Origin: Ostreococcus lucimarinus
Taxonomy: Eukaryota
Reading direction: 5' to 3' (one strand)
DNA length: 64,000 bases
Assembly: GCA_000092065.1 (NCBI GenBank)
Contig: CP000588.1
Positions within the stretch are counted from its first letter, which is position 1. Every line of letters begins with the position of its first letter. This document shows, in pieces, positions 1 to 64,000 of this stretch. Below the pieces are notes generated by a model. That model saw nothing but the letters and a program-made list of their open reading frames with translations. It had not been told where the DNA came from and searched no databases. The position numbers were made by a program, and so were the translations under genes.

Positions 1-398
1 ACGGGGAGAAGGATGAAACGGGCGAGGGAATCGTCGTCGGGATCGAGCACATCGAGGAATTGGTGGTCGACAGTCTGAAAAACGTCGAGCGGGACGGTAA
101 AGGTCGATTGTTGGAGACGAAACGGTTGATGCTTTTCGCGGGAGACGGGCGAAATGGGTACAAACCCGAGGCTCCGTATGACGCAATTCACGTTGGAGCG
201 TCGACGCCGAGTGTTCCGGATGCGCTTCTTGAGCAACTCGCCGTCGGAGGTCGTCTCGTGATTCCAGTCGGCGATTCGAGCGGGCAGGCGTTGAAGGTGA
301 TCGATCGACTCGAAGATGGCACCTTTAAGCGGCGAACGGAGATGGGGGTGATTTACGTGCCCTTGACCGATCGCGCGTCGCAGCTCTCTCTTTTCTGA
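1..398 (+). CDS. PCMT: protein-L-isoaspartate O-methyltransferase (PIMT), C-terminal part; the CDS continues upstream of the window
   Basis: The translation ...VVGIEHIEELVVDSLKNVERDG...GDGRNGYKPEAPYDAIHVGASTPSVPDALLEQLAVGGRLVIPVG...GVIYVPLTDRASQ aligns along its whole length with the C-terminal half of animal and plant PIMT. The reading frame stays open back to nucleotide 3, so the gene is 5'-truncated by the window. The track ORF 60..398 begins at a TTG, not a real start codon. Confidence 0.85.
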   Translation, partial: GEKDETGEGIVVGIEHIEELVVDSLKNVERDGKGRLLETKRLMLFAGDGRNGYKPEAPYDAIHVGASTPSVPDALLEQLAVGGRLVIPVGDSSGQALKVIDRLEDGTFKRRTEMGVIYVPLTDRASQLSLF

Positions 399-546
399 CC
401 GATCGGCGTACCGTTTGATTAGACGCGCGCTTGAGAGTTTTACCCATTACAGCATCGCTCTCGAGAGTTTTGTCCTATGCGGCATCGCTCGCCTAGAAAC
501 GTTGAAAACGCGATTGATTACATTTCTTCTTCTAAGTACCACAACT

Positions 547-3500
547 CTACGCCTTTGCGACGCTAAACAAGTCGGCGAGCGAAATCCACATGTACGAACT
601 CTTGTTCATAATCTTTTCGAGCTTTTCGTGCGCCCCGTCTAATGCAATTTCCAACCCAGGCGCCTCGGAAATCTTTTTACGGAACTCGGCGCGTTCATCC
701 TTGCTCTTATTACTGCGCTCAGCTTCCTTGATGGACAGCAATCGCTTGTAATATAAAAGTTGGTTGTACAATTCGTCCTCTGGGATGCTCTTCTCCATCG
801 TGCCCTTGGACATCGGGTCAGCGCTCAAAGTGCCTGTCAATTCCGCGTTGGTGTGATGGCAACGAAGCGTGATGTTGCGCGTCTCCGTCGCATCGACGTC
901 GTCGTCCGATCGAAGCGGGGCTGCGTAGAACTCCTTGATGCGTTCGCGAACGGCGAGACTGACCTGGTTTGCCAATGAGGCGGCATCGATCGTTTCCGTC
1001 CTCAACGCCGTCTTGCCTTGAGCCGGCGCGTTTTCCTTGCCCGCGCCGGGCGTCGGCGGCGCCAACACCTCGGTCGCGGACATCTTGTCATCCATGACTT
1101 CACGAATTCCACGGAAATCAAACTCGACGCCTGTGCGCGTGCGAAGCTTCAGAGGCTTACACTTGGCAAAGCGCTCTTCGTCATCCAACGCGAATCTACC
1201 ACCGCCAAACGTGTCGTCGTACTCGTCCTCATCGCGTGTTTGCGTTTTAAACTTGTTCGAGTCCAACCCGAGGCATTCCGCCATCGCGGCGCCGTCGGTT
1301 TCCTCAATCGGGGCGCACAAACGAGTTATCACGGGATGGACTTGCTGAGACAAGTAGTAGTGCAAATCAACCTTCAAACCCTTCTCGAGGATTTCGTCGG
1401 GATGATAGGCCCGCTCGGCCAAGCCCTTTCCACCAGAGGCGCCGGCTTTTCCCGCGGCGATGTCCTCGAGCGGCAGCTCGCTTTCCAGCGCGATGATGTA
1501 CGGCACAGTCTCTCCCGCCTTGACGCCATCTTGTTTACCAGCCTCCAATCGACGTTTGGCTACCATGACGTGCGGCTGATGCTTTGCGTCGGGGTACTCT
1601 TCAACCGCCTTCGTGAGTTGCTTCGTGATGATGTACTTGGACAACTGCACGCGGTTTTCAACCATGTCCTTTCGGATCGTACGTAAACCGTCGTGAATCG
1701 CGTTCACGCGCTCTTCGCGTTCACCATCCACATCAAGAAGTTCTTCGAGAGTTTGTTTACCAACGTCCTTCACCAGCGGCGCCCAATCACGACGAACGAT
1801 ATCGAGACCCTTCATCTCGAGCTTCGTCGCCTTGGTTCCATTCGGTCCGTTGACAACCTTCATGGCGGCGTACTTCTTCTTCTTCAACAGCAACATCGAT
1901 CGGAAGATGTAATCTTCCTCCAAAACCAATTTCCGATATTCTTTGTTGACGAAACGAATGAGTTTGTTTCCGAGCGCCCTAGAATGATTCAAATCGTGAG
2001 ACTTGGTGTTCACCATAATGGAATCCGTATCGCCGTAAATGACGTCCAGCTCGCACTTCGCTTTCGCGAGATCCTCCGTGCGCTGAAGAATCTTACGACC
2101 TTGCGCCGTGATCAACGCCGCAATGGGCTCGGCAAAAAAGCGCGACTGACTAAAACCCAAGCAACCGTACATGGAGTTTGCGGTGAGCTTGAGAGCCAGC
2201 TGGCGAAGATCATACTGCTTTGCGCGCGCCGGATCTTTTTCGCGAGCCATCAATCCTTTCACTTCTCTACGGCTTTGCACAATGTTCGCGATGACTTTCG
2301 GCAGGACGGCGAAGTCCTTGTCGCTTAAGATCGGCGCGGGTAGTTCAATTTCGGTGTTTTCTTCGCCCGCGTCGAAATGTCGCCGCACCGTGGTGTAGCA
2401 AATGTTGTACTCTTGAATAATCGACGGGTACAACGACTGGTAATCGAGGACGAGGACAAAGGTGTCGTACAGGCCCTTCTTCGGCTCAAGCACCCGGCCA
2501 CCCGCGTAAGACGGACCCTTCTTACCGCCATCATCCTCTTCTTCACCGCTCGCCGCGGCGACGCGGCGACGTTCCTTGGCACTTAAACGATCGGGGACGA
2601 TGTGCTTGCGACTGTGGAATTCGTGAAGCAAGAGGTACTCGACGCGCTGAGCGCGCGTGTGCCCGAGCGTCTTACTCCAAAGGTTACCGGCGATGTTCGA
2701 CAGCTGCTTCGTCAACGGGACGACTTCCATCTTAAACATCAGATGCAAACTCAACTTTGCGTCGATTTCCGTGCACTTGATCAAATGCATGAGAGCGTTC
2801 GTGTCTTGATAACGGTTGGGGATTTCGGCGCTCGGCACTTCTTCTCGTCGTACGCCAAGTTGCGTTTCAGAGAGCGACGTAAGCGTGTAAGACACCTCCT
2901 TGCCCAACAAATCTTTCGCACTCAAGTACGTATCCGCTAAAAGTCTTCCAGCGAGACACTGCAACGCGCCCATGGACGCACCTCCTCCGTAAGCACCTCC
3001 AGAGCCGTTGATGTTTGGCATGCGCGTACGTTTCATGCGACCGATGCGGCTCCAATGGCCAATCTTGTTCGCCTGAAATCGGCGAAGCAACACTTCGAGA
3101 TTGAAACCGCCGATGTTGTGACCGACGATGACATCCGGGTCGAGTTGGTGCAACTTTGCCAAAAGAAAGTTGAGCAAACCGAGTTCGTTGTTCTGCGCGG
3201 CGAGGACGACGGAGCCTGTACGCTTGGCGATGACATTGGTGTTGTTCTCGTGCGCGACTGCATTTTGCCATCCCGGAGGCATCTCCAGTCCATCGAGCTT
3301 GCGCACGACGGTAAAATGACGTAAACCGGTCTTCAGTTGCGCCGCCGTTGTGGATCCTTCGCAGTTTACGTCGCGAATGTACTGCACCGAGGCGACTGCG
3401 ATTTCGTTCACGTTGGTTTGCTGATTGACGATCGTCTGCAGGTTCAACGAAGCAACGGTGAGACGCGGCGCTGGGCGCGATGCGATGGCTTCGAGACAAG

Positions 3501-5199
3501 GGCGCACACTCTTGTGTGCGTTCGGCAGTGTGAGCTCGAGTTTGCACCAAGACTTTTGCTTCTCCGTCGGAACGATGGCGGCGCCGTGAAGCGCGATCCA
3601 ACTCGGGCCCTTGAGCTTAGACTTGAGCGTGAGAAGTTCCAACATGGGAGCCTGCGTGCCCAAAGCGGCGACGAAGTGCTTACCCTTGATATCGCTCGGA
3701 AACGCTGCGTAAGTCGCCGGGATCTTCACTTTGAGCACGAACAACGGACCTTGCGGAATGTCCTTGCGCTCAAAGCAATAGCGTCGGCGGACGATGGTGA
3801 TCTTCGAGTTCTCAATCTTTCGCGCCTTCAAGACTTCTTTGACTTCGGCGCGAAGGTCACCGGACAAAGGCACGAGTTTTTTCATGAGATCAGATTTCGC
3901 CTTTTGAGCCGCAATTCTCTTTTCCTCCTTCTTGTCGTCCGAATCCGCGCACGACTTGAATTCGCGCCGCGTTTCCTCCATCATTTGCCCCAGCGCTTCC
4001 AACTCTCCATCAGGATCAGCGAACGTAGACGCGGTCGGAACGATGTACATGCATCTTTGCATGTTCTGCACCACCGCACACGCACTGATGGTCTCCGACT
4101 GCGGATCGCTCGACACCGGCACACGACCGAAGAGGAACACTGTGCCGGGGGATTCGCGCTCTTCTTGCGCATCCATGAAGAAGAAGGGCGTCGAACCGTC
4201 CGAATCTCTAGGGAGCTCCGCACCATTGAACGTCACAGGGCCGGCATCTTGCGTCACGGGACCGACATCCTCTGGCTCTTCGTCTTCGTCGAGCGTTTTG
4301 AGAATTGATTCGGGTTCCGGCGGCCGTTGCCCGGCGTCGGTTTTGACAATTTTCACCGACTTCTTCGTTTCAGCGCTCAACGGCTCGGCTTCGGGCATGG
4401 CGACATCTATATCGACGTCATCATTTTCAATCGCACCGTCGTCTTCGTCGTCGAATGCGCCGACATCTCCCGTGGGCAAATCTTCGTCCTCTTCCTCGAT
4501 TTCAAATCGAACTGATTTCTTCGCGCTGCTCCCGGGCGTCTTAGCCGGCGAACGCGCGATCGTCGCCGCGGTAGACGCCGCGACAGCCTTACGCGGTGAA
4601 CGTCGCGGTGCAACAGGCGGAACATACGGCTTTGTCTTCGGCTTGGGCGCCGACACTACCATCGGCGCCGTCGACCCGACGTCCATGTCCACGCCGGCGA
4701 GAATATCTTCCAACATCGCGTCCGTATCCGCTTCTGCCGCCAAATCATCCAACTTCTTCTTCTTCGGCACTCCACCGACGAGCATCCCAGCCTTACTCTT
4801 CGCGTTCGCGTTCGCCTTCTTCGCCTTCTCCTTCGCGCTCAGCTTCTTTTTCGGTTCCGGCGCCGCCTTTTGCGCCTTTCTCCCGTCGGCGTCGTACTCT
4901 TCGTCGTCTGAATAATTCTCATTCGCCGCCGTCCAATCTTCCTCCTCCCCCAGATCCTCGTATCCCTCGCCATCATCGTTCACCACGAATCCCGCTCCCT
5001 CCTCGCGTCGTTTCGCCACTAACGCTCGATATTGTTCCTCGTCCAACTCCTCGTACACGTCCTCGATCGCGTCCGCCTCGGCGTCCACCTCATCGATTCT
5101 CGATCGCTTCCCGCCGCCCTCGCGCAGCTCGCGAAGCTTCGCCGTCGCCGCGAGCGCTTTCGCCGCCTTGGACGAGCCCGCGCGTCGGCTCCCGCTCAT
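547..5199 (-). CDS. POLA1: DNA polymerase alpha catalytic subunit (family B replicative polymerase)
   Basis: A 1550-aa uninterrupted ORF with an ATG start. It carries the family-B motifs ...SLYPSII..., ...YGDTDS..., ...KKKYA... and an exonuclease-like N-domain. The acidic, K-rich N-terminus is typical of Pol alpha. A Cys-rich Zn module is expected at the C-terminus. Confidence 0.95.
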   Translation of the reverse strand: MSGSRRAGSSKAAKALAATAKLRELREGGGKRSRIDEVDAEADAIEDVYEELDEEQYRALVAKRREEGAGFVVNDDGEGYEDLGEEEDWTAANENYSDDEEYDADGRKAQKAAPEPKKKLSAKEKAKKANANAKSKAGMLVGGVPKKKKLDDLAAEADTDAMLEDILAGVDMDVGSTAPMVVSAPKPKTKPYVPPVAPRRSPRKAVAASTAATIARSPAKTPGSSAKKSVRFEIEEEDEDLPTGDVGAFDDEDDGAIENDDVDIDVAMPEAEPLSAETKKSVKIVKTDAGQRPPEPESILKTLDEDEEPEDVGPVTQDAGPVTFNGAELPRDSDGSTPFFFMDAQEERESPGTVFLFGRVPVSSDPQSETISACAVVQNMQRCMYIVPTASTFADPDGELEALGQMMEETRREFKSCADSDDKKEEKRIAAQKAKSDLMKKLVPLSGDLRAEVKEVLKARKIENSKITIVRRRYCFERKDIPQGPLFVLKVKIPATYAAFPSDIKGKHFVAALGTQAPMLELLTLKSKLKGPSWIALHGAAIVPTEKQKSWCKLELTLPNAHKSVRPCLEAIASRPAPRLTVASLNLQTIVNQQTNVNEIAVASVQYIRDVNCEGSTTAAQLKTGLRHFTVVRKLDGLEMPPGWQNAVAHENNTNVIAKRTGSVVLAAQNNELGLLNFLLAKLHQLDPDVIVGHNIGGFNLEVLLRRFQANKIGHWSRIGRMKRTRMPNINGSGGAYGGGASMGALQCLAGRLLADTYLSAKDLLGKEVSYTLTSLSETQLGVRREEVPSAEIPNRYQDTNALMHLIKCTEIDAKLSLHLMFKMEVVPLTKQLSNIAGNLWSKTLGHTRAQRVEYLLLHEFHSRKHIVPDRLSAKERRRVAAASGEEEDDGGKKGPSYAGGRVLEPKKGLYDTFVLVLDYQSLYPSIIQEYNICYTTVRRHFDAGEENTEIELPAPILSDKDFAVLPKVIANIVQSRREVKGLMAREKDPARAKQYDLRQLALKLTANSMYGCLGFSQSRFFAEPIAALITAQGRKILQRTEDLAKAKCELDVIYGDTDSIMVNTKSHDLNHSRALGNKLIRFVNKEYRKLVLEEDYIFRSMLLLKKKKYAAMKVVNGPNGTKATKLEMKGLDIVRRDWAPLVKDVGKQTLEELLDVDGEREERVNAIHDGLRTIRKDMVENRVQLSKYIITKQLTKAVEEYPDAKHQPHVMVAKRRLEAGKQDGVKAGETVPYIIALESELPLEDIAAGKAGASGGKGLAERAYHPDEILEKGLKVDLHYYLSQQVHPVITRLCAPIEETDGAAMAECLGLDSNKFKTQTRDEDEYDDTFGGGRFALDDEERFAKCKPLKLRTRTGVEFDFRGIREVMDDKMSATEVLAPPTPGAGKENAPAQGKTALRTETIDAASLANQVSLAVRERIKEFYAAPLRSDDDVDATETRNITLRCHHTNAELTGTLSADPMSKGTMEKSIPEDELYNQLLYYKRLLSIKEAERSNKSKDERAEFRKKISEAPGLEIALDGAHEKLEKIMNKSSYMWISLADLFSVAKA

Positions 5200-5232
5200 C
5201 GCGCACGGCGCGCGCGCGTCGATGACGTGCGG

Positions 5233-5254
5233 CTGATTTTGAATTCAAAATCAG
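5233..5254. promoter_or_regulatory. 22-bp perfect palindrome CTGATTTTGAATTCAAAATCAG about 35 bp upstream of the POLA1 ATG; candidate regulatory element
   Basis: The sequence is exactly self-complementary and is AT-rich in a GC-rich context. A related half-site GATTTTTTGAATTG recurs at about 5436..5449. Confidence 0.4.
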
Positions 5255-5270
5255 TCGACGATTGGCGACG

Positions 5271-5280
5271 TTTCGCGCGC
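5271..5280. promoter_or_regulatory. E2F-like site TTTCGCGCGC upstream of POLA1; a second copy lies at about 5497..5506
   Basis: It matches the E2F consensus TTTSSCGC. Replication genes such as POLA1 are classic E2F targets in plants and animals. Both copies lie in the 5199..5575 intergenic region. Confidence 0.35.
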
Positions 5281-5574
5281 GTCGCGTCGGCGCGCGGCGC
5301 GTTCGAGCGACGAGCGCGCGACGAGCGCGCGCGCGCGCTCGAGTCCGGTCGATGCGACGCGGCGCGGGCGTCGAGACGCGGTGTGCGCGTCGCGGTTTGA
5401 CGAAACCGTAGCGACAGCTGGAGAGGGTTAAGGCGGATTTTTTGAATTGTCCGCGCCGGTCGCTCCGAAGCGCGAACGCGGGCAATCGAGGTAGGATTTC
5501 GCGCGCGTTGAGCGCGGACGCGCGCGTTGAGGTGAAAACTAAATTACACCGACGACGTCCCGCGGCGCGCGCGA

Positions 5575-6420
5575 TCACAAACCGCGCTCGAGGGCGCGAT
5601 CGAGCTTTTGCGCGACGACGTCGAACCAGCGTTGGTCGCTCGGCGTCAAACCGCGCTGCGTTCGTGAGCCGATGACGAGCACGGCGCCGTCGCCGATCGG
5701 ACGCACGCACACGGCTTGCGTGTTCACGGGAAAGAATCGCTCGAACTCGACGCGACCCGGGAAGAGGATGAGATTGGCTAGATAGTTGGGCGCGGCGTCT
5801 CGCGCGGCGGCGGCGCAAATCGGACCGAGCTCGACGTCTCGCGTCAACGCCTCGGGATCGCGCAGCGCGTTCGCCGCGATCCCCGCTTGCATGACGCGTC
5901 GTCCATCCTTCGTGAAAACCGCCATGACGTCACAATTCGTCGACTCGCGCGCGGCGTCCCACGCCCACGCTAACTCGTCCCGGAGCGCCTTCGTCGCCGT
6001 CGCCGCGTAATACGGCGTCTCCAATCGCGTCCCCACCAACTCCACCACGTTCGGTGGTTTCGTCTTCAGCGCGATCCACGTCAATCCGGTGAGCACTAAG
6101 CACGCGGACATCGCGAGACAGATGACGTCGGCGCGAGACTGCGCGCTCGACGCGTCCGCCACCGGCGCGACGCCGCTCAGCGCGCGGTTCGCCAGCAGCG
6201 CCACCGCGCTCACCGCGCCGAACGCCGCGGGCGACGCGCGCGCGACGTCGGCGTAACGCTGCAACGGTTCCGCGGGGTCGTCGTCGCCCGCGGCGCGCGG
6301 TCGAGGCGCCGCGCGCCGTCGCGAGAGGCGCAGCGGTCGGCGCGACGTCGACGTCGACGCGCGCGCGCACGACGCGACGCGCGACGCGACGGCGGCGGCG
6401 CGCGGCGCCGTCGTCGTCAT
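5575..6420 (-). CDS. hypothetical organelle-targeted single-pass membrane protein (about 281 aa) with a conserved-looking C-terminal domain; possible DUF2930/CCB-like protein
   Basis: The track ORF 5575..6999 overlaps the MFS gene and has an Arg-rich, implausible N-terminus. The first ATG downstream of the MFS stop (cat at 6418..6420) gives MTTTAPRAAAVASRVAS..., an Ala/Arg/Ser-rich presequence. A hydrophobic helix LAMSACLVLTGLTWIAL follows, then a globular domain ...LAWAWDAARESTNCDVMAVFTKDGRRVMQAGI...ILFPGRVEFERFFPVNTQAVCVRPIGDGAVLVIGS.... Confidence 0.45.
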   Translation of the reverse strand: MTTTAPRAAAVASRVASCARASTSTSRRPLRLSRRRAAPRPRAAGDDDPAEPLQRYADVARASPAAFGAVSAVALLANRALSGVAPVADASSAQSRADVICLAMSACLVLTGLTWIALKTKPPNVVELVGTRLETPYYAATATKALRDELAWAWDAARESTNCDVMAVFTKDGRRVMQAGIAANALRDPEALTRDVELGPICAAAARDAAPNYLANLILFPGRVEFERFFPVNTQAVCVRPIGDGAVLVIGSRTQRGLTPSDQRWFDVVAQKLDRALERGL

Positions 6421-6587
6421 TCGCGCCGTTCGACGCCGGCGCGCGGCGGTCGCGCGCGCGGGTGTGTGAACGGCGCGCGGACGCGCGGGACGGCGACGCC
6501 GCGACGCGTCGGCGACGCGGCTTCGGCGACGCTCGAGCGATCGATCGGGCGGAAATAATGTACAGTGCACGTTGAAGAAATCTAAAG

Positions 6588-8006
6588 CTACGTCGGTAAG
6601 AGCCTGTCGTCGACGTCGCGCGAGTCGTCGTCGTCGTCGTCGTCTAAGACGCGTTGTCGGCGCGCGTCGCCGCCGGCTCGCCGCGCCGCCGTCGCGAAGA
6701 CGCCCGCGGCGACGACGAATAAGAGCGTGAACGTCGAACACATGGTTCGCCAGCGCTCGGGCGTGGGGGCGCCATCGCGCTCGAGGAAGTGCCCGAAGAG
6801 CGGCGGCGATGGGACGTCGCCGAAGAGGTGAATGGTGACGGTGGTCATCGAACACGCGAGCGGGCGCAGACGCGCGGGGACGCTCCAGAGCACGACGGCG
6901 TTGATCGGCGCCTGTAACGCGAAAGCGAACATTTGTCCGATGAGCAAGCACACCGCGAACGATGCGAACGTTTGACACCTGAAAGCGAGCTCGAGGCACA
7001 CGAATCCCCCGACGGCGGCGATGGCGGACGTGCGCAACGCCGTCGCCGTCGAGCTCCCCAACTTGTCCACGACGCCGCCGCCGAGAAGCGTGCCCGCGAT
7101 CCCGCTCACGACGGTGATCGCACCGAGGAGCATGTCCGCGTTCGTCGACGTGTGTAACTCATCTCGAAATATCGCGAACCCGGCTTTCGGTCCCCACGCC
7201 GCGTACACGCCGATGACGGCGGTGTACGCGGCGTACCCGAGCACGACGACGACGTACGTCTCGCGCACGAACAACTCTTTACAATCTCGCGCGAACGCGC
7301 GCGTCAACGACGCCACCGTCGACGTCGCCGCCGCCTCGCGCGCATTCGCATCGCCTCCGACGCCTCGCATGCGCACCGCCGGACGCCAGAAGCAGTACGC
7401 CGCCGCGGGCGCCATCGCGCACGCGTTCAACCCGAACGCCCATCGCCACCCCATCGCCGGCGTCACCGCCCCCCCGAACGCGATCCCGAACGCCACCCCG
7501 AACGGCACGCACGCGTAGAACATCGCCAACCACATCGTCTTCGCGCCTTTCGGCGCTTTATCATCGATGAACGGCGCCGCGAGCGCGATAAAACTCGCCT
7601 CTCCCGCGCCCACCAGCGCGCGCGCCGCGAACGCCCACCCGCACGTCGGCGCCAGCGCGCATCCGAGCTCCCCCACCGCCGCCATCGCCAGCCCGATCGC
7701 GATCAATCTGAACGCGCACGCTTTATTCGCCATCGCGCTGAACGCGGGCGCGCCCGAGAGCAGTCCGATCATGAACGCCGCGTTCAGCGCTCCGTACGCC
7801 GCGTACGAGCACCCGAGCGCGCCCTGCAAGCCTCGCCCCGCGGGCTCGCGCGCGCTCCTCGGCGCCCCGCTCACCGCGGCCGAGCTCGCGATCCCTCGAT
7901 CGACGTACACCAGCGCGCTGACGAGCATGAAGAGTCCCAGCAGCGCCTCGGCGCTCGCGGCGTCGTCGACGTCGTCGTCGGACGGCGATTCCCCGCGCGG
8001 CGTCAT
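6588..8006 (-). CDS. major facilitator superfamily transporter, Spinster-like
   Basis: A 472-aa ORF with an ATG start and about 12 hydrophobic segments. It has the MFS signature region ...LLGLFMLVSALVYVDRGIASSA...LGCSYAAYGALNAAFMIGLLSGAPAF.... The conserved VYVDRG block near TM1 is characteristic of Spinster/SPNS-type MFS proteins. Confidence 0.8.
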   Translation of the reverse strand: MTPRGESPSDDDVDDAASAEALLGLFMLVSALVYVDRGIASSAAVSGAPRSAREPAGRGLQGALGCSYAAYGALNAAFMIGLLSGAPAFSAMANKACAFRLIAIGLAMAAVGELGCALAPTCGWAFAARALVGAGEASFIALAAPFIDDKAPKGAKTMWLAMFYACVPFGVAFGIAFGGAVTPAMGWRWAFGLNACAMAPAAAYCFWRPAVRMRGVGGDANAREAAATSTVASLTRAFARDCKELFVRETYVVVVLGYAAYTAVIGVYAAWGPKAGFAIFRDELHTSTNADMLLGAITVVSGIAGTLLGGGVVDKLGSSTATALRTSAIAAVGGFVCLELAFRCQTFASFAVCLLIGQMFAFALQAPINAVVLWSVPARLRPLACSMTTVTIHLFGDVPSPPLFGHFLERDGAPTPERWRTMCSTFTLLFVVAAGVFATAARRAGGDARRQRVLDDDDDDDSRDVDDRLLPT

Positions 8007-8129
8007 CGCGTCGTCGTCGCGCGCGCGCCGTACCGGGGAATCGTCAGGTCGGGCGACGCGACGCGGTGCACGCAGCTCGCGCCCGCGAGCAGGCTGGCGA
8101 GGCTCACGACGTACGCGCGCGCGGGGAGC

Positions 8130-9368
8130 ATGCGCGGCGATGTGATGCGCCGCGCCGCACTTTTCCGCGCGTCGCGCGTCATGGCGTACGCGACGCTCGA
8201 CGCGCGCGCGCTGGGCGATTGGAACGCGAACACCGCGCGCGCCGCGACGACGGCGTACGCGCGCCGCGACGCGCTCGACGCGACGGAGTCGTTTTTCGAT
8301 GGATTTTCGTGGCAGCGCGAGGGACGGTTCGGAATGTCGTACGACGTCGCGCGACGCGCGTTCGCCGTGTTTCGCGAGCGCGACGACGAGAGCGTCGGCG
8401 TGACGCGCGCGCGGACGGGCGAGCGCGCGTACGACGCGGCGATATCGCCGAACGAGGACGTGTTCGCGGCGACGGCGCGGGACGCGCCGACGACGACGCG
8501 GCGCGCCGACGGCGACGGGGAAATCGTCGCGTCGTACGTCAGCGTCGATCGACGGAGCGATGAACCGCGATCGGCGTGCGGCGTGGGATACGTGTGCGGG
8601 GGGACGATGCTGGCGTGCGGCGTGGATGGGGCGGTGGATGTGTTCGACGTGACGAGGCCCGGGCGAACGCCGGCGACGCGCGCGGAGACTCGAAGTAGGG
8701 ACGATTTAGATGGGGGAGGGCAACGGGGATTGGTGTCGTGCGTCGACGCGTGTCCGACGGAGAATCATTTGTTTTGCGCGGGGTCGTACGCGGGAGGGCG
8801 AGACGCGATCGATTGTGGGGTGTACGACGCGCGCGCGGAGGGCGGTCGCGCGTGCAGTTGGTCCGCGCGCGGCGGCGGCGTCACGCAAGTTCGATGGAGC
8901 GTCGATGGAAATTTTATTTACACCGCGAGTCGCAGAAGTGATGACATTTTGTGCGTGGACGTGAGAAATACGCTCGGTGTGGTGTACGCGCTGAAACGCG
9001 CGGCGCACGGGACGAATCAAAGGATTCGGTTTGATTTAGAGCCGTGCGGCGCGCACTTAGTCACCGGCGGCGTCGACGGATTCGTGCGCGCGTTCGATTT
9101 GCGCACGGGCGAAGAGGTCGGCCGCACGCAAGTATCCCCGAACGGTGCGTGCGTGAACGCGGTTTCGTTTCATCCGTATTCGTGCGCCGTCGCGGGCTCG
9201 AGCGAGAAATTTCGCCGACTCGCGTGCGTCGTCGGCGAGCGCGTCTTCGTCGACGTTTCCGGTGATGACTCCGACTCCGACGACTCCGACGACTCCGACG
9301 CCGTTAAACGGAACGATTTCGGCGTGTCTTTTTGGGATTACCCGACGATCGAAGCGTCGTGGGCGTGA
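8130..9368 (+). CDS. WD40 repeat protein of unknown function, with an acidic/Ser C-terminal tail
   Basis: ATG start. WD-like repeats are present (...LVSCVDACPTENHLFCAGSYAGG..., ...VTQVRWSVDGNFIYTASRRSDDILCVDVRN..., ...AHLVTGGVDGFVRAFDLRTGEEV..., ...VNAVSFHPYSCAVAGSS...). A (GAC/TCC)n run encodes DDSDSDDSDDSD near the end. Confidence 0.6.
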   Translation: MRGDVMRRAALFRASRVMAYATLDARALGDWNANTARAATTAYARRDALDATESFFDGFSWQREGRFGMSYDVARRAFAVFRERDDESVGVTRARTGERAYDAAISPNEDVFAATARDAPTTTRRADGDGEIVASYVSVDRRSDEPRSACGVGYVCGGTMLACGVDGAVDVFDVTRPGRTPATRAETRSRDDLDGGGQRGLVSCVDACPTENHLFCAGSYAGGRDAIDCGVYDARAEGGRACSWSARGGGVTQVRWSVDGNFIYTASRRSDDILCVDVRNTLGVVYALKRAAHGTNQRIRFDLEPCGAHLVTGGVDGFVRAFDLRTGEEVGRTQVSPNGACVNAVSFHPYSCAVAGSSEKFRRLACVVGERVFVDVSGDDSDSDDSDDSDAVKRNDFGVSFWDYPTIEASWA

Positions 9369-9452
9369 CGACTCCGAAAGTAGCCTTCGCCTTGAAATCC
9401 AAAGTAGCCTTAGCCTCAGAATCACGCTCGCCCGCGTCGATTTTCGTCAGCC

Positions 9453-10475
9453 ATGGACGCCTCAACGTCGCTCGTGGACGAGTACGCGCGACTTCCTCTC
9501 TGCGCGCGCGCGCTCGTCCCTTATGCGCTCGTCATTGGCTTCGTTTTGAACCCGTTGTTCAGCTTGGATGATTTCGTCGCGTTTTGTCCGGGCGACATCT
9601 TACGCCGCGCGCAGTTCCATCGCGTGTTCGCGTCGTTGCTGTACATCGAGGGCGCGTTCTCCACGCTGCTCGTCGCGTGGGCGGCGTTTCGCGTCGTCGC
9701 GCCCTGGGAGCGTTCGCGAGGGACGTTGAGGACGCTCAGCGACGCCGTCGCCGCGTCGGTTCTCGCGAACGCCACGACGACGTGCTTCGCGACGATCGTG
9801 GGCGCGTTCGTGCCCGCGGTGTTTGAAGTTAACTTTTTAGGAGGCACGGGGGTGTTTACGAGTTGCTTCGTGTTGTTTACGCGCGAAATTGCGCGCGCGC
9901 CGGCGAACACGGATTTGGCGACGCCGTTCGGCGTCGCGATGCCGGCGAAACGCGCGCCGTACGTTACCGCGGTGATTTTGGTGTTTCTGGGAGGGTGTAA
10001 TCCACTCGAAGTGCTGGCGTGCTTGTACGTTGGCAACGCGTGGGCGGCGAATGGGATTGTTTGGGCGACGGCGAGCGACGGTACGCTGGCGCAGCTCGAG
10101 AACGGCGCGCTGCGATTCGCGAGCCGACAGCCCGGATACGTCGCGGTGAACGGGCAGATGTTGCCCGTCGACTCGCGCGATAGTAGCAGCGATAATTCTA
10201 GCTCAACGGCGAGCTCGTTCGTCGAAGGTGTGGCGGCGATGGTGTCCAACGCGGCGCGCGAGGCGAGACGCCGATTCACCGAAACGGCCAATCGAAGCGC
10301 GGCGCCCGCGGCGGCGACCACGCCCGCGGCACCCGCGACGGCAGATGAAGCCCCGTCGGCATCTCGTGGAGTAGATACGAGACCAAAGCCGCAGACGCGA
10401 GAAGAGCGCGCGGCGGCGTTTGCGGCGGCATTCGAGCGGCGAAACTCAGACGACGCAGACGACGACGCGACTTGA
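9453..10475 (+). CDS. multi-pass membrane protein, possibly rhomboid-superfamily-like (inactive rhomboid/TMEM115/derlin-like topology)
   Basis: ATG start. Several clear TM helices are present (LVPYALVIGFVLNPLF; VFASLLYIEGAFSTLLVAWAAF; TTCFATIVGAFVPAVF; GVFTSCFVLF; YVTAVILVFLGG). A soluble Ser/Ala-rich C-tail follows. No catalytic GxSG/His pair could be identified by eye. Confidence 0.4.
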   Translation: MDASTSLVDEYARLPLCARALVPYALVIGFVLNPLFSLDDFVAFCPGDILRRAQFHRVFASLLYIEGAFSTLLVAWAAFRVVAPWERSRGTLRTLSDAVAASVLANATTTCFATIVGAFVPAVFEVNFLGGTGVFTSCFVLFTREIARAPANTDLATPFGVAMPAKRAPYVTAVILVFLGGCNPLEVLACLYVGNAWAANGIVWATASDGTLAQLENGALRFASRQPGYVAVNGQMLPVDSRDSSSDNSSSTASSFVEGVAAMVSNAAREARRRFTETANRSAAPAAATTPAAPATADEAPSASRGVDTRPKPQTREERAAAFAAAFERRNSDDADDDAT

Positions 10476-10555
10476 GTGTCCATAGTCACGACGTCGTGCG
10501 ACGAAGACGACGAAGATTCGATTCGCCACGTCACTCACGCGCGGCGGTCCGGAGA

Positions 10556-11395
10556 ATGAGCAGTGCTCGAGAATCGTTGGTGTTCTCCGCGAAGCTATCA
10601 CAGCAATGCGGCAGAGACGAGGATATGCTCGGAAGCATGCGTACGCTCGCGGCGACGTGCGACGAAGAGCTCACTGACGAAGAACGAAATCTTTTTTCGG
10701 TGGCGTTGAAGAACGTGCTTCAATCCCTGAGATCGAGCATCGCCGTCGCGAAAGCGATGGAACTGCGGGAACGACAGCTTGCGAACGACGACGGGGCGGC
10801 GCTCGCGAAGGGTTATGCGCAGAAGCTGTCCGCAGAGCTCTCGCGTTTTTGCTCTTCGACGATTGAGGCGATAGAGCGACGGTTGTCCACGCCGACGGAA
10901 TCTTCCGCGCACGCGCGCGTGTTTTACCTCAAGCTTCTGGGAGATTACTGGCGATACACGTGTGAAGTTGACATCGACGCCGACAAGCGGGACGAAGCCA
11001 TCGCGCATTGTACCGACGCGTACGAAGTCGGCGTGGAACTCGCCGCGACATCTGGGCTCACCATGTGCGATCCGATACGCTTGGGATTGTACCTGAACCA
11101 AACAGTCTTTCTTTACGAGATCGTCGGGAAACACAGTGGCGCAATCGCCATCTCCAACGCCTGCGTATGCGCATTCGAATCCGCTCGAGAAGCCATCGGC
11201 GTCGCCGACGTCGCCGACGTCGGCGAGGCGATGGCCGACGCGGAAGCGATCGTCCAACTCATGCGAAACAACTGCGTACTGTGGCAGCGTGAACTCGAAC
11301 ACGAGCGCGAGCGCGCGTCCGCTGGTGCGCGCGGCGCGACGGACGACGACGAGATCGATCAACTCCTACAAAAATTACATTTAGCGGCGCGTTAG
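10556..11395 (+). CDS. 14-3-3-like protein (divergent)
   Basis: A real ATG at 10556 gives MSSARESLVFSAKLSQQCGRDEDML...EELTDEERNLFSVALKNV...VFYLKLLGDYWRYTCE...CDPIRLGLYLNQTVFLYEI.... Each block matches a conserved 14-3-3 block ([20 protein letters not shown] / ELTVEERNLLSVAYKNV / FYLKMKGDYHRYLAEF / PIRLGLALNFSVFYYEI). The track ORF starts earlier, at 10472, on a non-ATG codon. Confidence 0.8.
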   Translation: MSSARESLVFSAKLSQQCGRDEDMLGSMRTLAATCDEELTDEERNLFSVALKNVLQSLRSSIAVAKAMELRERQLANDDGAALAKGYAQKLSAELSRFCSSTIEAIERRLSTPTESSAHARVFYLKLLGDYWRYTCEVDIDADKRDEAIAHCTDAYEVGVELAATSGLTMCDPIRLGLYLNQTVFLYEIVGKHSGAIAISNACVCAFESAREAIGVADVADVGEAMADAEAIVQLMRNNCVLWQRELEHERERASAGARGATDDDEIDQLLQKLHLAAR

Positions 11396-11403
11396 ACGCC
11401 GAG

Positions 11404-11976
11404 CTACTCGCGTTGAAATCGAACGAGCGCCTCCGCCAACGCGTCGTATCCAATCTCGCGCAAATTCCGCGCGTTTCTCGCCGGCGTCTCGCGCGCGTCG
11501 ACGGCGAAATCATCCACGGCATCGCTCACGTCGATCTCGCGCAAGATGTGCCACGACGGCCAAGGCGACCGATTCGTAAAATTCCCCGCGGCGTCCGGCG
11601 ATTCGCCCGCGAAAACGAACGACGGGTGAAACGCGACGCACTGCACCTCGCCCTCCAACCCCGACACGACGAGCGCCTCATCGATCACTTCCTGCGCGTC
11701 CAACATCGCGCCGAAATCCCCCGCGAACGCGTCGACGCGCGGCGCGACGACGACGATCGTCGTCCACGCGCCGCCGCCGCCTTCGTCGTCGCTCGCCGTC
11801 GCCGCGAGCGCCGCCGCCTCGCGCACCACCGCCTCGCACGCCCCCGCTTCGCTCGCGTCCTCGCACACGCGCACTCGAAGCTTCGCGCGGCTCGCGAACG
11901 GGCACACGCGCGCGCCGTCGACGACGAACGCGTCGACCCACTCGCGCGTCCGTCGCTCGATGAATTCCGCCGACAT
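11404..11976 (-). CDS. hypothetical protein (about 190 aa), family not recognised
   Basis: The ORF frame 11404..12144 overlaps the neighbouring PTRHD1 gene at its top. An internal ATG (cat 11974..11976) gives MSAEFIERRTREWVDAFVVDGARVCPFASRAKLRVRV...GEVQCVAFHPSFVFAGE...DALAEALVRFQRE. The composition is protein-like, unlike the surrounding Arg-rich frames. Confidence 0.35.
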   Translation of the reverse strand: MSAEFIERRTREWVDAFVVDGARVCPFASRAKLRVRVCEDASEAGACEAVVREAAALAATASDDEGGGGAWTTIVVVAPRVDAFAGDFGAMLDAQEVIDEALVVSGLEGEVQCVAFHPSFVFAGESPDAAGNFTNRSPWPSWHILREIDVSDAVDDFAVDARETPARNARNLREIGYDALAEALVRFQRE

Positions 11977-12227
11977 CGCCTTCGTTCGCGCGCCTCGCGC
12001 GCTCGACCGCGCGCGAACGCGCGCGCGCGCGGCGCGCGGTGACGCGCGCGCGTTCGCGCGCGGTCGAGCGCGCATGCGCGCGCGCGACGCGCGGCGGTGT
12101 GTCGCCTCGTCGAGTGCCGGCGGCCGAGGCGGCGCGGGCGGCACTCATGCGCGCGTCTCTCGCGACCGCGCGCCCGCTCGTCGCGTCCTGGACGCGCGCG
12201 ACGCGCGAACGCGCGCCGACGACGCGC

Positions 12228-12677
12228 ATGCGACGCGTCGACGCGAGCGCGAGCGCGCCCGCGTCGACGAAGACGACGGATGATGAATTGTACCAGTTCA
12301 TCGTTCTGCGGAAAGATTTGGGACGCGCGCTGCGCTGGCCGCTCGGCGCGCTCGCGGCGCAGTGCGCGCACGCGGCGGTGAGCGCGGTGTGGACGTACGC
12401 CGATCGCGAGGACACGCGAGAGTATTGTTCGAAGGAAAACATGGCGAACATGCGCAAGGTGGTGCTGGAGATAAAGAATGAGAGTCAGTTGACGGCGCTG
12501 AGCGAAAAATTGAAAGGAGACGGAATCGAACACGCGCTGTGGAGAGAACAGCCGGAAGACGTGGTGACGTGCCTGGCGACGCGACCGTATCGGCGCAGTG
12601 TGGTGGGGGGGTACTTTAAAAAGTGTAATTTGGCCAAGGACGTGTTCGGCGCGGCGAAAGAGGGCGACTCGTCGTGA
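12228..12677 (+). CDS. PTRHD1: putative peptidyl-tRNA hydrolase PTRHD1 (PTH2-like fold)
   Basis: An ATG at 12228 lies inside track ORF 12039..12677, upstream of which the frame is Arg/Ala junk. ...DELYQFIVLRKDLGRALRWPLGALAAQCAHAAVSAVW...MANMRKVVLEIKNESQLTALSEKLKGDGIEHALWREQPEDVVTCLATRPYRRSVVGGYFKKCNL aligns closely with animal PTRHD1 (VVRGDLGWPLGAVIAQACHAA...KVVLEAPDE..L..L...L.....H.LWIEQPENIATCIALKPY......YLKKFRL). Confidence 0.7.
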   Translation: MRRVDASASAPASTKTTDDELYQFIVLRKDLGRALRWPLGALAAQCAHAAVSAVWTYADREDTREYCSKENMANMRKVVLEIKNESQLTALSEKLKGDGIEHALWREQPEDVVTCLATRPYRRSVVGGYFKKCNLAKDVFGAAKEGDSS

Positions 12678-12719
12678 GGTCGTCGTGTATCACATCGCTA
12701 GTAGAAAGTGTAAGCATCG

Positions 12720-15026
12720 CTAGAACAGACTCGAACTGCTCGGCCAAAGACTTCTTCCATTCGGCGCGCCGTCTTCTTCGTCCTCTTTGTTTGACATGTA
12801 GTCCTCGACCGCGTTCAAGCGGCTTCCCGCGCCGACGTTTAGCCTGCGCTGCAAGCCAAGCAAAGAGCGGTTCACGAGCAGTTTCGTCTTCAACCTAAAT
12901 CGACTGGGCGGGACTTCACCGTTGAGTACGAGCGCGTTGCGCGCGATGGCTTCCCACGCCTCGACCATGGACATGCGCAAGCCGCACGTGCTGAGCATAC
13001 CGCGCAAGAGAAAGACGCTTCGTATCGCGAAGAAGCCCTCTTGCGTGTTTTGTACAATTTTATTCTGCACGAATGGAGAGTTCTTTAGATCCATGACGTT
13101 CATTTCCGCCAAAGGCGACGGCCGCGTATCAAAGTATGCGTACGCGAGCGCGCTCAACGCTTCCGTGGTCGGGCGCTGGAGTCGCACGGTGCCGTGTTCG
13201 CTAATTTCCCGCGCGATGGACACGTGGTCTTCGTTCGCCATGTACAGCGACAACCGACACATGTGCATGCGCTCTACCTCGCTCACGCGCTTGGTTTGTC
13301 CCCAGTCGAGCAAGACTAGCTTTCCATCGTTAGCGACCATGAAATTTCCTGGATGCGGATCGGTGTGGAAGTGACCGTGCTTCAACATCATCACCCCCCA
13401 CGCGGTGAACATTGAGTGAAACACGCCTTGCCAGCCGAACCCACCCGCGCCGTGACACTTGGACACGGGCGTGGGGCAGCGTGGAATTTTGTTCTGCGCC
13501 CGCGCGCGATTGAAAAGCGTCAGCAGTTTCATCCCGCGAACGCGTCGCATGATCAACACGCGACGCGTCGACATTATGACTTGCGGCACGGATATGCGAT
13601 CCGCCAAACCCGCCGCGTCGAGCAACTTTCCAAACTCTTCCGTCTTCGCGCCTTCGATGGTGAAATCGAACTCTTCGTCGACGACGTCCAAGTAAGCGCG
13701 AAAAATGGTCGGGAAATCTAGCCCTTCGTCGAGACCGAGCCAACGCATGGCTTTGGTGGTTTGCAACATGCTCTCGATGTCGCCGATCATCATCGCCGCG
13801 TCCGTCGCTTGCACTTTCACCGCCACTTCACGGCCGTCGAGTAAACGCCCGAAGTGCACCTGCGCGATCGACGCCGTCGCCACAGGCTTACGACTGAGCT
13901 CGGCAAAGTGCTCTCCGAGGTGTCCACCGAGAGATTCCTCCAACGTCTTTCGCACCTCGCGAAACGAAACCGGCGGATTGTTGTCCATGGTTTTCGAAAA
14001 GCACTCAATGTACGGCGCCGGCATCATCTGTTTCGCCGTGCCCGCGATTTGTCCAACCTTTCTATAAAATCCACCGAAATCTTCTATGACGTCTCGCATG
14101 CGCTCGGCCCCCCATTGATGCTGTCGCTCCCACGCCTCGTCGCGCTTTTCGGCGTCGCGAATCCTCGCGATGCGCCTCTTCGCGATCAAATACGACCCAA
14201 TCACCGGCGCCACGCGCATAGAGTAGTCAATCTTCCTCTGTTGTTTCCTCGCCGTGACGCGCATGACGAGCCGCATGCCTTGCCACGTCGCCCACCGCCT
14301 CAAAGTCCCCCTCGCCTTGGCCGGCGCCGCCGCGAGCGCGCGCGCGCACGCCCGCCCTCCCGGTCCCGGAATCTTCCGCTCCACGAATCGCACGATCGGC
14401 GACGCGTCTCCAGTGCGTCGCGTCGACGCCGCCGCGACGATCACCGCCGTCACCACTCCGTGCACCTTCGGCGCCCAGCACCGCAGCGTCGCGCTCGCCG
14501 CCGCGCATCCGAACGCCTTCGCCGCGCCGCCGAGCGCGCGCAACCCGAATCCAACCTTCCCGAGCGCGCTCGCGCGCTTAAACTCCCCCACCGCTCCCAA
14601 CGTCGCCCTTCCCACCACCGCACCGACGCCCGCGAGCCACTCCGCGCCTCGATCGCGCTCTCTCGCCAACCTCTTCGCGCCCCGCTCGAACGCTCGCGGC
14701 CGCTTCATCCGCCGCGGCCGCAGCCGCGCCAACCCGAACCGTTTCATCCGCGTCCTCGCCGGCGTTCGCGCGCTCCGCTGCGACCGTCTCGCGCGACGGT
14801 GCACCGTCAGCGTCGGTCGCGCCGTCGTCGCGTCGTCGCTCGCGCGCGTCGTCGCGTCGTCGTCGCGCCCGTTCGCCTCCCGATGCGGCGCCGTCGCGAA
14901 TCCTTCCCCGCGCGCGCCGTGGAGCCCGTACGCGGGCAGCGGCAGCGCGGGCAGCGGCGGCGGCGGTGCGCGCGCCGCGCGCGCCTCGCCCGCGCCGCCG
15001 TCGTCGCCCGCGCCGTCGCTCGACAT
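12720..15026 (-). CDS. ABC1/UbiB-family atypical protein kinase (ADCK-like), organelle-targeted
   Basis: A 768-aa ORF with an ATG start. It has the ABC1 signature ...VATASIAQVHFGRLLDGREVAVKVQ..., a kinase-like catalytic core ...HTDPHPGNFMV...VLLDWGQ... and a long Arg/Ala-rich presequence. Confidence 0.85.
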   Translation of the reverse strand: MSSDGAGDDGGAGEARAARAPPPPLPALPLPAYGLHGARGEGFATAPHREANGRDDDATTRASDDATTARPTLTVHRRARRSQRSARTPARTRMKRFGLARLRPRRMKRPRAFERGAKRLARERDRGAEWLAGVGAVVGRATLGAVGEFKRASALGKVGFGLRALGGAAKAFGCAAASATLRCWAPKVHGVVTAVIVAAASTRRTGDASPIVRFVERKIPGPGGRACARALAAAPAKARGTLRRWATWQGMRLVMRVTARKQQRKIDYSMRVAPVIGSYLIAKRRIARIRDAEKRDEAWERQHQWGAERMRDVIEDFGGFYRKVGQIAGTAKQMMPAPYIECFSKTMDNNPPVSFREVRKTLEESLGGHLGEHFAELSRKPVATASIAQVHFGRLLDGREVAVKVQATDAAMMIGDIESMLQTTKAMRWLGLDEGLDFPTIFRAYLDVVDEEFDFTIEGAKTEEFGKLLDAAGLADRISVPQVIMSTRRVLIMRRVRGMKLLTLFNRARAQNKIPRCPTPVSKCHGAGGFGWQGVFHSMFTAWGVMMLKHGHFHTDPHPGNFMVANDGKLVLLDWGQTKRVSEVERMHMCRLSLYMANEDHVSIAREISEHGTVRLQRPTTEALSALAYAYFDTRPSPLAEMNVMDLKNSPFVQNKIVQNTQEGFFAIRSVFLLRGMLSTCGLRMSMVEAWEAIARNALVLNGEVPPSRFRLKTKLLVNRSLLGLQRRLNVGAGSRLNAVEDYMSNKEDEEDGAPNGRSLWPSSSSLF

Positions 15027-15115
15027 GGCGCGCGTCGCGCAGTGCCGGTCGTTGCGTCAATCATCGCCTCGCGCGTCGCCGACGTCGCGCGCGCGACGTC
15101 GGCGCGCCGCGAACG

Positions 15116-15267
15116 ATGCGCGCGACGACGTCGTCGACGGCGCCGCGCGCGCGCGACGGCGATCGGCGCGACGGCGAGGCGTCGACGGCGCCGTCTTTGA
15201 CTGATTTGTTCAAACGCCTCGCGCGGACGCACGTCGAGCGACGACGACGCGACGGCGCGGCGGCGCG

Positions 15268-15299
<32 letters not shown>

Positions 15300-18200
15300 T
15301 GGTGCGAGCGATGACGGCGCGGGCGTGGGCGCGCGCGCTGGGCGCGGAGCGACGGACGCTTTCGGGACGCGCGGCGTCGGCGCTCGCGAGACGCGAGACG
15401 CGACGAAGGCGCGACGACGACGAACGAACGAACGACGACGAGGCGCGCGCGATCGGCGCGGATGAGATGTACGTGCGATTGTGCGAGCGGGACGGGGACG
15501 ACGGACGAGCGCGAGCGATGGATGAGATGTTGGCGGCGTTGGAGGCGAGCGCGGGCGAAGACGCGGCGGCGATTCAGAGGTTGGCGTTCGCGCTCGAGGG
15601 AAGCGGTGGTGGTGGGAACGAGCGCGCGAGCGGGGCGGGGGGGCTCGAGAGGATCGATGTCGTCGCGAGCGCGGGGCGGGATTGGAGCGCGGTGCCGGAT
15701 GTCGGTCGGTTGCGAATCGCCGCGGCGACGACGCGAGAGTTCGCGATGGAGGACGACGGCGCGGAGGCGGCGAGACGCGTGCCGGGATTGCGGCACGGTG
15801 CGGTGTTCGGACTCGACCGGGCGGTCGTGGACGAGGGCGACGGCGACGACGACGACGACGACGGCGACGACGATGACCGTGTTGTGAGTGGTGAAATAGA
15901 TAGCGCGAAAGATGACGACGCCGGCGGACGCGACGCCGGCGTCGCGGACAAGGCGCTCGCGTTAGACAGAGGGTCAGGCGACTCTGCGTCGCTTTGGCTC
16001 GCCGCCGCGGCGGATATCGAGACTACGACGTTGCGTTCGTGTTGGGATACGCGAAACGCCGGTGCGCGTGCGACTTCGAGTGCGCTCGACGCGGAAACGT
16101 TTGATCTTGCGTATCGACGCGCGTTTCGGCCGGTGAAGGGGATTGATACCGAGCCCGTCATCGCGAGCGAGCGTGATTGCGCGCACGTCGTCGCAATGGC
16201 GCTCAGTGGGTGTCAAACGAGCGCAGACATACTCGTCGCGGCGGCAGCAAGCACAGGTAGTGGTGTACGCATGCGTTTCGCGTCGAGCTCGACGCTGGCG
16301 TTTAGGAACGCTTTGAAAACTATGGCGTCGGCGGCGGAGCGCCGATGCGAGCTCGACTACGCCGTCAGCCGCATGACGACGCCATACATGCGACCGATGG
16401 CGAGCGCGATACGCGATATTCTTCGCGCCCACGCCGCAGCGTTGCAAGCCATGCCAGAGGCGACGGCGGAACGGCGTCTCGCCGAGCGCGATACTGTTGA
16501 CGACCTGACCGAAACGCAATCGGACGTAGGCGACGTCACGTTACTCGAGGTCACCGTGCACACGAAACGTTTGCGTCGTCAAGTGGATATTATTTTCAAC
16601 CTCATCACCGACGAGCGGTCGTTAGATACTTCTTTGGTGCCGCATCCGGTGTTGATCCGTCGTCTGGAGACGTCGCTGTCGCACGTGGAGGATGAAGAAA
16701 CACCGATGATTCAGTACTTGTATGCGCGAGCGGCAAAACCTATCATCGACGACACCTTGTCTTGGATATACGCTGCGGCGCCGCCGTTTTCGAAGTCAGA
16801 GTTTTTCATAGAGTGCTCGCCAACGTGGTCAAATCTTTCTACATTTCATGAAAGTCCCGTGCGAGGAGGCGCGCCGCCGTGCTGGCTCGGCGGCCGCGCG
16901 CACGATGGCGAAGACGAATTCGCGGAGACCGATACGCTCACCATCGCGCGTGTTCGGTCGAGTGTGAACCCCGCTCTGGCGGTCGATCGAGCGAAAGAAG
17001 TCCTCCGCATTGGTTTGCAGCTTCGCATTTTACAGCGATTGCCGCACACGCGCGGGTTTGCACGCGCTGTGAAAGATGCATTCGTCAAAATTTCGGCGTT
17101 TCAAGCGCACACAGAGCGCGATGCCAGGCAGTGGCTCAATCGAGTGCGCTTGCTCGAATCGCGCGTCGTCGCGCTGGCTCGAGAAAGCACGAACAGCATG
17201 CACGAGATGCGCGCCGCACGAGCGCGAGAGTTGGACTCGGCGAGAGCAGCATTCGTCGCCAAGACGCGCGCCGAAATACTGGCGCGCGAAAAAACGCGAC
17301 TAAGACGTCTTGAGGAGATCGACGAATCGAAGCGAGTGGAGCGTAAAGGGCAGCTCGAAGAGTTGGACGAACGTGAAAAGCAACGTCGCGACGCGCGCGC
17401 GCAAAAGATTGCCGACGAGCGCGCATGGCTTGAAGATCGAGAGGAAAAGCAGCGCGCCTTTGAGCAACAAAAAGTGGAAAAGAAGATGGAAGAAACGCGC
17501 TTACGCCTTGAACAAGAGGATGCGAAATTAGCGTGGTTTCGATGGCACGAAAGCCGTCTGGTGCTTAATGATAAGCGAAGAGCCTTCGTGCGCGCAATGG
17601 AATCAGTGCAAGAAGAAGAAGCAGTGACCGCGCTCGCAAACGCGATGAGCTTAGGTTTCGCGACGTCGCCATCACCGTCGAACGACCTCTTCATCGAGCC
17701 CTTCGAGAGTGTCACGCCAACAGTGATGATTGAAGAAGCCGAAGAGGTGAATGTTATCGAAGAAGACGACATCGCATCAGACGATTTTGCCGACGCTTCC
17801 GAAATGTTCATCGACGAATCCGCGACGTCGTCGCCGTCGACAGTCTTATCCTTACATTCCGCAGATGACGATGAGCGCAGCGTGGATATAAAAGAGAAAG
17901 ACATCGTGGAAACTGTTTCGGCGCCGGACAACATGGACGAGATGCGTGACGGCGCAAAAGATCTTGAAACGCACGACCACACATCTCGAGCGTATTTGGG
18001 TGAAGCTTTCGGCACGCCTTTGCCACTTTTGTTGGAACAAGAAATGCGCGAAATCATCACACGCCAATCCGATGTTTTGGGACGGTACACCACGACAGTG
18101 CTTATGGATCATCTCGCGCTCGAACTTCATCTTGACGCCATCGTTCGGTTCACCATGGGAGGTGAACTCGGCTTCGCGGACGCGCTGCTGAACAATCTAC

Positions 18201-19087
18201 AATCAAAATGCGTCGCCGCACGAGAACGAATGACACAAGGCTCCGCGCGTGTCATGCAAACTGTATTGGAGGGCGCCATCGACGATACAGGTTTGCGAGA
18301 TGACCACATGAGTAAGCGTTTACGTTTATGCGAGAATGCCGATGCGCTGGTGTCTGTTGACCCGTACAATTTGAATTTATCCGCCGCCGTCGAGTGTTCG
18401 TACGCTGCTCCCTGGCCCTTGAACCTTATTTTTGCGGATGCGGGAGACGACCACCCGCTCGCGCACACGAAAATTGCGCTATTGCAAATACGGCACGCGG
18501 CGAGTGCTGTCAAAGATGTTTCGGCGTTGGTACACGCGAGCTCAAGAACGCGAGCTTTACTGGATTCGACGCAAACAAATTTGGATTTGCGTGCGAGGCG
18601 ATTGCGCAAACTATCCTTGCTCGCGTCATCTTTTCAGCATTTCGTCGATGCTCTTCACGGGCATGTGTTCGAAGCCGTACACGTCGGCGCGCGAGGACGC
18701 TTGTTTGCAAGTCTTCGCGACGACGGCGGGAACATCCTCCCACGCAACATCGACGCCCTTCGCGACGTGTTTGATGAATTCTGCGCTCGCACGTACGCTG
18801 CGTGTTTCTTGCGCCCCATCGACACGGCGCTCAAGGCCCTGGTGGACGATGGTTTACAGCTCGCCCTAGAGTTGAAGTCTCTTCTCGCGTCGAGCGACGC
18901 CGAATCGTTACTCGAAGATGGTCTCGCGTGCGCCGCAGCGCAGCAAATCCACTCGAAATTTCACGCGTTGATGACGCAACTGTGCTTCCGCGCGCGCATC
19001 ACTTCCTCCGACACCGCGGTTGGCTTCATCCAACGCGTCGATTTCAACGAATTCTATCTCGGCGCGACCATCGACATGGAATTTTAA
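15116..19087 (+). CDS. gamma-tubulin complex protein (GCP/Spc97-Spc98 family), large member with an internal coiled-coil insertion
   Basis: The GRIP1-type N-domain has ...PMIQYLYARAAKPIIDDTLSWIYAA, equivalent to GCP2 [25 protein letters not shown]. The GRIP2-type C-domain has ...LMDHLALELHLDAIVRFTMGGELGFADALLNNL (compare GCP2 LMEKELVAHLRSIKRYFLMDQGDFFVHFM). The protein ends ...GFIQRVDFNEFYLGATIDMEF (compare ...SVISRLDFNGFYTERL). An E/R/K-rich coiled coil spans about 17150..17560 and poly-Asp tracts lie near the N-terminus. The track ORF begins at a GTG at 14966. The first ATG, at 15116, is used here. Confidence 0.8.
15270..15296. repeat. (GAC)9 microsatellite encoding a poly-Asp tract in the GCP N-terminal region; a second (GAC)n lies at about 15841..15875
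   Basis: A perfect GACGACGAC... run is translated DDDDDDDDD in the GCP frame. The second tract encodes DGDDDDDDGDDDD. Confidence 0.85.
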
Positions 19088-19195
19088 CCACGGCGAGCGC
19101 ATTCGTCGTACAGTAGCGTTCATAGGTAATTACAACAGTAGCGGTCTTAGGTACACGGCGCGACGAGCCCGCATCGCTCGTCGCGCATTATTCAT

Positions 19196-19636
19196 TCACG
19201 CGTCTTCAAACCGTTCGATCGCGCGTTCTTGCTCCGCCGCGATCGCCAGTTGAATTCTATCAATCTCATCCTCGGCGCGTTCGATTTCCCGCGAAATTTC
19301 GCGCGCCTCGCTGAACCGCTCGAGCAACAGTCGCGCGTTCAGGTCGGATTTGAGCCGTCGCACGCGCGCCTCGGCCTCGAACTTTCGCCCGCGCATCTGC
19401 GTGACGTCGTCGTTGACGTAATCGCCGCCGCGCACGCGATTCCGCGCGAGATTTAACGCGCGCTGCTTGATGCAAAGCGCGCGCTCGTGCAAGTCGCCAG
19501 CGTTGTCACCCGCGTGCGTCGCGCGCGCGGGGACGCGGCGCGCGCGTCGGGACGCGCGCGCGCGCGGCGGGGCGGGCGACGCGCGAGTGCGGTCAAACCG
19601 CAAAGCGTTCTCGTGCGCGCGCGCGACGCGCGCCAT
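19196..19636 (-). CDS. possible small coiled-coil protein (146 aa), unknown
   Basis: An ATG-initiated ORF lies between the convergent GCP and UTP10 genes. Its C-terminal half (...ARLLLERFSEAREISREIERAEDEIDRIQLAIAAEQERAIERFEDA) is a clean heptad-like coiled coil. The N-terminal half is Arg-rich and may be artefactual. Confidence 0.25.
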   Translation of the reverse strand: MARVARAHENALRFDRTRASPAPPRARASRRARRVPARATHAGDNAGDLHERALCIKQRALNLARNRVRGGDYVNDDVTQMRGRKFEAEARVRRLKSDLNARLLLERFSEAREISREIERAEDEIDRIQLAIAAEQERAIERFEDA

Positions 19637-19793
19637 CGCGCGATGGCGTCGCGGTCGGCGTAATGCCGCGAACTAACTTTAGACATCGTTAACGGTTTTT
19701 CAAAAAGGCGCCTCGAGTCGCGGCGAATTCGCGCGGTTGTTTGTTCGATCGCTTACATCGCCGCGGAAGCTAGGAGGTGAGAGAATCGGTGGT

Positions 19794-21875
19794 CTAGTCC
19801 GAGTCGTGTTCGTCGTCGGCGATTTCGTCGGCGTTCTTCTTCGCTTTCGGGGTGAAACCATCCGTCATGAGCGTCTTCAAGTCTTCGCCGCTGAGTTTCG
19901 AGAGCTTCTTCGTCAACGCCCTGGAGAGGTTTTCGATTTCGGGCTCCATATCTTCGCAGAGCTCGCCCAAGAACGGAATGGCCTCCGGTAAGAGCTGCAA
20001 GTATTCCTCTTGGAGCTTGTCGACGATTTGTTCGATCGTCATGATGCTCAAGACGCGAGTACGGATCTTCGAGTCGCGCGAACACATGAGCACTGCGCGG
20101 TGCAACGGTTTCCAGTGAGCGTCATCGGGCGCCGCGGCGAGGAGCGACGCGCACGCACCGACTGCTTCAACACCGAAAGAACCTTCGCGCATGAACGTGT
20201 CGTAGTCGTCTTCGTCGGAATCCGACGGTGGCGCCGCCTTGAGCTGCTCGACCACCATCGGATAGAGCGAGTTGAAACGGTTCGACTCGATGAATCCGAC
20301 GTTGTCGTACTGGAAGCAACGTCTCAGAGCGGCGAGCGTCCACTTTCGCATGCGCCAGATATCGTGTTCTGACAAACTCTCGGCGTTCACGCTCTTGCGC
20401 TTCTTTTTCCCCGAGCTCGTTGGATCGGCGGCGACGTCCAGCGCCGCAGCCGCAAGATCGAGCAAGTGTCGGAAGAAGGGCACGAAGACGGCGCGAAGCT
20501 CGTCCGCGAGCGCGGCGGCGAGCCTGAAGAGCGCGGCGAGACGTGTGCGGGTGACATCGGCTTCGCCAGAACGCGCGCGCGCCCACTCGACGCACTGCAG
20601 GAAAAACGGCAAGAATTCACTTTCGGTGCACTTGAGCGCCAAGGCGACACAAGCGTCGACGGCTTTACCTTCGATGACGTCAAGAGCCTTCTCGGGGGCG
20701 CCCACCGGCGCATCACGCCTGATATCGAGCGCGCGTAGTACTATGCTGAATAATTGCTGTCTGTGTGCGTTCGTCGCCTTTGCAGAATCGCCGGCGGCGG
20801 CGATGATTTCGAGGAGCGCCGCGCACGACGCCGCGCCGTCTTCGCCGCCGTAAGTTAAGCACGAGTCCCAAGATTCCACCAGTGGCCGAATGAGCAATCG
20901 GAGCTCGACGACGTCTGGTAATTCTCCGCGAAGCTCCAACGCTAAATCATGTAAAGCCTTCGTCTCACCCGCTTCTGTGCCGGCTTCGCCATCGCACTGT
21001 GGCACCATTGCTGGGTGCAACGCGACCTTGATGATGTCTCCGAGAAAGGGTGAAATAAATCCGGCTACGTGCTTGACGAACATGCGCAGCGCAGCTAGGC
21101 ACGAGTGCGCAACGAGCACGAGCTCTCCCACATCGCTGTTGCCATGAAGCGCGTCTGCGCTCGCCAATGTAGTCTTAAGAAGTGCTGGTATCGCAGTGTT
21201 GACGACAGCGACCATACGAACACCCAAGATCTTTGAAAGCGTCGCCAACGACAGCGCCGCGGACGCTTTAAGCGTAGCTGACGCCCCTTCCAGCTGCGAG
21301 ATGACGGCGGGAACCACAGACAACAAGGGCTTCGTCGCCGCTTGTGCGACGCTGAAACGCACAGCAGCAGCTTCTAGAGCCATGAGCGCTGCCTGTGACG
21401 TCGTCACGCTCTTGGACTGAATCAACGCTGAAAGCTCTTCGATCAACGCGATACCCGCTTGCGTCTCCACATCATCTTCTTCCGTACTTTCGGTACTCGC
21501 GTTTTGTAGACGTTCGGTGACGAGTGTCAGCGCCTTTCGACGGACGCGCCCTTCCTTATGATCGAGTAATGGTGTCAACGCGCTCAAGAATGGACCCGAA
21601 GCCAGCAAGCCGTTGAGCGCGCTCAACAGACTTTGTCCGCTCGCCTCCGCCTTTGCCGCAAGTTTCGCTGGAGATTTACCTGGAGATTTTGATTTCTCTG
21701 ACGGCGTGCCATCATTAACTCCCACCGATTGCAAGAGCACAATAGCGGACTCAGCTAACGCGGCGTAACCCCTTTGAAGGCCTGCTTTCTCATCCTGATC
21801 CATCGGACGTTGTTGCGCACGAACGAATCGAGGCGAAGAGAGATGCTTGGCGGCGGACTCGGCGCACATGCGCAC
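19794..21875 (-). CDS. HEATR1: U3 snoRNP / SSU processome HEAT-repeat protein UTP10 (HEATR1), last exon (C-terminal about 690 aa)
   Basis: A HEAT/ARM-repeat ORF lies immediately downstream, on the same strand, of the ORF that carries the HEATR1 N-terminus. Only a 143-nt AT-richer gap (21876..22018) separates them. The combined size of about 2200 aa fits HEATR1/Utp10. Confidence 0.75.
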   Translation of the reverse strand: MRMCAESAAKHLSSPRFVRAQQRPMDQDEKAGLQRGYAALAESAIVLLQSVGVNDGTPSEKSKSPGKSPAKLAAKAEASGQSLLSALNGLLASGPFLSALTPLLDHKEGRVRRKALTLVTERLQNASTESTEEDDVETQAGIALIEELSALIQSKSVTTSQAALMALEAAAVRFSVAQAATKPLLSVVPAVISQLEGASATLKASAALSLATLSKILGVRMVAVVNTAIPALLKTTLASADALHGNSDVGELVLVAHSCLAALRMFVKHVAGFISPFLGDIIKVALHPAMVPQCDGEAGTEAGETKALHDLALELRGELPDVVELRLLIRPLVESWDSCLTYGGEDGAASCAALLEIIAAAGDSAKATNAHRQQLFSIVLRALDIRRDAPVGAPEKALDVIEGKAVDACVALALKCTESEFLPFFLQCVEWARARSGEADVTRTRLAALFRLAAALADELRAVFVPFFRHLLDLAAAALDVAADPTSSGKKKRKSVNAESLSEHDIWRMRKWTLAALRRCFQYDNVGFIESNRFNSLYPMVVEQLKAAPPSDSDEDDYDTFMREGSFGVEAVGACASLLAAAPDDAHWKPLHRAVLMCSRDSKIRTRVLSIMTIEQIVDKLQEEYLQLLPEAIPFLGELCEDMEPEIENLSRALTKKLSKLSGEDLKTLMTDGFTPKAKKNADEIADDEHDSD

Positions 21876-22018
21876 AATACGCCCTCCCTCGGAAGCAGAT
21901 TCCTGACAAGTCGAAAAAGTAGGTTAGTCGCGGCTTCATGGTGTCACGCTCGTGGCAAATCGCGTACGAGCGATTTCTCAGAAGGAAAGCAGCAGATTCG
22001 TATGTCTCATCAATGGAA
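21876..22018 (-). other. probable intron 2 of the UTP10/HEATR1 gene (exact splice sites not determined)
   Basis: A 143-nt AT-richer segment separates two same-strand HEAT-repeat ORFs that together match a single HEATR1 protein. There is a frame change between them. Confidence 0.55.
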
Positions 22019-25000
22019 TCAGAATCCTGACACAATGAATCTTTCATCATCGAAAATCAAACACGACACGAGCGGCGCTGAAAACTGTTTTGCGAGTCGA
22101 GTCATACGTACCTTGAGCGCGTCCACGAGTGCATTCACCGCAGAAATCGGGGTTTCGCGAACGAGTAGCGCGTCGAGTAATTCCGCGACCCATGCATCGT
22201 CATCGGCAACAGGTAGGTCAGAGGTATCCACTGCGGCGGCGTATGGAGCTCGCGCTTCTCGAGCAGACGATTCCAAAGACTTTGAACGGCGTATCAAATT
22301 CAAGATAATCGCCGGAAGCGCCTCGCCAGGGGGTGCCGCACGAACAAGCGCCGCACAAATGGGAGCACGTCGACGTGTGGGCGCATGAGGCAGCGAATCT
22401 ATGAGCCTGCTGACGACGTTCATTAACGATTCACCACTTTGTAACCACACCGGAACGACGGCAACGAGCGCACTCTCTAAAGCGCGTTGAGACAGTACAT
22501 CGTCGTTCGCAGCGGCACGAGCGGATAAAGCAGATCCGATGTCAAACACATGACTCAGGACCGCTTCCGGTTTCGTGTGCGCAATTTGTGCCAAGCACGC
22601 AAGCGCTGCGCTTCGCGCAGCGCCTTCGTCTACCTCGCGAACGGCGCGAATGATAAGCGGAACGTTCCACTGTTTTCCACCGACTTTTGCGAGCGCGAGA
22701 GACTCCAATGTACGCAAAGCGAGCGCTTCGAGATAACCTCCTGCAGCAACACCTGCCTCGTCGTCGTCTGACTCCTCAAAGTCTGAGTCTTCGTCCATCG
22801 TCTCGCGAGCTTTAGCTCGCGCAGCCGCATCATTCATCATCGCCTCTAGAAAGTTTTGACACGGCTCGACAAGCGTGTCGAGATTATCAGTCTTGTCAAG
22901 CTTCCACGCCAGCACTTCGAGCGAAGTAGCCGCTGCTTGCGTAGTTTCGCTCGAGCCGAGCGAGAGACTCGAATGTGCGTCATCGTCCGCCTTTTTACCT
23001 TTCTTCTTTGACGGCGGCGCTGTCGGTGCGTCAGCTAACGCAGCGTTCAACGTCTTAACGACATCCTTGGCGTCAATCGTCAGCGCGTCGACGGCATTTT
23101 GCGCTTCACGTCTCGAAATGTCGTCAGTATCGGCATTCACGGCGCTGAACAAAATCTTGAGCAGCTGTGATTTCGGCCCGCTATTTAACGCGGCGACGAA
23201 TTCACCAGATATCAGGTTGAACGCCGCAGTACGAACGGCCGAAGGTGAAGGCGCCACCATGCACCTAGACAAAATTGCCCATCCCTCGCCACCATCTTTG
23301 CCGAACGACTTGGCGAGCTCGGGTGTGTACACGTTCATAATCTCAACCATCAACGCCGCTTTTGCCGTTTTAGAGTCGTCTTCGAGCGTTTGTAAGCACC
23401 ATGAAAGCACCGGTAACAGTATTGAAGCCTTCGTCGTCGCATCGCCCAATCCGCGAGTCGTCGCAACTAAACATCTCGCACCGTACGCATCCATCGCCGG
23501 CCTTGTCTCGCTCGTCATTTCCTGTACCGGCTCCAAATACGCGGCCAATTCATCCGATGGCGACTTGGCGGCGTTCACACCGTCTTCGATAGCGCGGCAC
23601 AAAGCTGTGGCACCCTTCAGCGCGATCTCTTCGGCGGCCTTTGTTACGGATTTGACTATGTTGCTCGCTTTCTTGTCGCGCGCATATGCCGAAAGAAGTG
23701 CCGCGGCCGCCGCACGCACCGGCGACGCGGATGATGCGGCGGCAACGATTACTGGTGCGATTGGCGGCAACTTAGAACACGCGGTGCAGAGCTCCAAAGC
23801 GGCGACTTGCACTCGCGCGTCTTCAATCGATGGATCAGAGGCGAATTTGGACGCAAGGAAAGCGCTAGACCCCGCGGCACCGTAGCAACGATCGCACGCA
23901 TTCAGTACTTCACGCAGAAGCTCGCCGATTCGGGCGTCAAAAGCATCGTCCATACGACCAGTCTTCGTATCCTTCGCTTCGGTGGTGGCGAGAAGCTCAA
24001 AAGACTCGCTCAAGTACTCGTCGGCGTCAACACTCGACTTCTTTGAAGTACTCGCAAGAACTGCGCGCAAGACAGATCGATGGCACGACGGTAAAAACTT
24101 CCGAGCAGCTGAATCGCTCGACACGAGTTTGCACAAAGTCTCCGAATCCGGCAACGCGTCGGCAGGAAATATTTCGTCGTTTTGAACGCCTCGCACCTGT
24201 CCCACGCCACCTTCATTCCACGAGTCGCGAATGATGGCCCACGAAGCCGCGCGAAGCGCTGAAGCCGCGGCGGTCGACTTCCCGGACGTCTTCTCTATGG
24301 CAAGCTTACATGCAATGAAGAACGTCATTCTACCGATCCCAGTTGCGTCTCTGTACACTTCACGAAGCCACAGCACGCGTGACGTGTGTTCGTCGCCGCC
24401 CGTACCCCAATCGCTCGCTAAAGATTCCGCGAGCGCTGATAAAACAGCCTGATTGCACTTTTCCTCAAACATGCGTCGCTCGTCGCCGTCTTTGCTCGAT
24501 TTACTGTCCTCGGCGACGGATTTAAGAGAATCAGAGCGAATTCCGTCGAGTGCGGGATGTGGGCAACTTCTGGCGGCATTTAACGCCGACTTGGTGACGT
24601 TTCGAAGCGCCGGCGTCGTGGAGAAGAGAACATACTCATAAGCCAGCGCAGCAGCTCGACCTGCGAGCGCTGACGGCGCAGTGTGGTCTAGCGATTTCGA
24701 AAGCACGCCAATCGTCAGACGAAGCGCCCTCTTTGCTAAGCGGCGCTCGCCGTCGCTGTTCGGACTGCCCGCTACGATCGCCGTCATCGCCGCGCTCAAT
24801 CGCGCCTTGGCGGCGGCGAACAAGGCTACGTCATCGGAAACCATTCGACGCAACGAATCGAGGTCCATCGCCGCCGCAGCTACGCGCGGATCGTCATCTG
24901 ACACCCGTCGAAGCATAGCTGGACCGAGCGCAGACCCATTCTTAAGTGATGACGGGACGTCCTCCCCACCGTCGCCTTTATCTTTGCTCAACTGCGCCAG

Positions 25001-25918
25001 CTGCGCAATCGCGTTTTCTCGCAAACTAGCGTTGGGGTGATCAAGCGCAGCGTGAATTGACATCGCGTGTCCAATCATGGGCCCAGCAGCCGAACCGAGC
25101 AAAGCATCACGCAGGAAAGCCGCATCTTCTTCGCTAGCAACCATCTTCTCCTTCTTCTTCGTCACTTTCTCAGATGTCTTGTCTTTTCCGCTCTTTGCCG
25201 CAGCACCGCGGAAAATAAAATCTACCGCCTCGCTCGTGGCGACAGGTCGGCACTGATCGGCCAGTTTCAACACCGATTTGGCCATATCTGCCGCGGCTGT
25301 ACTTTTCTTTGCAGTTTGCAACAGTACAGGCAACGCCGCGATGAAATGCTTCCCCGTCAGCGGAACCTTTTCAATCACTCCTCGCAAGACGCGTTCATAA
25401 TTCGAGTGCACGTCGGCAAACTCGGCGAGTGAACGCATGAGCGGGATTGAAAACGCATCCGCACGATAGCTGTGTTCCAAATCCGCGACTAATTCTTCCA
25501 ACTCGGGAATTTTCACCAAATGCTTGAACGCGCGCTCGGGCAAAGCCTTGACGCGCTGCGTTTGGCACAGAGCCAGCATCGCCTGCAAAGCCTGCGAGTG
25601 CAAAGGTACTCGCGTACCCTTGGCGATTCCTTCGAGTAGCGCCTCCACGAGCGGCTCACCCATTTTCGTGCGAGCCGCGAGCTGGGTCGCAACCATGAGC
25701 GCGCCCGCAAATTGCTCCGAATTCGCAGTCGACGCCAAGCCGGCTTCGAGATACGGCAAAAGGCGCGTCGTCACCGTTGGATCGACTTCCTTCATCAGGC
25801 CTATCGCCTCCGTGATGAGCACGGCGTAGAACGCCGACGTCGTTCCAACGTTTCCCTGTGAAATGAAAAATATATTGTTAGTTTCACGAGTACTCGTGCG
25901 CGTGATTAAACGATCCAA
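22019..25918 (-). CDS. HEATR1: UTP10/HEATR1, central exon (about 1300 aa of HEAT repeats)
   Basis: A long alpha-helical repeat ORF. Its N-terminal region (...GNVGTTSAFYAVLITEAIGLMKEVDPTVTTRLLPYLEAGL) continues the alignment with human HEATR1 (...LRVLLAFYASTIVSAL...KLFPYIQKGL) directly after exon 1. Confidence 0.85.
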   Translation of the reverse strand: MDRLITRTSTRETNNIFFISQGNVGTTSAFYAVLITEAIGLMKEVDPTVTTRLLPYLEAGLASTANSEQFAGALMVATQLAARTKMGEPLVEALLEGIAKGTRVPLHSQALQAMLALCQTQRVKALPERAFKHLVKIPELEELVADLEHSYRADAFSIPLMRSLAEFADVHSNYERVLRGVIEKVPLTGKHFIAALPVLLQTAKKSTAAADMAKSVLKLADQCRPVATSEAVDFIFRGAAAKSGKDKTSEKVTKKKEKMVASEEDAAFLRDALLGSAAGPMIGHAMSIHAALDHPNASLRENAIAQLAQLSKDKGDGGEDVPSSLKNGSALGPAMLRRVSDDDPRVAAAAMDLDSLRRMVSDDVALFAAAKARLSAAMTAIVAGSPNSDGERRLAKRALRLTIGVLSKSLDHTAPSALAGRAAALAYEYVLFSTTPALRNVTKSALNAARSCPHPALDGIRSDSLKSVAEDSKSSKDGDERRMFEEKCNQAVLSALAESLASDWGTGGDEHTSRVLWLREVYRDATGIGRMTFFIACKLAIEKTSGKSTAAASALRAASWAIIRDSWNEGGVGQVRGVQNDEIFPADALPDSETLCKLVSSDSAARKFLPSCHRSVLRAVLASTSKKSSVDADEYLSESFELLATTEAKDTKTGRMDDAFDARIGELLREVLNACDRCYGAAGSSAFLASKFASDPSIEDARVQVAALELCTACSKLPPIAPVIVAAASSASPVRAAAAALLSAYARDKKASNIVKSVTKAAEEIALKGATALCRAIEDGVNAAKSPSDELAAYLEPVQEMTSETRPAMDAYGARCLVATTRGLGDATTKASILLPVLSWCLQTLEDDSKTAKAALMVEIMNVYTPELAKSFGKDGGEGWAILSRCMVAPSPSAVRTAAFNLISGEFVAALNSGPKSQLLKILFSAVNADTDDISRREAQNAVDALTIDAKDVVKTLNAALADAPTAPPSKKKGKKADDDAHSSLSLGSSETTQAAATSLEVLAWKLDKTDNLDTLVEPCQNFLEAMMNDAAARAKARETMDEDSDFEESDDDEAGVAAGGYLEALALRTLESLALAKVGGKQWNVPLIIRAVREVDEGAARSAALACLAQIAHTKPEAVLSHVFDIGSALSARAAANDDVLSQRALESALVAVVPVWLQSGESLMNVVSRLIDSLPHAPTRRRAPICAALVRAAPPGEALPAIILNLIRRSKSLESSAREARAPYAAAVDTSDLPVADDDAWVAELLDALLVRETPISAVNALVDALKVRMTRLAKQFSAPLVSCLIFDDERFIVSGF

Positions 25919-25930
25919 TCGCCGTGGAAA
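25880..25930 (-). other. probable short intron 1 of UTP10/HEATR1 (approximate; candidate donor AAG|GTGCGT just upstream)
   Basis: The exon-1 frame terminates in an AT-rich island (aaatgaaaaatatattgttagtttcac) while the exon-2 frame opens within it. The HEATR1 alignment continues across the gap. Confidence 0.5.
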
Positions 25931-26592
25931 ACAAACAAAAAAGTCGTCGCCGGCGCCTCGAAGTCACGCACCTTTGCCGTCGCCATCTCCGTCGCACTCT
26001 GCGCACAAAACGTAAAAAATGCCTTATCCTTCGAACATCGCACCGCCAACGCATCTCTCGGCGGCGCCGCGCCCGTCTCTTTCACCCCACCCAACCACTT
26101 AAAATGCCTACTATTCTCCAACTGACACGTCTGCGTCGCTTTGACGAACGCCGCCGTCCCGTGCCACGGCAATCCACACGCGATGAGCGCGTCCACGTCG
26201 TACACGTGTATCTTAAACCGCCGAATCAAGTATTCAAGCGTCTCACTCGCGCACCGTTCGTTAAAGTACCCGCTCAGCAACCGCAAATATCCCTCCACGC
26301 GCGCGCTCGTCGCCGCGAGTTCCTCCGCCGTCTCCAACTCCCTGTGTTTCCCCTCCGCCACGCTTCGCGCGAACAGCGTCTTCGCGTGTAGTTCGAACCG
26401 CCCGTCCCTTCGGCACAGCTCTTCGAATCCTCGCGCGCCGATCGCGTGCGCGGTCTCGCGATCGACGTCCGCGGCGTCTTTGACGTCGTACAGCAGCGAC
26501 GCCTTCGCGTTCTTTCCGATGCGTCGCTCGTGCGCGCCGGCGCGCTCCTGGAGCCCGCGCAGGGCGTCCGCGAGGGCGGTGGACGGCGCCAT
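25931..26592 (-). CDS. HEATR1: UTP10/HEATR1, first exon (N-terminal about 220 aa); the 3' boundary is approximate
   Basis: ATG at 26592. MAPSTALADALRGLQ...ASLLYDVKDAADVDRETAHAIGARGFEELC...LEYLIRRFKIHVYDVDALIACGLPWHGTAAFVKATQ aligns block by block with the human HEATR1 N-terminus (SLLFDPKEAATIDRDTAFAIGCTGLEEL / LEWLIHRFHIHLYNQDSLIACVLPYHETRIFVRVIQ). The frame closes at 25906 inside an AT-rich stretch (tgaaatgaaaaatatattgttagtttcac), which looks like a short intron. Confidence 0.85.
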
Positions 26593-26836
26593 CGCGCGTC
26601 GGTCGCTCGACGTCCTCGCGGCGCGCGCGACGCGAGCGACGCGCGCGACGTCGAGTGCCGCCGCCGCCGCCGGCGTCGCGCCGACGTCGCGCGCGCGTTA
26701 CATGGCGATCCATCGCGCTCGTGTACGCGAAAATGCTCGTATCGTGGACCCATGTAAGCCGATGTGGTGACGCGACGCCCACGCGACCGCGCGGCACACG
26801 CCGACGCGCGATCGCGGGCTCGACGTCGCGCGCGCG

Positions 26837-27267
26837 ATGGAGGCGTACAGGAACAAGTTCATCGCCACGGGGAAGTTCGCGCCGCTGAAACACTTCATGG
26901 TGCGCGCGCGAGAGACGCGCGCGAGGGATCGTTCGCGACGCGAACGTTCGAATGAATGCGCGCGCGGAACGACGACGACGCGACGACGGCGCGCGAGGGC
27001 GCGAGGACTGACGGAAGAACGCGCGCGCGATAGGTGGGCGTGTTCGTGCTGGCGTTCGGGTTGGAGACGTATCATCATCACAAGTACCACGGGGAGCATG
27101 ACCACGGCGACGAGGGCCACGGGGACGGCGCGGAGGCGGCGAACGGGGCGGCGGCGAACAGCGCGAGGGAACGGGCGGCGCTGGGAAGCTTGGACGGGGC
27201 GCAGATGGAGGTGGAGGAATTGCGGGAGAAGGTGAAGGCGATGCGGGAGACTATGATGGGGCGGTGA
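26837..27267 (+). CDS. possible small two-exon gene for a single-pass membrane protein with a His-rich tail (about 98 aa); speculative
   Basis: A real ATG at 26837 gives MEAYRNKFIATGKFAPLKHFM, followed immediately by GTGCGC. This could be a GT donor near 26900. A candidate ...gatag| acceptor near 27033 brings in frame a hydrophobic helix plus His-rich segment VGVFVLAFGLETYHHHKYHGEHDHGDEGHGDG...EVEELREKVKAMRETMMGR (the track ORF 27034..27267 starts on a GTG). Both halves are protein-like, unlike the Arg-rich alternative frames. Confidence 0.25.
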
Positions 27268-27469
27268 GGAGGACTTCGGCGAGGCGAGGCGAGGCGATAC
27301 CCTCGCGTAGTCGGTTTTTGTTTTGGTAATACTCAGTTAAATGTACAAAAGCGCCGCGGCTTATTCGATCGACAATGCGCGTCGGTCGTCGTGTGATGCG
27401 TCTGATGCGCGCGGGCGTCGCTTTCGCGAGCGCTAGCTATCGCGGACGCGGGCAAAAAAACAAGTCTCG

Positions 27470-28198
27470 TCACTTGACGCCGTTGGCGTTGAGACGTACG
27501 GCTTCCAACTCGCCGCGAACGTGCAGGTCCGTGGACGTCGAGTTCACGCGTTTAGCTGAGTTTATCGGAGGTGCACTCACCGGCGTGTCGCTTCCTTCGC
27601 GTTCATCGCGTTTCGTTCCGCGCTGCGCGTCCACGGATCGATTGTTGTGCGCGAACTCGTCGCCGTCGACGACGATGCGTTCGCTCGGCGAAAGCGGTTC
27701 GTCTTCGCTGTCGGAATCGCTCGGTGACTTTGAAGGCTCGGCGTCGTGCTTCCACGTGCCCCCGTCCATGGGATCGTGCACCCAATACTTCTCTCTGAAC
27801 GTGTCACGCCCGGGGTAGATGTCTGGGGTGATGACGTCGTCGCCGCCGCGCAACCAACTCATGCACATCACGAGGCACTGTCGCGCCGTCGGGCGCTTGG
27901 CTGGATTCGTCTGCGTCGCTAATCGACCTAATTCACGAATAAACTCAACCTCGTCGGCGTTCGTTTTCCTCGTTCGTCGTCGCAACTGTTCGACGAGCTG
28001 AAAACACATCACTCCGTACCCGTATATGTCGCTCGAACAGTCGTACGGCGCCCCGCTCTCGACTTCGGGCGCGCGATACTTTGGCGGTCCAATTTTGGGC
28101 GTCAACCGCGGGTTCACGTCCTCTCGCGCGGACGTCGTCCCACCCGGAAGCACGCGCGCGAGTCCAAAATCCGTCAGCTTGGCCGTTTGATAATCCTA
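27470..28198 (-). CDS. Ser/Thr protein kinase, exon 2 (DFG motif to C-terminus)
   Basis: The acceptor ...ggtag| lies near 28199. Exon 2 then reads DYQTAKLTDFGLARVLPGGTTSAREDV...PKYRAPEVESGAPYDCSSDIYGYGVMCFQLV.... Joining the exons gives a contiguous kinase domain (HRD...DFG...APE). The intron is about 108 nt. Confidence 0.75.
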
Positions 28199-28306
28199 CC
28201 GCCGCGCGAAATCGCCGAAACCGTCAGTCGAGATATTTTCTCTCCCCCTCGCGTCGCCTCGCGTCTCGCGTCGCGTCTCTTCGTCTCGTCCCCATCCCAC
28301 GCGTAC

Positions 28307-28753
28307 CTCGGATATCAGCACATTCCTCGCCTTCACATCCCTATGCACGTGTCCCGCCGCGTGCACGCGCGTCAGCGCTCTCGCCACGTCCGCCAGCGCC
28401 TTCACTCGATTCGTCTCGTTCACCACTCGCTTGCTCCGCAGCGAGTGCGGCACGAACTCCATCACCATGTGACAATCGCCCCTCTCGATGAACGCCCCGT
28501 ACACGCGCGTGATGTTCGGGTGCGCGAACGCGTTCAGGTACCACAGATCGCGCTTCAGGCCGGCGATTCGGTCCGGTCGCGCGTTCGCCGTGACTTTTAT
28601 CGCCACGGGTTCGCCGAGGAGTTCGCCGCGGTAAACCTTGCCGAACGAGCCGTCGCCGACTTGGCGCCACGCGTCGCGGTGCGTGAGGTCGTCCGGGTCG
28701 AAGCCGAGGGGGGCGTTGGCGCACGGGATGAGCGTCGCGTCGGGGTGCGGCAT
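28307..28753 (-). CDS. Ser/Thr protein kinase, exon 1 (N-lobe through catalytic loop)
   Basis: ATG at 28753. The glycine loop and Lys are VGDGSFGKVYRGELLGEPVAIKV. The catalytic loop is HRDVKARNVLISE. The codon for E is followed directly by GTACGCGTG on the coding strand, which serves as the donor. The track ORF 28196..28753 continues into the intron. Confidence 0.8.
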
Positions 28754-28948
28754 CGCGCGACGCCGCGGGCGCGCGCGCGGCGGCGAGTGGCGGCGATCCC
28801 ACCGATTCGGTTACGGAATTGCGCTTTTTCATCAGTCGCCGGGGGCGCGCGAGGGAGGCGAGAGGGGAGGCGAGCGCGGAGGCGAGATCGCGGACGAGGG
28901 GGGAGAGCATCGAGACGGGGACGGCGCGAGGCGATGAAATACAGGAGG

Positions 28949-39154: not shown

Positions 39155-39492
39155 CGCGCGCGTCGGAGCGCGCCGCGCGTCGCGGTGGGCGTCCCGCGCG
39201 GCGCACGCGCGCGTCGCGTCGACGCGCGCGTCGCCGCGAGGTCGCGTCGCTGTGCGGTCGCCGTCGACGCGACGCCGCGGCGACGCCGCGCTGGATGGCG
39301 GATAGCGTATCGTTCAATTCCTACGTCTCACTCATTCTACAGCACCGTATGTCCGAATCAAACAGAGGATCGTCCACGATGAAACGTATACCGTCTACAA
39401 ATAGAAGTATGGAAAACTTGTCTTGACTACGATAAAAACTCGAACGCCGACGCGCGCGCGCGACCGACGCGCGCGAGACGGCGACGCGCGCG

Positions 39493-42400
39493 ATGCCGTG
39501 CGCGCTCGCGCACGCGTGGCCCAAGACGCGCTCCAGCGCGCGCGACGACCGCGCGTCGCGCGCGACGCCTCGCGACGCCGCGACGACGCGCGATGGCGAC
39601 GCGAACACCGACGCCACCGACGACGACGACGCGACGACGGCGTGCGGCGCGGCGGTGCACCGCGAGGGCGCGTTCCTCGCCGCGTTCGACGCGCGCGGCG
39701 TCGAGGCGCGCGCGATCGGACGGCACGGCCGGAGCGGGCGCGAAGTGGGGAGGATCGAGACGGACGCGCGCGCGCGGGGCGAACGCGTCGTCGCGTGCGG
39801 TTGGCGCGAGGCGTCGGCGCGACGCGGAACGCGCGCGCGGGACGCGGGGGGGGGGTGGGACGTCGAGGATGGGCGAGAGGGACGCGATGAACGGTTGGGG
39901 ACGTCGCTCGTGAGCGTGAGCGCGGATGGGGAGGTTTATATATCGAGGGCGAGCGCGACGACGCGGAGCGACGGCGAGTTTGAGGGAACGCTGGAGATCG
40001 AACGCGTCGTGACGTTGGACGACGGCGAGCGGGCGACGTGTTGCGCGAGCGATGACGATGAAATCGTGGTCGGGACGGATAGGGGGCGGGTGGTGTTTTT
40101 GTGCTGGGAGGAGGGGTCGGAGGGGCGAAGCGCGACGTGCGCGCGGAGCGAACGAGACGGCGGCGCGACGAGCGTGGCGTGGTGCCGCGATACCGGTACG
40201 GTGGTCGTGCGGTTCGATGCGGGAGCGGTGTGCGCGCTGGAGATTGATGCGGCGGGCGACGTGCGGCGAAGGAACTGGTTCGATGCGTTCCCGTGTCCGG
40301 CGACGTGCGCCGCGTTTCATCGAGGCTCGCGGCGGCTCGCGCTCGGCACAGCCGACGGCGAAATCCGCGTGTACGACGACGCGATGACGTCGGAGGCCGC
40401 GAAACCGCGACATGTTTTCGGGTTAAGTCCGTGGGGCTTCGGCGTGGAAGACACTGGCGCGTTAGCGCACGCTTCTTGGTCGAACGACGGGCGAGCGCTC
40501 GCCGTCGGTTGGCGTCGGCGCGGCGTGAGCGTGTGGAGCGAATCGGGATGTTTGCTCATGTGTACTTTACATCACGGCGGCGGCGATAGCGCGGTGGGAA
40601 CATCGTCTTCGCCGCGCGCGACGTTCACGGGTGACGAGGAAGTGCCAGAGATGGGCGCTTGTCTGGCCCCGCCCGCGTGGGGCGTCGGCGACTACGCGTT
40701 GTTCGTCCCGGTGCGGTCCGAGTCTGGTTCGAAAGTTTTAGAGTACGCGCTCGCGAAGAGCGTGTCGAACAGTCGCGTCGCCCCTCGATCATACGATGGC
40801 GGTTGCGATCACGATGATGCATCACTGCTTCTTGGTGACGATCGTATTTTCATCGTCGCCTCGAGCGCGACGAGCACCAGAGTTCACGCGCGACAGGAAG
40901 TGTGTCCGAGCGAGTACGTCCAGCGTCAGTGGCCCATGTGCGTGGCGGGAATGAGCCCGAGCGGCGATCGAGTCGCCGTCGGAGGCGTGCGAGGATGCGT
41001 CGTGTTTGACACGCGCGGTGAATGCTGGAGTCAGTTAGGAGACGTGGAAGAGGAGAACTCCTTCGAGGCAATCGCGTTCGATTGGATGCAACCGGCACCG
41101 CCGACATCGGGGCGGCAGCGTAGCGTGTTGCAGCCGGTACTCGCCATCGTCGCTCGATTAGGTAGAACGAGGATGTTTACAAAGTCTATCAAGTTGTCGT
41201 ACGGCATTAGCTTTTACGCCGACGGCGGAAAGGGTGACCTTTTGATGACGATGCCGCTACCATCCGAGGCGACGGGCGCATACGCGTGCGGAGAATTCTT
41301 ACTCGTGAGCTTCTCGAATGGCGAAATAGCAGTGTACGAGGTGGAAGAAATGTCATCGAACGTGGGAGCGATTTCCGCACACCACGTTCGCGAGGATGCG
41401 GGACAGCGACGGAAAACAACCTTAAACGCGGGCGGGCGCGTGCAAGGAATGTGCGCGGTGCCGCCGGCGGCGGCGCCCGAGCGAGCGCCGAGCGAGTGCG
41501 TAGTTTTGACAGAAGCTGGCGAACTCTTCGTCGTAGACTTGACGGATGAGTACGATCAGGTGAAGCTCTTTGATGACGTCGCGGAGTTCTGGGTCGTTGG
41601 AAGCGCGAACGCACCGCAAGAAATGATGATGCAAGGGGACGAAAGCAGCGACTTTGAGAGCGACGCGAGAGATTCGCTTTCTGTGGACGGGGGATGCGTA
41701 TTTGCCTATGGTGCCGAAGGGATGCGCATATGTTACTTTCCGAATGGCGACTTACGACAAATCCTCATCAACGGCGCAACGTCGTGTGACGTTGAGCGCG
41801 CGGCGAACAATCCAGAACTCGAGTTTGATCGAGAATTGTATCCGATGAGCGTGAGCCTGAATATGAATCGCATCATCGGAGTGACGCAAAAGTTTTCCTT
41901 CGCAGATGCGGTAGACATGCCATACTTCACAATCGCACCCAAATCGCACACAATTGTGCCTTACATTTTGCGCAAGCTTTTGAGTTCTGGCCAGCACGAC
42001 GCCGCGTTGCGATATGCGCGTGCCGCTCGACGACAGACGCCGCACTTCATGCATGCGCTCGAATGGTTGCTCTTCACAGCGCTGGAACGCTCGAATCGCG
42101 AAATCACGTCACAAACAGTACTCAAGCAATCGATTGCACTGCTGTCGGAGTTGCCAAATTATCTTGACGTCATCGTGAGCGTGGCGCGGAAGACAGACAA
42201 CACGCGATGGGAATCGCTCTTCAAATATGCCGGTAAACCAAGCGAGCTTTGTGTCAAGGCGTTGAAATTAAAGCGCATTCGTATCGCGGCGTGCTACATT
42301 CTCGTCGTCGATAAACTTGAGGGCGAAACAATGGGACGTGAAATCGCCGTGCGCGTGATGAGAGCCGCGCTGGAAGCCCGCGAGTACAAGCTCGTCGAAG

Positions 42401-43074
42401 ACCTCATCAAGTTTTTACTGCAGCCAGCAGACGAAGCGGCGAAGGAAAATCAAAAGCCTGGAATCTTCAAGCGCGTGCTTGAAGTCATCGCTCCGCCGCC
42501 AAACAGCGTAATTGCGTTAGGCGGGCGCGCAGATCGTGAGCTTGCGCTTGGTGAACCAGAACAACTGTTATTGAAGTCGCACGTCGACTCTCTGGGCCGC
42601 GAACGCGATGTCGCGGCGATGGGAGCTTTTATGAGCGAAACGTCCTTTGACGGCGTCGCTTACTTGAAACACGAGACGGACGAGAATGGTGAAGCGTACA
42701 TCTCCGATTTCGCGGGCAGTATCGAGTTAGCAGCGCGGCGATTACGAGAAGGAAAATTACGACGAGCGGCGTCGAGTCAAAGTTCTCGCACAGAGAGTTT
42801 ATTTCTCGTCGATCCCACGCGCGCCGTCGGATCGAAAGTCGAAAGCGACGCCACTTACGTCACCTCGCTTCTCGCCACCGCGCGCGAGGCGGGTTGTACC
42901 GACTGGTCTTTACTACTCGCTACTCTTTTAGGACGCGCAGACGTCCTAAACGAGTTTTTCACGAACGAACCGGCGCTTCGAGAACCTTGGATGAACATCG
43001 CAAAGCGCGTCGCGACAAACACGAGCGACGCGACGTTGAAGAATCACCTCACGGCGCTCGTCTCGGATATTTGA
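39493..43074 (+). CDS. RIC1: RIC1-like protein (candidate Rab6 GEF subunit): N-terminal WD40-like beta-propeller plus C-terminal RIC1 helical domain
   Basis: ATG start. N-terminal WD-like blades are ...LALGTADGEIRVYDD..., ...WSNDGRALAVGWRRRGVSVWSESGCLLMC.... The C-terminal block ...VPYILRKLLSSGQHDAALRYARAARRQTPHFMHALEWLLFTALE... resembles the conserved RIC1 domain. This assignment comes from remembered motifs only. Confidence 0.5.
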   Translation: MPCALAHAWPKTRSSARDDRASRATPRDAATTRDGDANTDATDDDDATTACGAAVHREGAFLAAFDARGVEARAIGRHGRSGREVGRIETDARARGERVVACGWREASARRGTRARDAGGGWDVEDGREGRDERLGTSLVSVSADGEVYISRASATTRSDGEFEGTLEIERVVTLDDGERATCCASDDDEIVVGTDRGRVVFLCWEEGSEGRSATCARSERDGGATSVAWCRDTGTVVVRFDAGAVCALEIDAAGDVRRRNWFDAFPCPATCAAFHRGSRRLALGTADGEIRVYDDAMTSEAAKPRHVFGLSPWGFGVEDTGALAHASWSNDGRALAVGWRRRGVSVWSESGCLLMCTLHHGGGDSAVGTSSSPRATFTGDEEVPEMGACLAPPAWGVGDYALFVPVRSESGSKVLEYALAKSVSNSRVAPRSYDGGCDHDDASLLLGDDRIFIVASSATSTRVHARQEVCPSEYVQRQWPMCVAGMSPSGDRVAVGGVRGCVVFDTRGECWSQLGDVEEENSFEAIAFDWMQPAPPTSGRQRSVLQPVLAIVARLGRTRMFTKSIKLSYGISFYADGGKGDLLMTMPLPSEATGAYACGEFLLVSFSNGEIAVYEVEEMSSNVGAISAHHVREDAGQRRKTTLNAGGRVQGMCAVPPAAAPERAPSECVVLTEAGELFVVDLTDEYDQVKLFDDVAEFWVVGSANAPQEMMMQGDESSDFESDARDSLSVDGGCVFAYGAEGMRICYFPNGDLRQILINGATSCDVERAANNPELEFDRELYPMSVSLNMNRIIGVTQKFSFADAVDMPYFTIAPKSHTIVPYILRKLLSSGQHDAALRYARAARRQTPHFMHALEWLLFTALERSNREITSQTVLKQSIALLSELPNYLDVIVSVARKTDNTRWESLFKYAGKPSELCVKALKLKRIRIAACYILVVDKLEGETMGREIAVRVMRAALEAREYKLVEDLIKFLLQPADEAAKENQKPGIFKRVLEVIAPPPNSVIALGGRADRELALGEPEQLLLKSHVDSLGRERDVAAMGAFMSETSFDGVAYLKHETDENGEAYISDFAGSIELAARRLREGKLRRAASSQSSRTESLFLVDPTRAVGSKVESDATYVTSLLATAREAGCTDWSLLLATLLGRADVLNEFFTNEPALREPWMNIAKRVATNTSDATLKNHLTALVSDI

Positions 43075-43164
43075 GCGTCAACGTTGTCGCCGTGGCTTAG
43101 AACATTAGCATAGCGTGTAACAAAGAGAAGGATAAACAAAGAGATGTTTGACAAACAACGACGT

Positions 43165-44394
43165 CTATCGCGATTCGAGAAACTCGGTGACAAGTCTTTT
43201 TATTTCCTCCTTACGATCGGACAGAGACATCCCGAATTTGGTTTCCAAATCCTTGCGAACGCTCTTCATAGAAACTTGTTCCATGTCGGCGTTTACTAGT
43301 AACCTTCGAACAGCGCTACCGAGCTCGGCCGCCGTCGGTGGCGGGTTGGTCGGTTCCGCCGCAGGCGCAGGCGCCGGCGTCGGTTCGACCGGTTTCGGCG
43401 GTTCCGTCTTGGGTGCCGGTGGCGCGGGCGCGGGCGTGGGCGCCTTCGCGGGCGACGGTGCTTTCACTGGAGACGGTTCCGGCGACGGTTCTGGCGACGG
43501 AGATTGTTGTTTCGCCGGCTTGGGCGCCGGCTTCGGCTTTTTAGCCGCCGGCTTTTCCGTGAACTCTTCGTCTGAATCTTCCTCTTCCTCCTCTTCTTCG
43601 TCTTCCTCGTCTTCGTCTTCGTCCTCTTCGTCCTCTTCGTCCTCTTCCTCTTCCTCTTCCTCCTCTTCTTCCTCTTCCTCCGCCGGCTCCTCTTCCTTTC
43701 CAGTCAACTTCGCGATTTTCGCGCGCAACGCGGCGTTCTCCGCCTTCAACTTTTTAATCAACGCTGCTTGCTTCGCCGACCCACCCGCCGACGATTTCGC
43801 CGCCGCCGTCTTTTTTGCTTTAGCCGCCGTCTTCTTCGCCGTGCGTTCGCGTTTCTTTTCCTTCGCCGCGCGTTTCTTCGCCTCCGCCTCCTCCAACGAT
43901 TTTTTCCCGCTCGCCTTCGGCGCGTCCAACCACGTCATCAAACGCGCCACCTGCGCCTCCTTCTTCCCTTCCGCCCCGCTTCCTCGCGGCAGCTCGAACA
44001 AGTCCAGAAGATCGTGCAGCGTGTCTTTAAACGCCCTCGACAGCAAATCTTCCTTCACCGCGCGCTCGCCGTCGTTTTCGAACGTCCATCCCGAGAACTC
44101 GCCGATGTCCCGCTTGATGGTTTGTTGCTTGCCCACCCCCTTGTACAGGATGCGATACACAAACTTCAACAGCTCCTCCTTGCGCGGGATCTTCGACAGC
44201 TTGAACGCCACGTTCGGGATCTCGCACAGCTTCGTCCCGCGTCCCGGCTTGACGTCGAGCGATTTCTTCGGCGCGTCGTCGACGACTTGAAACACTTCAA
44301 CTTTTTTACGTTCGCGTTTCGGTTTCACGCTCGGCGACGCCGGCGCGGGCGTCGGCGCGGTCGCCGCGGGGGCGTCGGGCGTGGGCGCGTCCAT
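43165..44394 (-). CDS. DEK-like chromatin protein (DEK C-terminal domain, long poly-Glu acidic tract, K/A/P-rich basic region)
   Basis: ATG start. The SAP-like DEK core is ...CEIPNVAFKLSKIPRKEELLKFVYRILYKGVGKQQTIKRDIGEFSGWTFEN.... A run of about 45 E/D residues is encoded by a (GAA/GAG)n repeat. The C-terminal DEK_C-like block is ...EQVSMKSVRKDLETKFGMSLSDRKEEIKRLVTEFLESR. Confidence 0.6.
   Translation of the reverse strand: MDAPTPDAPAATAPTPAPASPSVKPKRERKKVEVFQVVDDAPKKSLDVKPGRGTKLCEIPNVAFKLSKIPRKEELLKFVYRILYKGVGKQQTIKRDIGEFSGWTFENDGERAVKEDLLSRAFKDTLHDLLDLFELPRGSGAEGKKEAQVARLMTWLDAPKASGKKSLEEAEAKKRAAKEKKRERTAKKTAAKAKKTAAAKSSAGGSAKQAALIKKLKAENAALRAKIAKLTGKEEEPAEEEEEEEEEEEEEDEEDEEDEDEDEEDEEEEEEEDSDEEFTEKPAAKKPKPAPKPAKQQSPSPEPSPEPSPVKAPSPAKAPTPAPAPPAPKTEPPKPVEPTPAPAPAAEPTNPPPTAAELGSAVRRLLVNADMEQVSMKSVRKDLETKFGMSLSDRKEEIKRLVTEFLESR
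43575..43682. repeat. (GAA/GAG)n coding microsatellite on the minus-strand sense (TTC/CTC on plus), encoding the DEK-like protein poly-Glu/Asp tract
   Basis: About 108 nt of near-perfect TCTTCC/TCGTCC-type trinucleotide repeats, in frame with the EEEEEEEDEEDEEDEDEDEEDEEEEEEED run. Confidence 0.9.
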
Positions 44395-44547
44395 GTGTGC
44401 GCGCGTTTTCGTGCGCTCGGCGGCGATGCGCGACGCGTCGCGCGTTCAAATGTGCGGGCGAGTTTGAAATTTAATTTAAATTTAAAAACGCTCGTCGTCG
44501 GCGTCAGTCGTCGGCGCGCGTCGACGCGAAGCGACGACGCGCGCGCG

Positions 44548-44922
44548 ATGGTGTTTAAGACGCTGTGGAACTACGTCAAGGTGTACCGCGCGCAGACGCG
44601 CGCGCTGGAGCGCATACGCGCGGAGAGATCGGCGCTGGAGAAGACGCAGCGGGAAATCGCGGCGATGACGGAGAAAAATGCTGAAAACGAGCGCGCGCTC
44701 GCGTCGTTCGCGAAGTGGAGCGCGGGAGCGATGCGGGAGAACGCGTCGTCGATGGAAGAGATCGAGCGGGTGACGACGGAGATGACGGATAGGTTGGGAG
44801 CGGTGTCGGAACAGCACGTGAGGGACGCGTACGAGGCGGAGGCGCGAGCGGCGGAGGCGATGAACGCGTCGCGAGCGGCTGCGGTGTTTGCGAATCTGGA
44901 TGAGGTGAAGGGGAAGTCATGA
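44548..44922 (+). CDS. small coiled-coil protein (about 124 aa), unknown
   Basis: An ATG at 44548 (MVFKTLWNYVKVYRAQTRALERIRAERSALEKTQREIAAMTEKNAENERALASF...) lies inside track ORF 43768..44922. The upstream part of that ORF is antisense to the DEK gene. The gene is divergent from DEK with about 150 bp between the starts. Confidence 0.35.
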   Translation: MVFKTLWNYVKVYRAQTRALERIRAERSALEKTQREIAAMTEKNAENERALASFAKWSAGAMRENASSMEEIERVTTEMTDRLGAVSEQHVRDAYEAEARAAEAMNASRAAAVFANLDEVKGKS

Positions 44923-45009
44923 GCGGTTGGGGTAGCGTAGGGTAGCGTAGTCTCGTAGCGGTGTTGTGAGTGTACATGTTTTGTAGAAATTGAAAGGCGC
45001 GCGGCGTCT

Positions 45010-48000
45010 CTACTCGTCGGCGGGTTTGGCGGATTGCACGCGCATGGCGGGCTTGGATAATAAGCGACCGGTGCCGCGGCGTATACCCTCGAGCTCGGCG
45101 CGATGTTTGCCTGTGATTGGTTTCGCGCGCTCGCCCGCGGGTGGGCTGGTGTCGAAACGCATGTGCTTGTTCGGTCGCGCGAGCGATGGGCTCGACGGCG
45201 GTTCGTCGGCGTTGACATCACTCAAGATGCGCCGTGCTGTGCCCATGGTTCCCGGTGTCTTCCCAGGAGTGCGACCTGCTAATGGTCGCTTCACCGCGGG
45301 CGTGCGCGCGGTCGTCTTCGAGACGCTCGGTGGCGGTTCGATGCCCTTGAGTTGTGCGATTTCAGTCTTGGCCGCGTGCAAGGCGACTTCGAGAGACTCA
45401 ATGCGCGATCGCGCGGTGGAGTACTTGCTCCTCGTAGCCTGCGAAGACTTGTTTGCTTCATCAACGTCGTGCATGAGCGCCGTGACCTTGGCCTCCATCT
45501 CTTGCGCGCGTTCTTCCGCTCGCTTGCGAGCCGCCTTGGCGGAGTCCAAACGCGCATCCGATTTCGCGTGCGCGTCACCATCTGCGGTCGCGTTGTCGTT
45601 CGCGGCGAGCTTTCGCTCCAACTTTGCAATTTCTGCGTCCTTGAGTTCCATTTCCTCGTGTAGCTTACGAATTTGAGCTTGTGCGGTCCCTGCGGCGGAG
45701 AACTCAGCCGACGCAGCAGATTTCGCTCGCGAAATCTCTTCTCGCGCCGCAGCGAGTTTCTTTTCGGCGTTTCGAATGTCCGCTGCGAAAGCTGAGCTCA
45801 ACAGGCTCTTCTGCTCTTCTAACGCGACGGAATGTTCTTCGACCAGCTCGGTGCGCACGGCGTCTTCTGTCTCTGCACGCGCCCTTCTCATCTCAGCGAG
45901 CTCGTTTTCGAGATCTGTGATTTGAGACTTGTACTCGCGCTCTAATTCCTCCATCGTCTTCGTGTGCTCTTCGTTCAACGCCGCCAACTCATTGGCGTGC
46001 GCGTCCGCTGCCGACGTCGACTCTGTTTGTTCGAGCGCGTTCGCGAGACGTGCTTCCACGTCCGCCATGGCCTCTGCGTGCTTGCGCTCGAGTGCCTCCA
46101 AGGCTTCCGCCTGCGCGGCGTTTATCTTCTCAATCTGTTCCGAGAACGCTTGCGCTTGCGCCGCGAGTTTCGACGTGTGCGCGTCTACAAGCTCGACTTT
46201 CGCATTCGCCATCTCTTCGCGTAACGCGTCCATTGCCCGAGTGTGGCCCTCCTTGAGCGCATCGATCGCACGAGTGTGCTCTGCTCGCGCCGTCGCAGAC
46301 TCACCCGCGAATTTCGACTCGAGTTCGCCCGCTTGTTTCTCCAAAGCCGCCTCGTGCGCTGCACGCTCGACTTCGAATCCCCCCTCCACGTCGAATTTTA
46401 CACTCGCGAGCGCTTCTTCGTGTTTGCGCGCAAGAACCTGCAGTTCGGCGACGTGCGCAGTCTTAAGCTCGGCCATCGCCGCTTCGCCCGCCTCAGTCGC
46501 GGCGCCTACGGCAGCTTCGAATTCAGCTCGTTTCTTCTCCAGCTCGCAGTCGTGCTCAGCCTTTTGAGCGCTCAGCGCTGAATCTATTTTGCATTGCATC
46601 GTTTCCAACTCCGCCTTGGCCGCCGCGAGCGCGTTGGTCGTTTCTTCGTACGACGAGTTCGCACCCGCCGCCTTGGCTTCGGCGAGCTCGACGCGCGCCT
46701 CGAGCTCGGCTCTATCCTTGTCAGCTTGCACCTTGTGCGCCGCGAGCACTTCGAGCTTCGAAAACATCTCTTCCATCACTTCTTTGTTCTCTTCAAACGT
46801 CGCTTGAACGCGTGCGCGGTCGGCTTCCGCAGATTCCTTGGCCATCTTGTGCTCGTTCTCCAAAACTTCCGCCGCGAGTTGCGCCGCGCGAACGTTTTCC
46901 GCAGTCTCTTCGCTCGCCAACGCGCGACGCTCGGCGGCATCGGCAGCGGCTTGGAGAACTTGATTTTGCGCCTCGATGTCATCCAATGATTTCAAGGCAG
47001 CCGCTTTTTCGTCGAGCGCTTTGGCCGTAAGTTCGCCCTCAGCGATGACGAGCTTGCGCAAATCCTTCAATTCCTCCTCGGCGGTGGCTAAACGTCCGCG
47101 ATTGGCGGAGCGCTCATTCTCGGCTTGAAGGCGATCGGCGCGCTCTTGCAACGCCGCGAGTTCGATGCGGACGCGAACGACCTCGGGTGGGTGTTCGTTC
47201 TGCTTTCGAAGCTCTTCAATCTCCGCATTCACCGACTCTGGCGTTAACTCTTTGCGCTTGAGCGCCTCGTCGCGTAAACGAATCACCATCTTGGCGGATT
47301 GCAAATTCTTGTCCAAACACGTGCATAAATCCTTGGCGTGCTCGAGTTTGCTCTTCAGCTTCGCGAGCTCTTCTTCGCTATCCTTTGCCGCAGCCGCGGC
47401 CGCGCGATTCGCCTTCGCCATGATGGCTTCGAGTTCGACAATCTTCGCTCGAGCGTCGACGTCGTTCAAGCCGCCGCCACCCTCGGCGAGGAGCGCTCGC
47501 AAACGCCCAACCTCAGCCGCGAGCTCGTTCGCTGATCCGACGGATTCTTCGTTCGCCACTGCGCGGACTTTCACAAGCTTGGCGCGCTGGGCGAATTTCA
47601 GCGTAGACATTGTCTCCTCCACGTTCACATGCGCCGGCGAGACGCACGCGAGGAGCGTGCAGCGCGCGCGTCCGCCGAGCGCGTCCTTGAGCAAAAACGT
47701 CAACTTGGAATCGCGGTAGGGCACGTGTCGTTCCTTGCCGTCGGCCACGTCCACGAGGGCTTTGATGACGTTCCCGAGCGCGCTGAGCGATTTATTAATC
47801 GCGCTCGCCTCTTTCAAACGTTCACCTGCCGCGTCCGTGCTCTTCTGCCGCTCGCTCCCTGCGAGATCGACCAAGTGCAAAAGCGCGCTCTTTTTTGTCG
47901 TCGGCGCCGTGGGATGCGCCTTCGTGCGCGATTCCACCGAAATCGTGAACACGCTGTGCGAACGCGAAGAATCGGCATTCATATTCGTCTGACCCACCCT

Positions 48001-48741
48001 ACGATTCGCCGCACCGCGCAAAAACGTCTCGTACGTCTGCTCCGCCCCGTGCACGCGCTCCTCGTGCAAATTCTCCACAAACGTGCCTCGCTTGGCGTCT
48101 TCCCGCACGTTCGGCGCCGGTCCATCGTGCTCGGTATTCATCAACAAATCTCGCAACGTCTCGTTATAAATCTCCAAATACGAGCACTTCACTTCGATTT
48201 CGCACGCCCCGCCCGCTTCGATTGCCGCGTTCCTCGCCGACTCGCATCGCTCAAACAATCGCTTCAGCGCGCGCGGAATCAACCCCGCGTTCGGCGCGTC
48301 CAGCGCGTCCCCCTCCGCCCCTCCCGCCTCGCCCGGCGACATCATGACGCAATCATCGTCACCCTCAAACCCTCCGACGTCGTCGTCGCGATCTAAATCC
48401 ACGCCTTGCATCGAGTACGTCTTCCCCGCGCCCGTCTGCCCGTACGCGAGCACGCACCCGTGATACCCCTCCACCACGCCGTCCACCGCGTCGCGTCCGA
48501 CGCGTTCGAAAATCTCCTCCTGCGCCGACGACTGATCGCACACGTGGTCGTACGCGAAACTCAGCGCCGCCTTGCCCGCGACGCTCTCGCGGACGCTCCC
48601 GCGCTGGAGCGTCAGCGCGTTCGTCCCGTGCGTCTGCACGCACGGCGCGTAGCCGGCATCGATCTCTCTCGCGTTCGGCGGTCGCACGCGCACGAGCACG
48701 CGCACGGTGTCGTGGACGTCTCGCTCGACGTCGTGCGTCAT
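45010..48741 (-). CDS. kinesin-like protein with an N-terminal motor domain and a very long coiled-coil stalk
   Basis: The motor motifs are ...VRVLVRVRPPN..., P-loop ...AYGQTGAGKTYSM..., switch I ...NADSSRSHSVFTI..., switch II ...LVDLAGSERQ... and ...HVPYRDSKLTFLLKDALGG.... The frame is open to 49056 (track start). The ATG at 48741 (MTHDVERDVHDTVRVLV...) sits about 13 aa before the motor and is used here. Alternative ATGs lie at 48846 and 49056. Confidence 0.9.
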   Translation of the reverse strand: MTHDVERDVHDTVRVLVRVRPPNAREIDAGYAPCVQTHGTNALTLQRGSVRESVAGKAALSFAYDHVCDQSSAQEEIFERVGRDAVDGVVEGYHGCVLAYGQTGAGKTYSMQGVDLDRDDDVGGFEGDDDCVMMSPGEAGGAEGDALDAPNAGLIPRALKRLFERCESARNAAIEAGGACEIEVKCSYLEIYNETLRDLLMNTEHDGPAPNVREDAKRGTFVENLHEERVHGAEQTYETFLRGAANRRVGQTNMNADSSRSHSVFTISVESRTKAHPTAPTTKKSALLHLVDLAGSERQKSTDAAGERLKEASAINKSLSALGNVIKALVDVADGKERHVPYRDSKLTFLLKDALGGRARCTLLACVSPAHVNVEETMSTLKFAQRAKLVKVRAVANEESVGSANELAAEVGRLRALLAEGGGGLNDVDARAKIVELEAIMAKANRAAAAAAKDSEEELAKLKSKLEHAKDLCTCLDKNLQSAKMVIRLRDEALKRKELTPESVNAEIEELRKQNEHPPEVVRVRIELAALQERADRLQAENERSANRGRLATAEEELKDLRKLVIAEGELTAKALDEKAAALKSLDDIEAQNQVLQAAADAAERRALASEETAENVRAAQLAAEVLENEHKMAKESAEADRARVQATFEENKEVMEEMFSKLEVLAAHKVQADKDRAELEARVELAEAKAAGANSSYEETTNALAAAKAELETMQCKIDSALSAQKAEHDCELEKKRAEFEAAVGAATEAGEAAMAELKTAHVAELQVLARKHEEALASVKFDVEGGFEVERAAHEAALEKQAGELESKFAGESATARAEHTRAIDALKEGHTRAMDALREEMANAKVELVDAHTSKLAAQAQAFSEQIEKINAAQAEALEALERKHAEAMADVEARLANALEQTESTSAADAHANELAALNEEHTKTMEELEREYKSQITDLENELAEMRRARAETEDAVRTELVEEHSVALEEQKSLLSSAFAADIRNAEKKLAAAREEISRAKSAASAEFSAAGTAQAQIRKLHEEMELKDAEIAKLERKLAANDNATADGDAHAKSDARLDSAKAARKRAEERAQEMEAKVTALMHDVDEANKSSQATRSKYSTARSRIESLEVALHAAKTEIAQLKGIEPPPSVSKTTARTPAVKRPLAGRTPGKTPGTMGTARRILSDVNADEPPSSPSLARPNKHMRFDTSPPAGERAKPITGKHRAELEGIRRGTGRLLSKPAMRVQSAKPADE

Positions 48742-48912
48742 CGCCTCGCGCGGTGCGCGCGCGCCGAGGGCGAGGCGCGTCGACGTGTGCGGCGATGCCG
48801 ACGCCGAGGGGAACGAAGCGGAACTTAAACCGACTTTTTTCCTCATTCCCCTCGTCGAACGGCGCGCGTCCCGCACTCCGACGCGCGACGAGCTCGACGA
48901 CGACCGAGAAAG

Positions 48913-49350
48913 ATGTTGGGTAAAACGCTCAAGTTCCAAGCGCTCGTCATCGCGCTCGTCGCGGTGTCGTGCGTGATCGAAGACGGCGCGCAGGCGATCG
49001 CGAAGAAGATTACGCGATGCGTCGTGCGCGACTTTACGTTGGCGACGGTGTCGCACATCGCCGCGGGAGCGGCGAGTTCGACGAAGAAAGCGTTGGCGAA
49101 GGTAATGTTACTTATGCATGCGTTCTCCCTGTTCGACGTGTACGTGCGCGGGAGCTCGTGCTGCCCGACGAAGCTCATGGCGGCGCAGGCGTGCGCCGGC
49201 GCGCTCGCGTACGGGTTGTACGGCGGCGCGTTACCGATCCCGAAGATCGGTGGTGGTAAGAAGAAGTCGGCCAAGAAGTCGTCGTCTTCAGCCAAGAAGG
49301 CGACGCCCAAGCGTGCGAGCTCGAGATCGAGCTCGAGATCGCGAAAGTGA
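48913..49350 (+). CDS. possible small secreted or surface protein (145 aa): signal-peptide-like N-terminus, Cys-containing core, Lys/Ser-rich tail
   Basis: A real ATG gives MLGKTLKFQALVIALVAVSCVIEDG.... The tail is ...GGGKKKSAKKSSSSAKKATPKRASSRSSSRSRK. The ORF overlaps the upstream extension of the kinesin frame on the opposite strand, so the two are mutually exclusive only if the kinesin starts at 49056. Confidence 0.3.
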   Translation: MLGKTLKFQALVIALVAVSCVIEDGAQAIAKKITRCVVRDFTLATVSHIAAGAASSTKKALAKVMLLMHAFSLFDVYVRGSSCCPTKLMAAQACAGALAYGLYGGALPIPKIGGGKKKSAKKSSSSAKKATPKRASSRSSSRSRK

Positions 49351-49518
49351 GCGACTCGTCCCGACGACGTCGATCGACGCGCCCGGGACCCGCGCGCGGA
49401 CGATTTGAACAAGAAGTCCGTGGTCATCATCACCGATTTTATCTATTCCAAACGAAAGCATCTACTTAATCTAAACAGCACTGCGTGTAACGATAAGCGA
49501 GAAGACGTGTTGAATCAA

Positions 49519-50460
49519 TCACGCAGCGAACGCGGGCATCTGACTCACGACGACGCTCGCGAGCGCTGCGCGAGCGCCCCATCGCGCCGCCTTCGTCAAT
49601 GCTTTGAGCGGGACATCCGCCAACGTTTCCGTCGTGCGCTTCCCACCGTCGCTCGCCACGGCGGTGAGCGCCCAGGCGATGACGAGTGCGTACACAGGAT
49701 CGCCCGTCGTGAGCGTCACCGCAGCGCCCAAACCGCCCGCGCCGAACGCCGAGAGAAACGCCGTCGCGAGCTGCGTGTCCGGCGCGCACGTCTTCGCGAC
49801 GTGTGAGTTCAAGTTCACCAACGCCGCACATGAAATCCAACCGAAGTGCATCGACAGAGGAACGTGCGTCGTCCAATACCACGCCTTGCTCGCCGCGCTC
49901 GCCGCGGCGCGCAGCGCTCGGTGCGCCGAACCCAGCGCAACCGCCTCGGCGACCAACAACGCGCTCGACACCCAAAAGTGTCTAGGCGCCTTGGCCCACG
50001 GTCTGAACGCCGCGCACCACAACGCTTGAAACGCACACGCGAGCGCCCAGCTCGGCGCGACGGCGCGCGTCGCCGCCTCGCTCGCGCCGCCTCCGCTCGC
50101 CGACGCCAACGCGTGCGCCACCAGCGCGAACTCTCCGGCGTAAATCGCCCCCCAAATCGCGAACGCCCATCCCGCGGGCGTGAACAAGCTTCGGTATTCG
50201 CTATCGAGCGGAATCGCGTGCGTCTTCTCCTTCGCGTTTTCATCCTTCGCCTTCGCGGCGCGCGCCTCGGCTTGCGCGCGTCGCTGCATCTCCCCGTCGA
50301 TTCTGCCCGGCACGCTCACCGCGAGCACGTTGACGCCGTACGCGAGCGCGGTGACGAGTTGCCATGGCTTCAACCCCGCGAACGCGCGCGCGGACGCGGA
50401 GGCGATCCTGCGTGGAGAACACGCGGCGTCGGTCAGTACTGGAGGAGTGGATAGAGCCAC
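49519..50460 (-). CDS. Trp-rich multi-pass membrane protein, possibly TspO/MBR-like
   Basis: ...KPWQLVTALAYGVNVLAVSV...SEYRSLFTPAGWAFAIWGAIYAGEFALVAHAL...WALACAFQALWCAAFRPWAKAPRHFWVSSALLVAEAVALG...MHFGWISCAALVNLNSHV.... The W/F/P spacing recalls TspO (PxW.F..vW..LY) but with a long loop insertion. The track start (50460) is a GTG and the first ATG (about 50289) would delete TM1. A short upstream 5' exon may therefore be missing. Confidence 0.4.
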   Translation of the reverse strand: MALSTPPVLTDAACSPRRIASASARAFAGLKPWQLVTALAYGVNVLAVSVPGRIDGEMQRRAQAEARAAKAKDENAKEKTHAIPLDSEYRSLFTPAGWAFAIWGAIYAGEFALVAHALASASGGGASEAATRAVAPSWALACAFQALWCAAFRPWAKAPRHFWVSSALLVAEAVALGSAHRALRAAASAASKAWYWTTHVPLSMHFGWISCAALVNLNSHVAKTCAPDTQLATAFLSAFGAGGLGAAVTLTTGDPVYALVIAWALTAVASDGGKRTTETLADVPLKALTKAARWGARAALASVVVSQMPAFAA

Positions 50461-50635
50461 GCGGGACGCCGGGACGGAACGTACCAGGGCGCGAGCTTAG
50501 CGACCGCGAACGTCGCGGCGGCACCCGTGGCGCATATGAGCGCAGCGGTGACGTCGCGAGCGGCGTCGGGCATCGGAAGGCGCGCGCGCGCGAAAGTGTG
50601 GGGCGGAGACTGCGCTCGACTACAAGGCTACGGGC

Positions 50636-51913
50636 TCAGTCGGCGAAGACGGATTGCAAGCTCGGGAAAGGATCCGCCTTGGACAACACCAAGACGCGGT
50701 TCTTGTGCGATATGTAGCCCTTGATGAACTTTCTAAAGATCAAGTTGGCGACGATGCACTCGACCTCGTCGAGATCGACGTCGTCGGCGCCGCACCACGC
50801 GAGGGCGGTTTGGAATTTGGCGAGCGAGACTTGGTTCGCCTTCGCCGCGTCGGCGGTTTCGCCGTGAATGGCGTGCACTTTCTTGAACAGCGTGCGGTAG
50901 ACGGACATGCGAAGCTTTTCGAGGATCAGATACGTGCCCTGTTTGATGAAAGTCGATTCACCGTCGCTGAGGGCGGCGTCGAGCGTGCGCGCGTCGCCGC
51001 GGCGCATCGCCTCGACGACGTCGACAAACTCTCGCAACTCGTACTTCTCCAGTAACTTTCGCGACGGCAGCGTGCCTAAAATCAACTTCACCGGGATCAA
51101 GTACTGCAAAATCAATCGCACGTTCCGCGCGCTCTGCGCGTGACAATGCGCGAACGCGTACTCAAGATGCTCCGCCGCGCGCTCGTACGCGTCCTCGAAC
51201 ACCGCCAACCGCCCGACGTAAAAGTTATACGTCACCTTTTCCGACTTTGGGAACGAATCGAACGGCAAAAACGTCGGCAAGTTCACGGCGTTGATCAAGT
51301 TCTTGCACAAATGCAGCGCGTTGAGCTTGAAGTACACCTTGAATAGATTATTCACCACGTGCAACTGCGGCGCCTTCTTCTCCGCCGTCGACGTCTGCGA
51401 CACCGCTCTGTACACCAGCATCAGCGTCGACCCGGCGTCGGCGAGTTTGCTCGGTTTTTCCCCCCCGCGCTTCAGCGCCTCATCCGCGCGCTGCGCCAAC
51501 GCTCTCGCGTCGTCCACCGCGACGTACCACGCCTCGCTCGTCCACGCCGAGTCCTCGTCCGCCCTGTACGCCTTCACGAAATCCTTCACCCCTCTCGCGT
51601 GCGCCTCGTACGCGCGCACCGCGTCCTCGTCCCTCCCGCTTCCCGCCAGCGTCCGCGCGCACGCGAACGCCCCCATCGCGTCGTCCCACGGCGCGCGCAC
51701 GCCTCGCTCGCGCATCAGCGTCGCCGCGCGGTCGCAATCCGAACCGCACGCGCGCGTCCACGTCGCGTCGTCCTCGTCGCGCTCGCGCGTCGTCGACGCG
51801 CCGGCGTCGACGCACGACGCGAGCGCGCGTCCATCGCGTCGCGCGATCGCGTCTCGACACCGCGCCGCGCGCGCGTCCATGCTCGCGCCGGCGTGTGCGC
51901 CGCGCGCGTCCAT
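50636..51913 (-). CDS. PCID2: PCI-domain protein PCID2/Thp1 (TREX-2 / CSN12-like)
   Basis: ...QLHVVNNLFKVYFKLNALHLCKNLINAV...VTYNFYVGRLAVFEDAYERAAEHLEYAFAHCH...RLILQYLIPVKLILGTLP...IKGYISHKNRVLVLSKADPFP aligns with human PCID2 ([27 protein letters not shown] / [32 protein letters not shown] / [21 protein letters not shown]). The ATG at 51913 is in a short duplicated MDAR segment, so the start could also be about 51880. Confidence 0.8.
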   Translation of the reverse strand: MDARGAHAGASMDARAARCRDAIARRDGRALASCVDAGASTTRERDEDDATWTRACGSDCDRAATLMRERGVRAPWDDAMGAFACARTLAGSGRDEDAVRAYEAHARGVKDFVKAYRADEDSAWTSEAWYVAVDDARALAQRADEALKRGGEKPSKLADAGSTLMLVYRAVSQTSTAEKKAPQLHVVNNLFKVYFKLNALHLCKNLINAVNLPTFLPFDSFPKSEKVTYNFYVGRLAVFEDAYERAAEHLEYAFAHCHAQSARNVRLILQYLIPVKLILGTLPSRKLLEKYELREFVDVVEAMRRGDARTLDAALSDGESTFIKQGTYLILEKLRMSVYRTLFKKVHAIHGETADAAKANQVSLAKFQTALAWCGADDVDLDEVECIVANLIFRKFIKGYISHKNRVLVLSKADPFPSLQSVFAD

Positions 51914-51922
51914 GCTCGCGTC

Positions 51923-52260
51923 GGCGAATCGTCCGACGGCCGGCGCCGCGCGCGCGAGTCCCCTCTTTACGAGTCATGACCCATTGAGACATTGTTCTAA
52001 ACACCCGATCTCGTACACGACGCGCGTCTCGTACACGACGCGCGAAAACGCCCATTAAAAGTCGTTAGGACGGCGAATCGTCCGACGGCCGGCGCCGCGC
52101 GCGCGCGTCCCCTCTTTGTGAGTCATGACCCATTAAGACATTGTTCTAAACACCCGATCGCGCGTCTCGTACACGACGCGCGAAAACGCCCATCAAAAGT
52201 CGTTAGGACGGCGCGCGCGCGCGCGCGATCGGCGGCGAATCGTCCGACGCCGCGCGCGAC
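51923..52260. repeat. tandem direct repeat of about 140-150 bp, 2 full copies plus a diverged partial third, in the PCID2/MDH divergent intergenic region
   Basis: Copy 1 is about 51923..52072 and copy 2 about 52073..52212, at about 93% identity. The shared core is GGCGAATCGTCCGACGGCCGGCGCCGCGCGCGCG.GTCCCCTCTTT..GAGTCATGACCCATT.AGACATTGTTCTAAACACCCGATC...TCGTACACGACGCGCGAAAACGCCCAT.AAAAGTCGTTAGGACG. Copy 1 carries an extra internal 17-bp duplication (TCTCGTACACGACGCGCG twice). A partial diverged third copy (GGCGAATCGTCCGACGCCGCGCGCGACC) lies at about 52232..52260. Confidence 0.85.
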
Positions 52261-52284
52261 CGCGGAGCGCGACGCGCGACGACG

Positions 52285-52400
52285 ACGACGCGAGCGGCGA
52301 TGACGACGACGATGACGACGATGACGACGACGATGACGGCGCGCGCGACGACGACGACGCGCGCGCGAACGACGACGACGACGACGACGACGCGGGCGGC
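52285..52400. repeat. (ACG/ATG)n trinucleotide microsatellite at the 5' end of the NADP-MDH ORF, encoding a poly-Thr/Met/Ala tract
   Basis: GACGACGACGATGACGACGATGACGACGACGATGACGG...AACGACGACGACGACGACGACGACGCGG is translated in the MDH frame as [13 protein letters not shown]...TTTTTTTT. Confidence 0.85.
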
Positions 52401-53625
52401 GATAGGTCGACGACGCGCGCGCGAACCGAACGCGCGACGACGCGGAGACGCGTGCGTGCGGTACAACACGCCCGCGGGCGTGGGGAGGAAGGCGGACGAT
52501 CCTCTGGGGGTGTTCAGGCTGGAGTACGACATCTCGATGGACGAGGCGCATCGACCGAAGACGTGGAAGCCGACGGTCACGGTGGCGGTGAGCGGCGCGG
52601 CGGGGCAGATTTCGAATCACTTGTTGTTTAAGATCGCGAGTGGGTCGGTGTTCGGACACGATCAGCCGGTGGTGTTGAGATTGCTCGGGAGCGAGCGGTC
52701 GAGACAGGCGCTGGAGGGGGTGGCGATGGAGCTGGAGGATTGCTTGTTTCCGTTGTTGCGCGAGGTCGACATCGGCATCGACTGCAGGAAAGTCTTCGCG
52801 GGCGCGGATTGGGCGCTGTTGATCGGGGCGAAGCCGCGTGGACCGGGGATGGAGCGCGGAGATTTGCTTGAGATGAATGGGGCGATTTTCGTCGATCAAG
52901 GCAAGGCGTTGAACGAGGTGGCGAAGCCGACGTGCAAGGTCATCGTCGTCGGGAACCCTTGCAACACGAACGCGCTCATCGCGCTGTCGCACGCGCCCAA
53001 CTTGGATCCGCGCAACTTCCACGCGTTGACCAAGCTCGACGAAAACAGAGCAAAGTGTCAACTCGCGCTCAAGGCGGGCGTGTTCTACGAAACCGTGAGT
53101 AACGTCGTCATTTGGGGCAACCACTCCACGACGCAGGTGCCGGATTTCGTCAACGCCAAGATCGACGGTAAGAAAGCCACCGAAGTCATCACCGATCAAG
53201 ACTGGCTCGAGAACGACTTCACTCCCGCGATTCAAACCCGCGGCGGGTTGCTGATCAAAAAGTGGGGTCGCTCTTCCGCGGCGTCCACGGCGGTGTCCAT
53301 CGCCGATCACATCAGAAATTTGGTCAACCCGACGCCGGAGGGCGACTGGTTCTCCACAGCCGTGCTCAGTAACGGTAACCCGTACGGCATCCAAGACGGC
53401 ATCGTTTACTCCTTCCCGTGCCGCTCCAAGGGCGATGGTTCGTACGAAATCGTTCCCGGTTTAGAAGTGAACGACTGGCTTCGCGAGCGCATGAAGAAGA
53501 GCGAAGAAGAGCTCACCAGCGAAAAGGGCTGCGTCGGCCACCTCGTCGGGGAAGCGCACGTTGACGTCCCAGACGCAGGGTGCCCGGTCGATCTCGAAGA
53601 CACTCTTTTGCCAGGTGAAATGTAA
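52300..53625 (+). CDS. MDH: NADP-dependent malate dehydrogenase (chloroplast type) with a C-terminal regulatory extension
   Basis: ...[67 protein letters not shown] matches plant NADP-MDH nearly residue for residue. The C-terminal extension ...[34 protein letters not shown] carries the two regulatory Cys. The N-terminus contains a poly-Thr/Met run encoded by an (ACG)n repeat, and the exact start is uncertain. Confidence 0.88.
53620..53624 (+). promoter_or_regulatory. TGTAA putative polyadenylation signal overlapping the MDH stop codon (green-algal type signal)
   Basis: TGTAA pentamers recur within about 0-50 nt downstream of several stop codons here. ABC-F has one at about 36966..36970 on the plus strand. 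NadB and POLA1 have them on the minus strand (plus-strand TTACA at about 518..522 for POLA1). Chlorophyte nuclear genes are known to use TGTAA rather than AATAAA. Confidence 0.4.
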
Positions 53626-53959
53626 GCGGCACACGCGAGCAGATGAAAAGAGTCCCGTTGACTCGTGCGCTCGCTCGACGCAACTTACGCATATTGAATC
53701 AAAACCACATCGTTGCATAACCATTTCAATAACATCAATATTCTGGTATAATAACCAACGCGACCACTGCGCGCGCCGACGAGAAAATTCGCCGCGTTCA
53801 CCGTCGGCGGCGAGGCGCACGGGGTGGGCGAGGTGCGAAGACGATGCGTCGCTCGGAGAGGCTTCGTTTGATTATGGTTAATACAACTCGGAAGATTTGA
53901 AAAAATAATTTGAACTCGAGCGCGTTTCCGCGAGTGAAACGACTTGAGTTAGTGTCGGT

Positions 53960-54799
53960 TTAGTTTAAAGGTTTACGGCAGACGAAGACGCCCCACGCGA
54001 AGACGCCGTGATCGCGTTGAGTGTCCGCGCGCTCGGTGAGCGACTCGAGCCAATTGTCGAGGTACTTATCCGTCAAACCCTTGGAGAGCATCTCTTCGCG
54101 ATGGGTGTGAATCTGCTTGATCATGTCGCGGAAATACGTTTCCAAGTGATTGCTGCCGTCCCACCACGTGACGTAATCCAGTCCGGCATCCTTCATGCAC
54201 TGCAGGTACGTGGACGGGCGACCCATCACCGTGGTGGCGTTGCGATCGGTGAATCCCTTGAGGGTCTTTTCATCGGCGCCGTCGGCACCCATGATGTCCG
54301 AAAACACGAACGCGGCGCCCGGCTTCAACACGCGCGCGACTTCTTTGAATAATTCGGGCTTATCGCCGGCGTGGCACAACACCTCGCACGACCACGCGCC
54401 GTCGAACGAATTCGTCCAATCCGCCGGAAACGGCTTGTTAATGTCCCCGACGACCGCGTCGACGAGATCGCCCAGGCCGAGCTCCTTCGCCTTGGCGATG
54501 TTCTGCGCGTTTTGTCCCGGTCCAATGTTATATCCCATCACCGAGCATCCGTACTTCTTCGCCAACGCGTGCGATCCGCCGCCGTGCCCGCTTCCGATGT
54601 CCAGCAACTTATCCCCCGCCCCGATCGGTCGCGCCATGTCCAACTGCGTCATCATCCACGCCGTCGTCGCCGCGCTCGACTCGCGCACCCCATCTTTCGC
54701 GTCTCTGTAGATACCAAAGTGAATATCGTCACCACCACCGCCCATGACGATCGTGTAAAACAGTCGCTGCTCGGCTTCGTCGTACTGCTCGAGCACCAT
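53960..54799 (-). CDS. class I SAM-dependent N-methyltransferase of the glycine-sarcosine / sarcosine-dimethylglycine methyltransferase (GSMT/SDMT) type
   Basis: The track ORF starts at a GTG (54808). The real ATG is 3 codons in, giving MVLEQYDEAEQRLFYTIVMGGGGDDIHFGIYRD.... That block mirrors the GSMT/SDMT N-terminal signature FYxxVWGGEDIHxGLY. The SAM-binding motif I is LLDIGSGHGGGSHALAKKYGC, and the post-I/II motifs are ...VVGDINKPFP...FDGAWSCEVLCHAGDKPELFKEVARVLKPGAAFVFSDIM. The total is about 279 aa, like SDMT. Confidence 0.75.
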   Translation of the reverse strand: MVLEQYDEAEQRLFYTIVMGGGGDDIHFGIYRDAKDGVRESSAATTAWMMTQLDMARPIGAGDKLLDIGSGHGGGSHALAKKYGCSVMGYNIGPGQNAQNIAKAKELGLGDLVDAVVGDINKPFPADWTNSFDGAWSCEVLCHAGDKPELFKEVARVLKPGAAFVFSDIMGADGADEKTLKGFTDRNATTVMGRPSTYLQCMKDAGLDYVTWWDGSNHLETYFRDMIKQIHTHREEMLSKGLTDKYLDNWLESLTERADTQRDHGVFAWGVFVCRKPLN

Positions 54800-55094
54800 C
54801 TTCCCCACCTCCTCCTTGTCGAACTGTTTCCCGACGAAATCAGCCTGCGAATCGCGCGACGCGATCGTTCGTCAGTCTCGCTTCGCGCGCGCGTCGTCGT
54901 CGTCGTCCTCCGCGCCGTCGCGCGCCGCCGAAGCGTCGCGACGTCGCGACGTCCCGATCGCCGTCGTCGCCGTCGGTTTATCCGGCGCTCGCGTCGCGCG
55001 CGCGTCGCGTCGGCGCGCGCGCGTCGCGTCGGCGCGTCGCGCGCGCGCACCATGATGCGCGTTCGCCGTCTCGGTCGCGATCGAGCGCGTCGCG

Positions 55095-56081
55095 GTGTGC
55101 GCGCGCGACGCGACGCTTCGCTTCGGTCGTCACAATCGACCGCGACGGTTCGCGACGCGGCGACGCCGCGCGACGCCGCGCGAGCCTCGCGCGCGCGCGC
55201 GGCGACGACGACCGCGACGCATGAGCGTGCGCGCGCGCGCGGCGGCGTTCGCCGCGGGAACGGCGCGACCGATCGACGGCGACGCGCCGGCGACGCGCGA
55301 GGACGCGCGCGCGCGAAACGCGACGAGGACGACGACGACGACGACGACGACGCGCGACGACGCGACGACGGAGGGCTCGGGGACGCGCGTCGACGCGTCG
55401 ACGGCGCGCGCGCGAGGCGCGGCGACGCGCGAGGAAGGCGCGAGCGGGACGCGCGGCGACGCCGCGCGGTTCGAGCGCGCGTTTGAAAAGGCGTGCGACG
55501 CGTTGGCGCTCGCGCGGGCGATCGAGGCGACGGTGCGACGGGAAACGGTTTGGACGGGACGAAGCTCGGCGCGCGAGCGCGCGCGGGCGAGATCGTTGGC
55601 GGCGGAGCGGGCGTACGAAGCCGTCGCGGAGCGACCCGGCGTAACCGTCGACGCGAAGCGCGACGAACGCGCGAGGCCGGCGTCGAGCGGTCGAACGACG
55701 GCGACGGCGCGCGAGGAGGAAGATACGTCGATGAGTGTCGTGCGGTCGTTTTCGTTCGCGCGGGACGAGGTCGACGGTGACGATGGCGACGTCGGCGACG
55801 CGGACGCCGACGAAGACGAACCGTCGCGAGAGGCGTTCGAGGACGACGGCGGCGAATCAGGCGCGCTGCGCGAGATCGCGCGCGCGCGTCGCGAGATCGC
55901 GAGCTTACTCGCCGACTCTCGGAGCGACGCCGCGCGCGGCCGTCCACGACGCCTCGACGCGGAGACGCCCGCGGAGACGCGAACCGTCGCCTCGCCGAAT
56001 CGCCGCGTCGAAAAAACCATCGTCATGGATCGAATCGCCATGATCGACGGCATCTTAGCCGCGCTCGCGGAGGATCGATGA
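55095..56081 (+). CDS. possible low-complexity (Arg/Ala/Asp/Thr-rich) protein; strand and reality uncertain
   Basis: ATG start. The C-terminal part (...FERAFEKACDALALARAIEATVRRETVW...IVMDRIAMIDGILAALAEDR) is protein-like. The ORF fills the gap between the divergent methyltransferase start and the convergent BSD2-like gene end. The competing minus-strand ORFs (54652..55947, 55130..56218) are Arg-rich with no domain signal. Confidence 0.2.
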   Translation: MCARDATLRFGRHNRPRRFATRRRRATPREPRARARRRRPRRMSVRARAAAFAAGTARPIDGDAPATREDARARNATRTTTTTTTTRDDATTEGSGTRVDASTARARGAATREEGASGTRGDAARFERAFEKACDALALARAIEATVRRETVWTGRSSARERARARSLAAERAYEAVAERPGVTVDAKRDERARPASSGRTTATAREEEDTSMSVVRSFSFARDEVDGDDGDVGDADADEDEPSREAFEDDGGESGALREIARARREIASLLADSRSDAARGRPRRLDAETPAETRTVASPNRRVEKTIVMDRIAMIDGILAALAEDR

Positions 56082-56221
56082 TGCGTTCGGTCGTGTCGTA
56101 TCGTATCGCATCGCGACGCAACGCGCGTCCATCTTCGCGGCGCACCGTGTAATCTACTTCTAGAGTCTATAGCCCGCGACGGCTTCGCGACGCGCGTCCC
56201 CGGCTCGCCTTCGCCCATCTC

Positions 56222-56632
56222 TCAGTCCTCTCCCATGCGAAACCCGATCGGGTCTCGATGCGCCCCCGTTCCCAGGCAATCCATGCACACGCTTCGTCCC
56301 GAGCCTCGGCAGTCGACGCACCATCGCGGCCACGCGCCGCGCGCCTGCACCTCGCCGTCCCGTCTCGCGTTCTCCCGCCCTCGCGCCTCGCACCGCGCGC
56401 ACGCCCGCGTCCCGAATCCATCGCACGCCGCGCACGTCCTCTTACCCTCGGGCGTCGCCCGCGCGCGCTCGAACGCGCGCGGGCGCGCCCACGTCGACGC
56501 GTCGTCGTCGTCGTCGCTCGCGGCGCGCGGCGTCGCGCGCGGACGCGCACCGCGCGGCGTCGCGCGCGCGCGGCGACCGGCGACCGGCGCGGCGACGACG
56601 ACGGCGCGCGGCGCCGCGCGCGACGTCGCCAT
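56222..56632 (-). CDS. small chloroplast-type DnaJ-like zinc-finger protein with four CxxCxGxG repeats (BSD2-like Rubisco-assembly-factor architecture)
   Basis: The last 136 codons of the otherwise spurious 710-aa ORF 56222..58354 start at an in-frame ATG (cat 56630..56632). The sequence is MATSRAAPRAVVVAAPVAGRRARATPRGARPRATPRAASDDDDDASTWARPRAFERARATPEGKRTCAACDGFGTRACARCEARGRENARRDGEVQARGAWPRWCVDCRGSGRSVCMDCLGTGAHRDPIGFRMGED. It has two pairs of CxxCxGxG-x3-CxxCxGxG separated by about 20 aa, as in BSD2, preceded by an Ala/Arg-rich presequence. Confidence 0.55.
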   Translation of the reverse strand: MATSRAAPRAVVVAAPVAGRRARATPRGARPRATPRAASDDDDDASTWARPRAFERARATPEGKRTCAACDGFGTRACARCEARGRENARRDGEVQARGAWPRWCVDCRGSGRSVCMDCLGTGAHRDPIGFRMGED

Positions 56633-56744
56633 GCGCGTCGACGCGCGCGCGCGGTGCGCGTCTCCGCGCGCGACGACCACTGGCGACATCACAACACGGC
56701 GCGCGCGCGAACGCGGACGAACGCGCGCGCGGCGCGCGGACGCG

Positions 56745-57554
56745 ATGCGCGGACGAGCGATGCGCGCGTGCGCGGAGACGATCGGCGCGATGCGCCGCGG
56801 CGCGACGCGCGCGGAACGCGGCGCGATCGGACGGTGGTTGATTTCGAGCCGCGATGACGATCGAAGCGCTGGCGCGACGCGCGAGCGCGCGAACGCGCTC
56901 GAGACGCGACCGCGGACGTACGCCAACGCGTCGCGAGCGTTCGGGGCGTCGCGCACGGTGGAACAGTGGAGCGAACTCGCGGAACGGGGGGTGGACGTGA
57001 ATCCGTGCAATAGCCCGAAACACCCGGCGGCGCTGGCGGGAGTGCAGACGGCGTTCGACGCCGGACGCACGCGAAGGAGCCTGCAGGAGGCGTATGATCC
57101 GCATTGTATCGATTTCGTGTGCGGACGCGCGCACGACACGGCGGGGAAGATTGGATTGGTGTCGTATCGATGCGAAAACGAGGAAAACGTGCTCGAGTCG
57201 CACTTGAAGTTTCCGTCGCAGTACGAAGAGTTTCCAGGAATCATCGGACCGGCGATGTACGGCGTCGCGGCGAGCGCGCATGGAAATTGGGCGGCGTCGA
57301 TCGCGCTGATGGACCGCGCGATCCTACCGAGACCGCCGTTGGTGGCGGTGAAATCGCTCGCGGTGAGCGTCGTCGACTTGGTCGGTCCGGGCGAGCCCTT
57401 GACGTTACGATCGCGATTGCTCGAGGTCGAGGACGCGCGCGAACCGTTCCGCGTCGTCGTCGAGATCGAGATCAAATCCAAAGCCACGTCAAAAGTCGTC
57501 GCTCGAGCGGAGTGTTCGTACGAAAAAATCGGCGCCGTGCGTTCGATGCGGTGA
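56745..57554 (+). CDS. hotdog-fold (thioesterase/dehydratase-like) protein with an organellar presequence
   Basis: Track ORF 56235..57554 is Arg-rich junk up to about 56740. From the ATG at 56745 (MRGRAMRACAETIGAMRRG...) a presequence leads into ...VDVNPCNSPKHPAALAGVQ...HCIDFVCGRAHDTAGKIGLVSYRCENEENVLESHLKFPSQYEEFPGIIGPAMYGVAASAHGNWAASIALMD...VVVEIEIKSKATSKVVARAECSY. This has the central-helix and long-beta-sheet layout of 4HBT/PaaI-type hotdog proteins. Confidence 0.45.
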   Translation: MRGRAMRACAETIGAMRRGATRAERGAIGRWLISSRDDDRSAGATRERANALETRPRTYANASRAFGASRTVEQWSELAERGVDVNPCNSPKHPAALAGVQTAFDAGRTRRSLQEAYDPHCIDFVCGRAHDTAGKIGLVSYRCENEENVLESHLKFPSQYEEFPGIIGPAMYGVAASAHGNWAASIALMDRAILPRPPLVAVKSLAVSVVDLVGPGEPLTLRSRLLEVEDAREPFRVVVEIEIKSKATSKVVARAECSYEKIGAVRSMR

Positions 57555-57863
57555 TATCGTCCAACGCTCTTCGCTCGCCGCGGCGACGCCCGAGCCCCGA
57601 CTTCGACCTTCCCCGATCCCGCGCGATTCCCTTTCACCGTTTTGTACGCTGTTGTACCGTGTATAGCCGTCATCATGTAGTTTAGAGCAGCACGCACGCT
57701 CACGCTCGCCGGTTCGCCGACGCCCTCGCGCCGCTCTCGGGAAACCCTTTCACCCTTGGACCATCGCGCCTCCTGCCAGCACACGCGCGCGCGCACGACC
57801 GTCCTCGACGCGTCCCGCGCGCACGTGGACACGCGCACATCGTCGACGTCGACCGCGCGCGCG

Positions 57864-60800
57864 ATGCCGCACGCCGTCGGCGCGCCGCGCGGCGCCGCCG
57901 CCGCGATCGGGACGAAAAGGTGGGCGAACGACCATCGACGCGACGTCGCGCGAGCTGGACGCGTTTCGCGCGCCGCGGGACGACGCGCGAGCGCGTCGAA
58001 CTCGGTGACGTCCGTGGACGTGCGCGCGCGCGCGCGCGCTGGGGCGGTGCGACGGAACGGTGGAGACGCGCGCGACGTCGCGGCGGCGGCGGCGAGCGAC
58101 GAAGCGGCGACGGAGCGAGCGGGCGCCGCGGCGCGCGAGGGGGTCGTCGCGAAGGCTGGTAAGAGCACCGTGAACGTCACGAACGCTGGACCGAGCTTGG
58201 AGAGCATTCTGCGATCGAAGAGCGGGTTTACGAAGATTTTGTGCGCGAACCGCGGAGAGATCGCGGTTCGAGTGTTTCGAGCGGGGACCGAGTTGGGGAT
58301 GCAAACCGTGGCGGTGTTCGCCGAAGCCGATCGACAGTCGACGCATAGGTACAAATCCGATGAATCGTACGAGGTCGGTCACGGCAAGGCGCCGGTGGCG
58401 GCGTATTTGGATTACGAATCCATCATTCGCTGCGCCAAGGAGAACGGGGCGCAGGCTATTCATCCGGGCTACGGATTTTTGAGCGAAAACGCCGCCTTTG
58501 CGCGACGATGCGAGGAAGAAGGGATCGTGATGATCGGGCCGAAGTCGCAAACGTTGACGGAGATGGGCGATAAGGTGATCGCCAAGGCGAAAGCGAAGGA
58601 GTGTGGGTTGCCGCTCGTGCCGGGGACTGAAGAGGCGACGGCGGACGTCAACGATGCCTTGGAATTCGCCAAGGAGTTCGGAATGCCAATCATGCTCAAG
58701 GCCGCGATGGGCGGTGGTGGTCGCGGTATGCGTGTTGTCAAGGAGTACTCCGAGCTCGAAGATGCGTTCAAGCGCGCTTCGAGCGAGGCACAGACTGCGT
58801 TCGGCGACGGGAGAATGTTTTTGGAACGTTACGTCGAGGCGCCGCGACACATCGAGGTGCAAATTCTAGCCGACAACTACGGTAACGTCGTTCACTTGGG
58901 CGAGCGCGATTGTTCCGTGCAACGTCGTCACCAAAAAGTTGTCGAGTTGGCGCCCGCGCCCAACCTTGACCCAGTGCTTCGCCAAAGATTATTTGACGAC
59001 GCCGTGGCGCTCGCCAAGCATGTCAACTATCGCAACGCCGGCACGGTGGAGTTCATGGTTGATAAGCAAGGGCGTCACTATTTTTTGGAAGTGAACCCGC
59101 GCATCCAAGTAGAACACACTGTGACGGAAGAAGTCACTGGGATCGATTTGGTGCAATCGCAGATATTGATCGCAGGTGGTCAAAAGTTGTCCGACATCGG
59201 TATCAAGTCCCAAGACGACATTCAGCTTCGCGGCTTCGCGATGCAGTGCAGAATCACCACCGAAGACCCGTCCATGAACTTCTCTCCGGATTTCGGCAAA
59301 GTTGAGGTCTACCGTCCTCCGGGCGGTATGGGTGTGCGTTTGGATGGTGAAGTCGTGGTCGGTTCGCGAGTGTCACCCAACTACGATTCGCTCCTCGTCA
59401 AGCTCACGTGCTCGGAGAAGAACTTTGAAGCAACCGTGCAAAAGATGTATCGATCGCTCAATGAATTCCGTATTCGCGGCGTGAAGACAAACATTCCGTT
59501 CCTGATGAACGTTTTGTCCAGCGAAACGTTCTTGAGCGCGAACTTTGCCACGGACTTTATCGATAGCACTCCGAGCTTGTTCAAGTTGGACTCGTACATC
59601 GATGACACGCAGAAGCTTCTCAATTACCTCGGTGACGTTGCCGTGAACGGTTCGTCGCACCCTGGTGCGGTCGGTCCCGCGCCGACGTGCGCGGAACCGC
59701 CAGTTCCCGAACCGAAGAAGTCTTTAGCGCAGCTCAAGGACACCGGGTTCAAGGCTATTTTGGACAAGGAGGGTCCGGCGGCGTTCGCCAAAGCGGTTCG
59801 CCAGCACAAGGGCTTGCTCATCATGGATACGACGTGGCGGGACGCGCACCAGTCGCTCTTGGCGACGCGCGTGCGGACGCACGACCTTCGTCGTTCGGCA
59901 CCACTCACGCGAAGCGCCCTCAGTGGCGCGTATTCGCTTGAGATGTGGGGTGGCGCCACCTTCGACGTCGCGCTTCGATTCTTGCAAGAGGATCCGTGGA
60001 GGCGACTCGAGCTTCTTCGTGAGCAAGTGCCAAACATCCCATTTCAAATGCTTCTTCGCGGCGCCAACGCGGTCGGTTATACTTCGTACGCGGACAACGT
60101 CGTGCAAAGCTTCGTGCACCAAGCGCGCAAGTCTGGTATCGATGTTTTCCGCGTTTTTGACTCGCTCAACTACGAAGATAACCTCATGTTTGGCATCGAC
60201 GCCGTGCGCAACGCCGACGGCGTCGTTGAAGCGACAATTTGCTACACTGGTGACGTGAGCGATCCGAAGAAGACTAAATATACGCTGGACTATTATGTCG
60301 ACCTCACGACCAAGCTCGTTGAGCACGGTATTGATGTGCTCGCCGTGAAGGACATGGCTGGTTTGTTGAAGCCGCGCGCCGCGACGATGTTGATCTCCGC
60401 CATTCGCGCCAAGTTTCCCGACTTGCCCATCCATGTGCACACCCACGACACCGCTTCAACGGGCGTGGCTTCCATGCTCGCTGCTGCCGCGGCAGGTGCG
60501 GATGTTGTCGATGTGTGCATGGACGCCATGGCTGGCACGACGTCCCAACCCGCCATCGGCGCCGTGATCAACTCAGTCGCGGGCACCGAGCTCGACACCG
60601 GATTGGATATCGATGAAGTGCTCAAGCTCAACTTGTTCTGGGAACAAACGAGAGGTCTGTACTCTCCGTACGAGAGCGGTATTAAAAGCGGAAGCTCAGA
60701 TGTGTACATTCACGAGATGCCCGGTGGTCAATACACCAACTTGAAGTTCCAAGCGTACGCCAACGGACTCGGAAGCGAATGGGATCGCATCAAGGATTCG

Positions 60801-61697
60801 TACGCGACGGCGAATAAGATCTTGGGTGACATCGTGAAGGTGACGCCGTCTTCCAAGGTCGTCGGTGATTTCGCGCAATTTCTCGTCGCGAACAACCTGG
60901 ATGAGCACTCCGTGGTGGAAAAAGCTGACACGTTGTCCTTCCCGACTTCCGTCGTCGAGTACTTCCAAGGATACCTGGGCCAACCCGTCGGTGGCTTCCC
61001 CGAACCGCTTCGCTCGCGAGTGGTGAAGAACAAGGAAATCATCGCCGGTCGTCCTGGGGCGTCGCTTCCCAGCATGGACATCAACAAGTTACAAAACGAG
61101 CTGTCCATCAAGCACACCGGCCGTCGATCGATCACGCACAAGGATGCGCTCGCGGCGGCTTTGTACCCGAAGGTGTTCGACGAGTACGTCGTGAAGCGCG
61201 ACACCGTCGGGCCGGTCGGTTTGCTCCCGACCAAGGCGTTCTTGAAGGGATTGGACATCGATGAAGAGATCGAAGTCACCACCGATCGCGGTGTGAGCAC
61301 GAACATCAAGCTTAAGGCTGTCGGTGAGCTGTTGCCAAGCGGCAACCGCGAAGTGTTCTTTGAAGTCAACGCGATTCCGCGCGTCGTCGAGATCCACGAC
61401 AGAAAGATTCTCGAGAGCGCCTCCAAGGGCGGCGGCGGCGCAGTCGCTCGCGAGAAGAGCGATCCACTCGACCCGGGCTCGGTCGGCGCCCCGATGTCAG
61501 GGTCCGTCGTCGAAGTCCTCGTCGCTCCCGGTCAAAAGATTAAAGCGGGCGAGCCCATCGTCGTGTTGAGCGCGATGAAGATGGAAACGACCGTCGCTTC
61601 TCCCGTCGCCGGCACCCTCAAGCACGTCGGCGTCGTCAAAGGCGACACGTGCGCCGCCGGCGATTTAATGTGCGCCATCGACGTCGACGCCGCGTAA
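57864..61697 (+). CDS. PC: pyruvate carboxylase (biotin carboxylase, carboxyltransferase and biotinyl domains)
   Basis: The biotin-carboxylase ATP-grasp region is ...FTKILCANRGEIAVRVFRA...EVNPRIQVEHTVTEE.... The carboxyltransferase TIM barrel is ...IMDTTWRDAHQSLLATRVRT...VHTHDTASTGVA.... The C-terminal biotinyl domain has ...VVLSAMKMETTVASPVAGT.... The track ORF starts at a TTG (57756). The first ATG, at 57864, is used here, and a presequence follows. Confidence 0.95.
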   Translation: MPHAVGAPRGAAAAIGTKRWANDHRRDVARAGRVSRAAGRRASASNSVTSVDVRARARAGAVRRNGGDARDVAAAAASDEAATERAGAAAREGVVAKAGKSTVNVTNAGPSLESILRSKSGFTKILCANRGEIAVRVFRAGTELGMQTVAVFAEADRQSTHRYKSDESYEVGHGKAPVAAYLDYESIIRCAKENGAQAIHPGYGFLSENAAFARRCEEEGIVMIGPKSQTLTEMGDKVIAKAKAKECGLPLVPGTEEATADVNDALEFAKEFGMPIMLKAAMGGGGRGMRVVKEYSELEDAFKRASSEAQTAFGDGRMFLERYVEAPRHIEVQILADNYGNVVHLGERDCSVQRRHQKVVELAPAPNLDPVLRQRLFDDAVALAKHVNYRNAGTVEFMVDKQGRHYFLEVNPRIQVEHTVTEEVTGIDLVQSQILIAGGQKLSDIGIKSQDDIQLRGFAMQCRITTEDPSMNFSPDFGKVEVYRPPGGMGVRLDGEVVVGSRVSPNYDSLLVKLTCSEKNFEATVQKMYRSLNEFRIRGVKTNIPFLMNVLSSETFLSANFATDFIDSTPSLFKLDSYIDDTQKLLNYLGDVAVNGSSHPGAVGPAPTCAEPPVPEPKKSLAQLKDTGFKAILDKEGPAAFAKAVRQHKGLLIMDTTWRDAHQSLLATRVRTHDLRRSAPLTRSALSGAYSLEMWGGATFDVALRFLQEDPWRRLELLREQVPNIPFQMLLRGANAVGYTSYADNVVQSFVHQARKSGIDVFRVFDSLNYEDNLMFGIDAVRNADGVVEATICYTGDVSDPKKTKYTLDYYVDLTTKLVEHGIDVLAVKDMAGLLKPRAATMLISAIRAKFPDLPIHVHTHDTASTGVASMLAAAAAGADVVDVCMDAMAGTTSQPAIGAVINSVAGTELDTGLDIDEVLKLNLFWEQTRGLYSPYESGIKSGSSDVYIHEMPGGQYTNLKFQAYANGLGSEWDRIKDSYATANKILGDIVKVTPSSKVVGDFAQFLVANNLDEHSVVEKADTLSFPTSVVEYFQGYLGQPVGGFPEPLRSRVVKNKEIIAGRPGASLPSMDINKLQNELSIKHTGRRSITHKDALAAALYPKVFDEYVVKRDTVGPVGLLPTKAFLKGLDIDEEIEVTTDRGVSTNIKLKAVGELLPSGNREVFFEVNAIPRVVEIHDRKILESASKGGGGAVAREKSDPLDPGSVGAPMSGSVVEVLVAPGQKIKAGEPIVVLSAMKMETTVASPVAGTLKHVGVVKGDTCAAGDLMCAIDVDAA

Positions 61698-61773
61698 CGA
61701 CCCAACACAAATCACGCCACCGCAAACGTAATAGCCCATACATCGTTGAAAACGGCCACACCGAAACTTCAGA

Positions 61774-62654
61774 ATGCGTCGCGCGTCTCTCGCGTGCGCG
61801 CATCTCGCTCGACTTCGCGCCGCACACGCGCGAAGCGCGTCCGTCGTCTTCGGAGCGTCGTCGTCATCCGAGACGCCGTCGAGCGCGCGCGCCGCGCGCG
61901 CGAATTCATCCGCCGCCATGCCCGAAGCCGACGCGACAAAAACGACGAACGACGGCGATCTGGACGCGCGCGCGACGGCGGCGCACGCGGCATCGACGTC
62001 TGCGACGCTCCCGCGCGAGTTTCGATTCCGTGCGGTGAACGACGACGCGGACGAACCACCGCACGAAGCGCGCCGCGCGCCCCCGGGGGCGACGGCGAAG
62101 GCGAGAGGGTTTGCGTTCTTCGAGGCGCTCGGGAATCCCCGATACCACGTCGCGCCCATGGTCGATCAGAGCGAACTCGCGTTTCGAGAGTTGTGTAAAC
62201 GATACGGGGCGACGCTGGGATACACGCCGATGATACACGCTCGTTTGTTCGTGGAGTCTCCAAAGTATCGACGGGAGATTTTTAGCACGTCGACGCGCGA
62301 CAGGCCGTTGTTGGCACAGTTTTGCGCGAACGATCCCGAGATATTGCTTCGCGCGGCGACCATGATCGCACCGTATTGCGATGGGGTTGATATTAATTTT
62401 GGATGTCCGCAAAGAATCGCGAAAAGAGGGAACTATGGGGCGTTTTTGATGGACGATTGGAAGACGGTGGAGGCGTTGATTCGTAAACTCGATGAAGAGT
62501 TGCCCGTGCCCGTCACGGCGAAGATTCGCGTGTACGATGACTTAGAGACAACGTTGAAGTACGCCAAGATGGTTGAAGCTGCCGGGGCACAGATTGTTGC
62601 CGTGCACGGACGAACGCGCGAGCAGAAGCGATGCGCTGACATTCGAGCGAATTG
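61774..62654 (+). CDS. DUS1: tRNA-dihydrouridine synthase (Dus1-like), exon 1
   Basis: ATG start. ...PRYHVAPMVDQSELAFRELCKRYGATLGYTPMIHARLF...LLAQFCANDPEILLRAATMIAPYCDGVDINFGCPQRIAKRGNYGAFLMDDW...VPVTAKIRVYDDLETTLKYAKMVEAAGAQIVAVHGRTREQK... carries the Dus signature CPQ...G.G.....W....K.R.... The exon ends ...AAT TG|GTAAGT (the donor shares the G of the Trp codon). Confidence 0.85.
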
Positions 62655-62906
62655 GTAAGTCATTCGGTGCAAATGCACCGCTTACGTGATTTTTCTTTCC
62701 ACTCGCGATTCTCACGACTTGGCGGTTCCGGTGACGACAAAACATAAAAATACACCATAGATCTGTTCCGAACAAATCTTGACGACAAAAACATGCACCA
62801 CTAACTGAGGAACCGCCGCGAGTATCGTGACTTTTTTACGTGGCGACAACGTCCGCGAATCGCGCGACGCCGATATTGACCGAATGTTTTCCTTCTTCCT
62901 TCGCAG
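62655..62906 (+). other. spliceosomal intron of the Dus gene (GTAAGT...CGCAG, phase 2)
   Basis: An in-frame stop follows immediately after the Trp codon. A GTAAGT donor, a pyrimidine-rich tract plus CAG acceptor, and restoration of the conserved Dus alignment across the junction all support the intron. Confidence 0.75.
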
Positions 62907-63510
62907 GGCGTATATCAGGGCCATCAAAGACGCACTGAAAGTTCCAGTACTCGCTAACGGCGACATACGCTCGCTTGCCGAAGCACGCGCATGTCTTGAG
63001 GCTACAGGCGCGGATGGCGTCTTGAGCGCCGAACCCCTCTTGAGCAATCCGGCGCTCTTTAGCGACCCCCCGTTTTACGCTGCGCCGACGGACGGATACG
63101 CCCCGATCCCGCTCGATGGCGTCGCGGCGGTTGATTTGATGATTGAGTATTTCGACATCTGCAAGTCGTACACGACGTCATTTAGTTACATTCGTGGCCA
63201 CGTGTGGAAACTCGTCGGTCACTGGATGAGCGAGTTTACTGATTTGCGCGACGAATTCGTCGCCATCAAGTCGCCAGACATGGACACCCTCATCGCCTGG
63301 GGCATGAAGATGCGAACTAGAATCGAAGAGTTGGAGCGCACGACCGGACGGCGTCGCCCGATCCCGGTGAAAACTGAACGCGCGCTCGCGCGCGAAGCCG
63401 CGGAGGCGGCCAAGCAAGCCGCGATTGAGGAATCGCAGCGCGAGGAGGACGCTTTGCGAGGTACGTTGAGCGATGTCGACCGCATAGAAGTGACGCGACG
63501 CAACGCGTAA
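62907..63510 (+). CDS. DUS1: tRNA-dihydrouridine synthase (Dus1-like), exon 2
   Basis: The acceptor ...cttccttcgcag|G is near 62906. The junction reads ...ADIRANW|AYIRAIKDALKVPVLANGDIRSLAEARACLEATGADGVLSAEPLLSNPALF, matching human DUS1L ...[24 protein letters not shown]...GVMSAEGNLHNPALF. The intron is about 252 nt, lower in GC, and runs GT..AG. Confidence 0.8.
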
Positions 63511-64000
63511 ACGGCAGATGAGGATAAACAACAGATAGGGACATCTTACGCGCGAGAATGATGCGAAGTCTGGTCACCTCGATGGAGACATCGACGGTCC
63601 GCCGATGCCGAATTGAATGAGATCGCGATGGGGACTCGCATCGAGAAGGATGAAACGACACTGACCGACGCGTCGCACTTCGCGCTCGCAGAGATAAACA
63701 CCGGCCACGAATTAGCCGTCGATCTCCCCGCGGACGCGAATAAGCGCCAAAAAGTTGCCGATCTCGCGTGACGCGCGGGTCGCGAATGTAACAATGACTC
63801 ACCGTATTGAACAAAACTCGCGCGCCGCACATCGCACCTCGCCATGTCGAACGCCGACCCCACCACTGCCCATCAACCACCCAGTAAACTACCAAGAGTA
63901 AACACCGCGTGTTACCATCAAAGAGCTCATTTTTGTTGCTTCATCTCCGTCATCGCGCTTCTTTTGCTGTTTGTTTGCCTCGCTGTGTGTGTGTTTAGCC

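What the first reader, a model, noticed from the sequence alone, without database searches (positions are those of the whole stretch)
51923..52260. About 145-bp tandem duplication (2.3 copies) filling the PCID2/NADP-MDH bidirectional promoter and spawning ORF-lets
Two near-identical units (about 51923..52072 and 52073..52212) plus a diverged partial third are arranged head-to-tail between the divergently transcribed PCID2 and MDH starts. Copy 1 abuts the PCID2 ATG and has an extra internal 17-bp duplication, pointing to ongoing replication-slippage-type instability. Each unit has a lower-GC core (GAGTCATGACCCATTGAGACATTGTTCTAAACACCCGATC) that contrasts sharply with the flanks. This could be a duplicated promoter or UTR module, a satellite-like element or a remnant of a short mobile or introner-like element. 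Several track ORFs (52118..52303, 51480..52055 and others) are by-products of the repeat. The MDH 5' end then continues into an (ACG)n microsatellite, so the whole 51.9-52.4 kb interval is repeat-built.
Basis: seen in the sequence. Interest (0 to 1): 0.5.

Follow-up and report, generated by a model that had tools for sequence, protein, structure and literature searches.

The report
Duplicated promoter core in hypervariable spot
The short DNA stretch between two back-to-back housekeeping genes of the tiny marine alga Ostreococcus is copied twice in this genome; this is an ordinary replication-slip duplication, but wild populations show the same spot has duplicated several separate times and varies about 20 times more than its surroundings.

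Summary
Window 51922-52070 (149 bp) and 52071-52208 (138 bp) are head-to-tail copies, 133/138 identical, with one 11-bp indel. They fill the space between a PCID2 homologue (-) and chloroplast NADP-malate dehydrogenase (+). The genome is Ostreococcus lucimarinus-type.

It is local, not a dispersed element. The core occurs nowhere else in the window or in viral contigs. All 4 metagenome matches lie at this same locus.

Of 46 wild contigs covering the locus, 35 carry one ungapped unit.

The window junction is exactly what a microhomology-mediated tandem duplication predicts: CGGCG, 138 bp apart. Wild contigs carry other duplications of the same core with different junctions: 162 bp (11-nt microhomology), 132 bp (TCGT), and an array of at least 4 copies.

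The intergenic region is also a point-mutation hotspot. Pairwise difference is 1.75% against 0.087% in 17 kb of flanks, and no SNPs were seen in 2.6 kb of adjacent coding DNA. One TGAGTCA heptamer stays invariant in all single-copy alleles.

Verdict: a duplicated promoter core at an unstable locus. It is a known kind of event. The regulatory effect is untested. Interest is moderate to low.

The parts
50636..51913 (-). PCID2 homologue (PCI-domain protein). The ORF from the upstream ATG gives 425 aa. The conserved start is the second ATG at 51880, giving 414 aa.
   Evidence: PDB 8r7j_B 'PCI domain-containing protein 2', E 4.1e-77. Pfam PCI and TPR_PSMD3_N. The C-terminal 346 aa are identical to XP_001419295.1 of O. 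lucimarinus CCE9901. M12 aligns with the start Met of three sister lineages.
51865..51930 (.). Imperfect 33-bp tandem patch that repeats GCGTCCATGCTCGCG and so creates the extra upstream in-frame ATG of PCID2. It is dimorphic in the wild.
   Evidence: Family D3. The patch is absent from L002, L008, L022 and the whole 414-aa group.
51922..52070 (+). Copy 1 (U1, 149 bp) of the duplicated promoter core, on the PCID2 side. It carries CGAGTCA in place of TGAGTCA.
52009..52044 (+). Perfect 18-bp tandem (TCTCGTACACGACGCGCG x2) inside U1, a net +11 bp relative to U2. It lies at a GC-rich hairpin-forming palindrome (CGCGCGTC..GACGCGCG).
   Evidence: TRF score 72, 100% matches. Alignment. Hairpin in DNA folds. 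Other wild alleles have a 10-bp insertion at the same point.
52071..52208 (+). Copy 2 (U2, 138 bp) of the duplicated promoter core, on the MDH side. It keeps TGAGTCA at 52119-52125.
52066..52080 (+). Duplication junction ..TTAGGA|CGGCG|AATCG.. holding a single copy of the 5-nt microhomology CGGCG.
   Evidence: Duplicating the segment between the two CGGCG sites, which lie 138 bp apart in single-copy alleles L015 and L024, predicts AAGTCGTTAGGACGGCGAATCGTCCGACGGCC. That is identical to the window sequence.
51940..52001 (+). Hypervariable 62-bp segment of the unit (the equivalent in U2 is about 52089-52150). It surrounds the invariant heptamer.
   Evidence: 27 alleles among 42 copies; 21 transversion and 13 transition variant states. 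22 distinct alleles among 37 single-copy contigs, with four-gamete violations at 2-7 bp.
52209..52232 (+). (GC)n-ATCGG linker, 24 bp. Its length is polymorphic and it is itself duplicated 2.5x in L060.
52233..52258 (+). A' box: CGGCGAATCGTCCGACG plus CCGCGCGCG. This is an older partial repeat of the first 17 nt (+9) of the unit and is present in single-copy alleles too. A multi-nucleotide variant TCC/CGC is common.
   Evidence: (D3).
52277..52392 (+). (ACG)n microsatellite. Most of it codes for the Thr-rich N-terminal presequence of MDH. It is length-polymorphic (MDH 437-444 aa in wild contigs).
   Evidence: TRF period 3, 40.7 copies. Gene tables.
52300..53625 (+). Chloroplast-type NADP-dependent malate dehydrogenase, 441 aa.
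   Evidence: TIGR01757 at 653.4 bits, cut-off 598.3. Pfam Ldh_1_N and Ldh_1_C.

Best explanation
The feature is a genuine, lineage-specific microhomology-mediated tandem duplication (MTD). It duplicates the lower-GC core of the roughly 250-280-bp region between the divergent PCID2 and NADP-MDH genes of an Ostreococcus lucimarinus-type genome.

Shown:
- Most wild genomes carry one unit.
- In single-copy alleles the unit is bracketed by two CGGCG pentamers 138 bp apart.
- The window has unit-CGGCG-unit with exactly one pentamer at the junction. This is the footprint of replication slippage or template switching between microhomologies.
- Copy 1 later gained 11 bp at a hairpin-forming palindrome, and the two copies differ at 5 sites.
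- The same core has duplicated independently in other wild lineages through other microhomology pairs: an 11-nt pair 162 bp apart, and TCGT 132 bp apart. In one lineage it has expanded to at least 4 copies.
- The segment also carries about 20-fold excess point variation, with homoplasy between sites a few bp apart.

Inferred:
- GC-rich non-B-DNA-prone flanks ((GC)n tracts, a palindrome) stall replication. Error-prone restart then produces duplications, small indels and clustered substitutions together.
- The unit is the core of the shared bidirectional promoter. It is the only GC-poor DNA between the two starts. It holds a TGAGTCA palindrome that never varies in single-copy alleles.
- A tandem copy leaves each gene's proximal promoter geometry unchanged and adds one upstream copy of every cis-element. 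Duplication is therefore tolerated and may modestly tune expression.
For: - Repeat anatomy.
- Locality: no other copy in 64 kb; 0 hits in viral contigs; 4/4 metagenome hits at the orthologous locus.
- Copy-number census in 46 wild contigs: 35 single-copy and ungapped; 3 with two or more cores (L002, L022, L060); L057 with a second unit beside a gap; 4 further N gaps; 3 contigs end or leave the locus.
- Two assemblies whose contig_N naming suggests long reads are single-copy (L037/L054, L040/L059).
- The predicted MTD junction from L015/L024 equals the window junction. The predicted 162-bp MTD from L031/L036 matches L022 with 3/480 mismatches. TRF gives L022 period 162, 2.1 copies, 97% matches, score 656.
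- The 132-bp junction AAAGTCGT|CCGACGG appears in two scaffolds from different samples, and L060 has four cores.
- Diversity: 39/643 segregating columns in 51860-52410 against 64/17362 in the background, Fisher p 5e-30. Pairwise difference is 1.75% against 0.087%. There are zero segregating sites in 50700-51699 and 52408-53607. The pattern is replicated in the second haplogroup, left side only.
- Homoplasy: 21 four-gamete violations, the closest 2-7 bp apart.
- TGAGTCA is intact in 37/37 single-copy alleles. It is disrupted only in 2 of 10 assessable copies from multi-copy arrays.
- The divergent PCID2/MDH arrangement is conserved in four related lineages.
- MTD as a general mechanism with 5-8-bp microhomologies: PMC8639346 and bioRxiv 10.64898/2026.02.28.708716.
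Against: - There are no transcription-start, expression or binding data. 'Promoter core' and any regulatory effect are inference.
- Short-read metagenome assemblers can collapse tandem repeats, so the single-copy fraction may be overestimated. About 10 of 46 contigs have gaps or ends at the locus.
- The two window copies differ by 3.6%, roughly the local allelic diversity. The event is therefore either not recent or arose by unequal exchange between two alleles rather than intramolecular slippage. These cannot be told apart here.
- DNA folding of the unit is not exceptional: z = 0.40 for U1 and -2.0 for U2 plus linker. The non-B-DNA cause of the hotspot is weakly supported.
- Contigs were retrieved by exact identity of one of the two proteins. 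This biases against diverged haplotypes, although it does not constrain synonymous or other intergenic sites.
- Conservation of the TGAGTCA-containing motif between species is weak: z about 3.4, equal to the best shuffle.
Confidence: 0.85

Rival explanations
1. The recurrent duplications and the dense variation are driven by selection, not only by mutation bias. Extra promoter copies or new cis-variants would tune NADP-MDH (malate valve) or PCID2 expression in different ocean environments. The independent duplications would then be parallel adaptive amplifications. This reading is compatible with an MTD origin.
For: - At least three independent junction types duplicate the same core.
- One lineage has expanded to at least 4 copies.
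- The diversity peak is narrow and centred on the unit, while other nearby intergenic regions are invariant.
- The invariant TGAGTCA within the variable zone shows that selection does act here.
Against: - Most wild contigs are single-copy.
- Four-gamete violations at 2-7 bp point to recurrent mutation or conversion rather than old balanced alleles.
- Motif-disrupting changes in duplicated arrays look like relaxed constraint, not adaptation.
- There are no expression or environmental-association data.
Confidence: 0.15
2. The unit is a remnant of a small mobile element (MITE-like, or introner-like as in Micromonas) that inserted between the genes and was then copied.
For: - The lower-GC core contrasts with its flanks.
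- The single-copy unit is flanked by a 17-nt direct repeat, CGGCGAATCGTCCGACG.
- A weak 33-nt, 73% inverted match links the two ends (I2).
Against: - There is no second locus anywhere: the 64-kb window with 3 mismatches allowed, viral contigs, and JGI metagenome contigs, where all 4 hits are the orthologous locus.
- The inverted match is mostly self-complementary (GC)n plus GTCC/GGAC.
- A 17-nt flank that continues into further similarity is a partial duplication, not a target-site duplication.
- The unit is intergenic and lacks splice-site context.
- It contains a heptamer under constraint, which is also present in sister species' intergenic regions.
Confidence: 0.02
3. The two copies are an assembly or sequencing artefact (an expanded repeat) in the reference sequence.
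For: GC-rich repeats are error-prone for assemblers. Several metagenome scaffolds have N gaps exactly here.
Against: - The copies differ at 5 substitutions and an 11-bp indel. An artefactual re-use of reads would not produce that.
- Ungapped or partly gapped multi-copy haplotypes exist independently in wild assemblies (L022, L060, L057, L002).
- The junction has a clean microhomology signature.
Confidence: 0.03

Closest known systems
Microhomology-mediated tandem duplications (MTDs) described in Schizosaccharomyces pombe and later across microbes (PMC8639346; bioRxiv 10.64898/2026.02.28.708716)
   Same: A single-copy segment bracketed by a short identical sequence becomes segment-MH-segment, with one microhomology at the junction. 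Microhomologies are 4-11 nt here and 5-8 nt in the ssp1 examples. Duplications can expand further into multi-copy repeats, as in L060.
   Different: Here it is seen as standing variation in a natural algal population rather than as subclonal or selected laboratory events. Units are 132-162 bp, against 55-92 bp in the cited ssp1 alleles. Several overlapping microhomology pairs have fired at one intergenic site. The event lies in a promoter, not a coding frame. Reversion was not observed.
Tandem-repeat promoter alleles of fungal cyp51 genes (TR34/TR46 in Aspergillus fumigatus cyp51A; 126-bp enhancer repeats in Penicillium digitatum CYP51). From my own knowledge, not checked here.
   Same: A promoter segment tens to about 130 bp long, carrying transcription-factor sites, is duplicated head to tail and is polymorphic among isolates.
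   Different: Those alleles have a demonstrated expression increase and a known selective agent (azoles). Here no phenotype, selective agent or expression effect is known, and the promoter is bidirectional.
Unstable tandem repeats in yeast promoters that tune expression (Vinces et al. 2009, Science). From my own knowledge; the paper itself was not retrieved (one search lists only citing papers).
   Same: Copy-number-variable repeats sit in the promoter region, flanked by otherwise stable sequence. They are a potential source of rapid expression variation.
   Different: The yeast cases are mostly short-unit, multi-copy repeats. Here a long unit has just begun to repeat (1, 2, or at least 4 copies).
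Indel- and repeat-associated substitution clusters (Tian et al. 2008 Nature; McDonald et al. 2011 PLoS Biol). From my own knowledge, not checked here.
   Same: Point substitutions are concentrated within about 100-300 bp of indel-prone repeats, as around this unit.
   Different: The excess here is large (about 20-fold) and confined to roughly 60 bp. It is transversion-rich and surrounds a strictly conserved heptamer. The cause has not been established.
Introner elements of Micromonas, or MITEs
   Same: Only the size class (about 140 bp) and a GC contrast with the flanks.
   Different: The unit is not dispersed and not intronic. It has no real terminal inverted repeats and no short target-site duplication.

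Membership tests
Microhomology-mediated tandem duplication (MTD) | Two copies head to tail with no spacer | tested here: met
   U1 ends at 52070 and U2 starts at 52071.
Microhomology-mediated tandem duplication (MTD) | A single-copy allele exists in which the duplicated segment is bracketed by the same short sequence | tested here: met
   In L015 and L024, CGGCG occurs at both ends, 138 bp apart. 35 single-copy wild contigs exist.
Microhomology-mediated tandem duplication (MTD) | Exactly one copy of the microhomology at the novel junction, so that the predicted junction equals the observed one | tested here: met
   The predicted AAGTCGTTAGGACGGCGAATCGTCCGACGGCC is identical to the window. The L022 prediction matches with 3/480 mismatches.
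Microhomology-mediated tandem duplication (MTD) | Arises de novo by replication slippage and reverts at high rate | not testable with these tools
   This needs deep sequencing of clonal cultures or mutation-accumulation lines.
Miniature or other mobile element (MITE, introner-like) | Multiple dispersed copies in the genome | tested here: not met
   There is no other copy in 64 kb with up to 3 mismatches. There are 0 viral hits. All 4 metagenome matches are at the orthologous locus. The complete genome was not available.
Miniature or other mobile element (MITE, introner-like) | Terminal inverted repeats and a short target-site duplication, or for introners an intronic location with splice sites | tested here: not met
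   The only inverted match is 33 nt at 73% and is dominated by (GC)n. The flanking direct repeat is 17 nt and continues into more similarity. The unit is intergenic.
Satellite / minisatellite array | Several or more tandem copies of the unit | tested here: not met
   The window has 2 copies and most wild genomes have 1. One wild scaffold (L060) has at least 4 cores, a possible nascent array.
Bidirectional promoter | Two divergently oriented genes with start codons less than 1 kb apart, an arrangement conserved in relatives | tested here: met
   The distance is 386 bp in the window (419 bp from the conserved PCID2 start) and about 246-279 bp in single-copy alleles. The same gene pair is divergent in four related lineages.
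Bidirectional promoter | Transcription of both genes initiates from the shared region and depends on it | not testable with these tools
   No CAGE, RACE or reporter data are available. Indirect support only: the GC dip and the invariant TGAGTCA.
NADP-dependent malate dehydrogenase (TIGR01757) | Score above the curated equivalog cut-off | tested here: met
   653.4 bits against a cut-off of 598.3.
PCID2 / Thp1 / CSN12 family | Full-length similarity to PCID2 with a C-terminal PCI domain | tested here: met
   Human PCID2 chains at E 4e-77 over residues 73-422. Pfam PCI.

The most novel reading that the evidence does not exclude
The PCID2/NADP-MDH intergenic region could be a eukaryotic analogue of a contingency locus. 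On this reading, a roughly 60-bp promoter segment has a mutation rate one to two orders of magnitude above its surroundings, for substitutions, small indels and 130-160-bp duplications. Copy number and cis-variants would then be repeatedly sampled by selection to retune expression of the chloroplast malate valve, or of the mRNA-export factor PCID2, across ocean populations of a near-clonal picoalga.
Probability: 0.1. Interest if true: 0.7.

Novelty: new member of a known kind. Interest (0 to 1): 0.35.

Why it matters
The duplication alone is routine structural variation. It warns that the reference genome carries a minority allele at this promoter. The upstream PCID2 ATG and the small ORFs in the repeat should not be trusted as annotation.

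The context is more useful. This is a clean natural example of one promoter core duplicated independently through several different microhomology pairs. Single-copy progenitor alleles are still segregating, and the segment also shows about 20-fold excess point variation next to completely invariant coding DNA.

If the excess is mutational, the locus is a compact natural system for studying repeat- or non-B-DNA-associated mutagenesis in a eukaryote with a tiny genome. If it is selective, it marks cis-regulatory evolution of a central redox enzyme in an abundant marine phototroph. The invariant TGAGTCA gives a concrete, testable candidate cis-element in an organism whose promoters are poorly characterised.

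Tried and rejected
- Tandem Repeats Finder on the window did not report the 138/149-bp repeat. The gap-free finder and a global alignment were used instead.
- Rfam at a permissive threshold found only one chance-level miRNA match outside the unit: 20 bits against a gathering score of 70. The small-RNA idea was dropped.
- Pfam on the two ORF-lets found nothing.
- The viral-contig scan for the core found nothing, so a prasinovirus origin was dropped.
- The TGAGTCA heptamer is not enriched in the window: 5 found against 3.8 expected. It is not a general promoter motif on this evidence.
- Single-strand DNA folding of U1 is unremarkable (z = 0.40) and U2 plus linker is only mildly stable (z = -2.0). 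This is weak support for a cruciform or hairpin cause.
- Alignment of the unit to sister-species intergenic regions is essentially unalignable. The exception is one 18/19 match, CTCTTTC(T)TGAGTCA(C/T)GAC, in inverted orientation. Its score equals the best of 300 shuffles, so it is kept only as a lead.
- There is no ~140-bp repeat in sister species.
- Two diversity tables are corrupted on the MDH side. One is affected by misalignment to the duplicated window; the other by two aberrant contigs (L038 rearranged, L040 error-rich). Only their left halves are used.
- Literature searches for Ostreococcus bidirectional promoters or tandem duplications at this locus found nothing specific.
- The sigma-70 promoter scanner, the genome-contig collection (bacteria and archaea) and the phage, plasmid and E. 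coli collections were not used, because they do not apply to a green alga.

Full report
**1. The observation**

Window 51922-52070 (149 bp, U1) and 52071-52208 (138 bp, U2) are directly adjacent copies of one sequence.
- The gap-free repeat finder gives two collinear blocks: 92 nt at 95% and 55 nt at 98%.
- A global alignment gives 133 identities, 5 mismatches and one 11-bp indel.
- Three sub-sequences of the unit (40, 18 and 28 nt), each searched with up to 3 mismatches, occur only at these two places in the 64-kb window. Shuffles expect 0.00-0.01 hits.
- GC falls to 0.55-0.58 inside the units, against 0.78-0.80 on either side.
- Tandem Repeats Finder lists the perfect 18-bp tandem inside U1 (52009-52044), a (GC)8.5 run and the (ACG)n tract 52277-52392. 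It does not list the long repeat itself.

**2. Context and organism**

- The left neighbour, 50636..51913 (-), has a PCI domain and matches human PCID2 structures at E 4e-77.
- The right neighbour, 52300..53625 (+), passes the NADP-malate dehydrogenase equivalog model: 653 bits against a cut-off of 598.
- The last 346 residues of the PCID2 ORF are identical to XP_001419295.1 of Ostreococcus lucimarinus CCE9901. The window is therefore consistent with that reference genome.
- The same divergent gene pair is found in four related lineages with 80-84% MDH identity.
- Their PCID2 proteins start at the residue that aligns with M12 of the window ORF. The conserved start is therefore the ATG at 51880. 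The upstream ATG at 51913 lies in a 33-bp imperfect tandem patch that one wild haplogroup lacks.
They are typical of GC-rich DNA.
- Rfam finds nothing in the unit.

**3. Local or dispersed?**

A 20-mer from the best-conserved part of the core has no match in viral contigs. It has four matches in the JGI metagenome contigs. All four sit next to the PCID2 and/or MDH anchors, that is, at the same locus. The species is thus sampled several-fold in that collection, yet no second locus appears. The unit is a local sequence, not a dispersed element. The complete genome could not be searched.

**4. Copy number in nature**

Exact-protein look-ups returned many metagenome contigs of this species. The census of 46 distinct contigs gives:
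- 35 run through the locus ungapped with one unit.
- 3 show two or more cores (L002, L022, L060).
- L057 has a second unit next to a gap.
- 4 more have N gaps exactly here.
- 3 end or leave the locus.

Two assemblies with contig_N names, which I take to be long-read assemblies, are single-copy (L037/L054, L040/L059). Single copy is therefore real and not only a short-read collapse.

Single-copy alleles read A box (CGGCGAATCGTCCGACG) - body - (GC)n-ATCGG - A' box. It pre-dates the duplication.

**5. Mechanism of origin**

In single-copy alleles L015 and L024 the pentamer CGGCG occurs at the start of the A box and again right after ..GTTAGGA, 138 bp downstream. Duplicating the segment between them predicts the junction AAGTCGTTAGGACGGCGAATCGTCCGACGGCC. 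This is the window sequence.

This MH-segment-MH to MH-segment-MH-segment-MH pattern defines microhomology-mediated tandem duplication. It has been described experimentally in fission yeast with 5-8-bp microhomologies (PMC8639346). A later preprint argues that it is the dominant route to tandem repeats (bioRxiv 10.64898/2026.02.28.708716).

Other wild contigs carry different duplications of the same core:
- L022 has a 162-bp period (TRF score 656). An 11-nt microhomology CGCGTCGGCGA in alleles L031/L036 predicts it with 3/480 mismatches.
- L057 and L060 share a 132-bp junction, AAAGTCGT|CCGACGG, with microhomology TCGT.
- L060 has at least four cores and a 24-bp linker repeated 2.5 times.

At least three independent events have therefore duplicated this core. 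Smaller length variants abound: 9-bp, 10-bp, 11/18-bp, 24-bp, 33-bp and about 40-bp indels, plus (GC)n and (ACG)n length changes. Sister species have no comparable long repeat.

**6. An unexpected property: local hypervariability**

Across 18 kb aligned for 20 wild contigs there are only 119 segregating columns. None lies in 50700-51699 or 52408-53607, the bulk of the two coding regions. By contrast, 23 lie in 51900-52051 and 15 in 52214-52407.

| Region | Mean pairwise difference | Segregating columns |
|---|---|---|
| 51860-52410 | 1.75% | 39/643 |
| Background | 0.087% | 64/17362 |

Fisher p is 5e-30. Other nearby intergenic regions are not variable. The exception is a short-repeat tract near 57.7 kb.

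A 62-bp stretch of the unit has 27 alleles among 42 copies, with more transversion than transition states, 21 against 13. Among 37 single-copy alleles there are 22 distinct sequences. Four-gamete violations occur between sites 2, 5 and 7 bp apart. This points to recurrent mutation or short-tract conversion rather than a few old alleles.

Copies within one array share their lineage's version of the most variable dodecamer; for example, all L060 copies read CGTTAATACATTG. The variants are therefore allelic, not collapsed paralogues.

The second haplogroup shows the same contrast: 1 segregating site in 1.2 kb of PCID2 against 31 in the intergenic region (left half only).

For scale, O. tauri intergenic diversity is about 0.009-0.01 (PMC5498103).

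Two caveats apply. Contigs were retrieved by exact identity of one protein. Alignment around indels inflates column counts somewhat.

**7. What the unit probably is**

It is the only GC-poor DNA between two divergent starts about 250-280 bp apart. Inside the variable zone the heptamer TGAGTCA is intact in 37 of 37 single-copy alleles. The only two disrupted copies are window U1 (CGAGTCA) and L060 copy 3 (TAAGTCA). Both sit in multi-copy arrays: 2/10 against 0/37, p about 0.04.

TGA(C/G)TCA is the classical AP-1/GCN4-type bZIP site; this rests on established knowledge, not on a test here. Three sister lineages have TGACTCA in the same intergenic region, within an 18/19 match found in inverted orientation. 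That match is statistically weak. The heptamer is not enriched window-wide.

I infer that the unit is the core of the shared promoter. A tandem copy preserves each gene's proximal geometry: U1 stays next to PCID2 and U2 next to MDH. It adds an upstream copy of each element. That would explain why such duplications are tolerated and why redundancy lets one copy decay. None of this is shown, because no expression or start-site data exist.

**8. Rivals**

- A mobile or introner-like origin fails on dispersal, termini and location.
- An assembly artefact is unlikely. The copies differ at 5 sites and an indel, and independent wild assemblies contain multi-copy versions.
- Selection-driven parallel amplification cannot be excluded and is compatible with the MTD origin. 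The homoplasy and the single-copy majority favour a mutational hotspot.

**9. Verdict**

This is a real, local, microhomology-mediated duplication of a probable bidirectional promoter core, in a minority (reference-strain) allele. It is a new example of a known kind of event.

The surrounding locus is more interesting than the duplication. It is a narrow hotspot of recurrent duplication, small indels and point changes inside an otherwise almost invariant genomic neighbourhood.

Interest is 0.35. The most novel reading, a selectable hypermutable promoter, is given about 10%.

Noticed in passing
window 51860-52410 (strongest 51940-52001), compared with L001-L060: The PCID2/MDH intergenic region is about 20 times more diverse among wild contigs than 17 kb of flanks. 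There were no SNPs at all in about 2.6 kb of the adjacent coding DNA. A 62-bp stretch has 27 alleles in 42 copies, is transversion-rich, and shows four-gamete violations 2-7 bp apart. The cause is unknown (hypermutation or selection).
   Followed up: partly
window 52119-52125 (TGAGTCA in U2) and 51970-51976 (CGAGTCA in U1): The palindromic heptamer TGAGTCA is invariant in all 37 single-copy wild alleles. It is broken only in copies that belong to multi-copy arrays. Sister species carry TGACTCA in the same intergenic region. It is a candidate bZIP-type cis-element.
   Followed up: partly
window 51865-51930: A dimorphic 33-bp imperfect tandem patch duplicates the PCID2 start-codon context. It adds an in-frame upstream ATG (425 aa against 414 aa). 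One wild haplogroup lacks it, and sister species start at the downstream ATG.
   Followed up: yes
L038 (ERZ27313163:k141_5202), locus 1-1266 (-): In this wild contig the sequence beyond the A' box is not MDH. It is an ORF of at least 422 aa with a signal peptide, many Cys and NxS/T sites, and no Pfam match. This is either a rearrangement or insertion breakpoint inside the promoter, or a chimeric contig.
   Followed up: partly
window 57700-57790: A second hypervariable spot lies upstream of the pyruvate carboxylase gene. It is a short ACCCTT(T)(G/C)-type repeat with many length alleles among wild contigs.
   Followed up: partly
window 44300-44499: This window has 9 segregating columns among 20 wild contigs. 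It falls in the 5' part of a gene whose product length varies (401-415 aa in different contigs). It is probably a coding low-complexity repeat.
   Followed up: no
window 52277-52392 and the MDH calls in L001-L060: The (ACG)n tract encodes a Thr-rich presequence of NADP-MDH. It is length-polymorphic (437-444 aa). Sister species also have Thr-rich (ACG)n N-termini.
   Followed up: partly
window 43500-61500 against L001-L020: The window differs from every wild contig at 27-44 of about 17,360 background sites. The wild contigs differ from each other by only 0.087%. The reference strain is thus a slight outlier relative to the sampled ocean population.
   Followed up: no
L060 locus 9766-9826 (ERZ23487381 scaffold_776): The 24-bp linker CGGCGCGCGCGCGTCGGCGATCGG is itself repeated 2.5 times at 100% identity, inside an array of at least 4 promoter-core copies. 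This looks like a nascent minisatellite.
   Followed up: partly

Follow-up and report, generated by a model that had tools for sequence, protein, structure and literature searches.

The minus-strand gene at 53856..55098 of the 64-kb stretch of Ostreococcus lucimarinus DNA analysed here (the window) very probably encodes DSYE of clade B, the chlorophyte type, a predicted 295-residue class I SAM-dependent S-methyltransferase for 4-methylthio-2-hydroxybutyrate (MTHB) whose activity is assigned from that of its orthologues. This identification is based on how closely the protein matches catalogued and tested DSYEs, on its place in a phylogeny and on its fold and gene structure; that this exact protein shares the activity of its orthologues, and which of its residues bind substrate, we infer. 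The feature is real and expressed, and had been misread in a first-pass annotation as a sarcosine/dimethylglycine N-methyltransferase (SDMT) of the betaine pathway, a misreading explained by the homology of the DSYE and SDMT families. The gene is already known: it is the Ostreococcus DSYE published in 2024, bar one residue in that paper's table.

DSYE is the eukaryotic single-domain homologue of bacterial DsyG, an AdoMet-dependent MTHB S-methyltransferase ('MSM'; Wang et al. 2024, Nat Microbiol, PMC11306096). Five DSYE clades have been defined, clade B occurring in chlorophytes including Ostreococcus, Micromonas, Bathycoccus and Tetraselmis, and all ten of the DSYEs tested from the five clades were active as MTHB S-methyltransferases in E. 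coli, including the two clade-B enzymes assayed, from Tetraselmis and of Bathycoccus type ('O. prasinos') (PMC11306096). The spliced product of the window gene is identical at 294 of 295 positions to 'Ostreococcus lucimarinus clade-A BCC118000 MMETSP0939_6123', which Supplementary Table 3a of that study lists as a DSYE, with one DSYE copy and no copies of DSYB or TpMMT (PMC11306096); the single difference is M218 here and V there. Length, the MADFV..KQF N-terminus and the invariant residues all agree with clade B. Pairwise comparison against the FASTA of tested proteins from PMC11306096 gave 72.4% identity over 293 residues to the purified clade-B 'O. prasinos BCC99000' DSYE, 57% to the Tetraselmis DSYE and 49–55% to the tested DSYEs of clades A, C, D and E, so that the nine tested enzymes other than the purified clade-B protein span 49–57% over alignments of about 276–293 residues. 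Identity is 35–38% to bacterial DsyG domains and 30% to the SDMT of Galdieria sulphuraria. The headline of the first-pass annotation, a glycine betaine-type GSMT/SDMT, is therefore contradicted by near-identity to a catalogued DSYE and by 72% identity to a purified DSYE against 30% to SDMT, although its hedge that the substrate might be a sulfonium precursor named what, on the DSYE identification, would be the right one.

Transcripts define a gene that is longer than its genomic open reading frame. As first described, a minus-strand frame occupies 53960..54808 and yields 282 residues from a GTG, or 279 residues from the ATG three codons on, at 54799; the two strings quoted from it, RLFYTIVMGGGGDDIHFGIYRD and LLDIGSGHGGGSHALAKKYGC, are present in the protein. 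The proposal that this ATG is the true start is contradicted by the transcripts, which put the start at 55053-55051, upstream across a 206-nt intron. Six independent transcript contigs from six different sequencing runs and samples (L001–L006), each 100% identical to the window, align in two blocks, 55098/55100..55050 and 54845..53856/53858, with the junction running from 55050/55051 to 54845/54844, and all six encode a 295-residue database protein (P0001) that was the closest match in our homology search, is 100% identical to the window protein and starts with MADFVGKQFDKEEVGK ahead of MVLEQ.... The spliced coding sequence of 888 nt translates into these same 295 residues (MADFVGKQFDKEEVGK followed by MVLEQ...), with the N-terminus MADFVGKQF. 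In the genomic DNA the codons for ADFVGKQF... immediately precede the GTG in the same frame, with no ATG ahead of them, and an in-frame TGA at 54874-54872, inside the intron, closes the frame upstream of 54844; the genomic frame is thus a truncated view of the DSYE gene. The 16 N-terminal residues beyond the 279-residue form are conserved across the family (F4, Q8, F9, V14, K17 and V18 each in at least 90% of 62 sequences), which makes the ATG at 54799 an internal methionine rather than a start.

The transcribed unit, 53856..55098 on the minus strand, comprises two exons and one intron and gives a mature mRNA of about 1037 nt. Exon 1 (55051..55098) carries a 45-nt 5′ untranslated region and, as its sole coding part, the start ATG, so exon 1 of this two-exon transcript ends on the DSYE start codon itself. 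The intron (54845..55050; 206 nt, 77% G+C), which is a gap in six of six transcripts, is of GT-AG type with a GTGCGC donor and a CAG acceptor, and its sequence contains a CTGAC branch-point-like motif 27 nt upstream of the acceptor. The coding part of exon 2 (53960..54844) holds residues 2–295 and the stop codon (53962-53960) and contains the originally reported frame; it is followed by a 3′ untranslated region of 104 nt (53856..53959) up to the poly(A) site, where L001 passes straight from the base matching 53856 into poly(A). At the other end, L001 and L002 retain, immediately ahead of the base matching 55098, a remnant of the template-switch oligo (..GCAGAGTACGGGG), an indication that transcription of the DSYE gene starts there. 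The translated transcript reads ..RPRRRTRIM|ADFVGKQF, and the translation of its 5′ untranslated region also matches the O. lucimarinus transcript MMETSP0939 in the published table. Gene calls that are based on open reading frames or made in the prokaryotic manner lose 16 conserved residues, since exon 1 contributes nothing to the coding sequence but its terminal start codon. Our description of an intron behind the start codon, a minor point of annotation, comes from the transcripts, and we found no discussion of it in PMC11306096.

Domain and fold analyses place the protein in a broad enzyme superfamily. Pfam Methyltransf_11 (E 2e-16) and five other class I methyltransferase models, including Methyltransf_25 and Methyltransf_31, match the window protein, the domains spanning residues about 59–210 of the 279-residue form, and such matches, far stronger than chance would give, mark it as a genuine class I SAM methyltransferase. 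The top NCBIfam model is the SDMT model NF041675 (145.8 bits, E 2.4e-42 for the open reading frame; 146.4 bits, E 1.5e-42 in a second scoring), and the best sequence match in the PDB is 2o57, the Galdieria sulphuraria SDMT (E 8.5e-32; McCoy et al. 2009). Modelling with AlphaFold2 on a family alignment of 62 sequences (pLDDT 90.5, pTM 0.89) predicted a single-domain class I methyltransferase fold, for which Foldseek again returned 2o57 as the closest solved structure (TM 0.82–0.91, rmsd 2.3–2.9 Å, 28–30% identity). The next matches were TleD, AtmM, MitM, RebM, PEAMT and GPP methyltransferase, the top matches all being class I methyltransferases, and neither the sequence comparison nor the fold comparison with the PDB brought up a solved structure of DSYE or DsyG. 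The family-level resemblance to SDMT reported at first is therefore real. It also accounts for the names in public pipelines, which call many family members 'sarcosine/dimethylglycine N-methyltransferase' because SDMT is the closest structurally characterized relative.

Homology searches recovered hundreds of relatives in marine eukaryotic phytoplankton. Ostreococcus tauri CEG01383.1 falls in the same 90%-identity cluster as the window protein; other relatives include Micromonas commoda XP_002502991.1 and proteins of Tetraselmis and Cymbomonas, with those of diatoms, Pavlovales and pelagophytes at 50–57% identity. One homologue cluster holds Nitzschia inconspicua KAG7362955.1, which appears in Wang et al. 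2024 (PMC11306096) as a clade-E DSYE whose function was tested.

To place the protein among these families we computed a distance-based neighbour-joining tree of 32 sequences with 300 bootstraps, in which the SDMT relatives came from a database search seeded with the Galdieria SDMT and SDMT was the only outgroup, the verified bacterial GSMT/SDMT of Aphanothece and Halorhodospira and other methyltransferase families lying outside its sampling. DSYE is monophyletic in 300 of 300 replicates, and within it the chlorophyte clade B that includes the window protein (282/300), a Mamiellales group (294/300) and the pair formed by the window protein and O. tauri (300/300) are all recovered. A long internal branch, likewise present in 300 of 300 replicates, parts DSYE and DsyG from 11 SDMT or SDMT-like proteins (the Galdieria SDMT and ten relatives). 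The first-pass annotation had itself named placement in a different methyltransferase clade as a result that would count against an SDMT identity, and in every bootstrap the protein groups with DSYEs, apart from the SDMTs. Scores against NF041675 are consistent with the tree: DSYE and DsyG proteins score 144–158 bits, the Galdieria SDMT 259 bits and bacterial SDMT-like proteins 342–404 bits. The window protein, at 146.4 bits, lies below the curated equivalog cut-off of 550 bits for this model; the verified Galdieria SDMT also lies below it, so the cut-off does not discriminate by itself, and we dropped it as a stand-alone membership test and used only the ranking of scores.

Residue-level comparison separates the two families further. 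The N-terminal family block FYTIVMGGGGDDIHFGIY (54707..54760, minus strand; residues 30–47) is the DSYE counterpart of FYxxVWGGEDIHVGLY in SDMT, and F30, Y31, V34, M35, G36, G38, G39, D41, I42, H43 and G45 in it are invariant across 62 DSYE-family sequences. This is the block that had been called diagnostic of SDMT. It is homologous, but it is not identical, reading FYxxVMGGGGDDIHFGIY in place of FYxxVWGGEDIHVGLY, with a tryptophan-to-methionine change and a two-residue insertion; the tryptophan that is M in the window protein is present in 10 of 11 SDMTs and the insertion in none of the 11, so that M35 and the G37-G38 insertion set DSYE apart. Judged from the alignment, the block is a shared ancestral one in its DSYE form. 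The SAM-binding motif I, LLDIGSGHGGGSH (54569..54607, minus strand; residues 81–93), corresponds to the first strand and loop of the Rossmann-type fold, where the AlphaFold2 model has strand E80-84, and its D83, G85, G87 and G89 are identical in all 32 DSYE, DsyG and SDMT sequences.

The most conserved family-specific segment is the DSYE signature stretch DIMGADGADEKTLKGFTDRNATT (54230..54298, minus strand; residues 184–206), a candidate lid of the substrate pocket, in which D184, G187, A191, E193, L196, F199, T200, D201, N203 and T205 are invariant among the 62 family members. Across the same 62 members, including the window protein, 40 columns are invariant, and VMGGGGxDIH, SCEVxCH and DIMGADG..FTDRNATT are all present. 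A further comparison picked out 24 columns that are fixed among the DSYEs but have a different SDMT consensus, and in each of the 24 the window protein agrees with the DSYEs. Discriminating columns (DSYE versus SDMT) include M35 versus W, the GG insertion at 37-38, H88 versus Y, H93 versus R, C154-E155-V156-x-C158 versus Q-D-A-x-L, T200/N203/T205 versus the L/I/L that SDMTs carry at aligned positions 200, 203 and 205, and R273 versus W. Which residues line the substrate pocket is a matter of inference only.

The protein can thus be set against four kinds of known enzyme. SDMT (NF041675; 2o57) has the same fold and architecture, the FY..G..DIH.G block and motif I, and Y22, Y31, H43, H159, D184 and Y214 in common with it; it N-methylates an amine, however, whereas DSYE S-methylates a thioether. 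DsyG and DsyGD of Gynuella sunshinyii and Zarconia have a homologous methyltransferase domain, catalyse the same reaction and form the sister group to DSYE in the tree, but DsyGD carries a fused C-terminal DsyD decarboxylase domain and the window protein is single-domain. DSYB/DsyB and TpMMT share the reaction and pathway role of DSYE but are different methyltransferase families, set apart from it in the published treatment (PMC11306096), and are analogues rather than orthologues of DSYE; neither DSYB nor TpMMT has a copy in O. lucimarinus (PMC11306096).

Could the gene nevertheless encode a stand-alone N-methyltransferase of SDMT/GSMT type that converts glycine, sarcosine or dimethylglycine towards glycine betaine? 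Such an enzyme would agree with the top NCBIfam model, with 2o57 as the nearest solved structure in both sequence and fold and with the prevailing pipeline labels, and the assays in PMC11306096 did not include glycine, sarcosine or dimethylglycine as substrates. We nonetheless regard a betaine-pathway role of this kind as highly improbable. The verified SDMT is far more distant than the purified DSYE, the SDMT group is separate in every bootstrap replicate, DSYE and DsyG proteins rank well below both the Galdieria and the bacterial proteins on the SDMT model, and every one of the discriminating columns is in the DSYE state. Two further observations argue in the same direction: tblastn with DSYE, SDMT and DsyG proteins as queries, and with GSMT outside the query set, found no second SDMT- or DsyG-type methyltransferase in the 64-kb window, and exogenous DMSP represses the Micromonas orthologue (PMC13547399). 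That the frame might be no functional gene at all, a chance product of G+C-rich DNA or a pseudogene, was worth considering because the surrounding G+C-rich DNA yields many long spurious reading frames on both strands; spliced, polyadenylated transcripts from six different samples refute it, hundreds of conserved homologues and a confident fold prediction also stand against it, and its probability is negligible.

A subtler question is whether DSYE in Ostreococcus has a main substrate other than MTHB, such as a different thioether or an osmolyte precursor that is a small amine or acid, with MTHB methylation a weak side activity. Purified clade-B 'O. prasinos' DSYE carries out AdoMet-dependent S-methylation of MTHB in vitro, with an optimum at 30 °C and pH 9.0, but is slow, its kcat/Km of 0.15e-3 µM−1 s−1 being about 1,400-fold below that of GsDsyGD (PMC11306096). 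Ostreococcus also accumulates little DMSP: levels in the genus are low, with O. lucimarinus flagged 'Low*' and O. tauri cells containing 0.34 nmol per µg protein (PMC11306096), and the substrate range of DSYE goes unreported in the same study. These points leave some room for a different main substrate, which we consider unlikely given that ten of ten tested DSYEs from five clades methylate MTHB (PMC11306096), that no DMSP methyltransferase other than DSYE is known from O. lucimarinus and the genus contains DMSP, that the M. commoda orthologue responds to DMSP supply (PMC13547399), and that the signature stretch, taken as substrate-facing, is nearly identical to that of DSYEs from high-DMSP pelagophytes and haptophytes. 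The very low kcat/Km for MTHB, the small amounts of DMSP in the genus and the absence of N-substrate assays from PMC11306096 likewise keep a small probability for a promiscuous or re-purposed clade-B DSYE in Ostreococcus whose main product in vivo would be another zwitterionic osmolyte, for example a betaine or a different sulfonium compound.

The surroundings of the gene have no evident link to DMSP. A search for a DsyD-like decarboxylase, by tblastn of the C-terminal domain of GsDsyGD against the 64-kb window, returned only noise (E ≥ 2.8), and tblastn with DSYE, SDMT and DsyG proteins for a companion or paralogous methyltransferase in the same window returned the gene itself alone; eukaryotic genes need not cluster. 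A gene of the LDH/MDH family (malate dehydrogenase) at 52300-53625 is convergent with DSYE. We considered it as a reductase for 4-methylthio-2-oxobutyrate (MTOB), and nothing in the analysis supports that role. The other neighbours, encoding a PCI-domain protein, a kinesin, pyruvate carboxylase and Dus, are unrelated housekeeping genes.

As a DSYE, the protein would act in the transamination route to DMSP, which proceeds from Met through MTOB, MTHB and DMSHB to DMSP. It would bind SAM through its Rossmann-type core and move the SAM methyl group onto the thioether sulfur of MTHB, giving the sulfonium DMSHB and S-adenosylhomocysteine in what would be the committing step towards DMSP; a further algal enzyme would then oxidatively decarboxylate DMSHB to DMSP. 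Expression data from related algae bear on this role. The Micromonas commoda orthologue, annotated as an SDMT, is higher in light and is down-regulated by added DMSP (PMC13547399). In O. tauri, a proteomics preprint reports an 'SDMT', which may be the DSYE orthologue, that is up under nitrogen depletion; if it is this orthologue, the rise would suit a pathway to a nitrogen-free osmolyte.

What this analysis gains is a corrected function and a corrected gene model. It also means that the labels 'sarcosine/dimethylglycine N-methyltransferase' and 'cyclopropane fatty-acyl-phospholipid synthase-like' on members of this algal family are to be read as DSYE. DSYE ranks among the principal algal genes for DMSP, from which the climate-active gas DMS derives; its carriers include picoeukaryotes, Ostreococcus and Micromonas among them, throughout the global ocean.

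Template-switch oligo remnants (..AACGCAGAGTACGGGG) are present at the 5′ ends of two public Logan transcript contigs that align to the window at 100% identity (L001, positions 1-12; L002, positions 1-16). These remnants are adaptor contamination, yet they usefully mark the 5′ end of the DSYE mRNA at window position 55098. The DSYE intron, the DSYE 5′ region and adjoining intergenic or 5′ regions make up two stretches, 54900-55800 and 56250-56850, in which G+C content is 77-81%. Both strands of these stretches carry long overlapping Arg/Ala-rich open reading frames of 300-430 amino acids, none with a Pfam match, and most or all of these frames are probably spurious.

The tail of a small minus-strand reading frame at about 56222-56632 (MATSRAAP...CAACDGFGTRACARC...CVDCRGSGRSVCMDCLGTG...) has an Ala/Arg-rich N terminus of transit-peptide-like appearance and CxxCxGxG repeats. 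Pfam comparison gave weak, sub-threshold scores for BSD2_CRD (23.7 bits; cut-off 27) and DnaJ_CXXCXGXG (19.6 bits; cut-off 32.7), and the frame may encode a plastid DnaJ-type zinc-finger protein.

Convergent with DSYE lies a plus-strand LDH/MDH-family gene (52300-53625; Pfam Ldh_1_N and Ldh_1_C, E = 1e-45), with about 230 nucleotides between its stop codon and the DSYE poly(A) site. Because its reading frame opens with an odd low-complexity stretch rich in Thr, Met, Ala and Arg, translation may actually begin elsewhere, or an intron may be located elsewhere. The protein also has a Cys-containing C-terminal extension, which we take to be reminiscent of redox-regulated chloroplast NADP-MDH. Other genes near DSYE encode a kinesin (45010-49056, minus strand), a PCI-domain/PSMD3-like protein (50636-51913, minus strand), a pyruvate carboxylase with biotin carboxylase, HMGL-like, PYC_OADA and biotinyl domains (57756-61697, plus strand) and a dihydrouridine synthase fragment (61774-62658, plus strand); none of these four shows an obvious tie to DMSP metabolism.

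Among database protein clusters recovered by homology search with the DSYE protein (P0135, P0139 and P0141-P0148), none of the names on family members is 'DSYE'; they appear instead as 'sarcosine/dimethylglycine N-methyltransferase', 'cyclopropane fatty-acyl-phospholipid synthase-like methyltransferase' or 'Methyltransferase type 11'. Many public gene calls in these clusters, on genomic or metagenomic contigs, give a truncated DSYE of 278-279 amino acids, because gene callers overlooked the intron at the start codon.
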